Shown piece after piece: positions 1 to 64,000 of a DNA stretch of 64,000 nucleotides (position 1 is its first letter; the number at the start of each line of letters is the position of its first letter). The DNA is from Marsupella aquatica. Its lineage: Eukaryota; Plantae; Marchantiophyta. Under the pieces are notes generated by a model, which worked only from the letters and a program-made list of their open reading frames with translations, was not told the DNA's origin and did not search any database. Made by a program: the position numbers and the translations under genes. The stretch is taken from contig OZ316896.1 of NCBI GenBank assembly GCA_973895155.1, positions 16,852,754 through 16,916,753 on the forward strand, given 5' to 3'.

Positions 1-3000
1 CGAATACATCACGCTACACGACCATACAGGCTAGTAACCTTTGAGTAGCATCAGAACACCTGCATTTCCTGATCATACATATCCTTCCCTACGCTACCCG
101 AATATCAGCGGCACGTTCGGCTCCAGTCCACAAACCTGCAGACCTACGCTACGTCCTGACCTCAACTTTTCTTTTCCCAAAAAATTGAAACCACACAGGT
201 CGATAGCCTTGCCGCCTCCCGTCTCCAAGACTTCCAAGACCAGTCCCTCACCAACGGCCCTTTTCCATGTTTGCACCACCTCGTATCCTTCTGTCCAGAT
301 AACCTGCTCAATGGCCAAACAGCCAAACCCTAACAGCCCGAAAGTCCAACTTCGCTTCAACTCAAACCCAAACACGAGCCTGTCTGCCGATAAACCTCGT
401 GGGAGAGCGCGGCGCAAGAAACGCCACACCCTCGAAAGATACTGCAACCACTCCGACTATACCGCTTCCAACTCCTACATCACCTACGCCCCTGCTCCTT
501 GCCCCTTTGGTCCCGCCGGGCACATACACAGTGCTACGAGCAGCACAATCATGCCCTCGCAAACATGTTTCAAACGTCAAGGACTGCCACCCCTCTGCTC
601 TCCCCGCTCCTCTCCTCCGCCACCGAGCAGAAAGGCCACAGACCGTCGAGCAACGCACTTCACCACAGCACCACTCCTCCTGTGTCGCGCTCGCGCTCTC
701 CTCAAACTCCCAGCAGAAACTAGCGCAGCAAGCAAGTTCGCAGAGCACAGAAGAAGCGACCCAAGCAAAGCAGAGCAGAGCAGAGCAGCAAAGAGAGAGC
801 AGAGCCGCAAAAGAGTAGTGAGAGTGCGGGAACGAGAGGACGAGTGGACGACAGGACGGGACGGGTGCTCCGCTGCGCTGCGCGGGCAGAATTAATCGGG
901 AACAAATGACGAGCACAAAGACCAGACGGATCGCACACACAGACACACCCACAGAGACACACACACCCACACAGAGGAGGCAACCCCAGCAAAGCAAACG
1001 CGAAAGCAACGAAATCAGCAGAACTAGTAGCAGAGCCAGCCACGGAGCAAAAGTGCCCTCTCTCTCGTTCTTCCTTCATTCGATCTTTGTGCGCCACCCT
1101 CATCGCTATTTATGCCCTCCTGCCTCCCTTCCCTTCAACCTCGCCGAAGTTCGCGCGCCCGTCCCCGTCACTCGCCCTCCGTCCCCCGCCGTCGCCTCCC
1201 TCCCTCCCCGCAACCTCCCCCTCCCTCCACCGTCCCCCCTCCCGGCCCCGGTCACCACTCCCCACTCCTCCGGTCTCTCCCTTCTTGGCCCCCACGTTGC
1301 AACCGGCGACAGCCCGCTTTCCCAGGTAAAACTCACCTGCAAGCGTTCGCGATGCCTTTCGCGGCCTGGCCGACGGCGACGGTCTGCCAGCGAAACACGT
1401 TACCACGGTACAGTACACTCCAGTCGCCCGCTCAACGGCGGTTCAAATTACCTCCTGCTCTGCCGGTTGCGGTTCAAAATATCCTCTGCGCTTCCGGTTA
1501 CCACGGTTCAGTGTACAGCGAGATGCACAATCGGACCCGCGTTACCGCCAATCAGCGAGCGAGCTCTTCCGGTTATAGAGCGTGAAACAGCGGAGACCAG
1601 ACTGGGACCGAATTTGAGGTCCATCTTGACTGGAGTTAGATCGAATGATAATGGCACTTTCCTGGGAAGCAATTGTGACCGTAGATAGGCCGATGAGACT
1701 CCTAGTTGGGAAGGGATGTCACGGCGGGAAAGTTCATATCAGGGGGCTACCACCGGCAACTACCGGCAACCACCACCACCTCTGGTTCAAAGTACGCCCG
1801 GTCACCGGATGGGGTACTCCTACTGTACAAAGTGCTGTGCCTCCATTTGAGACAGACATCATTCTTCCGATACAACAGTTTTTTTCTGGCTGATGTGAGA
1901 CCAGCCTGGTGGGGTGACACTCGGCATAATTGATGATTTGATGCAGCGTTTTTCATTGGCGAAAGTTGCTAGATTTCAACCCCTCTGAAAAGTTTTTTGC
2001 CACCCTAGCCCCCATTATAGCCAGAATCTGGCTGGTGACCTTTAATGTAGAAAGCTTTGATGGGCAAAAACTCAATTTAAAATAATTAAACAAGAAATAT
2101 TCTTAGCATCTTCTCCCTCACACTAGGAGACCTTAGCCACCTGGCTAAAACGAAAATCCGTTTCATGGCATGTGGATTCCCAAATCTTAATTGGACAGGG
2201 AATCAGGATCTCACAAGTGACCCCTAAGATCATTATTCCGTGTTCGTCAGCCTCGGCCCAACCTGACCCCTCCTAGACCTGTACGAATTAAATAATCTGA
2301 GGCTTTTTACCCACAACAAGACCCAATGTTTACCATTTGAATACAGTGGGATTTGAAGTCAAAAATTTAGATGTGTTTTCTTTGATTTATAGTATAGTAC
2401 AATTAATTTTATAGGTTTTTCTGTCTTACACAATTTGGTAGGAGAAAGATCCTCACTCAAACCAGGATGACTGCTTTTAGGTGTTCTAGTAGTTTTTCCT
2501 CATCCTAGATTATTGTGATGCTGACTCTCCCCATCCATACAAAAGAGAAAAAAATTATATTAACCAAACCTAAGTAAAAGAGCTGTGCCATGGCCCTTTT
2601 AGCGATGTCAAGGGCATCCTCTACTATTATTGTTCTCAAAGTCATTTCTTAGTCAATATTTTCATTCACTCGGTATGTTGGTACAAGTCTGCAATGTGAA
2701 CCCTCCTTATCAGATAGGGATGCCTTGTTGGACAAAAACTCTTGTATACGATGATGAAGGAGGGTCAGCTCTCCAGATCAAACATCGCAATGCAAGGCTG
2801 CACTTTATAAAAGGACCACAAACACTTTGGCTCAAAAGAGTTAGGTTTTTCAAGAGGAAGCAGAATGAAGGTTTTAGCATGATTGCAACTTCATTTTCCT
2901 TCCTAACGTCAAGTGTGTACCCCCTCTAGAGTGAGGTCCCGAGCATATGGTCAATTTCCTTGAGACTTGAGAGATCTAGCCATTTTCAAATATGAGTGTC

Positions 3001-5680
3001 TCATTTGTCACATTTCACTCATCATGTGATCTGTACCATATGAGCAAAAACAGGGTTTTGTTGCTGTCCATACAGGTTGCAAAAATCTATCAGGGTCTTT
3101 TGTCAAATGCAAAGTTCCATTCAAGCTTCAATTTTGTCCTGGGGGACTCATACATGCAAGATGCAATAGTCAAAATAAGTTCACACTTGGAGCCCCTACT
3201 TATGTATGCTTTAAGCTTGTAAGGAAGGTAATACAAATTTTTTGTTTTCATTACTTTTTAATTTTACCTGTTTATAACATTCTAAAATTTTGCACTCTAA
3301 AATATTTTGTTACACAATTTTAATAATTATCTATTTTTTGCACAAGCCATGGCACTATGGTTGTAACTGCTGTTGGCTTCTCTGAGTGCCAAAATCACCC
3401 CTTCTCCAGCTCCTGTGCAAAATGATTCCAAGAAAAACAAGGGGAACAAATACAGAATTGCCAAATTTTGCCTTTAGCTATATAATTGGTTTGCCCTTAA
3501 GATCTAGAAACATCTAAGACTTTCCATAATTTTAATATATTTATAGGTACATATTACATGGCTCCAACTTATTTTTCCTCTTCCCCTTAGGCATTCGCCA
3601 GTTCAATTCCCTCAAAAAATTTGGAAAAGAAATTATTGACTGTTGAGATCTGGAGTGGGGGAGGCCCAATCATTTTGTTTTGAGGATTGGGCGTGTGGGA
3701 TAATGCTTTTATAGAATCACCAAAGTGCCCAAAGAAGTAGAATAAATATGCCCTCCAAAAGTTTATAATATTGTGACACGTGAAGAATGAATGGTTTACA
3801 CCTTTGTATTTTCTATTTCCTGTCCTCGGTCTTTTTAATGTAAATCATGCAGAATTATGCTACTATACGGCCTCACTGCCAGACTTTCAATCTACTCAGT
3901 CAATAAACATACCAAATTTCAATAAATAGTACCCTAAACAAAAGCTCAACTAAAGCTCAACAAAAGTGAAACTTGCATCCTGAAACTTGCATCCTCGAAT
4001 TTCTTTCCCCCTCCTTGCCCACCTGGACCTCCCACACATTTCTTTTCTCTCTTTGGTCCTCCAATCCTATCTCACTTTTTTCTCTTTTGTTTCCCTTTAA
4101 TGTCTTTCATATGATTGGTTTGATGAGGGTCATCACACAGTTTTGGGACATCCCTTTTTCTTCAATTGTTCTTGTGAGTAGGTCCCAAGCCTGGACAGAC
4201 TTGAGACAACAAATTTATGGCTACAAAACTCTTTTAATTCTCTTACACTTTTGTCAACCTCTAGATACAAAAATTAAGTTTGGTTAGTTAAGAAGGTTGC
4301 AACAGTCAACATCTTGCCATACTTCATTGAGGTTGTCAATGTCCTCAACTTAATCTCAACACTGTCTCTCACCCTTGCTGAGCATAGACGAGAGCATAGA
4401 CGACATTCGCAATGGCAAGCCCATGAACCATCTAACGTACAATAGTCGACATAGAGAGATACATGGTTCACCTCCACATGAGGCTACGTCCACGGGAACA
4501 CACAAGAGCTTTACTGCACTCTAGGCCGACAGGCCATACCAAGCATCCACAACACAAGCTCTCCCTATCTCTCAACTAGCTCCGTAACAATGAGCCTAAG
4601 TTCCACCAGGGTCTCATCAGCCCTGGCTATACTCACAACAGCACTACCACTAACATTAGCTAAGTCCTAACCCAAGTTAGACTAACTGTGTTTAGCTCAT
4701 GAGTCACAAGACTAGAGTAATATCTAACAACCCTCGACAAGGGGGGAAGGGGGAGCAGGGCAACCAATCAAGATGAGACAGAGTGGGTTGGGGCGGGAGC
4801 AAAGTACAAGAACCATCCCAATCTCACAAGTTGGAGAAGTGCTGCACTGAGGGTAGAGGACACTCATAGCCATCCAATGGTGAAACCTGGTTGGATGTTG
4901 ATGGCATGTTGTTTCAAGTTAACTAGAATTACTTTGCTTTGACAACATGAAGAAATGACAAAAATGAAACGAACCTATCATAAAATTGACAAAAATAATA
5001 AATCAGACATGAGCCAGTAGAAGAGGCACGACATTCCTTTCAAGAACTATTTGCTATTTTCTCATCTTCAACCTTCACTGTAATTTGTAACCTGAAGTCC
5101 GGACAACCAAGAAAATGTCCCTGCCCATTCCCATGGACTGCACAAAGTGGTCATTGATTTTACACCAAAAAAAGCGCCAGTTGTGGATTGCAATTGACAA
5201 ATTTGACTACCCTATGGAGAAAGTAGTCAAGACATCAAGTCATGTTTTTGGCTCATTTTTTTAAAATGGACTCTATTCAACTTAATGTCGCCTGAATGGC
5301 TCAACAATGGTGCTTAAGAAGAATTCATTTGAACTTTCTTCATCTTGAAGCTCCAATCTCAGCCCAATTGAGAGCAAGCAAATTGGATCAATGAGATGGA
5401 GAATGTGATTGAAAACATTTGCCCCACTCTGCCACTCCCATATCATGGATTTGAGCCCACTCCTTAGAAAATTTTTGAGTAGTTGCAAACTTCACTAGTA
5501 CATAGCACATTTTCAAGATGCGCATGATGTCTTGATGATGTACTCGACAGGGTCATCAGAGTAGTCAACTATTTGTGACCTATTAAACCTTACTTTGGAA
5601 TTTGGCAGATGGGTCAATTTATTTGAATGACTTCTAGATTTCAGTTAAAGCTGAATTGTTTTCCAGCATGGTCTCTTATA

Positions 5681-6038
5681 TGTCATGCCGAGGGACAGTG
5701 CCTCTTATGCACATCGGCATGTCCCTCGCCTGCCCGCTAGGTATGTAGTTAGGGCTAGTGTACTACCTGAGTTAGCGACATGTTCTTGTAGCAAGTCTGG
5801 GCCGTTCTTGAAGCAAATGTGCTTGTTAGTGTGACGCCAGGACTTTGCTTGCTTAGGGCATGTCTTTCTTTGTGGGTTTTCAGTTCTTCTTGAATCGCTG
5901 TCGACAGAGCTCAGACAGTGCTCGTCGGTTCCATACACGGGATTCACACAGTGATTCGTTAGATGCTCCCGACCGATCTTGGCATCCCGCCGGTTTTCGA
6001 TTCGATTTCAGTACACTCGTTTCTCTTACGCCTTTTAT
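5681..6038 (+). repeat. Outer element terminal repeat A1 (~358 bp)
   Basis: Near-identical to 24709-25066 (about 3 substitutions seen by eye). Confidence 0.92.
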
Positions 6039-6051
6039 TCCAGAAGAACTG
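6037..6051 (+). promoter_or_regulatory. Putative self-priming primer-binding site, outer element
   Basis: ATTCCAGAAGAACTG directly after A1 is 14/15 complementary to CAGTTCTTCTTGAAT at 5881-5895. No TGG-type tRNA PBS is present. Confidence 0.7.
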
Positions 6052-7378
6052 TGATGAGGGGAAGAAGATCGGAGACGCTGTGCTTCTCAATTGCTCGAGA
6101 CAATTGACATTTTTCCGTTGATGCCGGTGCAATTTCTATGGAAAAACGTTGAGCGATGGGGTGGAAGTTATGGCTTGTGTGTATACACTTAAGTATATAC
6201 ACTTAAGTCAAACAGGCCCCCCCTCTCTCTTTTCCTTTGCGCTTTGCTTTCAGGGTTTTTCGTTTCCGGCCCCTGCCAACTGCTGCTTCAGCGCCTGCCA
6301 CGACCTTTTTTGGGCCGTATTTTGGTGTTCCCCGGCCAATTTCCGTCGCAAGCTGTTCCCCGGCCGCGACCCCTTTTTCTTTACTCGGCCTGCCGTCGCG
6401 AGCTGCTTCCGGCCCGGCAGCTACCCTGTCTGAGTGCTTGTGTATACACACATTCGGGGCCCATCAATGCCCCTGGGCGCGCTCCTTTCACTCGGCCTTA
6501 CGCACATAGGGCATCGTGCCCTGGTCTTAATAGAGCTGTTGGTAGGAGGGGGAGCCGAGCGGCAGCGCGAGGAGAGGAGGGGGCACAAAGCCCTATGAGG
6601 AATTAAGGAGGGGGAGGGGAGTTAAGTCGACTCCCTTCTCGGGAGTACATACGACTCCCTCCTTGGGAGTTTCTGCCAGGGGCAGAAGGCCCTATGAGGG
6701 ATTTAAAGCAAGGGGGAGGGGGAGTTGAAGCAGGGGTGCAAGGAGAGGGCACAAGGCCCTATGTTGCATTAAACGGACCTGGGGAGTACATTCGAGCCAG
6801 GCACGAGGCCCACAGTGCGTTTAAGAGGGGAGGGGGAGCTCATAGCCCCCACCTCTTCGGGAGCATAAGGAGAAGGGGGCGCGAAGCCCTATGCAGGGCT
6901 CGAGCCCATTAGGGGCCATTTCTTTTTCCTCGCCTCGCCCTTTTCTTTTTCGCCTCGCCTCGCTTTCGCTTTTATTCGTCTGTAGCATAGCGCACGGTGC
7001 CCGAGTGTGTATACACACTCGCTCGGTTGCCAGTCCCCACCTTATTTTTCTTTTCCGACACGCACCTTTCGTCAGTTTCTGGGTCCACGCCGGGGCCGAC
7101 GTATACACTTAAGGGCCCCCCCTTTCACATTTTTTGTGGCCATTTCTTTGCGGATTTCTTTGCTGCCGCCGACGGTCATCTGCATAGGGCTGCGGGCCCG
7201 GGGTATACACATGGGATGGCAATCCGACATTGCCTATGTATACACATAGGCCAGTGCGACAGGGACACAATTTGAGGTTTTAAGGGTCCTTTTCCCCGAC
7301 GGTCTTTTGACGGTGACGGGTTTTCTTAGTCTTTACACATTTTGCACATTTTGGGTACATCGGGTATTGTCACCCAGC

Positions 7379-8147
7379 ATGTCAGCAGACAAGCCGGGAG
7401 GTAGTAGCTCACCGCCACCAACACCTCGGTACCACTTACGGAGTGATCCACGACCATTGGTGCCAATTTCATTGGAATCTCGGCAATTTCGACGACGTCC
7501 GCAGACAGCAGCAGCACCCACACCACGCAATCCTTCTGCTCAATTTGGCAGTCGCTTCACCACTACCCCGAAGCCTGCTATCACTTCCTTGCCATTTACC
7601 CCTTCTGCATCAGTGGTTGTTCCAGCTTCACCGACATACAGCATGGATGCTAGCCACTCATCTGGCCGCATTGAGCGCTTCAGCGGGTGGCCAGGCACTG
7701 TCTCTTTATGTGAGTTCAAATCCACTTTCTACACTGTCGTTTACGAATTGGAGTTGAAGTATGGCAGCAATTTCACAAATGCTTTTGCATTTAAGCAGTT
7801 AGCCAGGTATGTGCACCATGAGGTGTTGGATGTGTATGAGCAGCACTCTCAACAGCTGCTTGCTGTCACACAGTTGCCTAACCCTACCTATGCTAGTGCA
7901 ATTATGGCAGTCTCACAATTGGCCTTACAGAATGCCATTGCAACCCATGCTGCTACTCCTGCCACTTCCCCTCCTACTCTAGTTCCCACCACTGCGCCAA
8001 TTACTCCCACTGTCTTGGCACAGGCTACATCAGGCATTTCTCCCACCATTGATTCCCCTGCCTTTGCTGATCCAGTGGTTGAGTTTTTCCAGGTTCTTGA
8101 ATTGGAATTCCCAATCAAGAGTGCTGATAAAATCATGCAGTTGGCCA
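7379..8147 (+). pseudogene. gag: Outer element gag, 5' part (cut by the nested insertion)
   Basis: MSADKPGG...KIMQLA, highly similar to the inner gag. Confidence 0.9.
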
Positions 8148-8323
8148 TGTCGTGACATATAGTATCGTAGCCATAGTGTATCGAAAACATACAAGTCACC
8201 GGCAATGCATATGTGCAAGCTGCTAGCAACCAACATGCATAGAAAAAGTCCAATCACATTCACAGGTGCCAAGAAAAAGCAACTGAGGTGGTATGTACGT
8301 AGTGGAGGTGTAAACCTCTGTAT
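8148..8323 (-). repeat. Inner element terminal repeat B2
   Basis: Copy of 8654-8829. Confidence 0.92.
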
Positions 8324-8651
8324 AAATCGAATCGAAAACCGGCAGGATGCCAAGATCGGTCGGGAGCATCTAACAAATCACTGTGTGAATCCCGTGTACG
8401 GAATCGACGAGCACTGTCTGAGCTCTGTCAACAGCGATTCAAGAAGAACTGAAGAACGGCAAAGAAAAACATGCCCTAAGTAGGACCGGGTCCAGGCGTC
8501 ATACTAACAAACCTCTTTTGCTTCAAGAACAGCCCAGACTCGCTACAAGAACATGACACTAACTCAAGTAGTACACTAGCCCTAACCATACCTAGCGGGC
8601 ATGCGAGGGACATGCCGATGTGCACAAGCGGCACTGTCCCTCGGCATGACA
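8324..8651 (-). repeat. Inner element repeat A2 (~30 bp short at its 3' end)
   Basis: Copy of 17571-17927 that ends at ...CGATTCGATTT instead of ...CGCCCTTTAT. Confidence 0.9.
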
Positions 8652-8653
8652 GC

Positions 8654-8829
8654 TGTCGTGACATATAGTATCGTAGCCATAGTGTATCGAAAACATACAA
8701 GTCACCGGTAATGCATATATGCAAGCTGCTAGCAACCAACATGCATAGAAAAAGTCCAATCACATTCACAGGTGCCAAGAAAAAGCAACTGAGGTGGTAT
8801 GTATGTAGTGGAGGTGTAAACCTCTGTAT
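8654..8829 (-). repeat. Inner element repeat B1
   Basis: Follows the G7 tract (C7 at 8830-8836 on +). Repeated at 8148-8323. Confidence 0.92.
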
Positions 8830-8868
8830 CCCCCCCAGACCACGGCCAAAAGGAGGGCTGAAGAAAAG

Positions 8869-11800
8869 TCAGATAGCACGTGGAGCACAGGAAGGGCAAA
8901 ACCATAACCCTTCTGGCACCTGGGTAAGTTCAGGCCGAAGGCAGAAAAGATGGTACCCTCCATTGCAATTGTCACACAGCAGCATCTGGTCAGCATCATC
9001 AATTTGCAAACACACTTTGCAAGGGTAGTCCACAGGTGGAATCCAAGTAGAAGTCACAATGGTGGGATCCAGGTTAGGCAGATGATAAGGGGCGCAATTC
9101 TTGGCATTGTCAGCAATTGTGCGCCCATCTGCCCCTTGTAACTCTAGCACTCCAGACGGTCGAATAGCTTTGAACCTGAGAATAGTGCGACTGGTAGAGG
9201 TGTCCAGGGTGTCGTTAGCTTGCCGCTGCAAGTACACAAAATCTCCCACTTCAAACTTCCTGACCTTGGGCTGAAAAGTGCCCCCTCGTGTGTGTGCATA
9301 ACGCAGTGTGTCCCTGTGCTGTGCAATGGCCAAATTCTCCATGGCCATGGGCATAACCCTCCTGAATAGGGCAGCCCTCTCAAAGATCACATCAGACCAA
9401 GTCACAGCTGAATCCAAGTCCACCACGTGAAGCATGTGAGAAGCAATAGCAGAAGGTGGAACTGGGTGACGACCAAACAACAAGAAGTAGGGAGAAAAGT
9501 TAGACAGTGATGCATGTTTGGACATCCTATACCCCATGGCAATGTAGGGTAAGGCCAGGTCCCAATCCTCCTTGTTTTTGGTGAGGCAGATCTTCCGAAG
9601 GCCCTTCTTGCATGTCTGAACCATGCGCTCTGCCAAGCCATCTGCCTGTGGGTGATCTCGTGATGTCCGGCGATGATCAATGAGAGCCTGATCAAGCAGC
9701 TCCTGGAACTCTCCTCTAAACTCTGAGCCCTGGTCAGTGAGACATTCTGCACAAGCTCCAAAGCGGCTGAGAACTTGTTGCAAGAATGCCTGGCTGGTGC
9801 TACGGGAGGTCTTATCCGGCAATGCCACAAGTTCTATCCACTTGGAGAAATGCTCTATCATGATCATGATGTAGAGATTACCCCGAGATGTGAGGGGTAA
9901 TTCTCCAGCCAAATCACATGACCAACGATAAAACATGCCCTGAATAGGGAGTGGATGAAGTGTGGGTTGCCGAGATGTGAAAGAAGTCCTTACCCTATCA
10001 CACTGCTCACACCGGGCAATAACATCTCGAACCTGGCCATGCATGCCTCTCCAATGATAACGGGGGACCAAGAGGCTATAAGTCCTCTTAACACCAAAAT
10101 GACCAAGCTCAGAATGTACCTTACGGATAAGGCCAACCCTCTCATGAATGGGTGGAACCACCACTTCCCTATCTGGCAAGCAGCGCACAAGATGATCTCC
10201 CTTCCACAAGTAGTGCTTGGACCTTTGCTGAATTCGGTCTCTCTGGGCAGCTGTAACATGGGTGGGGTACTCCCCATCCTGCAGAAATCTCAGAGTGTCG
10301 CTGTCCTCCCATATGTCCACCACAGGTTGGTCAACAATGTAGCATGGCAGCAAAGCAAGATAGGTAGATGCATGAAATGTAGGCAGGATGGAAACCTGGT
10401 CAAAATCCTGCCGTGCATCTGAGGGATCATCAGAGGCAATCAAAGGGCTGCGGGACATAGTGTCAGCATTTTGATGTGTCACACCAGGCCTATGAATTAC
10501 CTCAAAATTATACTCCTGGAGTATGAGTGCCCAACGAGCAAGCTTGCCAGTAAGCTTGTCGTTGGTCATCAACCACTTCAAGGGCTGGTGGTCGGTGTAG
10601 AGAACAAACCTGGTCCCATAGAGGTAGGGCCTGTAATGTATGACAGCCCACACAACAGCAAGGCATTCACCCTCATAAGAAGAATAATGACTCTCTGCCT
10701 GATTGTTGCTCCTGGATGCATAGGCAATGACGTACTCTTTACCTTCCTCATCATGCTGGCCCAGAATGGCACCAATCCCAAGGGCACTCCAATCTGTGTG
10801 TAGCACAAAGACCTTGTTGAAATCAGGTTTTCTCAGCACCGGGTATTCTGAGAGCTTCTCCTTCAAAGTGGCAAATGCTGCCTCAGCATCTGTACTCCAT
10901 GTCCAAGTCACATTCTTTTTCAACAAAGCATACAATGGGTGTGCAATGGTACTGAAATCTTTGATGTAGATCCGGTAGTAATTGCACAACCCAATAAAAC
11001 TCCTCAAAGTGTGAACATCGGTAGGAGTGGGCATTTCCAAGATGGATACCACCTTGGCCCAGTGAGCCATGGTTCCATTTGGAAGAATGCGATGCCCAAG
11101 ATATACTACTGATTTGACAGCAAATTCACACTTCTTGGGGTGTATCTTTAGGTTCACCTTCTTAAGCCTCATGAATAGCTCCTCAAGGTCAAGTAGATGC
11201 TGGTCAAATCCTTTGCTGTGGACCAACACATCATCAATGTAGCATTTCAAAAACTCAGCACCTTGAAGAACTTGGTCCATGACTCTTTGAAAGAATATGG
11301 GCGCATTCTTCAAGCCAAATGGCATCACCAACCACTCCCATAGTTGGTTACTACCATGGAAAGCTGTTTTCTTGCGGTCCTTTGCAAGCAGCAAAATCTG
11401 GTTGAAGCCTTGCCTTAGATCCACAAGAGTGAAGATGTCTGAGTCTCCAATGCTGTCAAATAGCTCCTCTGGCCGCGGCATGGGGTACCTGTCCTGGGTT
11501 GTGACCAGGTTCAATGGTCTGTAGTCCCCACACATGCGCTTCTCTGTCCACAATCCACTGGAATCCTTCTTTGCTGGCATCACTATAGCTGCCGCAAAAT
11601 CTGATGTAGATGGCTGAATAAGACCAGCTTCATAGAGCTCTTGGCACCTCTCATCCACCAGCTGCCACTCATGCTTACTCAAACGGTGTCTCCGCCTGAA
11701 GATAGGTGTTTCATCAGCCAACTCAATGGAGAACTGCATAGTCTTGCACTTACCCAAGTCCTTCATAGAGAAAGCAAACACATTCTCATGCTTGAGGAGC

Positions 11801-14800
11801 AAATTCAGCAGCTGGTCCTTCTGTCTTTTACTCAGGTGGTTGCCCATGATAAATGTGTAGTTGGCAACACTAGGAATAGGACCTGATGTACTCGTACTTG
11901 AAGAGCCAGAAGTGCCAGCCTCTCCACTGTCCAAGCTGCTAGCATGTTGCTGATAAGGTGATGAGGCCTCTCCAAGGCCTGCTGTATCTGTTGCTCTGGT
12001 CTGATCCACACCATGAAACTCAGAAATAATGTCAGCCACATTACAAGGGACCTCCTCCCCCCCAACACTTGGACTGAAGCGGTGAGTGTTGAATAGAGGT
12101 AAGTGCACCTGGTCTGGATGCCATGTAGCAGCACTGTGGAGGGGTAGGGCTGGAGCTCCTAGTGCTGGAGGAATGTACATCTGAAAAAGGATGCAAGTGA
12201 CCAGAAGCCAAGTGAGAGCATTGAGATCCATTACCCTGCCAAGTAAAGCATTCCTGGCCAGCCTGGTGATTTTGATGTGACCTATAGTACCGGGTTGGAA
12301 GCCCATAGCCCGTTCTCTCTCCTCAGGACTAGGTTCATCCCATGTACCGGTAGAATGTTGATAAACCAGCCCAGGACCATCACCCTGAAAAGCATGTGCA
12401 CCTGGAAAGGACACAAATGTAGGCCAACCAGCACGGGGTTGTCCAATGGTATTAGCTGGATACCAAGGTGCTGGCTCTTGCCGTGTAACTGGTTGGCAAG
12501 AACTGTCAGGATCCAAAATCTGGTCCACTGTAAGGTTAGTGTCCCTGGATGTGTGGTGAAGAGCCATCTCCAGCAAGGAAGGTGGTGCAAGGTTAGTCCA
12601 AAAGTTATGAAGACGATGTGCGTAAGAACCACAGTGCACTGCATCAATGAGAAGGGGTGGTCCCAAGTAGTGCTGGACCACACTGAAATCCTCTTTGACC
12701 TGTGGACGCTGGTCAAACTGAGATGGAGTATTCTCAATGATATAACCAACAGCAGGATAAAGGGATTGAGCCCAGGTGAGGATCTGAACCAATGCTGTGA
12801 AAAGGCCAGAACGAGAATCATGCAGTCCAGCACCGTGACCAGCAGCTGAAAACCCTTGGCATTCCCAACCAGCTATGATCAAATCAAGGGAGCCAAGAAG
12901 GGTTAAGTGCCGGTGCTGGACAAGCTGGATATCTGAAGGAAAGAAAGAAAATGCAGACTTCCATGCACTGTGTGGAAACTGCTGAGGAAATCGCTCTGAA
13001 AATTCCAGCAGACGGGATTCAGCCACTTGCCTTGCACCTGGATCAATATCCACATAGATGTACTGCTTCACCACCATGCCAGACTGTAGGAGAGCTTCCA
13101 GGCCTGTAGAAATGCCACCAAAAAGCTCAAGCAATGTAAGGCCATCTGAAGGAGGAGTCCATGTAACTGGTGCGCTCAAGATTGGGGCTATTGGTTGTCC
13201 ATGATGCTGCCCAAGGTCCTCAAATTTGTGCAATGCAGCCACCAAAGGTCCATGGGCTGCTTGGAGCCGTTGTACCACCTCTGGTTGATGATCCACATTG
13301 CTGGAAAGTGCTGCTATACGTGCAGCAGCATGTGCAGTAGCCACCTCATCATCATCCTCCTCAATCCAATCCTCCAATGGGTGGTTGACATAGGTAGCTG
13401 TGTGCACTGCTTTCAACACACAGTGGTGAGCCATAGGGGTATGGGCACCATGCAAATCCAGTGGAATGTATCCCAAGTGTGAGCCATCTGTATGCCAATC
13501 AACTCTGTAGTATGCATGCTCATGCCAGTTGTCAATGGTAAAACCTGGTGGGAACAAAGCCTCCTGGCCAATGAGCACATCATACGTAGTGGCATTGGTA
13601 ACCAAACATCTGACTGGGAAATGCAGTTCCTGATCTGTACCTCCATTAAAAGTGAGAGTGAGTAAAGTAGAACTCTCACCCAGCACATCCTCCACAGTGC
13701 CACTAGCAGTCCGAATATGCCACTTGGATGGCTGTAAATGATCAGTCAGCAGTCCCATCTTCTTGGCAAACTGAATGCCGAAGATTACTGGTTGAGCACC
13801 TGTGTCTAGCATGACCACCTGAGGAGTGTGACCCTCCAACTTGACTGCTGAATTCCTGTTGTCAACAATGGCAATGGTGGTGGAAACTAAAGTCCTGTCA
13901 CTAGGCACCACTTTTGGCAAATGATGAGGTACCTTGTGAAGGGAGTTAGTGTCCATGGTCTTCCCACTCAATAGCATAGCCAAGAAAGATGGAGCAGCAT
14001 GACCAGAATCAAGTGTAGCTCTGGTCACACAATCTGCAGCAATACTGTCATCTCTACCACTGGAAATTGGTACTGGGATAGCCAAACCAGTGGAAGCATG
14101 CAATGGAGAAGAAGAAGGTCCAGTATTAACATGAGATTGGACCTCCAAAACCGGTGTCACAGGGGCTGATGAAGAATGCAGTGAGCCCTCTAGCGCTCTG
14201 ATGACAGCTCTAGCATCCAGCTGTAAATCATGGCAACTGAAAAGTGGAGTGGTAAGAATCCTTTGTGCCATACCGGAGGTGAAATGCTCAAGCAGCTCAG
14301 GAAAAACAACTCCCTGTGAAATGTCAGCAGCACCTGGTGGTGGAATGGATGTAGCTGCAGCTCCCTCCCCCCTCGCCAACAAGGTGCGCTCTTCAGCAAG
14401 TGTGAGTGGCTGAAAAGATTGGGGCATGATAGCCCGAGCGCCCCTGGCTCTAGTCAGAGGACCGGCAGCAAGACCATCAGCCTGTACAATGCGGCGTGTG
14501 GGAGCAATACGGGAGGCATCACTGGCCTGCTGGTAAGCAAAATAGGAAGGGCAGAATGAATCTGAAAATTCTGCTGTAAGGCCAGGCTGTGGAGCAGAGG
14601 ATAGCACACACTCACCCATATGAGCATCAAATGGTAAGCCATAGAAAGAGCGGGGGAGAGGTGCTGAATTGTCAGCGGTGCCTGGGCCAAGGATGGGTTG
14701 CACGTGACCAGCCGGTTGAGAAGGACCAGCAGAGGCAGTGGACTTGCCTTTGATGTTGGCAAGTTGGGCACCTAAGGACTCAACCTCATGAGTCAGAGAC

Positions 14801-14868
14801 TGGAGTTGAGTTGCCTGTGCGTTGTGAGCCTCCTTCTGAGCTGGTTGCTTCTGTGGCTGCTTGGGCAA
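8869..14868 (-). CDS. pol: Pol part of the polyprotein: aspartic protease - C5 DNA methyltransferase - RT - RNase H - integrase - PHD finger
   Basis: Motifs: LDTGA (protease, ~13800); LELFGGISTG / AGWECQ / IIENT (MTase); RMCGDYRPLN, MPFGLKNAP, YIDD (RT; YIDD at 11230-11241); TDWS...EGECLA...TDH (RNase H); H-x4-H...C-x2-C, CDLAG, TDQG, ERMVQ (integrase); C4HC3 PHD. Gypsy domain order RT-RH-IN. Confidence 0.96.
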   Translation of the reverse strand: MPKQPQKQPAQKEAHNAQATQLQSLTHEVESLGAQLANIKGKSTASAGPSQPAGHVQPILGPGTADNSAPLPRSFYGLPFDAHMGECVLSSAPQPGLTAEFSDSFCPSYFAYQQASDASRIAPTRRIVQADGLAAGPLTRARGARAIMPQSFQPLTLAEERTLLARGEGAAATSIPPPGAADISQGVVFPELLEHFTSGMAQRILTTPLFSCHDLQLDARAVIRALEGSLHSSSAPVTPVLEVQSHVNTGPSSSPLHASTGLAIPVPISSGRDDSIAADCVTRATLDSGHAAPSFLAMLLSGKTMDTNSLHKVPHHLPKVVPSDRTLVSTTIAIVDNRNSAVKLEGHTPQVVMLDTGAQPVIFGIQFAKKMGLLTDHLQPSKWHIRTASGTVEDVLGESSTLLTLTFNGGTDQELHFPVRCLVTNATTYDVLIGQEALFPPGFTIDNWHEHAYYRVDWHTDGSHLGYIPLDLHGAHTPMAHHCVLKAVHTATYVNHPLEDWIEEDDDEVATAHAAARIAALSSNVDHQPEVVQRLQAAHGPLVAALHKFEDLGQHHGQPIAPILSAPVTWTPPSDGLTLLELFGGISTGLEALLQSGMVVKQYIYVDIDPGARQVAESRLLEFSERFPQQFPHSAWKSAFSFFPSDIQLVQHRHLTLLGSLDLIIAGWECQGFSAAGHGAGLHDSRSGLFTALVQILTWAQSLYPAVGYIIENTPSQFDQRPQVKEDFSVVQHYLGPPLLIDAVHCGSYAHRLHNFWTNLAPPSLLEMALHHTSRDTNLTVDQILDPDSSCQPVTRQEPAPWYPANTIGQPRAGWPTFVSFPGAHAFQGDGPGLVYQHSTGTWDEPSPEERERAMGFQPGTIGHIKITRLARNALLGRVMDLNALTWLLVTCILFQMYIPPALGAPALPLHSAATWHPDQVHLPLFNTHRFSPSVGGEEVPCNVADIISEFHGVDQTRATDTAGLGEASSPYQQHASSLDSGEAGTSGSSSTSTSGPIPSVANYTFIMGNHLSKRQKDQLLNLLLKHENVFAFSMKDLGKCKTMQFSIELADETPIFRRRHRLSKHEWQLVDERCQELYEAGLIQPSTSDFAAAIVMPAKKDSSGLWTEKRMCGDYRPLNLVTTQDRYPMPRPEELFDSIGDSDIFTLVDLRQGFNQILLLAKDRKKTAFHGSNQLWEWLVMPFGLKNAPIFFQRVMDQVLQGAEFLKCYIDDVLVHSKGFDQHLLDLEELFMRLKKVNLKIHPKKCEFAVKSVVYLGHRILPNGTMAHWAKVVSILEMPTPTDVHTLRSFIGLCNYYRIYIKDFSTIAHPLYALLKKNVTWTWSTDAEAAFATLKEKLSEYPVLRKPDFNKVFVLHTDWSALGIGAILGQHDEEGKEYVIAYASRSNNQAESHYSSYEGECLAVVWAVIHYRPYLYGTRFVLYTDHQPLKWLMTNDKLTGKLARWALILQEYNFEVIHRPGVTHQNADTMSRSPLIASDDPSDARQDFDQVSILPTFHASTYLALLPCYIVDQPVVDIWEDSDTLRFLQDGEYPTHVTAAQRDRIQQRSKHYLWKGDHLVRCLPDREVVVPPIHERVGLIRKVHSELGHFGVKRTYSLLVPRYHWRGMHGQVRDVIARCEQCDRVRTSFTSRQPTLHPLPIQGMFYRWSCDLAGELPLTSRGNLYIMIMIEHFSKWIELVALPDKTSRSTSQAFLQQVLSRFGACAECLTDQGSEFRGEFQELLDQALIDHRRTSRDHPQADGLAERMVQTCKKGLRKICLTKNKEDWDLALPYIAMGYRMSKHASLSNFSPYFLLFGRHPVPPSAIASHMLHVVDLDSAVTWSDVIFERAALFRRVMPMAMENLAIAQHRDTLRYAHTRGGTFQPKVRKFEVGDFVYLQRQANDTLDTSTSRTILRFKAIRPSGVLELQGADGRTIADNAKNCAPYHLPNLDPTIVTSTWIPPVDYPCKVCLQIDDADQMLLCDNCNGGYHLFCLRPELTQVPEGLWFCPSCAPRAI
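8887..9021 (-). other. PHD finger at the integrase C-terminus
   Basis: CKVC-x11-CDNC-x4-HLFC-x12-WFCPSC, a canonical C4HC3 pattern. Also intact in the outer copy (~24340-24476). Confidence 0.95.
12200..13150 (-). other. DNMT3-like cytosine-5 methyltransferase domain inside pol
   Basis: Motifs in canonical order: I LELFGGISTG, II YVDID, IV DLIIAGWECQ, VI ENT, VIII IDA...AHRLHNFWTNL, IX EERERAMGF, X RLARNALLGR. Confidence 0.92.
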
Positions 14869-16260
14869 TTTGTTAGCACCGGGGGCTTTGCCACTGGAAG
14901 GAGGAGCAACTGATGCAGTAGGAGCCCTCCTAGCTGGTGGGGGAGTGGAAACAGGAGCAGGATGAGTGGCCTGTTGTCGTAGCTGCTTCCGCTATGGGAA
15001 TTTGGCAAAACAAACTGCCTCCAAGTGGCCCACTTTCCCGCAAAAATCACAAGACAGGTCCTCAGCAACAATATCACATTCATTAGCCTTGTGATTAGGG
15101 TTACCACAGTAGTTGCAAGATGGCAGCATGAAAACAACATGTGCTGGCTTGGTCTTGGAACCATACTGTGGCACACGGGAAGGAGTGGCCAGTGTAGGGG
15201 CAGCAGCCTGGAACCTGGATCGCGGTGGACGCGCAATACTGGCCTCATAATGTGCATGGGCCAACTCAAGTTTCTCAGCAGTGTCATAGACATTGAGCAA
15301 GGTGTAGCTGTCTCCAAACTCTGAGAATATTTGCTGCAACACTTGCGAATGGAGAGCTGGTGTCCCCTCCAATGCGCGAAGATAGCGATGAGCAGCTTCC
15401 AGATCAGTGATGCTCTGGGTGTCCTCCTTCAGCTTGAGAAGCCGGCGATACATCATCTTCAATGTTTCATCGCGCTGCCTCACAAAGGTGGCCAACTGCA
15501 TGATTTTATCAGCACTCTTGATTGGGAATTCCAATTCAAGAACCTGGAAAAACTCAGCCACTGGATCAGCAAAGGCAGGGGAATCAATGGTGGGAGAAAT
15601 GCCTGATGTAGCCTGTGCCAAGATAGTGGGAGTAACTGGCGCAGTGGTGGGAACTGGAGTAGGAGGGGAAGTGGCAGGAGCAGCAGCATGGGCTGCAATG
15701 GCATTCTGTAAGGCCAATTGTGAGGCTGCCGTAATTGCACTGGCATAGGTAGGGTTAGGCAACTGTGTGACAGCAAGCAGCCGTTGAGAGTGCTGCTCAT
15801 ACACATCCAACGCCTCATGGTGCACATACCTGGCTGGCTGCTTAAATGCAAAAGCATTTGTGAAATTGCTGCCATACTTCAACTCCAATTCGCAAACGAC
15901 AGTGTAGAAAGTGGATTTGAACTCACGTAAAGAGATAGTGCCTGGCCGCCCGCTGAAGCGCTCAATGCGGCCAGATGAGTGGCTAGCATCCATGCTGTAT
16001 GTCGGTGAAGCTGGAACAACCACTGATGCAGAAGGGGTAAATGGCAATGAAGTGATAGCAGGCTTTGGAGTAGTGGTGAAGCGACCGCCAAATGTAGCAG
16101 AAGGATTGCGTGGTGTGGGTGCTGCTGCTGCTGTCTGCTGACGTCATCGAAATTGCCGAGGCTCCAATGAAATTGGCACCAATGGTCGTGGATCACTCCG
16201 TAAATGGTACCTGGATGTTGGTGGCGATGTGCTGCTACCTCCTGGCTCCTCTGCTGACAT
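14869..16260 (-). pseudogene. gag: Gag part of the same reading frame, with two premature stops
   Basis: ATG at 16260 (MSAEEPGG) is in frame with pol. Zinc knuckles CNYCGNPNHKANEC and CDFCGKVGHLEAVC. Stops at 16144-16146 (TGA; CGA in the outer copy) and 14992-14994 (TAG; GAG in the outer copy). Confidence 0.88.
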
Positions 16261-17557
16261 GCTGTGGTGTCCTTGCCGGATCGACGGTCTGATGTGTATG
16301 TCGGGCCTCAACCTTATGTAGATTACATGTGGCGGCAGCAAAGAAAGTGGGAAAATATGGGCCCTATGCAACGGTAGTCGAATATGTGAACTGGGCCCCT
16401 CTTAAGTGTATACACATTTGGGCCCCATTGTGGACCCGGAAACTGCAGCCGGACCGGTCGAGTGTGTATACACACTCGTAGCACACGGCCCTATGCAGCG
16501 CTAGTCGGATGGCTATGGAAAAGTCGAGGAGTCACTATGGCCGGCGAGGGAAAGAAACGGGAGGGCACGATGCCCTATGTACATACTGCGGAGCACAAAA
16601 GGCGTAAGGAGGAAAAGGCAAGACGCAGCGTGGCAAGGGCGAAGTAAAGAGATGGTGAAAAGAAAAGCATCGGGCCCCCATAGAGGGCTGCGAACTCCCC
16701 CCCTCCTCTCGTGCAATGTAATTTGGGCTCGTGCCCTGGCAGGAGCACTCCCGAGAAGGGAGTCGACTTAACTCCCCTCCCCCTTTAATGCTTCATAGGG
16801 CCTCGTGCCCTCTCCTCTCGCAGTCTCGCTTCAACTCCTCCCCCTCATTAATGCTGAATGGGGCCTTGTGCCTGGCAGAAGTGTGAGTCCCAAGAGGAGG
16901 GAGTCGAATGTACTCCCTCTCCTCCTTTTAATGCAGCATAGGGCCTCGTGCCCTCTCCCTGCGCTCCTGCCTTCGCTCCCCCTCCCCCTTCTTTAATGCT
17001 GCCTAGGGCCTCGTGCCCTCTCCTGGCGCTCCTTCCCCTTCCTCTGGCAGTCTGGCTGCTTAGAAATGGGCGAGGCAAGGGCACGATGCCCTATGCACAG
17101 CCTGCACACCAAAGCGGAAGGAGGTCGAGAGAAAGAGAAGAAAACGGGGCCCCCAAAGGCGAAAATGTAAAGAGGAGGCCGGGGTGGAAGCATGTCGAAA
17201 CGAGGGCACACGGCCCTATGCAGGCGTCTCGCTGCGGCCGAGGCAAAACTTGCCGGCAGCTGTGGCCGGGAATGCAAAAATGGCCCCAAAAACAGTCGAG
17301 GCAACAAGCGGCAGCAAGCGGCAGCAAGCGGCAGTAACAGTAAGAAGGAGCAAATGGGGTCACGGATGCAACCAGAAAATGAACTCTGGACCTCCTCGGG
17401 AGCATTGATATGTGTATACACTTAAGTATACACATAACAACATAAACCCATAACTTTCAACTCGTCGCTCCGATGTTCGTCGAAGAAATTGCAATGGCTT
17501 CACCAGAAATTATCAAAATCGTCACGAGCAAGCTTCTTTCCCTCACTGCCAACTCGG

Positions 17558-17572
17558 CAGTTCTTCTTGAAT
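17558..17572 (-). promoter_or_regulatory. Putative self-priming primer-binding site, inner element
   Basis: Perfect 15-bp inverted repeat of 17714-17728, which lies inside A1. Confidence 0.75.
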
Positions 17573-17927
17573 AAAGGGCGTAAGAGAAACAATTGTACTG
17601 AAATCGAATCGAAAACCGGCAGGATGCCAAGATCGGTCGGGAGCATCTAACGAATCACTGTGTGAATCCCGTGTACGGAATCGACGAGCACTGTCTGAGC
17701 TCTGTCAACAGTGATTCAAGAAGAACTGAAGAACGGCAAAGAAAAACATGCCCTAAGTAGGACCGGGTCCAGGCGTCCACTAACAAACCTCTTTTGCTTC
17801 AAGAACAGCCCAGACTCGCTACAAGAACATGACACTAACTCAAGTAGTACACTAGCCCTAACCATACCTAGCGGACATGCGAGGGACATGCCGATGTGCA
17901 CAAGCGGCACTGTCCCTCGGCATGACA
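17571..17927 (-). repeat. Inner element terminal repeat A1
   Basis: Near-identical to 8324-8651 and homologous to the outer A repeats. Confidence 0.92.
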
Positions 17928-17931
17928 GCCA

Positions 17932-20900
17932 CCCAGAGCATCACTGACCTGGAAGCTACTCATCGCTATCTTCGCGCATTGGAGGGCACACCAGCTCTCC
18001 ATTCGCAAGTGTTGCAGCAAGTATTCTCAGAGTTTGGAGACAGCTACACCTTGCTCAATGTCTATGACACTGCTGAGAAACTTGAATTGGCCCATGCCCA
18101 TTATGAGGCCAGTGTTGCGCGTCCACCGCGATCCAGGTACCAGGCTGCTGCCCCTACATTGGCCACCCCTTCCCGTGTGCCACAGTATGGTTCCAAGACC
18201 AAGCCAGCCCATGCTGCTCTCATGCTGCCATCTTGCAACTACTGTGGTAACCCCACTCACAAGGCTAATGAATGTGATATTGTTGCTGAGGACCTGTCTT
18301 GTGATTTTTGCGGGAAAGTGGGCCACTTGGAGGCAGTTTGTTTTGCCAAATTCCCAGAGAGAAAGCAGCTACGACAGTAGGCCACTCATCCTGCTCCTGT
18401 TTCCATTCCCCCACCAGCTAGGAGGGCTCCTACTGCATCGGTTGCTCCTCCTTCTAGTGGCAAAGCATCCAGTGCTAACAAATTGCCCAAGCAGCAACTG
18501 AAGCAACCAGCTCAGAAGGAGGCTCACAACGCACAGGCAACTCAACTCCAGTCTCTGACTCATAAGGTTGAGTCCTTACGTGCCCAACTTGCCAACATCA
18601 AAGGCAAGTCCACTGCCTCTGCTGGTCCTTCTCAACCGGCTGGTCATGTGCAACCCATCCCTGGCCCAGGCACCACTGACAGTTCAGCACCCCTACCCCG
18701 CTCTTTCTATGGCTTGCCATTTGATGCTCATATGGGTGAGTGTGTGCTGTCCTCTGCTACACAGCCTGGCCTACAGCAGAATTTTCAGATTCATTCTGTC
18801 CTTCCTATTTTGCTTACCAGCAGGCCAGTGCTGCCTCCCGTATTGCTCCCACACGCCGCATTGTACAGGCTGATGGCCTTGCTGCTGGTCCTATGACTAG
18901 AGCCAGGGGAGCTCGGGCTGTCATGCCCCAATCTTTTCAGCCACTCACACTTGCTGAAGAACGCACCTTGTTGGCAAGGGGGGAGGGAGCTGCAGCTACA
19001 TCCATTCCACCACCAGGTGCTGCTGACATTTCACAGGGAGTTGTTTTTCCTGAGCTGCTTGAGCATTTCACCTCCGGTATGGCACAAAGGATTCTTACCA
19101 CTCCACTTTTCAGTTGCCATGATTTACAGCTGGATGCTGGAGCTGTCATCAGAGCGCTAGAGGGCTCACTGCATTCTTCATCAGCCCTTGTGACACCGGT
19201 TTTGGAGGTCCAATCTCATGTAAATACTGGACCTTCTTCTTCTCCATTGCATGCTTCCACTGGTTTGGCTATCCCAGTACCGATTTCCAGTGGTAGAGAT
19301 GATAGTATTGCTGCAGATTGTGTGACCAGAGCTACACTTGATTCTGGTCATGCTGCTCCATCTTTCCTGGCTATGCTATTGAGTGGGAAGACCGTGGACA
19401 CTAACTCCCTTCACAAGGTACCTCATCATTTGCCAAAAGTGGTGCCTAGTGACAGGACTTTAGTTTCCACCACCATTGCCATTGTTGACAACAGGAATTC
19501 AGCAGTCAAGTTGGAGGGTCACACTCCTCAGGTGGTCATGCTAGACACAGGTGCTCAACCAGTGATATTGGGCATTCAGTTTTCCAAGAAGATGGGACTG
19601 TTGACTGATCATTTACAGCAATCCAGGTGGCACATTCGGACTGCTAGTGGCACTGTGGAGGATGTGCTGGGTGAGAGTTCTACTTTACTCACTCTCACTT
19701 TTAATGGAGGTACAGATCAGGAATTGCATTTCCCAGTCAGATGTTTGGTTACCAATGCCACTACGTATGATGTGCTCATTGGCCAGGAGGCTTTGTTCCC
19801 ACCAGGTTTTACCATTGACAATTGGCATGAGCATGCATACTACAGAGTTGATTGGCATACGGATGGCTCACACTTGGGCTACATTCCACTTGATTTGCAT
19901 GGTGCCCATACACCTATGGCTCACCACTGTGTGTTGAAAGCAGTGCACACAGCTACCTATGTCAACCACCCATTGTAGGATTGGATTGAGGAGGATGATG
20001 ATGAGGTGGCTACTGCACATGCTGCTGGACGTATAGTAGCACTTTCCAGCAACGTGGATCATCAACCAGAGGTGGTACAACGGCTCCAAGCAGCCCATGG
20101 ACCTTTGGTGGCTGCATTGCGCAAATTTGAGGATCTAGGGCAGCACAATGGCCAACCAATAGCCCCAATCTTGAGCGTACCAGTTACATGGACTCCTCCT
20201 TCAGATGGCCTTACATTGCTTGAGCTTTTTGGTGGCATTTCTACAGGCCTGGAAGCTCTCCTAAAGTCTGGCATGGTGGTGAAGCAGTACATCTATGTGG
20301 ATATTGATCCAGGTGCAAGGCAAGTGGCTGAATCCCGTCTGCTGGAATTTTCAGAGCGATTTCCCCAGCAGTTTCCACATAGTGCATGGAAGTCTGCATT
20401 TTCTTTCTTCCCTCCAGATATCCAGCTTGTCCAGCACCGGCACTTAACCCTTCTTGGCTCCCTTGATTTGATCATAGCTGGTTGGGAATGCCAAGGGTTT
20501 TCAGCTGCTGGTCACGGTGCTGGACTGCATGATTCTCGTTCTGGCCTTTTCACAGCATTGGTTCAGATTCTCACCTGGGCTCAATCCCTTTATCCTGCTG
20601 TTGGTTATATCATTGAGAATACTCCATCTCAGTTTGACCAGCGTCCACAGGTCAAAGAGGATTTCAGTGTGGTCCAGCACTACTTGGGACCACCCCTTCT
20701 CATTGATGCAGTGCACTATGGTTCTTATGCACATCGTCTTCGTAACTTTTGGACTAACCTTGCACCACCTTCCTTGCTGGAGATGGCTCTTCACCACACA
20801 TCCATGCCAGGGACACTAACCTTACAGTGGACCAGATTTTGGATCCTGACAGTTCTTGCCAACCAGTTACACGGCAAGAGCCAGCACCTTGGTATCCAAC

Positions 20901-23900
20901 CAATACCATTGGACAACCCCGTGCTGCTTGGCCTACATTTGTGTCCTTTCCAGGTGCACATGCTTTTCAGGGTGATGGTCCTGGTCTGGTTTATCGACAT
21001 TCTACCGGTACATGGGATGAACCTAGTCCTGAGGAGAGAGAACGGGCTATGGGCTTCCAACCCGGTACTACAGGTCACACCAAAATCACCAGGCTGGCCA
21101 GGAATGCTTTACTTGGCAGGGTAATGGATCTCAATGCTCTCACTTGGCTTCTGGTCACTTGCATCCTTTTTCAGATGTACATTCCTCCAGCATTAGGAGC
21201 TCCAGCCTTACCACTCCACAGTGCTGCTGCATGGCATCCAGACCAGGTGCACTTACCTCTGTCCAACACTCACCACTTCAGTCCAAGTGTTGGGGGGGGA
21301 GGAGGTCCCTTGTAATGCGGCTGACATTATTTATGAGTTTCATGGTGTGGACCACTTCGGATCAGCAGGTACAACAGGCCTTGGAGAGGCCTCATCACCT
21401 TATCAGCAGCATGCTAGCAGCTTGGACAGTGGAGAGGCTGGCACTTCTGGCTCTTCAAGTACGAGTACATCAGGTCCTATTCCTAGTGTTGCCAACTACA
21501 CATTTATCATGGGCAACCACCTGAGTAAAAGACAGAAGGACCAGCTGCTGAATTTGCTCCTCAAGCATGAGAATGTGTTTGCTTTCTCTATGAAGGACTT
21601 GGGTAAGTGCAAGACTATGCAGTTCTCCATTGAGTTGGCTGATGAAACACCTATCTTCAGGCGGAGACACCGTTTGAGTAAGCATGAGTGGCAGCTGGTG
21701 GATGAGAGGTGCCAAGAGCTCTATGAAGCTGGTCTTATTCAGCCATCTACATCAGATTTTGCGGCAGCTACAGTGATGCCAGCAAAGAAGGATTCCAGTG
21801 GATTGTGGACAGAGAAGCGCATGTGTGGGGACTACAGGCCATTGAACCTGGTCACACCCCAGGACAGGTACCCCATGCCATGGCCAGAGGAGCTATTTGA
21901 CAGCATTGGAGACTCAGACATCTTCACTCTTGTGGATCTAAGGCAAGCCTTTAACCAGATTTTGCTACTTGCAAAGGACCGCAAGAAAACAGCTTTCCAT
22001 GGCAGTAACCAACTATGGGAGTGGTTGGTGATGCCATTTGGCTTGAAGAATGCGCCCATATTCTTTCAAAGAGTCATGGACCAGGTTCTTCAAGGTGCTG
22101 AGTTTCTGAAATGCTACATTGATGATGTGTTGGTCCACAGCAAAGGATTTGACCAGCATCTACTTGACCTTGAGGAGCTATTCATGAGGCTTAAGAAGGT
22201 GAACCTAAAGATACACCCCAAGAAGTGTGAATTTGCTGTCAGATCAGTAGTATACCTTGGGCACCGCATTCTTCCAAATGGAACCATGGCTCACTGGGCC
22301 AAGGTGGTATCCATCTTGGAAATGCCCACTAGCCTCGAGATGTGAGGGGTAATTCTCCAGCCAAATCACATGACCAGCGATAAAACATGCCCTGAATAGG
22401 GAGTGGATGAAGTGTGGGTTGCCGAGATGTGAAAGAAGTCCTCACCCTATCACACTGTTCACACCGGGCAATAACATCTCGAACCTGGCCATGCATGCCT
22501 CTCCAATGATAATGAGGGACCAAGAGGCTGTAAGTCCTCTTAATGCCAAAATGACCAAGCTCAGAATGTACCTTATGGATAAGGCCAACCCTCTCATGAA
22601 TGGTTGGAACCATCACTTCCCTGTCTGGCAAGCAGCGCACGAGATGATCTCCCTTCCACAAGTAGCGCTTGGACCTTCGCTGAATTCAGTCTCTCTGGGC
22701 AGCAGTAACATGTGTGGGTAACTCCCCATGCTGCAGAAATCTCAGAGTGTCGTTGTCCTCCCATATGTCCACCACAGGTTGGTCAACAACATAGCATGGC
22801 AGCAAAGCAAGATAGGTAGATGCATGAAATGTAGGCAGGATGGAAACCTGGTCAAAATCCTGCCGTGCATCTGAGGAATCATTAGAGGTAATCAAAGGGC
22901 TACGGGACATAGTGTCAGCATTCTGATGTGTCACACCAGGCCTATGAATTACCTCAAAGTCATACTCCTGGAGTATGAGCGCCCAACGAGCAAGCTTGCC
23001 AGTAAGCTTGTCATTGTTCATCAACCACTTCAAGGGCTGGTGGTCGGTGTAGAGGACAAACCTGGTCCCATAGAGGTAGGGTCTGTAATGTATGACAACC
23101 CACACAACAGCAAGGCATTCACCCTCATACGAAGAATAATGACTCTCTGCCTGATTGTTGCTCCTGGATGCATAGGCAATGACGTACTCTTTACCTTCCT
23201 CATCATGCTGGCCCAGAATGGCACCAATCCCAAGGGCACTCCAATCTGTGTGTAGCACAAAGACCTTGCTGAAATCAGGTCTTCTCAGCACCGGGTATTC
23301 TGAGAGCTTCTCCTTCAAAGTGGCAAATGCTGCCTCAGCATCTGTACTCCATGTCCAAGTCACATTCTTTTTCAACAAAGCATACAATGGATGTGCAATG
23401 GTGCTGAAATCTTTGATGTAGATCCGGTAGTAATTGCACAACCCAATAAAACTCCTCAAAGTGTGAACATCGGTAGGAGTATAATCTCTACATCATGATC
23501 ATGATAGAGCATTTCTCCAAGTGGATAGAACTTGTGGCATTGCCGGATAAGACCTCCCGTAGCACCAGGCAGGCATTCCTGCAACAAGTTCTCAGCCGCT
23601 TTGGAGCTTGTGCAGAATGTCTCATTGACCAGGGCTCAGAGTTTAGAGGAGAGTTCCAGGAGCTGCTTGATCAGGCCCTCATTGATCATCGCCGGACATC
23701 ACGAGATCACCCACAGGCAGATGGCTTGGCAGAGCGCATGGTTCAGACATGCAAGAAGGGTCTCCGGAAGATCTGCCTCACCAAAAACAAGGAGGATTGG
23801 GACCTGGCCTTACCCTACATTGCCATGGGGTATAGGATGTCCAGACATGCATCACTGTCTAACTTTTCTCCCTACTTCTTGTTGTTTGGTCGTCACCCAG

Positions 23901-24493
23901 TTCCACCTTCTGCTATTGCTGCTCACATGCTTCAGGTGGTGGACTTGGATTCAGCTGTGACTTGGTCTGATGTGATCTCTGAGAGGGCTGCCCTATTCAA
24001 GAGGGTTATGCCCATGGCCATGGAGAATTTGGCCATTGCACAGCACAGGGACACACTGTGTTATGCACACACACGAGGGGGCACTTTTCAGCCCAAGGTC
24101 AGGAAGTTTGATGTGGGAGATTTTGTGTACTTGCAGCGGCAAGCTAACGACAACCTGGACACCTCTACCAGTCATACTATTCTCAGGGTTAAAGCTATTC
24201 GACCGTCTGGAGTGCTAGAGTTACAAGGGGCAGATGGGCGCACAATTGCTGACAATGCTAAGAATTGTGCCCCTTGTCATCTGCCTAACCTAGATCCCAC
24301 CATTGTGACTTCTACTTGGATTCCACCTGTGGACTACCCTTGCAAGGTGTGTTTGCGAATTGATGATGCTGACCAGATGCTGCTGTGTGACAATTGCAAT
24401 GGAGGGTACCATCTTTTCTGCCTTCGGCCTGAACTTACCCAGGTGCCAGAAGGGTTATGGTTTTGCCCTTCTTGTGCTCCACGTGCTACCTGA
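17932..24493 (+). pseudogene. Outer element gag-pol, 3' part; pseudogenised
   Basis: Collinear with the inner ORF. Stops at 18378 and 19976, plus 22686 within the inversion. Frameshifts near 18770, 20803 and 21295. Internal inversion at ~22333-23480. DNMT domain at ~20200-21170. Confidence 0.92.
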
Positions 24494-24525
24494 ATTTTCT
24501 TCAGCCCTCCTTTTGGCTGTGGTCT

Positions 24526-24532
24526 GGGGGGG
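24526..24532 (+). promoter_or_regulatory. Polypurine-tract-like G7 (outer); inner equivalent at 8830-8836 (-)
   Basis: G7 run ~33 bp after the pol stop, immediately abutting B1 in both copies. Confidence 0.7.
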
Positions 24533-24706
24533 ATACAGAGGTTTACACCTCCACTACGTACATACCACTTCATTTGCTTTCTTGGCACTTGTGAATGTGA
24601 TTGGACTTTTTCTATGCATGTTGGTTGCTAGCAACTTGCACATATGCCTTGCCGGTGACTTGTATGTTTTCGATACACTATGGCTACGATACTATATGTC
24701 ACGACA
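24533..24706 (+). repeat. Outer element repeat B1 (~174 bp)
   Basis: Starts ATACAGAGG right after a G7 tract and ends TGTCACGACA. Repeated at 25067-25224. Confidence 0.92.
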
Positions 24707-24708
24707 GC

Positions 24709-25066
24709 TGTCATGCCGAGGGACAGTGCCTCTTATGCACATCGGCATGTCCCTCGCCTGCCCGCTAGGTATGTAGTTAGGGCTAGTGTACTACCTGAGT
24801 TAGCGACATGTTCTTGTAGCAAGTCTGGGCCGTTCTTGAAGCAAATGTGCTTGTTAGTGTGACGCCAGGACTTTGCTTGCTTAGGGCATGTCTTTCTTTG
24901 TGGGTTTTCAGTTCTTCTTGAATCGCTGTCGACAGAGCTCAGACAGTGCTCGTCGGTTCCATACACGGGATTCACACAGTGATTCGTTAGATGCTCCCGG
25001 CCGATCTTGGCATCCCGCCGGTTTTCGATTCGATTTTAGTACACTTGTTTCTCTTACGCCTTTTAT
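24709..25066 (+). repeat. Outer element repeat A2
   Basis: Copy of 5681-6038, separated from B1 by the dinucleotide GC. Confidence 0.92.
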
Positions 25067-25224
25067 ATACAGAGGTTTACACCTCCACTACGTACATACC
25101 ACTTCATTTGCTTTTTCTTGGCACTTGTGAATGTGATTGGACTTTTCTATGCATGTTGGTTGCTAGTAGCTTGCACATATGCCTTGCCGGTGACTTGTAT
25201 GTTTTCGATACATATGTCACGACA
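25067..25224 (+). repeat. Outer element terminal repeat B2
   Basis: Copy of B1 with a ~17-bp deletion near the CGATAC repeats. Ends ...CACGACA followed by the TSD. Confidence 0.9.
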
Positions 25225-27220
25225 TATATCCAATCTATTGCCTGACAAAGTTTGCGACTTCTGGAAGATCATTTGTTCCAATACCAATGAACACAAAGAT
25301 GGTCAAATATTCTAAATCACAAGTTCACTTAACACTTGGAAATTTCATCTGGGTCAACTGAAAAATGGTGTTGCTAAGCAATGGCATGACATTTTGACGT
25401 CTTTCATGTTCAAGGTTGTCAGATTGTCAAGCTACCAAGGGGACAATTTGGTAATGTAATAGAAACAACTTTTAAGTACATTGTCATTAAAGATGTTTGA
25501 ATTTACAATACTGCCACTTTTGTTTTTGTATTTACAAAAATGCCACAATTTTCGTATATAGTTACCTTGGTAAACTTGTCATCCGTATGTCAAACCGTGA
25601 CATTTTTATAAATACAGAAAAAATAATGACAATATTGTAAATTAGAACATTTTTAGTGGCAAAGTGATTAAAAGCTGGTAATATAAATTGGGGTGCAAAT
25701 GGTATGGAGACCATTTACAGGTCAAATTTGAGTCAAAAGTGTAAACAATGTTCTGAAAGTCCATTCAAGTTTTATCCTTTGGGCTTAATAGACAACCTGG
25801 AGGTCCATCCCAGTTCAGTTTTAGTTCTTACCACATTATTTACTGTCTTGAACTACAAAATACATCATAATAACTTTTCAGTCTACAAATAAATACTCGT
25901 CTGATTTTGAGACCCTCAATATATACTTTAACTTAAACAAAATAATATTCCTGGAGTTTTGAGCCATTCCAATTTTTTTTAATTGGACTAAATTCTTCTA
26001 GGATTCTGAGCCCTACCAGCAGGCTGGTGGGCTAGACTTTCATACCACTCCTTTATTTTCCTCCCAAATACACCTTGTAGTTATTGATAGTAATTCAGCA
26101 TGGCACTCATGGAGTCTTAGGTTCAATGTTCAATGAGGGGTGACTTTTTAGCATCTTCTTCAAGGAGACACAACCCTTATGTGGGCAGATTAATTAAATC
26201 TACAAATATAATAAGGGATCCCATTTTTTTAGTCCTTTGTCCCAATACAAAAAACTTCTGGGTAGGAAAGATCCACAACCATTGGATTTGATTAGTTGTT
26301 TCCCCTGACCATTGATGGAAAAAATGTCCACCCGTGGCACATATGTGCTTCCCACTGCCCCATAAATGCCCTGGCTCGAATCCCTATGGGCAGGCCCTCC
26401 TTGCACAGTGCAACACACTGGCATAGGGCTCGTGATTCATAATTCTCCATGAAAAATGGTCAATCATCCCCTTCAAAGCTAAGGGGGTGTAAAAAGTAAA
26501 ATTAGTTCGTGGACCCCCACCTGTTTTTATTCGATTGAGATTGAAAAGTGGATAGTTCGCTAAGTTCGAGGCTATAGAATCTCAATACATGGAGGCATTT
26601 CAACTGTAGCTATTTAATGTATAGTATAAGTTAGTTTCCTTGCTCGTGAAGGAAAAAATGGTGAATGCCCTAATCATAGGCGCTTTGGTGCAAGTCTTGG
26701 CCAAACTACTTGACACTGAACATGAATTTTGAGGTGCCAGTTTAGGGACAGCATTGCAATTGCCAAGTGGCCGTCGTCAGCAAGTTTGGCTATAAATGAC
26801 TTTGAAAGTGTATGTTGCTGACTTCAATTCCTGAAAGCACATGATATTACAGTCCCCAAGGGCGAAGAGTCTATTATTGAGCACTGATTCCATGCTGAGG
26901 ACAAATCCGTTCCTAACTCGACTCCACATGTTTACAGTTTTCGCCCGAGAATGACAATTAATTACTCAGTGTGTTTGACAAGGAGGTGCTCATAAGAAAG
27001 TTGACCTTGTTCGATCGATCTGCTTTTGTCTTTTTCTTTTGCTCAGGTCGCTGCCTTACAGCTCTTCTCTGCCCCGATCGTGTATGGCCCACTCGAACAA
27101 AAAAATCTATCTTGAAAAACATGGTGGGAAATCTCAGGGCGCAGTAAAGTTAAGAGCCACCAACACGCTGCCGAGAGGGAACTCCAACTTACACAAAAAG
27201 CTTCACAAAGGTGAATCTAC

Positions 27221-30200
27221 TGTCACGTCGTAGGCTTCGGCCTTAACTCAGACTTCAGCTTAGACGGGCACATCCCTCGTAAATCTGAGGGTTTGGGCAG
27301 GAAGGGAAGCACGTAATGCACCTTATTCTCGTAAACTAGCGCTAAGTGCGCATACTGCTAAATACGGACACCTCCTAGGTATGGTTTGTGTTCCGCCGCC
27401 GGAACGTACCTTAGTCGATAGCAGCATCGACCCCGGCTTAAGGGCTTCTAAGCCTTCGTGCTGTCCGCCTTCGATCCGGATTCGATGATACAGGTCCTCA
27501 ACCCGTGCTTGCAACCACTTACCCGCAGGCTGCACCCTGTGCACGTCTCGGGTAGTGCGTTCGGCCTGGCGCTGCCACCCATATACGAGAAACCCACACA
27601 CATATGCGCACACATGCATACAATCTCGATTTACACGAAGGAAAAATGATGGGAAAGGATTTTACTACAAAGGGAACATATGCGTACACTTAGTTGACAC
27701 GACAGCCCTGGAATGCACAGGTTCAAGGCCAAGGGTGCACACTACAACGGAGCCCGGCTCCGCACTCGCCCGACGAGCTTAGTCCTACCCCCTCCCCTTG
27801 GTACTCTGTCATTCCCAGAGGTCGGGACTCCCCGCATGTCCCGCGGATGTCCGACTCTGAAACTAAAAACCCCCCCCCTTGCCTCTACCGAGGGGTGCAC
27901 TAAATACTAAGAGCCGAGGAACGGGGCGTCCTCCTGCCGAAGATCCGCTGACCAAGGTCCTAACTAAGCTGACAGTCAGGCCGGAAAACGGCTGTGTCTT
28001 ATTAGAAGATCCTAATCTATGCAGGCTGGACAGCAGGGCAGCGCTGCTGTACCTAAGGCAGGTGCCTATCCCAAGAGCCTAACTAAGCCAATCCTAATCC
28101 TAATCTATTCCTACTCCGCCGCTAATGCCTGGCACGCTTGCCAGAGCCGCCCGAATGGGAACGGCCATCCCGCTGCCTTCGAAGCCTGTCATTGTCCGCT
28201 TTGAGGAGCTGGACCTGGTCCAGCAGAGATTCGTTCTCTCGCCTCGCCGCGTCCGTCTCCTCTGCTGCCTCCTGACATGCCTCCTCCAGCTGCTGGGCGT
28301 CGCTCGTCAGTTTACTCGCCAGCTGGTCCTGCTTCTCGGCCTCGGTTTGGAGCCGCGCCATCTCGGCCTGCAGCGTGGCTATCTCCGTCGCGTCCCGCTG
28401 GGCTCGCTCCTCGGCCTCCTCCAGGTCTTTCTGCCAGGTGACAGCTTGTTTCTTCAAACTGTCAATCTGGTTCCGGAGTCGTGTAATCTCGGCCTCGTTC
28501 CCAGCTTTGGCCTGTTCGGCTAGGGCGGTAAGAGCGTACGCCTTTGCTAACAACTCATCGGCGGCTGCAACCTTGGGTCGTAGTTGCAGAAGCTCAGCCT
28601 CTTGAGCCGCCACTTCGTTCTTTAGGTACACGGACTCCACCCGGTACCGCTCTATCCTCTGAAGGGCCTCCGACTGGGCCCGACCTGCCTTTACGGCGGC
28701 AACCAACTCCTGATTGAAGAAACAGGCTACCTTCCGGGCCATGAACTCCCCGGTATCCCGGGCAATTTGATGAGAGAAATCTCCCAGAAGCCCGTTCAGA
28801 AACGTACCCTGTACGAAGAGTTCCGGGTGGTCCAAGTTGTGCCTGTCCGGATTTGGGCACGGGCAGACATCAACACGTGCAGGGGCCGGGGCAGTGACGT
28901 CCAGCCCTGGGGACATAACGTTGGAAGGGGCTGGAGTGTCCTCCTGCAGCGATGTCCGGTTCTCCGAAATTGCCACCGGCGGGTCCTTGGGAGACCCGGG
29001 TTCGGGTAAGACCTCTGCCGTACCAACTTCTGTACTTAGCCCGGCTAGTTGGGTCGCATCAACGGTTGCGATGACCGACCCCTCCGACGCCTCCTCGGTT
29101 ACGATTACAGCTATTTGTGGAGGTGGGGTGGGTGAAGCTGGCGTGTCCACTGGACTTTGGGCCTCGGGTTGGGGCCGTCTCTCCAATGCCGGAAAAACCC
29201 ACCTAGCTGGGACCAGCTTTGTAACGTTGATGCGGGGAAGGGTTCGTCGATCAAACCGGGCGTACCACTCAAGAATGATTTCAATGTGGCTAGCGAAATA
29301 CGCTTTCCCGCCAATGTACAGCGTCTTCCTTCGCCGCTCCATCTCTTCATGGAATTTCTTAGCGAAGTATGACGCCCATTTCCTAGGTCGATAGTTCTCG
29401 ACCTGGATGACCTGGGCGGCGGAGATCTCCCCCCGGGGTTCCATCATGTGGAGAGCATACCTCTGGAACTCCAGCCACTCAGCTATCTCGGGCATGAGGC
29501 AGGTCCTCATCACGAACCCGTTGTCCACTGATCCCTCTGAGGGAAAACTTGAAGATTGGTACTTGGCCCCCTTGCCCCCGGGAGCCCGTGATTCGACTCG
29601 ATGGTCACCTTCGGGTAACCCGAAGATCATCTTGAGCCGTTCTTCTGTGAGGGACATATTCCTTCCCCGCAGCCGAGTCTGTTGACGTACGTCATCATAA
29701 TTCTTGACGAATTCTGTCATGTCCTCCCCGTAGTACCTGCAAGTGTTCCAGGGGAGAGAGGCGAGGTGCTCAAATCCCTGAGTCTTCAGGTACACCGCAT
29801 GCTTGGGATGGAGGATGTTGCTGTGAACGTTTTCCCCCATGCGATGCATCGTTACCTTGGCTACGGCTACCGTGGCCAACGGTAACCCGGATGCACTGGC
29901 GGATTCCTTCCTCTTCTTTCCCCGTGACTGACTCGGGGAAGGTGATACTTCCCCATCCTCCCGATCGGGCCTGGGGAGTGCCACTGCGGTTGGTAACGGG
30001 CCCGGGGCGGCCACGGTCACCATGTTGTCTGCTGGGGCCGCTCCTGGGGTCAGAGCAGGGGGTGGGGACGATATAGTGTCGGCCCCCCGAGCGCTTGTTC
30101 CTCTGGGCCGCCTGGTCAAGGGTGGGGTAGCCTCGTCGTCATCGCTAAGATCCACAGCGTTGATGACGGAGCGTACCTGTGCTGGCTGGGTGATAGGTGG

Positions 30201-31230
30201 TGGGGTTTGGTTAGGCTGCGGCTGAGGCTGAAGCTGAAGCTGAGGTTGCATGAGCACGGGTACGGGTACGGGTACGGGTCCGGCTGAGTTGGTCATGTTG
30301 GTTGATGGCCGAGTTCCCATGAAGCTCTGTAGGTGCTGGTAGAAGTTCTCCGAAGCGAGTGCGGACGCCCTTGTCGAACGGTTGGTACTGGACTCGCCGT
30401 TAATGACAGCCCGAACCTGGGCAGGGATGTGGTCGAAGTGATGTCGCTGCAGGTCGATTGTACCCAGGATATTGAAGACCTCGTCCGGAAGCCGAAGCAA
30501 TGCTTCCCAGAACCCGATATATTTGTCTCCGTTGAAGAAGTACCCAGATACCTCAGCTGGTCGGTAAAGCTCGCTCTGAGATGGGTAGTCAAAGTTAAGG
30601 ACGTAGTGGTGTCGTCCTGCTAGGCGGATGGCTCTCTCGTATTCGCGTTCGATCTCGTATCGGTGCGGGTTGGCGTGTTTCAATGAATCGGCCAAGTGCC
30701 TTCCGGTAGATAGGAACTGCGTCCAGAATCGAATGGCCGAGCTGGAGAGGATCGTGTGCGACATTCAGAGGAGATAGTAGTGGCGACCTAGAGAGAACGA
30801 GAGAGCTGGGGTCGAAGCTGGCACGCGGACTGATGGACTGGTGCACTACAAAGGGTTGGCTCCCCTTTTATACTTTGAGGGCTTGTCGATCCCCGACGTC
30901 TCCTTGACGCCCATAGGTTGAACCGCTCACGCTTGTGGTGTACCGGCCACTCCGCCGGTCTGAGTCAGCGTGCGTCAGTGGCCGCTTCCTTAAGTTCGTT
31001 ATACGGACCCGAGGGAGGGGCCCCTCCACGCTCGTAACCCGGGTGTGCGAATAGCGATCCTCCGCCAGCCCGAACCTGAAGTCCCCCTTATTGCCTAATG
31101 ATGTCCTACCCCTAATGATTACCTAAATACTGTCGTTATACTAATAATAGCGGCCTAAGACCCACCTAATGCGCGTGCCGAGCGCAGTTAGACTGAATCA
31201 CTCATTAACCGCCGTACCGGCGGCGTCACA
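27221..31230 (-). mobile_element. 4.0-kb TG...CA LTR-like unit (giant solo LTR or internally deleted LTR element) carrying an ORF
   Basis: Ends TGTCACG...CGTCACA with a 5-bp TSD TCTAC at 27216-27220 and 31231-31235. No paired LTRs and no gag/pol seen. Confidence 0.8.
28122..30764 (-). CDS. 880-aa intronless retroelement accessory protein: Pro-rich linkers, plant-transposon-protein-like central domain, C-terminal coiled coil
   Basis: Uninterrupted ATG ORF. EFVKNYD...LRGRNMSLTEERLKMIFGLPEG resembles the EFYAN..VRG..I...LG.P signature of Athila/Tat extra ORFs. Heptad-rich C-terminus. TATAAAA on the minus strand at 30866-30872. Confidence 0.75.
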   Translation of the reverse strand: MSHTILSSSAIRFWTQFLSTGRHLADSLKHANPHRYEIEREYERAIRLAGRHHYVLNFDYPSQSELYRPAEVSGYFFNGDKYIGFWEALLRLPDEVFNILGTIDLQRHHFDHIPAQVRAVINGESSTNRSTRASALASENFYQHLQSFMGTRPSTNMTNSAGPVPVPVPVLMQPQLQLQPQPQPNQTPPPITQPAQVRSVINAVDLSDDDEATPPLTRRPRGTSARGADTISSPPPALTPGAAPADNMVTVAAPGPLPTAVALPRPDREDGEVSPSPSQSRGKKRKESASASGLPLATVAVAKVTMHRMGENVHSNILHPKHAVYLKTQGFEHLASLPWNTCRYYGEDMTEFVKNYDDVRQQTRLRGRNMSLTEERLKMIFGLPEGDHRVESRAPGGKGAKYQSSSFPSEGSVDNGFVMRTCLMPEIAEWLEFQRYALHMMEPRGEISAAQVIQVENYRPRKWASYFAKKFHEEMERRRKTLYIGGKAYFASHIEIILEWYARFDRRTLPRINVTKLVPARWVFPALERRPQPEAQSPVDTPASPTPPPQIAVIVTEEASEGSVIATVDATQLAGLSTEVGTAEVLPEPGSPKDPPVAISENRTSLQEDTPAPSNVMSPGLDVTAPAPARVDVCPCPNPDRHNLDHPELFVQGTFLNGLLGDFSHQIARDTGEFMARKVACFFNQELVAAVKAGRAQSEALQRIERYRVESVYLKNEVAAQEAELLQLRPKVAAADELLAKAYALTALAEQAKAGNEAEITRLRNQIDSLKKQAVTWQKDLEEAEERAQRDATEIATLQAEMARLQTEAEKQDQLASKLTSDAQQLEEACQEAAEETDAARRENESLLDQVQLLKADNDRLRRQRDGRSHSGGSGKRARH

Positions 31231-34129
31231 TCTACTGCTAAAATGCGTCACCAGGCCATGCCCTGCGTAAGCAATTACCTCCCCTGTCGTGCATGGCTAC
31301 TGTCCTCTCCTGTCGTGTATGGCTAGATTAGAGTTCTGTCCTGCATTCTTTGCTAGTCGCGTAGCAACTGGGGCAGCAATCAATCAATCATGATCCAGCC
31401 TGGGTAGCAACTAGCAAGCATTGTCGTATGCAGACGGAATTTACTCTTTCAATTTTCTGTTGTTCTCTGGATCATCGGGGTGTTGTGTTAGTCTCTCTCG
31501 CCCTTTTGTATCTCTTCCTTTTGTATCTCTTCCTTTTGTATCGCTTTCACTTCGCCATGGCCTCTTTTGGTTCAAATCGCAGTCGTTCTTTTCCTGATTC
31601 GATCGTTTGTTTGTTAACAATCTTTGATGGGGCAGCTTCGATCAAAATCAACAATCAAAATCAACAACGAGAACGCGTACAATCAAAATCAACAACGAGA
31701 GCGCGTACAAAGGTTGTGGCGCAGAGGTGCGCTCCTTGTAGTGTGGATTGGGGGCGGGATGGATTGTAGTGGACTACTACGTTGAGCTTCAGTGATCTGC
31801 TAGAGTAGTTGAGGTCGATCAGTCCTTATCGATCTTGTCAATGTCCTTATCGATTCTCTTTGCTTCTCCTTCTTTCTGCTCGATCTATTTGTTTCTGATT
31901 AAGATGTGCTGCGCCTCTTTTCTGTCCTCGATCAGTTCTCATTTTTGCTTTCTTCATTCGGCTTCTGATCTATTTTGATTTTGTTTCTCCAACATTCCTC
32001 TTTACTTTGCACTTCAAGAGGCGAAACTCCTTTCGAGATTTCCTCTTTTCATTACTTTCATCAAAAGCCTTCCTCCCTTTCAAAATGTTGATGTGCTTCT
32101 TTTGTTCTGACGGTTTTATTTCGGCAGTTACACAGGAATACGGTTACTGTTTACGTTGAACACTATTTACTTTTATAAAAAAACATTTATAAATTTAAGT
32201 AAAGAGAATATGGGTGAATGTTTTTAATCTCGCCCTTTGTATCAATAGATTTGGATGAACTACTTTTAATTATTTTTACATTATGTTTTGACGGCACGAC
32301 GTCCATAAAATTACACGAAAAGCGACGTAAACAAGATGGAGAGGAGTTTATTCGTTGCGCAAACATGACCATTCTTGTTTGTTGCGGTTGTTGCTGACGT
32401 GGCATGCTGTGGTGCCAGGAATTTTGGAAGGAACCTCTAGTGGGCTCCGTAATAAAATACCAAATACAAGGCTTGCACCCCAATAAAGAAATCAAAGAAT
32501 CCCTAGAGTTACAAGAAAATTTAATAAGTCAAAACTTGAAAGTAGTTCCCTACTATCAATCTCAAACATCCTTATCAAAGCTAGCAAATTTCATGTGTTA
32601 GACAAGTGCCTTCCCCAATTGTAGGGAACGTATAAGGATTACAAAGTAGCCTGTCCTAGGAAGGCACAACTACTTTAGACACAATTTTGGGAACGCTCAC
32701 ATGTGCGATGCCCCATAAAAGCTAATCATGCCTAATTTTATGAAAATGATGCTCATATGTAGGTAGCTATGGTACCTTTCTAGCTACATACTATGATCAA
32801 GAACGAGCTCATTCCTCTTCTTGCACAAACACAAATAAAATATGATGATAGAAATTAAAGAAGGAGATTCCACTCATTGTTTAGCCATGTTTTTGGTTTG
32901 CATTGCAAGGCTCCAATCAATCAACACATACTCAAACTGTTGCACATGGAGTTATGCGTCTATACACAAAGTTGATGCACCTAGGAGTGGATGGACCCAG
33001 CAATAATTTTGACACCAAAAAATGTGAGCATTCAGTTCTTCAAATGAAAGGTCATATCTACTATAAAAATTACATGTCAAGAGGGTCCATATGGGGTTGT
33101 ATAGTCCATTTGAATGCCACTTGTCAAGCATTGTGCTCTACGAGAGCTATCCTAGGCACCTGCCTCAAAGCACAGAGAAGGGAAAAAGAAATGAAAACAG
33201 GTCTCCTTTTCTATATGGCGTCTGTTGGCCCCCAATTTTTTCAGAGTAAACTACAGTATACCATACTGCTATAGGTCGTTATTAGTGGATAAGATGAAGC
33301 GCCACAGTTGGTTGGATTAGAATAGCCCAAAAGGAATACATACATTTAATAGTGGAGTGGCCAGCACGCACCAAATTGGGCACTGGCGCACTGCGTGGTG
33401 TTTTGTTGCAGAGCAGGGCACTGGCATCGTCATCCTCTTCTTTGCTCCTCACAGTACCACTACCTCGACTATTTCCTAAGTGCACATTTGTGGGAATAAG
33501 CCTGGGCCTTGCACTTACATGTGGTTTGCACTCTGTTTTCAGACTTTGCATTGTGTGTTGAAACTCACATTTTCAGACTTGCACTTGCTTTTAAGTAACA
33601 TGATGATTTTGCTTGCTGCTAGAGTGCCTATGCCTTGAGTAATTTGTCGTCCTTTGTCACATTAGACAAGTTGCACACATTAGACAGTAGGATGGGTTGG
33701 ATTATATATCCAAATCATAAACCCCTGTGAAGTATCTCATAACTGCAACATTAACTCTACATAAAAATAGTGTGCACTTATTGATAAGAGTTCTTCATAC
33801 GATTATGTGCACATAAACCTTACAGAGGGTTTTACACGTACATGTCTGTTGTTTGGTGGAGCCATCTATGCTCTTATAACCAGGCCCGTGACCGAAGCTA
33901 CTGTATGTGGTCACAAGGGCTAAACCAATATCTAGAGTTAAACCGCTACTCACTATGACAAACTGGATCTACCATATTTCACAATTAAAAAGTAATATTT
34001 TCCTTGTAGCGTGGAGTAAACTGGCAGGGTAGAGGAGAGGAGAGAGTGGAATATGGAAAATTGGAAGTATTGGACACTTCCCCCTTGTATATAACCAGCA
34101 GTTGTTTAATGTAGTTTTGACAAAATGTT

Positions 34130-35037
34130 CCCACAATACATTAGCCAGGTCTGAACTTGTGTAATGCACTTAGCAAGAGCTGAAGAGCCAGATGCCTTGC
34201 AATTACGGAGATTTTGCACTTAGGAGTGTGCACTGAGGAAGAGCTGAGTTCCTACAATACATGAACCAGGTTTGCACTTAGTATTGCACTTAGGAAGAGC
34301 TGAAGAGCACATGCCTTGCATTTAGGCAGGATTTGCACTCCAGGAGTGTGCACTGAGGAAGAGCTGACTGTATGAGTCCCCTACAATACATGAACCAGGT
34401 TTGCACTTAGTATTGCACTTAGGAAGAGCTGAAGAGCACATGCCTTGCATTTAGGCAGGATTTGCACTCCAGGAGTGTGCACTGAGGAAGAGCTGACTGT
34501 ATGAGTCCCCTACAATACATGAACCAGGTTTGCACTTAGTATTGCACTTAGGAAGAGCTGAAGAGCACATGCCTTGCATTTAGGCAGGATTTGCACTCCA
34601 GGAGTGTGCACTGAGGAAGAGCTGACTGTATGAGTCCCCTACAATACATGAACCAGATGCCTTCTCAATTTGGCAGTGTCTTGCAATGAGGAAGAACTGA
34701 CTGTACATGCACTCATAAAATACATGAGCCATGTTTGGCACTTACGTATGGCACTTAGGATGAGCTGAAGCACTAGATGCCTTGCAATTAGGCAGATTTT
34801 GCACTTATGCATTGCGTCAAGTAACAGTTGAAAGAGCTAGATGCCTTGCAATTATGCAGGGTCTGCACTTATGGAGCGTGCACTGAGGAAGAGCTGACTG
34901 TACGAGTCCCTACAATACATGAGCCAAGTGTGCACTTATGTACTGCCCTAAGTAAGAGTTGAAGAACTGGATGCCTTTGCAATTAGGCAGGGTATGCACT
35001 TATGGAGTGTGCACTGAGGAAGAGCTGACTGTACGAG
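34130..35037. repeat. Tandem array with a 129-bp unit
   Basis: TACAATACATGAACCAG recurs at 34253, 34382, 34511 and 34640. Three near-identical units with diverged flanking units. Confidence 0.92.
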
Positions 35038-36154
35038 TGTTAAATTTCAAGGACTGAACTTTCTGCCACTCTGGTGCTTGCTGCATCTTTCCTCGCCCTC
35101 CTCCTCCATTTCCTTGTTTCCCTTGTGGGCTCTCTCATCTCCTCTCCTCTCCTCCATTTGAGTTGGGCGATTCCATTATTAGTCACTCACCACCAAATCA
35201 AAGATTTCATTGGGGAAGCAAGCAAGCAAGCAAGCAAGCAACGTAAGCCTCAGGCTTGCTCTCCCAGTTGGGCATTGACACGTCTCGGACCCGTATTTGA
35301 GACCTCTCATCCATCCAAACAGTCGGCCAAATCATCGATCATCAGAGACGTTAATAATAAAAACACTACATCTACTCTCCCTCGCTCGCTCGCTCGTTCT
35401 CGTGCTCTCCCTCTGACGAGACTGAGGAGTGTGGCCAGGCCCTTCATTCCTCACCCTGCTCAGCTCCTGATGAGCTCCTCTTCTTCTTCCCACTCTCGAC
35501 CCAGTTCTGTAGTGAGACACTTCGGCTCGGCCTGATTTCTCCCCAAAACTTTTCAGGGTAGGAGCTGCTACTCTGGTTTTGCCTCTGTTGGGTGTGGGTT
35601 CTGTTTTCATCTCCTTTGCATGTAGCTGTTATTGCTGTATCCGTCACATGTCTTGGAGTGGGTGATGAATTGCTCTGTTTGGTGGATTGAGCTTCATGCA
35701 AGGTCTTGCCTTTGTGACCAGTTGGTCACCAGGTTACTGCGGCCGGTCGTGGGTATCATCGTCCTACTTCCGCCTTCTTTGTTTCTATGCTTGCATAACC
35801 GTAACGGACCGTGGAATCCAGCTTCGTAGGATTGTCCGTCCAGTGTCGGAGGTAGTGTTCCTCTTGAATTCCATTTTGTCGGAGGAGGCGATGGGGACTT
35901 GAGAAGAGGTGGTGAAAGGACCATTGGGTTACGTCATGGAGCTGCCTGAATTGCTTGCTTACTATTGGTCATTGGTGTAGTTCACCTTCTCCCCTGGACT
36001 TTTCATTCGCTGTGGTATAAGAACGGTTGGAAACTGCACTAAAGAGAGACATGATTGGGGGAACAGCTGATTAACGGATTGTTAGTAATGAATGGTGCAG
36101 ACTCGGGGGCCGCTGGCGTCGAGGCGGGCTGGGGCTGGGGAAGAGAAGTAGGAG

Positions 36155-39100
36155 ATGGCGCCATTTCTGCTGCTGCTGAACGCCACCAAAATTTTAGGAG
36201 TGGCAGGCGTAGTTTTTGTCTCTGTGGACAGCCTCTTCTACCGGTCCTTCCGGAAGAAAAATCTTCTCCCGTTTGAGAGCCCAATTGATGAAGACGAAGA
36301 AGTGCTTGCAAGATTTGCCATTGACAAGGATGGTATGAATGATCTGATCGTGGCCCTGCGTTTCATTTTTCATTCTTTGAATGTGTTAGGGGCGAAGTTG
36401 ACTTCAATTTGTGGGTCAAGAGAATGTCCTGATTGAACATTGTCAACTTTGGACAGGTTGTTTGTAACCAGTGTGGCCGATGACTTCCTCTGATGTAACT
36501 TCTTAGCAGTTGCGCATTTAATGAAGGAATACGAATCCGGACAGATGCTTTCTGAACATGTAGGCGGAATTTCATGTCAGATTGTTGTCCATTTGAGTGT
36601 TCTTTCGTGCTTCACAGGGAACGGAAGTCTCCTACGTTGTTCGGCTAGAGGCTGCTTGTTTTAATTTCGTGCCTTTCATTTTATCGTGAGACATTGTCGT
36701 CTGAGGTTGTGTGATTTTGAATCAAGGCAAAAGCTCTCTCAATGCACATGTCTCTGCCTTTCTCCCCCTCCCTCGTACCATCGGGAGCGTCGAAAATGCG
36801 CTGATTTGACGTTCCGGGGCCCCCCTTGTGTGAGCTGACCACTCTGCAACCTTAGGGTCGTCGCAATGAATACCATCATGTGTCTTTCCTATCTCATGTC
36901 AGTATATATTAGTGTAGAAACTTCAAGTAATCGTGAAAACTTAAATATCTGAACACCTAGGGTTTCTTCCTTGTAAATAGTCCCTGAGAATGTGTCTTTG
37001 GGTTGACCTAGGGATTCTTTCAATTGGTGTATGGATCAGATATCATATTCTGATGTTAACCATGCATGCCCGTACCCTGAATGTGATCATGTCCAGAGAC
37101 ATTATCATAGGTCTTTACACAGGGGGCACGCTCATTGAAAATTCATTGTGATTGTCGTCCAATTATCCAGCGTGCTCCACTCTGCAGACAGAATAGCGAT
37201 GGGGGATTTGAGGTGGCGGTATTGAGGGTGACATCTCCCAGAAGTTATCCCTCCACTGGATTGGATGAGCTGATGGTTGTAAAGATTTAGCATTATTCAG
37301 GGTAGAGTTAGTATCAGAGCCCAATGAATCACATAAACATGCGTAAATTCACATAAAGGTTTGTTTCTCAACATTCTGACGTCCTACCGTGGTGTCTGTT
37401 ATGTTTTCAGTGGACGATGGCGGATTCTTTTTTGCCTTAGCAACTGCCCCAGCCCATGTAGAGGATAAACTTCGTGATGCATGGATAGAGTTTGCTGAGG
37501 AAGATAAAGTTAAGGATGCCAAAGCCACTGGAGAGCCTGGCATTCGTGAAGAAATGGCAGAGACAACTCCTGGTAGTATCTCACTGCGAGAGGAGTTGGA
37601 AGCTGCAAAGAAACACGCCGGAGGACCTTCTGCGACTTTAGAGGAGATCCAAGAGCCAAAAGAAGATTCAGAGGTTGCGACATCTCCTCCGCCAGAAATT
37701 GCCGAGGTTACGTCAGGACGTATTTCAGAGAAAGGTTTACACTCTGGAAGTCAAAAGAATGCAGGGGAAGGTGGCAGTCCAAACACTCCAAACAGCGGGG
37801 TCACTGACCCATGGACATTGGTGAGTGACAGTTCAGACAATGATAAGGCAGATGATAGTCGTGGATCTTCCCAGCTTCCTCCGAAAAGGAACGAAAATGT
37901 GGAAAAGGAGGAAGGAAAGGGGGAAGAATCGTTGGATACTGAGGGCGTCCCAGAGTTTGGTGAGCGTCCAAAGATTGGTACACGTCGTAAAGGGAGAACA
38001 ACCGAGGCCAGCATTTTACAGTTCAACCCACCAAGGAAAGCCAAGCAGCTTGGACAGGTGGCCATGGAGGCGATGCTTCGTGGCATCAATAAAGTGACTG
38101 AAGCAATGGAAGGGGAAGACAGTTTCAATGTGGCTGCTTGGCAGAATGCGTATCACCCGTACGTTAAATTATCCTGGAGCATCCAACTACATCACTCCTT
38201 TACCTGGTCTTTTTGCGGTTTTTTGAATGGTATTTTCTCTTCGTAGTCTTTTATCCTTTGTAGGAGCCTCCCTTCAAATAGTTGCAGGAGTGTGTTTCCA
38301 GAGTTCTCATCCTCATTCTGTTTACATACTCTTTCTCATGGCAGAGAGGAGAGGCTACGATTCTGGACTGCACCTGACACGGAGCTGAAACTTGCACAAG
38401 GAGCCAATGTTTCTGTTTTCCGCATGGGTGTTGATTGGAGCAGAATAGTCCCAGTTGAACCTGTCAATGGTACTAGAGAAGCTGTAGGTGGAGCCAGACC
38501 TACACTTTCAAATTTCATGAAGTTTAGTGGCTTATGCAGTAGTGGGATTGAATTGATAGCAACAAATGTTTTACACTGAAGAGTGCGCCGCATCCGAGTA
38601 TTGACATCCGTTTTCCTCTTACAATGGCAGGTGAAATGGGAAGCTGTGAATCAATACAAGTCTATCATTGAAAAAGTACGCTCATATGGTATGAAAGTCA
38701 TGCTTACGTTATTCCACCACTCTCTTCCGGTGTGGGCTGCAAGATATGGTGGCTGGAAGAAGGAGAAGACAACAAAGTACTTTGTAGAGTTTACCAGGTT
38801 GGTTCCTTTTCGATCGAGGGGGAAGATCTGCTGGCGTCGTATCCGTCTCCGGTCTCTATGAGTCTTGTTATGTAATGGAAAATGGAACTCTTTGATAAGG
38901 ATGAAATAATGGATCGCAACTTTGTTCGCATCCAACGGAAACCAGTTATGACTGGTAGAGTCTTTCTTTCTCGTATCAGTAACGTAAAATTAAGGTTTTT
39001 GGTATTTTATTGGCTTTGACTCTTGAAGTTGTTCGACAGCGTTATCTGATTTGTTCTCTCGCAGGCTGGTTGTTGAACAATATGCAGAGTTGGTGGACTT

Positions 39101-41660
39101 CTGGGTGACCTTTAATGAACCTCACGTGTTTGCCATGCTAACGTACTGTGCCGGAGCATGGCCTGGAGGAGATCCTAATTTGCTAGAGACCGCAACTGCA
39201 GTCCTACCCAAGGGGGTTTTTAAAGTAGTGATGGCTGCGATGGCAGATTCACATAATCAGGCTTTTGACATTATTCACGACATCAGGTATGTATTTAGCG
39301 GATTCCCACATTCCCATACAGTTCTCTCAAGAAAAATAAGTCACTTAAGTCTGTTTACCGTCTATTCCCATCTTTCTCTGGTCAGGTGACCAGGTTAACA
39401 ACACCGTCGACTAGAGGGTTGATTCAGAGGCTGCCCTTAAAATGACCTGACGGTATAACTTGGTTAGAGAATGGTAATTGATGTCCTTGGGGATTTTGTC
39501 AAACAAGAGACAAAATGCTAACTTGGTTAGCATAGTTACTTTGGCAAATTCGAGGAGAAATGTGAAGTTGTTTCTACTTTGTCAATTGTTAGTCTGAAAA
39601 CTATGCTGTTACTTTGGCTGGAGAAGTTTATAAGACAGTTCGCACAATTCTTGGTGAAACACTGCATTCCTTCTTGGGGTAAAGTTTTTTTGATGCCATA
39701 ATATGTTTGATAACAGTAAGAAGCTTTCAAAGAAGACGAAAGTTGGAGTGGCGCACCATGTATCTTTTATGCGACCATATGGTCTGCCTGACGTACCGCT
39801 TGTCATGCTGAGCGACTGGATGACTCGTTTTGCATTCATTGATGACGTTGCTAACAAGCTGGATTACATTGGTATCAACTACTATGGCCAGGTGCACTTC
39901 CTATCCAATCTGTAGTATAGAAGAAAGAGCAACTTTGGTGTTTGAGAGTCGTGAGAAATCGTTCGTGGTGGTCCAAATTTCTGATCAATGTTTTTAGAAT
40001 GAGAGCATTGGGCTCTCCTTGCTTGTTGTTGACGCCAATTTCCTTGTTTGTTCAGGAGGTCGTGTCTGCGCCTGGATTAAAGCATGTAGAGAGAGATGAG
40101 TACAGTGAATCTGGGCGAGGTGTCTACCCAGATGGGTTGTACCGTGTGCTGGTTTCTTTTCATGAACGTTACAAGAAGTTTGGTGTCCCATACATAATCA
40201 CTGAGAATGGTGTCTCAGATTCTAGTGATTACATCCGACGACCGTACATTACGGAGCACCTCTTAGCCGTGCGCGCTGCCATGGACAAGGTCTCTGTTCT
40301 GAACTTATTGATGGTCTTTTCAATCTCTATACATCTGTGAGGCTGACAGTTTATCGTTATGGTAATAACAAGGGACGACGTGAGGTTGACGAGGATTTAG
40401 ATTACTTAATTGTAGTACAGGAGGCCAAATCATTGAGTCTATATCCTTAGCGCGTTGTATTTGCCTTTACATGAACTTGTCTGTAAAAGGCGCCCGGCTG
40501 AATATCCTGCAGGGAATTCCAGTTCAAGGCTACTGCTTCTGGACCACTTCAGACAATTGGGAGTGGGCTGATGGGTATGGTCCAAAGTTTGGTCTCGTTG
40601 CAGTTGATCGGCATAATAACCTTGCTCGTACCCCACGCCCATCCTATTATCTGTTTGGTGAGGTATGTGAACTGGACAACCGGCAAACCTAAGTGTATGT
40701 AAATGAGCATGAGGTAGATTTGTACATTTTTGGTTCCAATATTTTGTGAAAGCCTGCTGATTTCATACATACAAGGTGACCTGTCCAGCGTGTGTGAAAT
40801 GCGCGTCTTCAGGCCTTGCTTTACAAAACTGTCTGAATTTAAAGTTATTGGATCGTGTGTGAAATGCGCCTCTTCAGGCCTTGCTTTTCAAAAGTTTGTC
40901 TGAATTTAAAGTTATTGGATTCGGATCTTGCACTGGTTCTGAATTTAGTGGAGAATGTGTAGATATTATGGATTCTGATTGCATCTTCGAAGTGCAGATT
41001 GCGAAAACAGGAATTCTGACGAAGCAACAGAGGGATCAAGCATGGGATGAGCTGCAGGCAGTTGCTGCAGAAGGGAAGAAGCGGCCCTTCTGTCGAGCGG
41101 TGGATTCTAATGGCCTCATGTACTCGGGTAAATAAGCCATGCCGAATTACTTTACCGTGCCAATTTAACGAAGATGCTCCTCGTCCTTGCATTTTATGCC
41201 TTTCGATCATGAGTTTGAGATTTGTACATTTTATATTTCTGACAGCATTGCTGATCTGGGACATCTAGTTGAATTCCTGCGCTTTAAGGAGAAATTTCCT
41301 GGACCACTGCGCTAATCCAGGTGGCCTATTCCAGTTCTTTAGTTCATGCTCCAAAATATGAGTAGGGGCCTTACAGTGTTCTCATAACTAACTATCACTG
41401 TTGGTGTTCTGTGGTCAGGTGGTCTAGATGAGCCAATATCTCTTCCCTTTGCGCAGAGGGACTGGAGGTTTGGACACTATGAGATGGAAGGTTTGCAAGA
41501 CCCTCTCAGTAGATTTGTCCGTTTCATTTTGTCTGGAGCTTTTCTTGGTCGTAAAAAGGGAGCCAACAAGCAGAATAGACCTCCTAGTCGTAAACCATCA
41601 TCACGACTTCCAGAGCTGAGGTCCAAAGAGGTTGAAGAGGCAGTCCCGGCCATTGCGTAA
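36155..41660 (+). CDS. SFR2: SENSITIVE TO FREEZING 2-like galactolipid:galactolipid galactosyltransferase (GH1 family), 10 exons
   Basis: Exons 36155-36332, 37411-38158, 38345-38483, 38631-38797, 39065-39286, 39717-39891, 40056-40289, 40513-40662, 40998-41127, 41419-41660, all GT-AG and phase-consistent. SFR2 hallmarks SPIDE..EVLA, FFFALATAPAHVED and RDWRFGHYEMEGLQDPL; GH1 catalytic motifs TFNEP and ITENG. Confidence 0.95.
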
Positions 41661-44600
41661 GCTTCAATAGATTTGTACCATGTTCATCTGCATGAACTGA
41701 AAAAAATGTTCTTCTATAGCTACATACAGAAGGATCCAACCTGTAAATAGAAGAGCAAGAAACCGAAACTGCTTATGGTTTAAGTGGTTCAAAGTTCACT
41801 CCTCGAAATGCTGGGTGTGGAATCCATCAAGCTCAGAATATGGAAGTTCAGTTTTAGTCACTGCAGCTAGTGATTTAGAGAAAGGCTTTGCAGTGGCTTT
41901 GTACAGACTAACATGCTGTTATTTTAAGGGATTGGACGAGTTGCAATTTTTTTTTTGAACTGGGTTTGGATGAATGCGGTGACTGTATCTCGGTAGGACG
42001 TCCAAGCCTCCGATTACTCCAATTCACATTAGTGAAGCTACCAGAGCAACTCCCTTGTTGTGCATGCACAGGCTAACTGTAATTTGCTGCAGAACTTTTG
42101 GGATGGTTAAGGCCCTGGTAACACACTAATCATGCGTCTCAAGCCTGTTTGGATTCGAGAGCAGCAGTGATTGATGTATGTGCCGTCCACGGAACATGAG
42201 TGGTAGGAACCACCTCCCAAGTGAATGATTCACCACAAGAAAACGCGTATGTTGGAAGCAAATGACTCTTCTCCTGCTTTTTTCATCATCTGGCTTCCAT
42301 CTGAGCTCTCTGTTGTGAGGCGCGTTAACCCACTGATGTATCACCGTGGCGGGGTGTTCCTCCCTCCAAAGCAGATATGAGGAGGAGATTCATTTGTGAG
42401 CGGAATATGTATCACCCAGTTGATCTAGCTCAACCATATGTCGTGGGGACATGGCAACACTTGAAGAGTTTGTTACCATTCGCTAGCCTCCATGCTAGTT
42501 GAAGTCTTGCCATTGAGGGATTGAGACATAGTACATCTGCATTACAGTGGTCTTGTAAAGCGGAAAATAATCCTAGAGTCCTTTGAGGAGGTTGGTAAAG
42601 AGCTCAGCTTGTGACGATACCCACAAGCTCTCTACAGAAGGTAAGTAAGATGCACTAAGGCGCTCTGCAAGATTTGTTTCCTAGTCTCTTTGTGCTGGAA
42701 GTCTGCAGAAGTTTTTGCAGGCGGCTTCATATCCAGGTAGAGGTAGATATAAATCTCTCCATATTTCTTTTTGTGTGTGTATTCGTAGGTTTTTGGTTTT
42801 CGTTTATTTGGGGACTGCTTTACTTTCCGTCAGCTGTAGACAATGAGAACATTGGTTTTATATAACGCCAACCTAGTCAATGTATCAGCAGACAAAATTA
42901 ACATACATTGGTTGCATATGATACCCAAATCCAGACCACCTTGGCGTGTGAGCCCTTCCGACTGTATTTTAATCTAAAACTTTGGGATAACATTAAATTA
43001 AACCCAAAAACACATAGAATACAATTCTACAGAAGACATTGAAAGATAAATAATACCACAACAAAACAAGTACTATCTTCCCGTGCAATTTCAAATTGAG
43101 CAAGAAATCTAAAGAAGGCAATCAACGAGCAAGCCCTTCCTTGAAGGTTTTCTTTCCACACAGTAATTCGCTGTCAACTTCTGTTTCCATAGTCTTATTA
43201 CGAACATACCTGTATATCAACCACCTTCTTTTTCCAATTTTTTTTCCTCCGGGAGGATACATGTGGATACGTAACCACTTGGTATTCAAGTATTATTCCT
43301 TCTTTACTCTCATCTTCTTTACCATATTTTGATTACAAAGATACCTGACGTTCTATTTGCAGGCAAGAAAATTGATGCTATGGATGGCATAGATGAGATG
43401 GCCAAGCTAAGATACGTCCAGCCATTGAAACCTGTCTCAGGAATTTCATGTCTGGTTAAAGCTCCAGGCATACCTAGGATCTCATGATGCATGGATCCTT
43501 TGAGGTTGCTGATGTGGAAGGAGGCGAGGATGGGGGCACTGTCCTCTGGCTGTCAATCCCCTTGAACACATTTTCTAGCAGAACGTTGTATAGTATAAAT
43601 GAGATGGCCAGGCAATTAGATGTTGTGGGGAGCCAAGGAGTGTGAAAGTTTCTGGGAGAGTGACCAGTTGGGAGTGGAAAAGGTGCACAATGGCACCTTA
43701 AACCACCATTGTCCACCAGGTTCAGGGAGGACGAAATATAACATTTTTTTACTGTTTTGAGCCCATTTTTGGTTTATTTTAGTAGTGTAGATCCACTAGG
43801 TTGTAGATCCACTAGGTTTTGGTTCGGGGACAGTGGCGCTTTAAGGCCTATCTCATGATTAGGAAAGAACGCCACCACAATCAAATGGCCAGGAACATTT
43901 TCAACAAGAATGATGTTTTGTAAACAGATTATGAAAAAACAACAGCGAGATTGCACATTATAAAGTGTAGGTGAATAAGTGGCGGATATTTTCTTCGATG
44001 AAAACTTTAAAAATTAGCTACAGCAACATAAACCAAATAGAGTGGAGAATCTAATGGGGCACCCCATGTGTACCTAGAATTTTTATCATATAAAAATTCT
44101 CATCAGATATGAAAAAAGTAAGAATCTGTTGAAGTCACACAATATCTCTTCTATTGTTTTTTTTTAATTGTGAAAGGCTAGTATGGGCAACCTTGCCCTA
44201 GACTGGCTGTAAATCACACGTCCAAATACCCTCCTCATTTGTTGCAAGTGAGTTCCTATCTTTCTCACTATTCTCTTCTCTACATAGACTCAAACATTCA
44301 CTATTCTTTATCGGGTTGAGGCCTTCACGTGGTTTTAGGGGCTGGTTTTAGGGGCCTCTAGAAATTTCCTCTTCATGGTCTCTAATATGGTTTACTCCAT
44401 AGCTTTACCACGCTATTCAGTTTGCTGCTTTGGAGGGCTTCAGTTCTTTTGCAGTTGTATGGGACTCCAGGGCTGTAAGGCTTTCCTTGGTTTTCTCCCC
44501 TTTATTTGGCTATTTCATGCCTTTGGTATATATTCTGTCTCCCCATTTGTAGCTTTTCTTCTTTGGCTTTGTGATATAATAATGTTAGATTTTATAAGTA

Positions 44601-45362
44601 GATATAACTAAATGTCACACATAATATTTCCTTCTGTCTGTCTGTCCCTTGCAGGAGAATTTTGGGGTTGAAGCGGGGTTGGAGGCAAGTTCCCGGCATG
44701 CAAGGAGAAAACCACAGGAAAACCTGCGGCAACTGGGAAGGGCAAATGTTTGGAGTCAGCTGAGAATCATTTGAAGTTACTCATGCAATCCGCATTTCTG
44801 GGGACAAGTATTGAATACTATTGTACAAGAAAGAATTTTGCCAAATCAACAAGGGAGAATTCCTTTTTCTTAAGTCCCAACTTTTAATACTGTAAAGATT
44901 TTGGTGGCAGTACCGGAGTTGCAACTTGGCTCAGAATCTTTGACCATGAAAAGTTATTTACATGACTTGCTTCCAGACTTTTGTGGGTGGCCGTCTAAGA
45001 TTTTTCCCAGCCATAATTATTACTTGAGAAAGATGGCTATTATCATCAAATCACTACTATTGGAGTTAGATCACATCTTCATTACCAACATAAAATTTAT
45101 ACATCACCACTTTATTCATCTTCCAATCAAAATCCATCTGTCATTCATAGTTTCCACTAAATTATGAATCCCTTCTCAGAGCATCTTCACAAAAGTGAAA
45201 ATGTCATTCCAAAGAGGGCTAATTCTCCGCTCATGCCTAAACTACTCAGGGCATGCTTCACAAAAGTCAAGCCTACATTGGTAGTAAGCTTATAGGCTCT
45301 ATATTTACACCTCCAGTTTTCAACCAAAGCTAATTCTTGTCATTAATGATATATACTATGTT

Positions 45363-46092
45363 AACTCAGAACTAAACTGAAGCTGGAGGCTTATTAAGAG
45401 TCTCCGTACATGGCTGCCCACATACGAGACCGGGCTAATCCCAAATTTTTTGACTGTCAAGACCGTACGATTGAACCCCACTTTTGGGTGTGAGTGGGTT
45501 GAATGACAAAAGCTTTCATCAATTCAAACTCAGACTAGACCTCCCCGGCCCCAGGGAGCTCTTCTACCATGTAGCCTAGACGCTTCTACCATGCAGCCTA
45601 GATGCAGCTGGTGACCAAGAGGATGCATGCCCAGTATTTAACCTTATATTGGCGTCAGGAAAAGTGAGCAGTGGGCAGCTAAGTATGGGCTAATCAATGT
45701 TAATTGCACTGATTAACCTTGATCTCATGCCTAGTCCCTAATTGTAATTAAGAACTAAACTCAAGCATGAAGCTCATTAAGAGCTTCCATACACAGTTGC
45801 CTCATATGAGACTGGGCCAATCTAAATTTTTTCAAGTGTCAAGAGGGTATGAATGAACCCCACTTTTGGGTGGGGTGAATGACAAAAACTTTCATTGCAG
45901 CCAGGATTCAAATTCGAGACCTCCCGTGGCCCAGTGAGCTCCTCTACCATGCAAGCCTAGCTAGAGGCAACTGGTGACCAAAGGGGTGTGCACCCAGTAT
46001 TTAACCTAATACCGGCATCAGGAAAAGAGTAAGCAGCGGACAGCCAAATATGGGCTAATGACTAAACTCGATCTTATGTCTCGTCCCTAATG
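45363..46092 (-). repeat. Two diverged ~380-bp tandem copies, possibly tRNA-derived SINE-like
   Basis: 45363-45745 aligns with 45750-46092. On the minus strand each has TGGTAGA (A-box-like) followed by GAATTTGAATCC or GAGTTTGAATT (B-box-like). Confidence 0.45.
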
Positions 46093-49000
46093 GTATAGCA
46101 TATGCCTTTGTTTAATTCACTTGCATTGGGAATGCAACGAAAGTAAATTGATCTCATTAATGATATCATATCCTCATTAAAATCCCAAGCATTCAAGTCA
46201 GATAAAGTGCAAAGAATCATCGTACCAGAATTAAACAAAATTGTACTTTCTGCAAGTCCATATGGAGTACCGTAATTTGCTCAGTACTCTCCAACAGTTT
46301 AGAAATCTTGGAATAGCATTCTTTGGAAACAAACTCATTTATTGTTGTCTATTCAATTGTGTAATTGAAAGCCACTTGCAAGCTGGACGCGAGACGATGT
46401 GGACGGGACAGTGTAGCCAATGGTCAAATATAGTACGAGACCCAAGACGAAAGATTGCATTGATCTCAAGAAGACTGAATGAATCTTATTGCTTCCTCCC
46501 TCCTGCAGTATCAACCCCCCTATTTTAAATCTGGCCACAATCTTCCTCCCTCATGCAGTATGGCCCCCCCTATTTTCAATCTGGCCATAATATTCTGGAC
46601 CACTTTACACTCAGATACATATTATACAGCCAGTCCCTAGGAAGGTTCCCTCTTGTATTTTGGGTAGATGACACTTGTGGCCCTATGAGAAGCCTCAGCT
46701 TATGATCACTAGATCTATGTCTGGTCAGATTTCAGATTTGGACCATTGGTTTTGACAAATTAATAGCTAAGACCTATTTGTTACAATTCACAAGGCACAT
46801 CACCTTGTAGAAATTTGCACAGAAAGAAACCCTGGTCCCAAGGCTAACACTTTACGTTGTTTCTAAAATAAAATAGATCATCATGCAAAGCCATGGACAA
46901 TGATGCTCCCATGGACCCTAGATATTATCCAGGCAACCAGGATGGACCACTAGGAGTATGCTTTGTCACCTTGTTAGTGAAATGTGAGTCATCGGTTGCA
47001 AAAACACATGGGAGCATTTTGACAAACCTAGGGGGTCCATTCATTATCATAAAAAGATTCTTTATGAGTCAAAGAATTCTAATGAACACTAGCATTAGCA
47101 CGTGGCAAAACTCAGTTCAGAGGCAGCCGTACGAGACAAAACAAAACACCACGTCTGTACGTGTAAAAGCGCCTTTATGAGTGAGCCAAATTGGAAAATG
47201 TTAAGAGATCAGGTGGCAAAACCTTATTCATGGAGGGCCATAATAGACAAACGAACGACCTTAAAAGAAGAGATAGTTTGTCGTCGAGAATCGTTTGACT
47301 TGGAGTTTTTTGGGTTCGTGTATATCTGTCCGTGTTCCATGCCCCAAATTGTCCATCCAACGCCCCAAACGAAAGGCACTGTAGGATCGAGAGTCGAGCT
47401 CACTACAGTACGAGCTCGCAGGCCATGATTGCTCACGTAGGCTATGGAGGCAGGCCTCCGGCCCAGACGCCCAGTAGTGTAGAAGTTTTCATCACCGAAA
47501 GGTGCCACACCTGTGGACGACGTCCGGTTAGATATAAATATATGTAATATCAGGATCAGGATACTGTTTTGAGGCTGGGAGACCCCCTGCATCCCTTTTT
47601 GTTTGGCCAGAGATTATTCTTCGTCGACCTCTGTGGAAAGAGAGTACAAAAGTTCTAATTATGCTCCTGATCTGCTTAGATCTCATGAGATGCTGAGGGG
47701 AGCGAGAAAGGGAGAGGCAGAAAAGGATAGGGAGGACTGGTGGAATAGTGCTTCTGATGAGTTTTTGTTTGCCCCGGGAATGGTAGCAAGAAGGCCAGGG
47801 GCGAGAGCACGATCCAACGCTGAGAAAAGAGACAATGAATGATCGGGGCTTTAATTTCTGGCCTGGTCTGGTCTGGCCTGCAAGTAGATCCAGGTGAGGC
47901 GGAGGAAGATGATGAGATCAGACGCTGAGATCAGATGTGGACCCGGCCACCACCACCAACTACTTTTCAGCACAGGAGCAGCTGATGGCTGATGCTACTG
48001 CCCTCGAGATCGATCCCATCCATGATCAGACGCGTGAACCCAGTTGTCCTTTCCGTGTCTGGGCCCGGCCTCACGCTGGGTAGAGTGGACCATGCGCTGC
48101 CGCAGGATCGATCGCGTCCACCGCAAGGAAGAGTGGATGATCGATCGTCACACGGTCATGCGGAGGAGGAGGAGAAGAATTCCTCCTCCATGGTTTCGAC
48201 CAGACGAGGAGGATGAGTGCTGGAGTGGAGAGTGGACTGTCCTACCTCGGGTGACGAGCTAGTTTGCTCGCTGAAGCAGCGGAGATGGTGGATGTGGAGG
48301 GGAGACGGAGCATATCATGGAGAAAATAGGGTGTGGCCTTTCCGCTTCCCAAGTCAGCTAGATTACCGCCGGCTCTGCACAGCAATCCGTGGGCACCTTT
48401 CTCTGTCATAATTCCTTCCTGTCCTGCTGCTGCTGCAACGACCATCATTCTGCATGCTCTACTGGCCTCGTCTTAGGAGTAAAACTTAGCCCTCTTCTAC
48501 GGAGCGTGATGCTGCTCCATTGACTGGACTTTTGGCCTAGCAAGGGTTTGTACCCAGAGGCTCTCCGAAAAACTTCTTCTCAGTCCGAATCCAAGCAGGT
48601 AGCGAAGGTGCTCATGATCACTCATTCCGGCCCCAAATCAATCATTCCTGGATCGAAGGTGTTTCAATCACACCAATGTTTGACCTATCTGAGCTGTACT
48701 GTAGTTTGTGCAGTGAGAATGGATCCCGCGTGAGGCCGTTTTTGGGTGCTGTCGCAGCTTCGGTGGAAAGCTCGCATGATTCGTGAAATTGGAGGCTTGG
48801 TGGTGTACAGTGCCGTCCGATCGGGAGACACTCGGACGTCGGTATCCAGATTTAGATTTTCAGCCTCTAACTTGTCATGTTCGCTGATTTACGAAGGACT
48901 CTCGGTGCACCGGATTCGTTAAGGGTTCTGGGATCGGATACAGGAAAGTAGCTGCGCTTTGGTCTTCACCAGCCGGACCGGTGCAAACTCGAGTTCAGGA

Positions 49001-49629
49001 TTGTTGTGGCAACGTCTTAGTACTCGAGTATATGGGCTTGACAAAGATATCGATGAAAATCTTGCTACGAGGGAGATGGGATTTGGTTCAATGGTCGGTC
49101 CAGGAGTTGACGGTTGATGGTGTGGCCATATAGTTGAGAGATCACCGCAAGATCATGAGGATACAGTTGAGTACCAGGGTTACAGACTCCGAGCACGAGC
49201 AGGCGTAGATCAATAATTGCGTGGTTTTCATGAATATTGCCAGTTATAATGGGATGATTGAGGCCGTCCATATGTGTACCAACATGAATGCCGATGGCTC
49301 GCAAGTCGAAGGCTTCTCCTGATTATCTCAAGTCCGAGAGGAATTGCTTTGAAAAACGTATGATAGATTTAATTGTCGTGAGCTTTTCCAAGGATTGATG
49401 AGTTCCAGCAGAATTACTCTCGTCCAATTTGGAAGGATGATAGATCTGGAAGAGACGTTTGTCATCAATTGTTACTCATTAATTGGGGAGCTAGACCAGT
49501 GCACAGTCGTTTACGCCATACCAATCTAGGACACATGTAGGGGGCCGGAGCGAAGAAGATACAGTAGTTATATTGAATCGGCTGGGGGTGCTGTGTGAAA
49601 TCGGGGAAGAAGATGGTATATCACTCGTG

Positions 49630-52600
49630 ATGGGAGCGAGCAATAGTGAATCTAGGGAGACCATGGAAAGGGTGATAGAAGGAATTCCTGTAAATGGCGG
49701 CCTCCAGGCTCCCGAATTTGTGTTAGGGGCTGAACCTTCAACAACGGCATCATCGGCTGTAGCTGTTCGAGTCTCGGACGATCTCGAGCCACGCGAAATC
49801 ACTCACGAGGGAGCTGCTCCAGGAGTATCAATGAACCAAGGACTGGACAATTATGGAGCAGCTGCTCATCAAGCAGGAGATCTGCTCGAGATTCTAGGCG
49901 CCTCCAATTCTTCCAACGCAAACGAATTCGTCGGTCTCTCTCCACTTATTCAAAGTGGTACAAGTATTCGCAAGGCAACTCGGATCGCACTTCAAGCATG
50001 CTTCAATTCATGCCCCTTCCCCGAAAGTTTGCCGGGTTTGGTACCACTGCTCCTGAAGGATAAGAATAGAGTAGTGCAGGAACAGGCAGCGAAAGCCTTA
50101 GCCGACTTATCTGCAGTTGAAAGTCACCAGATGCAGATTGCCACCTTCCCCAATGCTGTTGCAAGTCTCATAAGGTTATTGTTCAGAAGGCAGGGCTCCA
50201 GCGTTCAGGAGTACGCAGCGCTGGCGTTGGGCAATTTGGGTGCATCTCAGGACATGCATGCGTACGTGCAAAGAATAGCAGAAACGCCCGATGCCGTGAG
50301 TAATCTCGTCAAAGCTCTCGTCCCGTTACTGTTCCGGGACGAGAACTCTCTCGTGCAAGAGCAGGCTTGCAGAGCGCTGACGGACCTCTCGTCTGTGCTA
50401 CTGAGCCACAAGGAGATCGGAGCTATCCCACGAGCCATAGTCGGGTTTGTTAGATTGCTATCGAAAAACGAGAGCCCGTATGGGCAGGAATGTGCAGCAC
50501 TGACCTTATCAAACCTTGCAGTGTCGCTCGAAAATACAGGTAAAATAGTGCATTGTCCGAATGCTTTGGCATCCCTCGTAGTTTTACTGGTCGATGACAA
50601 ACGGCCTGCTCTTCAAGAGCACGTGACGAAGACTCTGGGGAACCTCGCCTACGCACAGGAAAATGCAATGTTGATCGGCGATTCCCCTCTTTTCCCACAG
50701 TTCTTAGACGGCCTAGCCAAACTGCTTTGGAGGCCTGTGGATCACATCAGTGGGATCTTGGCACAAGAAATGGCTGCGGCGACATTCAAGAACCTCTCTT
50801 TCACCGAAGAGATCAACGGAAAGATGGGGGAGTACCCGGATGTGTTGGGAGGATTAGTGAAGTGTCTGTTCAAGGATCAGAGCCCTTCGTCGGCCGAGTA
50901 CGCAGCCATGGCATTAGGAAACCTCGCTCTATGTCAGGAGAACAAGCAGCGGATCGCCAACGTCCCCAATGCATTGGCTGGGCTAATCAGGCTTCTCCTG
51001 AGGTATGAAAACCCTGCAGGGCAAAAGGAGGCGTTGTTCGCGGTATCTAATCTGGCTTACGGTGATGACAGCGTCAGAGTGAAAATCGCAGAGTTTCCGG
51101 GAGCTTTGCATTGTCTCGTCAAGCTGTTGTCCAAGACTGAGAAGTTTGCAGGGGCCGACGAGGATTCTATTGCTGCCATAGACTCCACTTTACAAGAGAG
51201 TGCGGTGAGTGTGTTGTGTAATCTCACATGCGTCGAGCAGAATTCGACCAAGATCGCTGAATTCCCCGGTGCTCTGGAAGGACTCACTAGTTTGTTTCTA
51301 GACTGCGGAGCCGGTGCTGACCTTGTCTTGCAGGAGAAGGTCGCCAAAGTTTTGAGTAATCTCGCCATCGAATCCAGAAACAAAGAGATTCTCGCGCAGT
51401 TCCCGAACGTTCTTGCAGGTCTTGTGCGATCTCTCTTAGAAGGAAAATGCCCGGGCCTGCAGGAACACGCGGCCAAGGCCTTGAGAAGGCTCGCCGATGT
51501 AGAGGCGAACCAATTGACCATACTGTCGGAATTCCCTGATGCTCTCCCTGGCCTCGTGCTTCTGTTAGGGAAGCACGATTTCCCCGCTGTCCAGGGAAGT
51601 GCAGCAGGGGCGTTGGTAAACCTCGCACGAGCCAAAGAGAACCGCATGAAAATGGCGGAATTCCCTGGAACACTAGAAGGTCTCAAAAGCGTGATCCTGA
51701 ACGAAGAGAGCGCCGACGTGCAGGAGAACGCCATCATAGCGTTGAGTAACCTCGCCATAGAGGGGAAGAACAAGAAGACTATTGTGGAGTTTCCAGGAAT
51801 GTTGGCAGATTTTGTGACTCTGATCTCCAAACCGGGGAGCCCTCGTGTCCAGGAGCTGGCCGCCGGGGTACTGGCGAGGCTCGCAGAGACATGGAGGATG
51901 CAACTGAGAGTAGCCATGTTTCCCAATGCCGACGTGGTAGAGCTTCTGACGAAGTTGTTAAACACGGAGGATAAGAGCAGGAGTCTCGTGCAAGAGTTCG
52001 CAGCATGGGCCATTGGAAACCTTGCAGTTGCACCCGAGAACCAAGCGAGGATTGCACAATGCCCGGACACGATTCCCACTCTGGTGAGATTGATAGGGAC
52101 GGCGGATGATGGCAGCAGCTGCTCCTATGGCTTGCGGTACCAAGTGGCATGGACTTTGGCGAATCTGGCTGAGGAGGCGGACAATAGGAAGGCCATGATA
52201 GGGGCTGTGGAAGGGCTTACTAGCTTGTTGGGTCCGGAGGAGCACGTCGATCAGAAACTAAGGAATTTATCCAAACGGAGCGCAGCGAAGGCCTTGACAC
52301 TGATCGATTTAGATAAAGGTAGAGCTTTGCCGCTTCATTTTGGCAAAGCTTATGCAGGAAGGGGAGAGGCCCTCCTCAGCCTTGGAATGTACAATGAAGC
52401 CCTGTTCGACATGAATGTGGCGAATCGTCTCGACCCAGAGAGTGCTACAACTTGGAGGTACACACTTGTCCCATGTTTCAAGTTGAAGCTCGGAGTAATA
52501 TGTATTCCGCATCATCCCCTGGCAATGACTCTACGTTACAGAGAAACGAAATCATTACTCGAGATGTACAGGATAAGGAACTCGTATCATTTGTCAATAA

Positions 52601-53598
52601 CGTGACCATTCTGATTGAGCATCGTTGATGTCACTATGGACTCACAACTATCCAAAATTAACATTTAAGAGTGTCCCTCGTTTGTTTTCTTTACTGACAG
52701 TGGACGTTATAATGTGATTCACTAAATCAATCGTTCCATCGAGAATATAATTATTTGGCTCATTAATTGGTGACGGTGCAAGCCAGTTCATCAACACAGA
52801 TGGCCACGAGTTGACATTGTTCTGTCAATGCCATCATCTCACCTGAAAGTCTGGTCTTGCTTCACAAGTTGATAGACTCGTAAGTCGAGTTACAGTCGCC
52901 ATAATAGAGTCCATTTAGTGGGAGTAAACTTACATTACAGACCGTTACATAGTGATTCGATCATTGAGGACGCGTGGGCACAATTTGAAAGTTCTCAGTG
53001 CCACATAATTAAAAGGTTGTGTTGGCGGTGAAGGTTTTAATGGTTCCATTCTGGAATAGGTTGGGTAGGCTTTTATTACATCTTGCCCTTCGCCAGACTC
53101 ATACGCTCGTTGTGAGAATAGCTCAATTAACACTGCTTCGCTGGGCATCCAGACTATCCATACACCACCTGCAGTACCTACTGTACATTACTGATGAGCG
53201 TCAGAACTTCTCGGCTTCATTGCAGCTTTCGGAGTTTCGTAAAGACAATGCTTCACGACTACGAAGGGGCGTTGCCGGATGCCAATAAGGCGGTGGAGCT
53301 GGAGCCGGACTATGCAGGCAGGTGGCAAGAAAGGGGAATCCTGCGACGAATCATGGGAAATCTGGAAGGAGCCCTGGAAGATCTCAACAAGGCCATCGAG
53401 CTGGATCCCGACGAAGAAGGGGACTACGAGCTTTTGAAGCACCGAGGTTTTACCAAATTCCTGCTGGGGGACGAGGCAGGGGCTCGAGCGGATGCGGAAT
53501 GGGCCATTCGCGTGACACCGGGCTATGTGAAGTACGGAAGAATGCCGTGCGGTTTGTATTGTCTTCCTGTGCATTATCTGAGCTACAGTCTCGATTGA
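49630..53598 (+). CDS. Armadillo-repeat protein with C-terminal TPR repeats; exons 49630-52457 and 53226-53598 (start codon uncertain)
   Basis: Many ~43-aa repeats of the type QE.AA.AL.NLA....N...IA..P.AL..LV.LL. TPR segments AYAGRGEALLSLGMYNEALFD and ERGILRRIMGNLEGALEDLNKAIELDP are joined in frame by a GT-AG intron. Confidence 0.85.
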
Positions 53599-56500
53599 AG
53601 CACGTGGCCATGGCCAGAATGCACCTACCAACCCACCCGACTGAGCTGAATCAGATTGTCATAGCCAGAAAATCTGCATAGCTAGAAAACTACCGCTTGG
53701 AGTGTGGATTTTACTATCCCGCAAGATGGATCGTGCAAATCTGCCCAATCGATCGTTTCAATGTGCCCAGCTGCGCGCCCATCAGCTTCATGGCTCACTG
53801 TCGCATGAACTGTTTGTATAATTTACCCTTCCCCGTCTCCCTCGTGGGTCCCCGCGGAAGCTGCTGTAGCTATCCTCAGAGACAAAGAAAGAAGCAGGTG
53901 AGCGACTTTTGGCACTGTTAGTGATATATAACTTATGGGGGAATGAGCCAGAAAAAATTAAAGTTAAAGTAGAACGTTTTGACCGCTAGTGGCTATAGGT
54001 AGTTCAATACGATGTAAATAGAAGAAGGAGAAGAAGAGCATGCACGCCCCAGATACTTTCACAGCTGAGAGGGCTTATAGAGAGAGAGAGAGAGTGAGAG
54101 AGAGAGAGCGAGAGCGAGGTCACCAGGAGCTGACGAACGACTCTTTCGGAAGGATTTGAAGAGAGAAGAAAGCTTTGAATTTCGTTACTTCGGATAATTT
54201 CCATTTCCAATATTGTCGTCCCATGTCCATCGTTCTGCATCCAGTCGGATAATGACAGTAAAGACTGATGAGTAGGAACGAATCGTCTGATGATCTGAGT
54301 AGTTCGCTGTCAATCGGACTGAGGGAGAGGGAGTGAGAAAGAGAGTTACGAATCTTGATCAAGTTGCTGTAAAGTTGACTGCACGTTGGTAGTCCAGATA
54401 GACACGAGTTGTGTCCTGCTCATGGTCTGAAGTTAGGAACCCACTCTCTGACTCACGGAAAGGGCCCATGGAACATTAAAGTTGACTGGCATCTACGTTG
54501 GTGATGATTGATTGTGTGCCTTTGCGTCACATCGCTCGACCCATCACTTCATCACACGTGCTTCTGTTGCTGGGGAGGGTATAACGGTCGGTCCACCTCA
54601 CAACCTAGCTTTTACAGTGGGTTTACATGGCTAGCTCATTGGGTGCTCGCTCACATCTATCTTTCTGTGTAATTGTTGACGTACCGTGCAACTTCCCTTG
54701 GGCAGTGAGTGACTGAGTGCTGTGCCATGTGCACGTTTTTTCCCTCGGGACTCTCACCATCGTCACTAGTCAATCGTCACGAAGCGTTTGGAGTACAGTA
54801 CAGTAGTAGCAGTTTGAACTTCGGAGAATTGTCACTAGGGATCTCATTGTGGTTGGTTGGTACTGTAATTGCAACTGTTCCTAGACATCACGTGGGGAAG
54901 TGGTTCATTCTGAGAGTGATAATTGCTTGCTGAACAAGTGAACTTCTAGCATTTGGACCTTTTTGCATATGATCTACATAATTATGCTATGTTGGGTAGA
55001 GCAGAATTCATGCATTGGGCCAATCTCACCCGTTCGTTGCCTGTAGTCCTGTCCTTTAGCAAATAATTGAACTATTGCCATTATTTTTCAAGTGTCAAAA
55101 GCTATGAGTATACCTCACTTCTGGGTGTGACTTGTTATGCACCATTCCCTCCACAAGTTGCCTCAGAATCTTTGTCTCATAGGTTTGGAATGGGCCTGCT
55201 AGCCTTGAGGATCATCCAGGTGTCTCATGCTGTAGATTAGGGAAAGTTCTCTTATCCTGTACAGGTCTTGACTCCAAGTAGGACCAATGTCTCTCCAAGG
55301 TGGTCACCCCCACTTGGGTGACTGAGTTCGGAATCCAATTAACCACCCATCATATTCCACTTAGGTTTCCAACAATTGTTCTCCAGCTAGTCACACATTT
55401 AGTAGTCTCTGTAGCCACTTGTGTTGGATGGTATGTCAATGTGATGGCAAGGTCATGATGGCCAGGTGCTCAGGTCCTCCCCTGATAGATGCTTCTAAAG
55501 ACCTGTCACCCCAGGATTTGCTTGCTTTGGTCTTATGTCATGCTTTGGTCCCCACCCTGACCTGTAACCTACCTGCATGAACAAGGCCAGTTGGACCTGC
55601 CCTTGACTTTGCATTTCTTCATTAGGATGCTGATCCCAATGAGTCCAAATGGAGTTTGAGGATGTGAGTACATCATGCCCTTCTTAGTGTTGGGTCCGAT
55701 AGTGAATCAACTTTAGGTCCTGTGAACCAACTTCAGGTCTGGTCCAGGTGCAGAGTGTGTCCAGTCCATTTGTTTCTAGTACACCTTTTATTCAAGAAAA
55801 GCCAAGTAGTTGATAAGGGAAGAAGCAGAGTTTTTTTCCCCCTTTTTTGCTTGCAATGGCTCAAGCACTTTCTGTTGCCCCCAGTGCCATTTCTTTCAGA
55901 AGACCGCAAGTGCCAAGTGGCCATCATGGGTTTTTCTGCCTATACACACATTCCATCCCCCAGTCTATTTCCATGGCCAATATTCACACATCAAAATGTG
56001 GTAAATATAGGGTGTGCATTCATTGATTTAAAGAAAAAACAAGGTTTATCATTGTATGGAGTGTTGTCATACCACGATATATGTCATATTTTGATGTGCG
56101 CTTGCCGGGACCCATTTCCCAAGCTATTTGATGAGGTTTTTCCCTCACCACCCACGTTTTACAGCTGCAGTAGCAAGGCCTAATTTGCACAGGCACAGCC
56201 CACAACCTCAACCACCTCTTTGCGTTTTCTGGCTGATTGTGGACCTTTTTGGTGCCTTGTGCAACTGTCAATGCCTGCCTGCCTCCTTTTGGCACCCAAC
56301 ATCCATTTCCAGTTGCCTTGTGCGAGCAGGGGTGTGAGTACTGATCGGGGTATAAAGTCACCCAAATGTTGAATACTACTATTATATATATATATTCAAA
56401 CACAATACATGCATAGCTTGCAAATGTATAAATGAACCCCTGTATCAACAAAAGAAATGCAATTTTTTTTGCATCAAACTTAACAGGCTAGGGTGTTACC

Positions 56501-57536
56501 GGTGTACATCTTCCAGCTCACTAATGCAAATCGAATAGTCATTCTGGTTGCAAATTCAAGTATATCCAAGCACACTAGCAATGTTGTGGTTACTCACAAC
56601 AGAATAAAATTTTGTACAGAGATCGACAACTCCGATAATAGATTCCGCCAATTCTGGCAAAAGAGAATGAATCCTGGCCGTTTGCCAAAAATGGATATTC
56701 CATCACCGTCGGATTATTTTCCTCCACCTGTCCTGCATCAACTGCCTGCGCAACTGTGTGCCTGCTTCTGCATGCATGTGCTTGCTTACAGCCTGATACG
56801 TATTTAGAATAACTTAGTGCCATTTGACTTTGCACAATTATTCTAAAAATGCCCAGAAAAGCAAATGCCTTTAAAAATATTCTGCTTGTGAGTCAAAGAG
56901 CGCATTATTTCAGCCGGCTTGGAGTGAAAGCATAAAAATCTTTTTGGTTGAAAAGTATGAGAATATATGATAAAAAAACACAAAAAGTAAAGAAATGAAA
57001 GGGCAATGAGTGGGCACCCTCACTAAATGACTTTTCAAGTTCTAAAAGAACAAAAGAATATTTTATAATAAAAAATTCTTCTCTTATATTAGTAACACAA
57101 CTTTAGCAATTTACAAAGATTAAAAAATGACTATCTTGCGTTAGACTCATAGGTAAACTTTGACAAGCCATGCTTCATTTGGGAAACAAGATACTTACAA
57201 CCACTCATAAAATAAAGCTTGTCTGTAGTAATTGGTTTATTGATAACCCAACTTTCCTGGACATATCTTGGGCTAGGGCTTCCACAAAATGTGTAATCTA
57301 GTGCTCTTTGTCACATTTTGCTCTACCTGAGAAAACCTTAGAGGGGCAGTTTGCATTAATTGTTGTAGTCAGTGTTATTTTGATTTTTGATAAAAAACAA
57401 TTGGGGTGTTCATTTCTTTTCTTTCACCCATCACACATGAAAAGTATGTGGCTTTTTATTGGGTTTAAAATACTTCTAAATGTTTGTGGAAGAACACTAG
57501 GGGTGTCTTAATTCACTGCCTAGAATTATAAGAATC

Positions 57537-57960
57537 ACTAGACTGATGCCCATGCGTTGCACAAAACATGTTGAGGTGAGAAAAGTTGTTGAGGTGACAA
57601 AACGATGTCAAGGTGAAAAAAGATGTCATGAGAGAAAGGGATGTCAAGACGAGGAAAAGATGTGAAGATGAGAAAAATATGTAGAGGAGAGAAAACATGT
57701 CAAGGTGGGGGAAATTTTTTGTGGTGAGATACAGATGTCAAGGTGCAACAAACGAAGGTAAGATGTTGAGGTGAGAAAAAGGTGACAAGTCAAGAAAATG
57801 ACGTAAACGGATGTCGAAAAGAGAAAATGTCAAGGGTGAGAAGAAATGGTCACGGTGGGCTAAAGATGTCAATGTGAGAAAAAAATGATGAGTGAGAAAA
57901 AGATGTCTAGGCAAGGTGAAGTTGTTGTGGTGGTATATTCAATAACCCGTGCATTTCATG
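57537..57960 (-). mobile_element. Possible non-autonomous Helitron 3' end with degenerate GATGTCAAGGTGAGAAAA subrepeats
   Basis: Minus strand reads GTGCAACGCATGGGCATCAGT-CTAG-T, resembling the plant Helitron terminal hairpin plus CTAG. The hairpin is degenerate. Confidence 0.4.
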
Positions 57961-59218
57961 TAGAAAATAAAAACAAAATAACGGCCACTGCAGCATAGAG
58001 TCCAAGCACACACAAGTGATAGGAATTTTATGTTTTTTAAAAATAGACATAAATAGATTTTAGTAAATTTTCAATTATATTTTTATCTTGGTCAGGTTTG
58101 GCATGAAATGGGCAGCTTGGGCAGAGGCAATTTAGATTAAAAGGGGTATGAGCAGATCTGATGGTGCTAGGAAAACAAATTTTTAATAAAGGACTAAGAT
58201 TGGTTCACACTTTTTACTCAGTCTTCTTGTCTGACCCTAGTGCATTGATAGAGGCCCTCCCTATTTCCATTTTCCTATTGGATCCCTTTTTGCTTGGAAA
58301 CTGCGCATTTTATTTTCATCCACACTAAATTAAATGTTTTTTTTAATTCCTTCTCTTTGATTCGATTCTTTTATGTTTGTCATTTGGGGGGCACTTTAAA
58401 TTTGAATGACTACCACTCTATAAAATGATGCAACCTTGTATTATAGCTTTTGATAGTGTTTTCTAAGACCAAATACAAGAAGAATCCAAAAAGTTAGGGG
58501 TAAAAAATCACTTTCAAATCTGATATAATTAGGGTGTGATTCCGCCAAATTTTCATGTGATATTGGACCTCCCCTTGGAATGCGGCCCCGAGAAAAAAAA
58601 TTGCACACAAAAGCCCCAAAATAAATGAATGATGAATGAAGATTGGAAAAAAAGCATGTACGCTTTGAGTCAACACAAAAATTTCAATTCTTTGCTCACT
58701 TCAAGTGAGTGAATTCAAATGGAAACACTCAATGATATCAATGGTACCACAAGATGGAAACACTCAATGGTACCACAAGAGGCCATTCAATTGTGCTCCA
58801 TGTCTTCCTTCTTGAGGTAAATCTCATTAGAGCTTTGGAGTCTTTCTCGACATTTCTCTACCAGGATCTTCATTTGCTGATTATAAATATAAGTAAGGTC
58901 TTATGTTTGTGGTAGTTTTTTAGTGGTGCTCTTAGGACCTGGTTATTAGGGCCTTTTGTCTCTTGGGGTGCCTCGCCTTGATTAGGGCATCTCAAATCTT
59001 GGCCTTAACAAGATAAAGTCCTCCCATAGTTCAAGCATAATGGGAACTCTCGTAAAAGTTATGGGAGCTTGGCTACCGTAAGAAAAGCCCTCGGGCTCAA
59101 CACTTGACCCTAACTTTCCCGCAGCTTCAGGCAGAAATCCGGAAATCTAGTACTCCGGAATTCAGGAAAGCCGCAATTGAAGGCATGCAGAATTTTCCCC
59201 TGACATGGTGATTGCTGC

Positions 59219-59352
59219 TGCATTTGAGGCCACGATTGATCAAAAATTAAGGAAAAAATAATATATCCTATGAGACAGGTGAGACTGCATTTGAGGGCAC
59301 GGCTGATCAAAAATTAAGGAAAAAATAATATATCCTACGAGACAGGTGAGAC
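59219..59352. repeat. ~67-bp tandem duplication
   Basis: TGCATTTGAGG...GAGACAGGTGAGAC occurs twice. Confidence 0.85.
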
Positions 59353-59925
59353 AGTAACTTGTGCCCTCATGGGGCGGATCAATGGTTTTTTTTAATTTAT
59401 TTTAAATTTTAAATTTTTATCTCCCCTCATTCTTGAAATTATATAACTAGGTCTCAAAACTTGAGTTATGAAATGTATAGCAAATCCCTAACTTTCTTTA
59501 ATGTCCGAGCTTTAGCACACCCTGGATTGTGTCCTGTTGCCTTTAGGGAACATGTTTCCCTCCGTGTTAGGCACCTTTTCTTCTTATACAATACAATACA
59601 ATATAATATTAATATATAGATTACCAAAGGCAATGAGAAGGTACAAGATCCAGTACAGTACAGTACTTCAGTGTGTCCAGTACAGTACTTCACTGAGTGC
59701 ACGTTCACTCCAAAAGGTGGTTCAGCTTTTGAGCCTTTTTTATTTGTTTATTACGTTGGCTGCACTGTAGGTCCCCTTCCTCAGGCAGTCCCGCGCGTGG
59801 AGGGGAGGAATCCACAATCATCGAGAGATGTCCTTTTGCAGCTTTTTACACACGGTTACGCGGTGGTAGCCATGAAGTGCAGTCTTTGCTGCAGTCCTGT
59901 GGATCTCGATGCCCAGTCCTTCACC

Positions 59926-60051
59926 AGTTGATGCCTCCTTCGACGAGTTTCATCCACCACAACCATAATTGCTTGCATAAGAATATGAAGTTGATGCCTC
60001 CTTCGACGAGTTTCATACACCACAACCATAATTGCTTGCATAAGAATATGA
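59926..60051. repeat. ~63-bp tandem duplication
   Basis: AGTTGATGCCTCCTTCG...AAGAATATGA occurs twice. Confidence 0.88.
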
Positions 60052-60255
60052 AGAAGAAATGACGGAAATTTCCATTTGATTCATCGTACAGAGACACAAT
60101 GAGAGGACCTTCCGGGATTTTCTCTCCGTGTCTGGGCAAGTAGTAAAGTTGATGTCAGTTGGTTTTTCGGTCAATCTGTGGATCAATACTTAGAACCCAC
60201 ATTGATCAGCAATCACTAAGAGAATGAATTGCCATTTAGAGTACATAAACACCAG

Positions 60256-60257
<2 letters not shown>

Positions 60258-60299
<42 letters not shown>
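60258..60299. repeat. (CT)n microsatellite
   Basis: Direct observation. Confidence 0.95.
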
Positions 60300-60302
<3 letters not shown>

Positions 60303-60959
60303 GGACAAGTAGCGAGTGAGATCCCCATCGGGCTCATCAATTGAAATCGATCAGTCGTTCGGTGAATTCTTTCTCTAGTCCATTGAGCGCATGCAGAATC
60401 AACATTGATCGGCAATTCACTAAGGAAACGACCGGAGTTTCCATTCAGAGGACAGAAACCACGACCATGAGAAGAACTTCCAAGAATGACATTAAGTTTG
60501 TCTCTCTCTCTCTCTGAAGTGAACATCGCTGAGTAAAAAGAAGGTGGGTGCCTAAGAAATCGAACTTGGTGGTTCGGTCAGAAAAGGCAGTGATAGAAGA
60601 TATTGCATGTAGAACTGTAGCAAAGACATTGGATGAGGCGCGTTCGTCCAGCAGCAGCTCGGCTGTCGGTCCGTTGCATGCACTTGTCTACTCAAGCAAT
60701 GACGAAAGGGAAATGATTGACACGCCACCTGACGCACTACCTTTGAAAAAGAGGACATAATCCAACGCGTTGAGCAGAAAGGGAATCCATTCTCCTCACT
60801 AATGATTAAATATAGCATCGTTTTCTAGAAGGATACAATCCCGATGTCCAGCACCTCACTGAAGCAAAAGAAACTACAGTACAATCCGGGTTGATCTTCC
60901 GTTCTGCTCCAACAAGTACGATGCTGGACCCCAGAAGCCGAGCATGATTGCTGCTGAGG

Positions 60960-61143
60960 CTTTCTAATGGGTCCCTGTGACGACATCAAAATATGACATG
61001 TATAACTTTCTAATGGGTATCAAAATATGACATGTATAACTTTCTAATGGGTCCCCTCTAATGGGTCCCTGTAACGACATCAAAATATGACATATATAAC
61101 TTTCTAATGGGTCCCTGTAACGACATCAAGATATGACATATAT
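60960..61143. repeat. Irregular ~46-bp minisatellite
   Basis: CTTTCTAATGGGTCCCTGT..CGACATCAAAATATGACAT repeated about 4 times with indels. Confidence 0.85.
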
Positions 61144-63892
61144 GAGGTGTAGAATATACCTCCATACCATGATAAATTTCATTATTTTCTTTAAATCAAT
61201 ACATATCAAAATTATGACATATAAGGTCTAACATATCCCTCCATACCATAATAAATCTCATTATTTTATTTGAATCAATAAATGCATGCCTTATATGATC
61301 ACATTTTGATGCGTGATTACCGCAGCAGGGGTTTCTAATGGTGATTTTCCACTGCTCCGTTTGTGCTCTCCGTTTATTCTTTCTTCCAATGATCATTGCT
61401 TGAATTCTCAAGTACAGCTAAGCTACTTTGAAGGTCTACTCTAGAGTGAAGCCCATAGATGGTAGCTTGCTTAGGGGGAAGCCCATAGACCATCACTTAG
61501 GGGGCGATAATTGAATTGGGGATGAGGGTGAAAAATGGAAAGGGGGGTAAAGTAGTGCTGGGAATAGTGCATAGGGCCGTCTGTGAAGAGAGTTGCTGGA
61601 GTAGGGGTCCGGGCCGCATGTGGAAGGGAGTTGATGGATTAGGGAGACCACCTGTGAAGAGGTCAGCTGATGTCATTGAAATTCGAGAGCTATGGCGAAA
61701 CGGCCAGTTTTTCTTCAGTTATTTGCTGTCATCTAGGATAGACACTTTTTTATCCTCACTTCTATTCACATTCAAAGTAGGGGTAGTCGGGCTAGTAGTT
61801 CTACAATCTACATCGACCAGATATGGTGAAACTGACGATTGAGTGCAAATTCTCAAGTACAAGGAATAGTTCTACAATCTACACTGCAGGATATGATGAG
61901 ACTGACAACACAGCAGGGTCCAGGGCAAAAGTTTGTCCAGGACCACTTTTACTGAAAGAAAGACTCCATAAAAAGTTATCCCAAAATCTGTTTCAAACAT
62001 TTTAGGAGACTCACTTTGCCCCCACACTCATTTTCCATATATATACACCCCAACTTAAGCTGTGTCCCCAACCTCAAAGTTCACTCTAGGTAGTAACCCT
62101 TCAAAAATTGATCTGCATCATTATTATATAGTTACAGTAGATATACAAGCCTAATCTAACCAAAATTGCAGGCCAAGGTGTTCACTATTCTTCTAGCCCC
62201 ATTCTTTTGACCTATGCAATTCACCATAGAGCTCTACCATGGCCAGAGGTGGTCTTTTGGTAGGTTTTGTCCAGGGCTTTGGTTGTGGTAAGCTTTGCCC
62301 TGGGTCCTTTGGGCTCTTTGGCTCATGCCCCTTGATTGGGTCTTTCACCTTGATTGAGTCTAAGTTCGGCTATGGGATTGTGTCTCCGAGTTAAGAGTCT
62401 TTTGTTCTTTAGCAATTTGATATGTAAAATTAAATGTGTTTCCTTGTGGTTTGGCTTTCTCTCCAAAGTTCCAATGTGCTTCATTAGCTTCGAGTGTGAA
62501 ACAGTTAGCAGACCTGACACTTTCTGTCACTAGCCACAAGATAAACAATAATTAGCCATCGCCTCATATATCTTATATATTTATATATAGCCATTTTGAA
62601 AAGATTCTACTATTTTCCCGCTTCACACGCGAAAGGAATGTCACTTTTTGCCTTTTTACATGTGAAAACATTCTTTTGCTTTATCTATCCAATAAAGGCC
62701 AAGCTTCAACCGTGGGACAAGAATTTACTTGTCGTTTCTATGTCAGAATTTACTTGTCGTTTGAATGCCCATACCTGAATTTAGATGTCAATTTAGCCCA
62801 TACATCAACACAAGAATTACTCGTCAATTTTAGGCCAATTCTATGCCCATACCTCAAGACAAAATTAGGTGTTAATTTAATGCCCATACCCCTAGACATA
62901 GCCACTCATCGATTTTATGTCAATTCTATGCCCATATATATCTTGAGACAAGAATTCACTTATTTTATTTGCCCTGCAAGAGGGAGGAGGCACTAAGGGT
63001 CTCGTCACAGCTTCTGCAGCCCTCATATTTCCCTTGCTGGAGATCAGATAGTAGATGATAGTAGGGAGACCCACATTTTTAGACTGGGATCCAACCCGAA
63101 GGTGGACCTGCCCATCCACTTTAGAAGTCTGGTCGCCTCTTCATAGGTTTACACCTATTGGTGTTCTGTTTAGAGAGGACCTAGTGCAGCACCGGTCAAA
63201 GTGGCTAGTGATTGCTACTAGGCAGAGGGAGAGTGGTCCTTCACTGCAGCTACAACATAGCTATAACAAAATAATTCAGGGTGGCTTTACAAGAAGTTGG
63301 GGGCAGTTTCCACATTTTTTTTGTGTCCAAGATCTGATCAAGGCCATCCATTTGAGAGAAATTGATGTTGTTCACTTTACAAAACCTTGGGGGCACTTTC
63401 AACCGAACCTGTTACCAATCCTATATCGAATGCGGTGGGGCCCAATTTTTGCTTATGTGGAGCACTCTTTTGTCCTAGATTTTAGACCACCTCTCTTGGT
63501 GGTCTCTTCTTCTGGTCGCTTGGTCCATTTCTATTTTAAGTCATTTGTAATAAAAAGGGAGCCACAAGTCCTTCATAAGATATTCTCTTCTCACATTTAT
63601 AAAGACTTTACCCAAAGATTACGTGACATTCAGGTGGAGTGGGTACTTAATCTGTCTTTTAGTCAATTAATCTGGCACCATTGGTTACACTTGGCTTTAC
63701 AAGACCTTGGGGGCAATAAAAGGATTCAAAAATGCTTTTAGCCCGGACACTATATTTAGTGTGTGCAATGGCCCTCGAGTTTGCTTTGGTAAAAAAATTC
63801 CCAAGTGCCCCCGAAGTCTTGTAAAGTACTCCTGAGTTGGAAAAATGAGACCATATGTTTCTAGGAGCTTGTGGCTGCCGAGCTATACACGC

Positions 63893-63993
63893 AGGTAAGC
63901 GTGGCGAACACTGAGTAGAAAGGATGAGACTATCTGTTTATAGGTAAGCGTGGTGAACACTGAGTAGAAAGAATGAGACTATCTGTTTATAGG
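63893..63993. repeat. ~48-bp tandem duplication
   Basis: AGGTAAGCGTGG.GAACACTGAGTAGAAAG.ATGAGACTATCTGTTTAT occurs twice. Confidence 0.85.
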
Positions 63994-64000
63994 AGCTTCT

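Follow-up and report, generated by a model that had tools for sequence, protein, structure and literature searches.

Nested Ty3/gypsy elements with split repeats in Marsupella aquatica suggest self-primed, circularly permuted LTRs

The window, the whole 64,000-nucleotide stretch of Marsupella aquatica contig OZ316896.1 that was analysed, contains two nested Ty3/gypsy elements. Self-BLAST and direct reading of both copies gave the same layout for each, A1…G7-B1-GC-A2-B2. Both elements have the termini TGTCATG…CACGACA and 4-bp target-site duplications (TSDs), TATA for element 1 and GCCA for element 2, that is, TG…CA ends with TSDs in the 4-6 bp range. Element 2, on the minus strand, sits inside the gag of element 1, on the plus strand. 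The initial annotation had described a split-repeat Gypsy element with a DDE integrase in two independent insertions, and this observation is confirmed.

Element 1 is flanked by TATA at 5677..5680 and 25225..25228. Its repeat A1 (5681..6038), a U3+R-like part, begins with TGTCATG and is abutted by a 12-base primer-binding site (PBS, 6039..6050) with one mismatch in this copy. The predicted transcript start and self-primer (5882..5893) were placed by the PBS complement and by the TATA distance in relatives. The 5' part of gag (7379..8147) is broken by element 2, with a 69-bp deletion at the insertion site. The remaining gag-pol (17932..24493), 90-96% identical to element 2 by tblastn, contains stops, a frameshift and a 1.15-kb inversion within pol (22333..23480), which the initial annotation did not mention. 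The right end consists of the G7 polypurine tract (PPT, 24526..24532), B1 (24533..24706), the GC spacer of a CA-GC-TG junction (24707..24708), A2 (24709..25066), which stops exactly at the PBS boundary, and B2 (25067..25224), which starts exactly at the PPT boundary and terminates in CACGACA.

In element 2, all features except the TSDs are read on the minus strand. The GCCA on the 5'-end side (17928..17931) is followed by A1 (17571..17927), within which lie the predicted transcript start and self-primer AGTTCTTCTTGA (17716..17727). The PBS TCAAGAAGAACT (17559..17570) belongs to a 15-bp perfect complement inside A. The gag (14992..16260) shares one frame with pol and has two in-frame stops in this copy, and the pol frame (8869..14991) is open for 2040 aa. 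Next come G7 (8830..8836), B1 (8654..8829), the GC spacer of the CA-GC-TG junction (8652..8653), A2 (8324..8651), B2 (8148..8323), terminating in CACGACA, and the GCCA on the 3'-end side (8144..8147). On the seam with B2, A2 lacks 28 bases, a further feature absent from the initial annotation. Within the two elements, the repeat copies differ by 0.6% and 1.2% in A and by 1.3% and 1.7% in B, compared to 8.6-9.2% in A and 2.9-5.1% in B between the elements. These mismatch rates bear out the earlier proposal that the repeats are regenerated at each cycle.

Pfam matches in element 2 were protease, reverse transcriptase (RT), RNase H (RH), HHCC and rve integrase (IN), and a PHD finger at the C-terminus. 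The HHCC+DDE integrase, TG…CA ends and 4-bp TSDs of the initial annotation were all recovered. A Dnmt3-like C5 cytosine methyltransferase (DNMT) domain (PF00145, 12157..13146) is located between protease and RT, and its best PDB match was DNMT3A; neither this domain nor the PHD finger had been noticed before. A role for the DNMT in marking one of two junctions was considered, but nothing in the data pointed to it. The best PDB match of the pol was Ty3 Gag-Pol (E 1.5e-91), and among solved structures Ty3 was also nearest to RT-RH. The domain order PR-RT-RH-IN with a Ty3-like RT and an HHCC+DDE integrase is that of Ty3/gypsy. No Pfam match to a chromodomain was found. A tyrosine recombinase was likewise absent from the Pfam results for the two main ORFs and for 20 of the 32 other element 2 frames of at least 90 aa, and in these frames the earlier statement that a recombinase ORF is lacking holds.

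We then compared the layout across related loci. As window A and B used as BLAST queries gave no matches in the sister loci, A/B profiles were built from the related loci themselves, and the nine loci that went into them match by construction. B-A-B was found at the right end in 18 of 32 scorable related loci, so that A…B-A-B is family-wide, and 12 of the 32 stop after B1. The left end is A alone, and the PPT precedes B1, not A2; the two complete LTRs of Ty3/gypsy elements are therefore not seen. B upstream of A1, as in the mirror form A-B-GC-A-internal-B, was seen in none of the 20 loci having A1. The spacer measured 2 bases in all 20 loci scored (L016, whose junction is rearranged, was omitted) and was GC or a transition of GC in 18. 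Among 10 related loci with both ends, the TSD was an exact 4 bp in four, matched at 3/4 bases in two and at 2/4 in two, and was absent in two. A search of genome contigs gave 2 close loci of 74, L147 and L148, both with CA-GC-TG at 55% protein identity, and a search of viral contigs gave badnavirus-like and distant matches only. The circular contig L147 has a single B-GC-A unit, which we treated as assembly repeat collapse and not as evidence of a one-LTR circle. Short-read contigs from three runs exit the element at the B end and at the A start into many unlike flanks. A second read layout showed one exact seam among the ends listed. Support for the layout at the family level thus comes from related loci and short-read contigs.

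The same pattern might have arisen by accident, through misassembly or through ordinary LTR elements inserting in nested or tandem fashion. The locus is nested, element 1 carries an inversion, and the arrangement is read from the assembly. However, both copies have the same layout with separate TSDs, and it recurs in 18 distinct related loci and L148 and is reported in Klebsormidium (PMC5890265, Fig. 4c legend). The possibility, raised with the initial annotation, that most members carry two complete LTRs is not borne out either, since no clade locus has two full AB LTRs. An accident is almost certainly not the explanation.

Since A2+B2 makes a full TG…CA unit and B-GC-A a full PPT-to-PBS unit, the repeats can be described as circularly permuted LTRs. 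The wording "instead of LTRs" in the initial annotation is therefore slightly inaccurate; a plain two-LTR layout is absent, but complete LTR units are present in permuted form.

We examined how reverse transcription might be primed. A1 is followed by 12 bases whose reverse complement is a 12-mer located about 30 bases downstream of a TATA-like box in A. In element 2, L030, L011 and L147, the exact complements found were 15, 15, 15 and 13 bases long, respectively, each in 0 of 1000 shuffles. In three subfamilies, each primer pairs at 12/12 positions with its own PBS and at 10, 5 or 3/12 with the others, which indicates covariation. Pairing was counted directly in the loci, as the loops do not align across subfamilies, and it held at 218 of 240 positions across 20 loci. 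A TATA-like box lies 31-34 bases upstream of the primer in 19 of 20 loci; at -30, the window family offers no more than a weak TACTTAGG-like site in place of a clear TATA box. A tRNA or half-tRNA PBS was dropped because no TGG-type site follows A1. Three control loci (L060, L062, L077) have two ordinary LTRs and TGGTATCAGA. Against self-priming, the mismatched PBS of element 1 gave a predicted fold without the primer helix, and a permissive complementarity test was not significant for element 1 (53/100 shuffles), L013, L014, L028 or L042. As in Tf1-type elements, the DNA has a PBS complementary to the RNA 5' end, here a predicted one, and no tRNA PBS. These results suggest that the 12-mer and the PBS form a Tf1-type self-primer. 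With such a primer, the reverse-transcribed LTR would be PPT|B-GC-A|PBS, and the integrase ends (CA^GC^TG) would lie in mid-LTR.

The A2|B2 seam was then compared. In the window family, in the sister family and in L147/L148 alike, the PBS boundary marks the end of A2 and the PPT boundary the start of B2. The seam is exact in 8 of 18 copies. The other 10 are imprecise: they lack 1-3 bases, contain filler (L016 and L052) or, in L030, carry an additional G of the PPT. The B2 of L033 has its start displaced by about 137 bases, to an earlier GG|ATAC site that resembles a PPT; L010 has an inversion breakpoint and L037 a loss of B2 at the A2 end. The sister-family copies are old, with about 15% pairwise divergence, so some of this variation may be later decay. 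The boundaries point to the seam as a joint between two primer-defined cDNA ends.

A different origin of the seam is copying of the PAT/Ngaro kind, in which transcripts extend through B2, each copy takes over the seam of its parent, and A1/A2 and B1/B2 switches rebuild TG…CA on a linear cDNA for ordinary integrase processing. The layout equals the A1-B1-A2-B2 described for PAT and Ngaro (PMC4157794), and no bias between two junctions is needed, which fits the absence of mirror products. However, this route gives no reason for A2 to end at the PBS boundary and B2 to begin at the PPT boundary in three subfamilies, or for the PPT to precede B1 rather than A2. It also leaves unexplained the PPT-side sequence carried by B2 in L030 and L033. 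We regard it as quite unlikely.

Taken together, the layout, the 4-bp TSDs, the G-run before B1, the PBS after A1 with its complement inside A, the 2-base spacer and the variable seam argue for a KnitGypsy-Dnmt3-related Ty3/gypsy element with a circularly permuted LTR. It is probably self-primed, with an integrase that cuts the left CA^GC^TG and cDNA ends that are joined to give A2|B2. Each step of this route is inferred from the DNA. The RNA would begin in A1 at the primer and end in or after A2, and its first 12 bases would likely prime reverse transcription. The minus strand would jump from A1 to A2, the plus strand would initiate at G7 and copy B-GC-A, and a normal second jump would yield the linear cDNA B0-GC-A1-internal-B1-GC-A2, which begins and ends with B-GC-A. 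Integrase would then act on the palindromic junction B0^A1, nicking each strand after CA to leave the usual 2-base overhangs, and insert the nicked B0 and A1 ends at a 4-bp stagger. Before or after insertion, end joining would connect the end of A2 to the start of B0. Copies that stop after B1 would be unable to replicate and may derive from either one-LTR circles or recombination between B1 and B2. Mean divergence was 0.155 in B-only copies (n=12) and 0.153 in B-A-B copies (n=17, without L014; p = 0.47), so age does not tell these two origins apart.

With the same sequence at both internal junctions, the lack of the mirror product counts against this route unless it is biased. The exact 4-bp TSD in only 4 of the 10 related loci with both ends also counts against it. 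The left junction is probably favoured because it would be the earlier of the two to become a duplex, the right one requiring some 9 kb of plus-strand synthesis beforehand; this is a guess. A free two-LTR circle, cut at random at either CA-GC-TG junction, could also serve as substrate. Circle junctions fit the heterogeneity of the seam, and junction cutting is reported for foamy virus (PMC1180852). However, random cutting predicts A-B-GC-A-internal-B as often as A-internal-B-A-B, and these were seen in 0/20 and 18/32 loci. Fast A x A recombination could hide some mirror copies and so excuse part of the deficit, but we consider the free circle very unlikely.

It is unlikely that the same permuted, self-primed cDNA is closed by RT itself through a third end-to-end jump (A end to B start) in the particle, with integrase opening the left junction afterwards and host end joining playing no part. 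The 8 exact seams are in line with such a jump, as are short shared letters where A2 meets B2, which in two families are AT. The PBS start of L147 has CTTGA in common with the B start, and the same letters open the L148 seam, but the PBS of L148 itself is absent from its contig. The jump would also account for B2 being seldom lost. In contrast, the filler in L016 and L052, the 28-base loss in element 2 and the rearranged seams of L010 and L037 resemble repair of free ends.

More tentatively, and at less than even probability, the self-primed route with end joining may extend to an old green-plant clade (chlorophytes, Klebsormidium, Closterium and bryophytes) that moved its integrase sites from the cDNA ends to mid-LTR. 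The integrase would then be an obligate junction cutter, with linear cDNA inserted as two arms and the A2|B2 break closed by the host at each insertion. A literature search did not find a self-primed, mid-LTR integrase-cut route in print. Whether joined LTR ends are a real integration substrate is debated for retroviruses (PMC1180852). The present element is natural and high-copy, and its anatomy seems to leave the integrase no substrate but the junction, which makes the question directly testable. If the route is true, it would be a third way of integrating for an LTR element and a one-step path from ordinary LTRs to DIRS-like split repeats. The element also shows that split repeats need no recombinase to arise.

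Gypsy domains with DIRS-like repeats are already in print. For KnitGypsy-Dnmt3 of Klebsormidium nitens (de Mendoza et al. 2018), the Fig. 4c legend states DIRS-like repeats (A-coding-B-A-B, Fig. 1e), with a Dnmt3-like domain inside the Gypsy Pol as in the window element (PMC5890265). The text, legends and supplement passages of that paper give no TSD, PBS, spacer or mechanism, and the route proposed here would account for the layout noted there. K. nitens P0036, which we infer from species and domains to be a KnitGypsy-Dnmt3 copy, shares 46% identity with the window element over RT-RH-IN and 41% over DNMT, and belongs to the same wider clade. In a quick RT-RH tree, whose rows do not include Tf1/Tcn1 reference sequences, one clade of 26 of 38 rows includes the window element and the K. 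nitens elements (SH-aLRT 95); L048 and L005 are labelled split in this tree, with the layout of both unconfirmed. The close named relatives are from a liverwort (69%) and a peat moss (57%), which extends DNMT-carrying Gypsy elements to land plants. The earlier interpretation is thus partly supported: Gypsy enzymes do occur with PAT/Ngaro-like split repeats, but the combination, said to fit neither class, had been noted before. Its prediction that standard LTR finders would miss the element holds, as the family is not delimitable by two-LTR finders; REXdb, for example, was compiled with LTR-FINDER, which requires a 5' and a 3' LTR (PMC6317226).

The likeness to PAT, TOC and Ngaro lies in the A1-B1-A2-B2 split direct repeats (PMC4157794) and in nothing beyond them; unlike those elements, the window element has no tyrosine recombinase in the frames scanned, and has a DDE integrase, protease, TG…CA ends, 4-bp TSDs, PPT and PBS. 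Gypsy-7a_cRei was rejected as an example of the same layout, since it shares the PHD finger but has near-complete LTRs (PMC9940879). In the self-priming Ty3/gypsy elements Tf1/Tj1, Tf1/sushi and Tcn1, the PBS is complementary to the element's own RNA 5' end (PMC4600332, PMC6317226). These elements have two complete LTRs with integrase sites at the LTR ends, whereas the sites of the window element lie inside the PPT-to-PBS repeat, and it has a PHD finger and no Pfam match to the C-terminal chromodomain of Tf1/sushi and Tcn1. In junction intermediates of the IS3 family, a DDE enzyme opens abutted ends split by a short spacer. Foamy virus integrase is reported to cut palindromic LTR-LTR junctions (PMC1180852), in line with the cut proposed here. 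In both systems the junction is formed from DNA ends in each cycle, whereas the window element encodes it within the repeat and adds another seam, which is non-att and probably built from cDNA ends.

Self-comparison of the window and direct reading identified two members of the same family: element 1 at 5681-25224 (+ strand), flanked by TATA duplications, and element 2 at 17927-8148 (- strand), nested within element 1 gag and flanked by GCCA duplications. These duplications stop at 4 bases, and none reaches 5. Both elements start with TGTCATG, end with CACGACA and have the order A1, internal region, G7 polypurine tract (PPT), B1, GC, A2 and B2, where A and B are the parts of a split repeat. 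Within an element, the copies of A and of B diverge by 0.6-1.7%, whereas the elements differ from each other by 8.6-9.2% in A and 2.9-5.1% in B. Since the copies are alike within but diverged between elements, A1 and B2 are probably rebuilt from A2 and B1 in each cycle, which agrees with the regeneration proposed in the initial annotation. A 69-bp deletion with CACC common to both ends lies exactly at the insertion site of element 2 in element 1 (8147/17928). Imperfect purine-rich tandem repeats (6546-6795 and 16693-17036) with the recurring word GGGCAC…GCCCTATG were observed in the long 5' leaders, which are otherwise far more diverged than the coding regions.

The arrangement of A and B was then checked across copies. 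A scan of metagenome contigs (6 of 64 parts covered) yielded 80 related loci, which were profiled with A, B and neighbouring sequence. A coding-strand B match was found in 37, and 32 were scorable after exclusion of 3 duplicates and 2 loci ending too soon. Their right ends were B-A-B in 18, stopped after B1 in 12, and ran from B-A into other DNA in 2. B upstream of A1 was found in 0 of the 20 loci with A1. Among 10 loci with both ends, the target-site duplication was an exact 4 bp in 4, matched at 3 of 4 bases in 2 and at 2 of 4 in 2, and showed no match in 2. In short-read contigs from three runs of two organisms, 17, 9 and 14 contigs exit the element behind the B end, and 13, 6 and 14 exit ahead of the A start, running into unlike flanks. 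One of the runs may come from the source of the window. A third subfamily (L147 and L148, 55% identity) again showed G7, B, GC and A, with B2 present in L148; its source is a prokaryotic genome record, presumably with eukaryotic carry-over. Distant Gypsy elements from the same scan (L060, L062 and L077; 41-42% identity) are bounded by two ordinary LTRs and carry a TGGTATCAGA site. Named close relatives come from Calypogeia fissa (69%) and Sphagnum compactum (57%), which makes a bryophyte host likely. A quick RT-RH tree (38 rows) grouped the window and sister families into one clade (support 100), nested in a broader clade (95) that also contains proteins of Klebsormidium, Closterium, Haematococcus and Tetrabaena. 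These results demonstrate that the annotated A1…B1-A2-B2 layout is real and family-wide.

In LTR replication, the duplicated repeat spans the PPT to the primer-binding site (PBS). Judged from sequence, this unit in the window family would be B-GC-A. In the middle of the unit, CACGACA meets TGTCATG, the two integrase ends being separated by two bases and forming a CAGCTG palindrome. The spacer was 2 bases in all 20 loci scored (rearranged L016 excluded), and was GC or a transition thereof in 18. Across L001-L054, 13 of 20 loci carry transitions in GC, a change that CHG-context methylation of the CAGCTG site would be expected to cause. A linear cDNA would read B0-GC-A1-internal-B1-GC-A2, with B0 its leftmost B. 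Opening at B0^A1 and closure between A2 and B0 would give exactly the observed element; closure could be by host repair or an RT jump, before or after insertion. The mirror product (A-B-GC-A-internal-B) was found in 0 of 20 loci, yet a free circle carries two identical junctions; we therefore infer a preference for the left junction, which may be used because it is completed first. The 12 copies ending after B1 may derive from one-LTR circles or B1 x B2 recombination, and were no older than full copies (divergence comparison, p = 0.47).

The A2|B2 seam appears to behave like a join of free ends. It was exact in element 1 and in 8 of 18 sister loci, 1-3 bases short, filled or extended in the other 10, and 28 bases short in element 2. 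One sister seam (L030) retains one G of the PPT. In L033 (10907-11210), B2 starts about 137 bases early at a PPT-like site, and is preceded by copied pre-PPT sequence and the PPT. L010 (7462-13363) has an inversion at whose breakpoints the exact A2 end and the B2 start each meet a break in gag, and in L037 B2 is missing and A2 adjoins unrelated DNA. Part of this variation may be decay, as the sister copies are old (about 15% divergence).

No tRNA-type PBS was found directly after A1. Instead, the bases there are the reverse complement of a site within A, over 15 of 15 bases in element 2, 15 in L030 and L011, and 13 in L147, each unequalled in 1000 shuffles. The 12-mers of the three subfamilies paired at 12 of 12 positions with their own PBS, and at 10, 5 or 3 of 12 with those of the others. 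Across 20 sister loci, 218 of 240 primer-PBS positions paired (G-T permitted; sites chosen by best family-motif match). Taking the usual TATA-to-start distance as yardstick, the first A has a TATA-like box 31-34 bases ahead of it in 19 of 20 sister loci, and L147 carries a TATA-like word at a distance of about 30 bases upstream. Against self-priming, the element 1 PBS has one mismatch and its predicted fold lacks the primer helix, the complementarity of several old copies fell short of significance in a permissive test, and the TATA-like site of the window family is weak. The pattern matches self-priming as described for Tj1 and Tf1 (PMC4600332), and self-priming is predicted for Tcn1 in mosses (PMC6317226). 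Taken together, the element appears to behave as an LTR retrotransposon that primes itself, has a permuted LTR and carries its integrase sites internally.

The pol frame of element 2 is open (2040 aa) and encodes protease, C5 methyltransferase, RT, RNase H, HHCC and DDE integrase, and PHD domains; its best match among solved structures was Ty3 Gag-Pol. As initially annotated, the integrase was found, and no recombinase was detected in the two main frames or in 20 of the 32 other listed frames. Both copies are damaged, element 2 by stops in gag, and element 1 by stops, a frameshift, an inversion and the element 2 insertion. The 1.15-kb inversion in element 1 pol (22333-23480) shows a few extra bases at each breakpoint and is either real or due to assembly. 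The Dnmt3-like methyltransferase in Pol (12157-13146, - strand) was found in most sister loci covering the region. It is 41% identical to a Klebsormidium nitens protein and retains the position of the catalytic cysteine; motif IV is WECQG in the window element and several relatives, and WPCQG in K. nitens. The second D and the E of integrases are usually 35 residues apart. Here the spacing is 34 (about 9640-9930, - strand), as in the related proteins P0004, P0006 and P0036 (K. nitens), and this one-residue shortening across the clade may affect junction cutting.

Elsewhere in the window, an intronless ORF of 880 aa (28122-30764, - strand) has a coiled coil at its C-terminus and no Pfam match above the cut-off; it may belong to another element as an accessory ORF. 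A long single-exon Armadillo/HEAT repeat frame (49495-52605, + strand) is likely a host gene. Immediately to the right of element 1 (25466-25677) lies an imperfect inverted repeat, about 210 bases long, which is probably a small high-copy DNA element, since many unlike contig flanks precede 25463-25464. Self-comparison also revealed a degenerate tandem array (34127-35038) whose units recur about every 120-130 bases.

The abutted integrase ends have a parallel in IS3-type junctions. Junction cutting is reported in PMC1180852. Compared with PAT/Ngaro, whose split-repeat layout (PMC4157794) it shares, the window family has a DDE integrase, which places it outside the tyrosine-recombinase order. 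The initial annotation held that the combination fits neither class; its position outside that order stood, but DIRS-like repeats on Gypsy domains already appear in the legend for KnitGypsy-Dnmt3 (de Mendoza et al. 2018, PMC5890265). That name was absent from other papers in the literature searched. In the accessible text of the same literature, Repbase, theses and subscription journals excepted, this group was described neither as self-primed, nor as having a permuted LTR or cut junctions, nor as occurring in bryophytes. A preprint from 2026 about elements with adenine methyltransferases (10.64898/2026.05.21.726589) contained nothing on this layout or mechanism in the part covered. The comparisons indicate that the window family is a bryophyte relative of KnitGypsy-Dnmt3.

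Follow-up and report, generated by a model that had tools for sequence, protein, structure and literature searches.

A Ty3/Gypsy retrotransposon with circularly permuted LTRs in Marsupella aquatica and a candidate internal integrase junction

A 64,000-nucleotide stretch of Marsupella aquatica DNA (contig OZ316896.1, hereafter the window) harbors two nested copies of a Ty3/Gypsy retrotransposon with circularly permuted LTRs, each arranged as A-internal-B-GC-A-B. On the basis of the repeat structure and of related loci, we consider it quite likely that the integrase of this element acts at the internal junction at which B and A meet across a two-base spacer, an assessment that covers jointly the explanation preferred below and a version with a free circle.

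Permuted repeats in the two window copies

The outer copy occupies 5681-25224 (+ strand) between TATA target-site duplications (TSDs; 5677-5680 and 25225-25228), and the inner copy, nested within it, runs on the − strand from 17927 to 8148 between TSDs of TGGC (17928-17931 on the left, 8144-8147 on the right). Both copies show the same layout with TG...CA ends and 4-bp TSDs. In the outer copy (+ strand throughout), A1 (5681-6038) starts with TGTCATG and forms the left integration end. A G7 polypurine tract (24526-24532) directly adjoins B1 (24533-24706), which starts with ATACAG, the predicted left end of the cDNA, and finishes with CACGACA; A2 (24709-25066) finishes with TTTAT, the predicted right end of the cDNA, and B2 (25067-25224), flush with A2, provides the right integration end. 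The corresponding features of the inner copy (− strand throughout) are A1 as the left integration end (17571-17927), a G7 tract (8830-8836) again directly adjoining B1 (8654-8829), A2 (8324-8651), which stops 30 bp before the end of A at the A|B joint, and B2 (8148-8323), with its final CACGACA as the right integration end. A1 and A2 differ by substitutions at 3 of 358 sites in the outer copy and at 4 of 327 sites in the inner copy, and judged by this divergence both copies are young.

The original prediction placed the meeting point of B1 and A2 at CACGACA-GC-TGTCATG in both copies. This sequence is present at 24700-24715 (+ strand, spacer at 24707-24708), and its exact reverse complement lies at the inner junction (8645-8660, − strand). 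The core GACAGCTGTC occurs twice in the window, once per junction, with 0.05 occurrences expected by chance; a palindrome of such length is unremarkable by itself, as the window contains 79 perfect 10-bp palindromes. Contigs of four public runs from two studies diverge into unrelated flanks at 24706 and 24709; no indel at the outer junction is listed in them, and the sole spacer change listed is G>A at 24707. From the varied flanks and the lack of junction indels in these contigs, it follows that the ends and the spacer length are constant over many copies of the family. The inner TSD, TGGC, itself terminates in GC and adjoins a 68-bp deletion of the outer copy, so the inner copy, taken alone, may be read as having retained the spacer at the end adjoining its TSD.

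Several further observations concern the window. The inner copy is inserted (8144-8147/17928-17940) at a site where, compared with the inner sequence, 68 bp are missing from the outer copy, with a 4-base microhomology, and this deletion may have arisen while the inner insertion was repaired. A 1.15-kb inversion within outer pol (22333-23480), away from the att junction, carries two additional bases at each break. An AT-rich, imperfect inverted repeat of 212 bp (25466-25677), 240 bp from the outer right end, is perhaps a small non-autonomous element. Elsewhere, a tandem array has a 129-bp unit made of two 64-bp halves (34127-35038), and two uninterrupted frames encode 880 aa of no clear family (28122-30764, −) and 1036 aa with ARM/HEAT repeats (49495-52605, +).

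Self-priming, coding content and classification

The claim that the polypurine tract and primer-binding site together define a reverse-transcribed repeat B-GC-A holds, with a self-priming site after A and the G7 tract before B. The 15 nt that directly follow A1 are complementary to a stretch located 200 nt into A. The predicted self-priming site is perfect in the inner copy (17558-17572, −, 15/15 complementary to 17714-17728) and has one mismatch in the outer copy (6037-6051, +), where the complementary stretch, the predicted RNA 5' end and self-primer, is at 5881-5895 (+). Equivalent pairing after A, in wholly other letters, was found in two further families, that is, in three unrelated sequence families. 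The perfect pairing runs span 10-16 nt and were matched by none of 1000 shuffles in four cases and, for the outer copy, by 4 of 1000; the post-A pairing was the best duplex in 13 of the 18 A copies scanned. Because the self-priming site follows A and the G tract lies at B1, ordinary LTR rules predict a cDNA of the form [B-GC-A]-internal-[B-GC-A], with the TG/CA integration ends buried in each repeat.

Elements of the Tf1/sushi group and Tcn1 have two ordinary LTRs. Self-priming from a complement of the own LTR, with no tRNA, is described for Tf1/sushi and plant Tcn1 in passages of PMC6317226, and the primer site of the window element is likewise complementary to its own LTR. However, those elements carry a chromodomain, whereas here a PHD finger is found and the repeats are permuted.

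The inner pol frame (8869-14991, −; 2040 aa) encodes a protease, a C5 DNA methyltransferase, reverse transcriptase (RT), RNase H, an integrase with HHCC and D-D(34)-E motifs and a PHD finger. A gag-like frame (14992-16143, −) shares its reading frame and is separated from it by one stop, which the outer copy and many relatives lack. The order protease-RT-RNase H-integrase, the integrase of HHCC and DDE retroviral type and the TG...CA ends with a TSD in the 4-6 bp range all agree with Ty3/Gypsy. That group should also show two complete terminal LTRs with the primer site and the polypurine tract directly inside them, an arrangement not found here; both signals are present but bound B-GC-A, and the integrated ends fall inside that repeat. 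No chromodomain was present 3' of the integrase, where the PHD finger lies, and the two inner-copy frames contained no tyrosine recombinase Pfam family and a DDE integrase. In the methyltransferase, the catalytic loop reads W-E-C at pol residue 708 (about 12870, −), in place of the customary P-C motif; E-C is also found in proteins P0001 and P0009, and P-C in Klebsormidium nitens P0088.

The best solved-structure matches of the integrase were Ty3 and foamy virus. Against insertion-sequence profiles it scored 26.9 bits for IS3 (cut-off 160) and 67.1 bits for IS481 (cut-off 224), with no match to IS30. The integrase tree placed it in a clade (support 100/99) including proteins of K. nitens, Chlamydomonas, Haematococcus, Tetrabaena and Pleodorina, and the relatives point to the green lineage. 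The D(34)E spacing was present in 30 of 30 clade rows with a readable motif, and D(35)E in all rows of an outgroup consisting of five rows, one with a long branch.

The permuted layout is already in print, in one figure legend. The legend of Fig. 4c in de Mendoza et al. 2018 describes KnitGypsy-Dnmt3 from K. nitens as having a DIRS-type repeat structure and Gypsy domains (PMC5890265), and the window element similarly combines a C5 methyltransferase in Pol with DIRS-like repeats; unlike the present description, the passages covered of that paper mention neither a junction with its spacer nor a TSD, and neither a priming site nor a mechanism. K. nitens P0088, which has the same domain set and may correspond to KnitGypsy-Dnmt3, falls in the integrase clade of the window element (100/99). 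No mechanism for the layout was found in full-text searches of the literature, although the thesis cited as Craig 2021, Repbase notes or subscription journals may treat it; the passages covered of 10.64898/2026.05.21.726589, PMC2774666 and PMC8557442 were uninformative about the repeats.

In the Chlamydomonas repeat library (PMC9940879 supplement), 9 of 11 palindrome occurrences among the matches listed lie shortly after a G tract. Two elements in it, Gypsy-18_cRei and Gypsy-14a_cRei, show A-internal-B-GC-A-B with the same 10-bp palindrome and a G tract before B, and a C. incerta record ends in B-GC-A-B. By eye, Gypsy-18_cRei carries, immediately past A, a sequence complementary to part of A, and Gypsy-14a_cRei a PHD-like motif past the integrase. 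These elements differ from the window copies in being classed as LTR/Gypsy only and in a B of about 50 bp, and the Gypsy-18_cRei record retains GC after the last CA. The passages covered of the PMC9940879 main text do not discuss these elements.

Junctions, ends and joints among relatives

Relatives were taken as the best 80 of at least 456 obtained in a scan. Nineteen of these 80 had no match to A or B, mostly owing to contig ends, and the other 61 formed 51 groups: 22 distinct metagenome insertions of the long form A-internal-B-GC-A-B, 22 of the short form A-internal-B and 7 set aside, all counted in short-read assemblies in which repeats may be collapsed. Set aside were L011, L022 and L032, which end within a repeat, L068, which misses its 3' end, L069, a duplicate of L067, the deleted L079/L080, and L028. 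Short forms have TSDs. The 4-bp stagger originally proposed is reflected in the TSDs of 15 copies among the matches listed, of which 11 were perfect 4-bp repeats, two had one transition and two were unmatched; L027, with an eroded left end, was not counted. In nearly all listed loci that have B, a G tract adjoins it.

The spacer was 2 bp long in 31 of 32 distinct junctions among the matches listed, consistent with the claim of a fixed two-base spacer dropped at the integration ends. Its letters were GC in 13 junctions, AC in 9, GT in 7, AT in 2 and AGC in 1, the last being the 3-bp spacer of L066; the two-base changes in this set were all transitions, with no transversion. A control CTG in the body of B1 decays equally fast (G>A in 11 of 20, C>T in 5 of 20). 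Since all changes are transitions and the control decays at the same pace, decay after insertion suffices to account for the spacer variants, although with 18 of the 31 two-base spacers differing from GC some variants may be inherited.

The palindrome also extends to distant members. GACAGCTGTC was exact in five of nine distant loci at 40-54% protein identity; of the four without it, three end too early and L088, a member of the clade, is a true miss, with no junction within 2.4 kb past the integrase core. In L090 the junction lies 3.3 kb downstream and lacks the G6 tract, and L083, from a family at 54% identity, has the layout of the window copies. The contigs L082-L090 are green-lineage retrotransposon sequences within prokaryote genome bins and are most likely contaminants. 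One of them, L082 (1-9285), was assembled as a circle with a single B-GC-A repeat and represents either a repeat collapse or a single-repeat circle. The spacer is absent at integrated ends and present in the internal junction. Because the junction is conserved across the green lineage only in its uncut state, a sequence kept in that state is most simply explained as an integrase substrate, as far as comparison of sequences can indicate.

The joint between A2 and B2 is variable. Among the matches listed, the A|B joint of 24 long copies was flush in 10, lacked two bases in 7, had one extra base in 2, carried larger deletions in 4 and was unclear in 1, the reference end being taken from the family where a copy has no A1 of its own. 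Three sister pairs in the B tree carry different joints. The distance between B repeats was 0.083 within an element vs 0.125-0.130 between elements, private changes numbered 135 in B1 against 137 in B2, and 28 transversion variants were common to B1 and B2 of the same element, with no separate B1 and B2 lineages. In these respects B1 and B2 act as fresh copies of one template. B1/B2 divergence was lower than or about equal to A1/A2 divergence in the seven older loci where all four repeats are present, and slightly above it in the two window copies. Against the fresh-copy reading, three indels separate B1 from B2 in the outer copy, where A1 and A2 differ by none, and the resolution of the B tree is weak, B1 and B2 being unique nearest neighbors in only 10 of 40 cases. 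The A|B joint looks end-joined, which supports the original reading on this point, and the varied joints together with the unseparated B1 and B2 fit a joint made anew by the joining of two cDNA ends.

Individual loci gave further observations. At L028 (3693-4642), A2 stops exactly at the predicted right end of the cDNA, with no B, and is followed by a segment from inside the element in inverted orientation; this looks like a free cDNA end joined to a wrong partner, in one short-read contig. The short form L006 has four additional bases starting with AC between its last CA and the apparent TSD (3985-4000, 13060-13070), possibly a junction remnant. In several copies B1 and B2 differ in how many 15-17 bp subterminal units precede the final CA; such B repeats occur in L002, L016, L050, L061, L066 and the window (25200-25224), and L050 terminates at one of the inner units, with a proper TSD. 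Viral contigs yielded one weak relative and 31 pattern matches taken as chance.

Proposed route of integration and its alternatives

We propose that the RNA would start about 200 nt into A1 and prime itself right after A, and that plus-strand synthesis from the G tract would then produce [B-GC-A]-internal-[B-GC-A]. Integrase would then cleave the palindrome GACA-GC-TGTC after CA on both strands, the GC overhangs would be lost, and the two freed CA ends would be inserted at a 4-bp staggered cut in the target. Host end-joining would likely connect the actual termini of the cDNA to one another, either before insertion, as a circle, or afterwards, as repair of a chromosome break. Use of the left-repeat junction would yield the long, copy-competent form. 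Three origins are conceivable for the short form A-internal-B: an intermediate with a single repeat, use of both junctions, or an insertion through the right junction that was then repaired by homology. Such directionality might have either of two sources: the left junction may become double-stranded early and therefore be bound early, or insertion of linear cDNA may leave a break that end-joining closes when the left junction was used and that homology repair converts to A-internal-B when the right one was used. This hypothesis would account for lasting products from only one of two identical junctions. We hold the directional version to be slightly more likely than not, and a circle may precede cutting.

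Among known enzymes, the closer analogue is retroviral. Foamy-virus integrase cleaves a palindromic two-LTR junction after CA on both strands, leaving 2-nt 5' overhangs (PMC1180852), and work on HIV-1 integrase at the two-LTR junction points likewise (PMC4372172). The original statement that retroviral integrases act on linear ends was hence too strong. In both viruses the junction arises only by ligation of cDNA ends, whereas here it is permanently encoded within the repeat, and the predicted cDNA ends are not the integration ends.

The IS3/IS30 analogy originally drawn was not supported as stated, as the enzyme is a Ty3/foamy-type integrase far under the IS3 cut-off and the spacer is encoded by the element. 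IS3 and IS30 are DNA transposons, and their junction spacer comes from flanking donor DNA. The window element would share with them a DDE enzyme working on two abutted ends a few bases apart; in the window family, however, the spacer is, irrespective of the flanking sequence, either GC or a transition of it, and the parallel is a loose one only.

The original prediction also invoked a finished two-repeat circle, cut at the internal junction before yielding A-internal-B-GC-A-B, A-internal-B and A-B-GC-A-internal-B. Its core, use of the internal junction, is quite likely, and the predicted product A-internal-B is common (22 insertions, with TSDs, vs 22 long forms among the best 80 of at least 456 relatives). 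Because a finished circle has two identical junctions, A-B-GC-A-internal-B would be expected to be equally common. In the same best 80, it was absent from all 17 left ends, and the copies in which both ends could be seen comprised 9 long and 7 short forms and none of that type; its absence from nine two-junction copies has a one-sided p of 0.002 if the copies are independent. Circularization may thus precede cutting, but the simple circle is only partly supported. A finished circle cut at either junction could still be reconciled with these counts if the missing product were later lost by A-A recombination to A-internal-B; the equality of long and short forms is what full collapse of the alternative would yield, and the variable A|B joint is similar to a circle junction. 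However, long forms retain their close B repeats uncollapsed, and late collapse is not indicated because decay is not greater in the short forms than in the long forms (Mann-Whitney p 0.22-1.0 over four proxies). We regard this alternative as unlikely.

PAT and Ngaro elements have split direct repeats, A1-internal-B1-A2-B2, and a proposed circular intermediate (PMC7192593), and the repeat layout here is the same, as it is in the legend of PMC5890265. A comparable route, in which the RNA would span A1 to B2, with the B/A junction inside the element as a template for rebuilding and closing the ends and a DDE integrase in place of the tyrosine recombinase, appears improbable, more so than a finished circle. 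It would have the A|B joint and B2 inherited, which is consistent with a few B1-with-B1 groupings (one starred B-tree node unites two B1 copies) and with one site at which all 8 discordant pairs have the change in B1, but sister elements differ in the joint, B1 and B2 form no separate lineages, and a whole-repeat test for their separate inheritance was flat (69 of 500 label swaps reached the observed value). The conserved self-priming site and G tract lie exactly at the A|B boundaries, also against that route, and the window element differs from PAT and Ngaro in its DDE integrase, 4-bp TSD, dropped spacer and absence of a tyrosine recombinase. An ordinary A-B LTR element rearranged after insertion, or an assembly artefact, has a very small probability: A2-B2 in isolation resembles a normal TG...CA LTR, but the layout recurs in both window copies, in 22 metagenome insertions (among the best 80 of at least 456 relatives), in L083 and in curated Chlamydomonas elements, a recurrence that refutes this reading, and contigs of public runs bridge the junction.

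Returning to integration through the internal junction, its origin likely lay in an ancestral circle junction CA-GC-TG captured into the repeat, with the priming signals shifted. It seems somewhat probable that an LTR clade spread across green plants gave up end-processing and integrates only through this captured junction, with the D(34)E integrase as its marker.

Retroviral-type integrases are held to act on linear cDNA ends, and whether junctions serve as true integration precursors is an old dispute. To our knowledge, the cutting of junctions has been described for foamy-virus and HIV-1 integrase alone, and there as a side activity. In the present case an entire clade seems to be organized around an internal integrase junction, and the permuted layout accounts for such elements escaping LTR finders and LTR-based dating. 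With a predicted substrate of 16 bp and members in Chlamydomonas, the question is directly testable. If the proposal is true, these elements would be a natural retroelement with an obligatory junction substrate, whose cDNA ends are closed by host end-joining.
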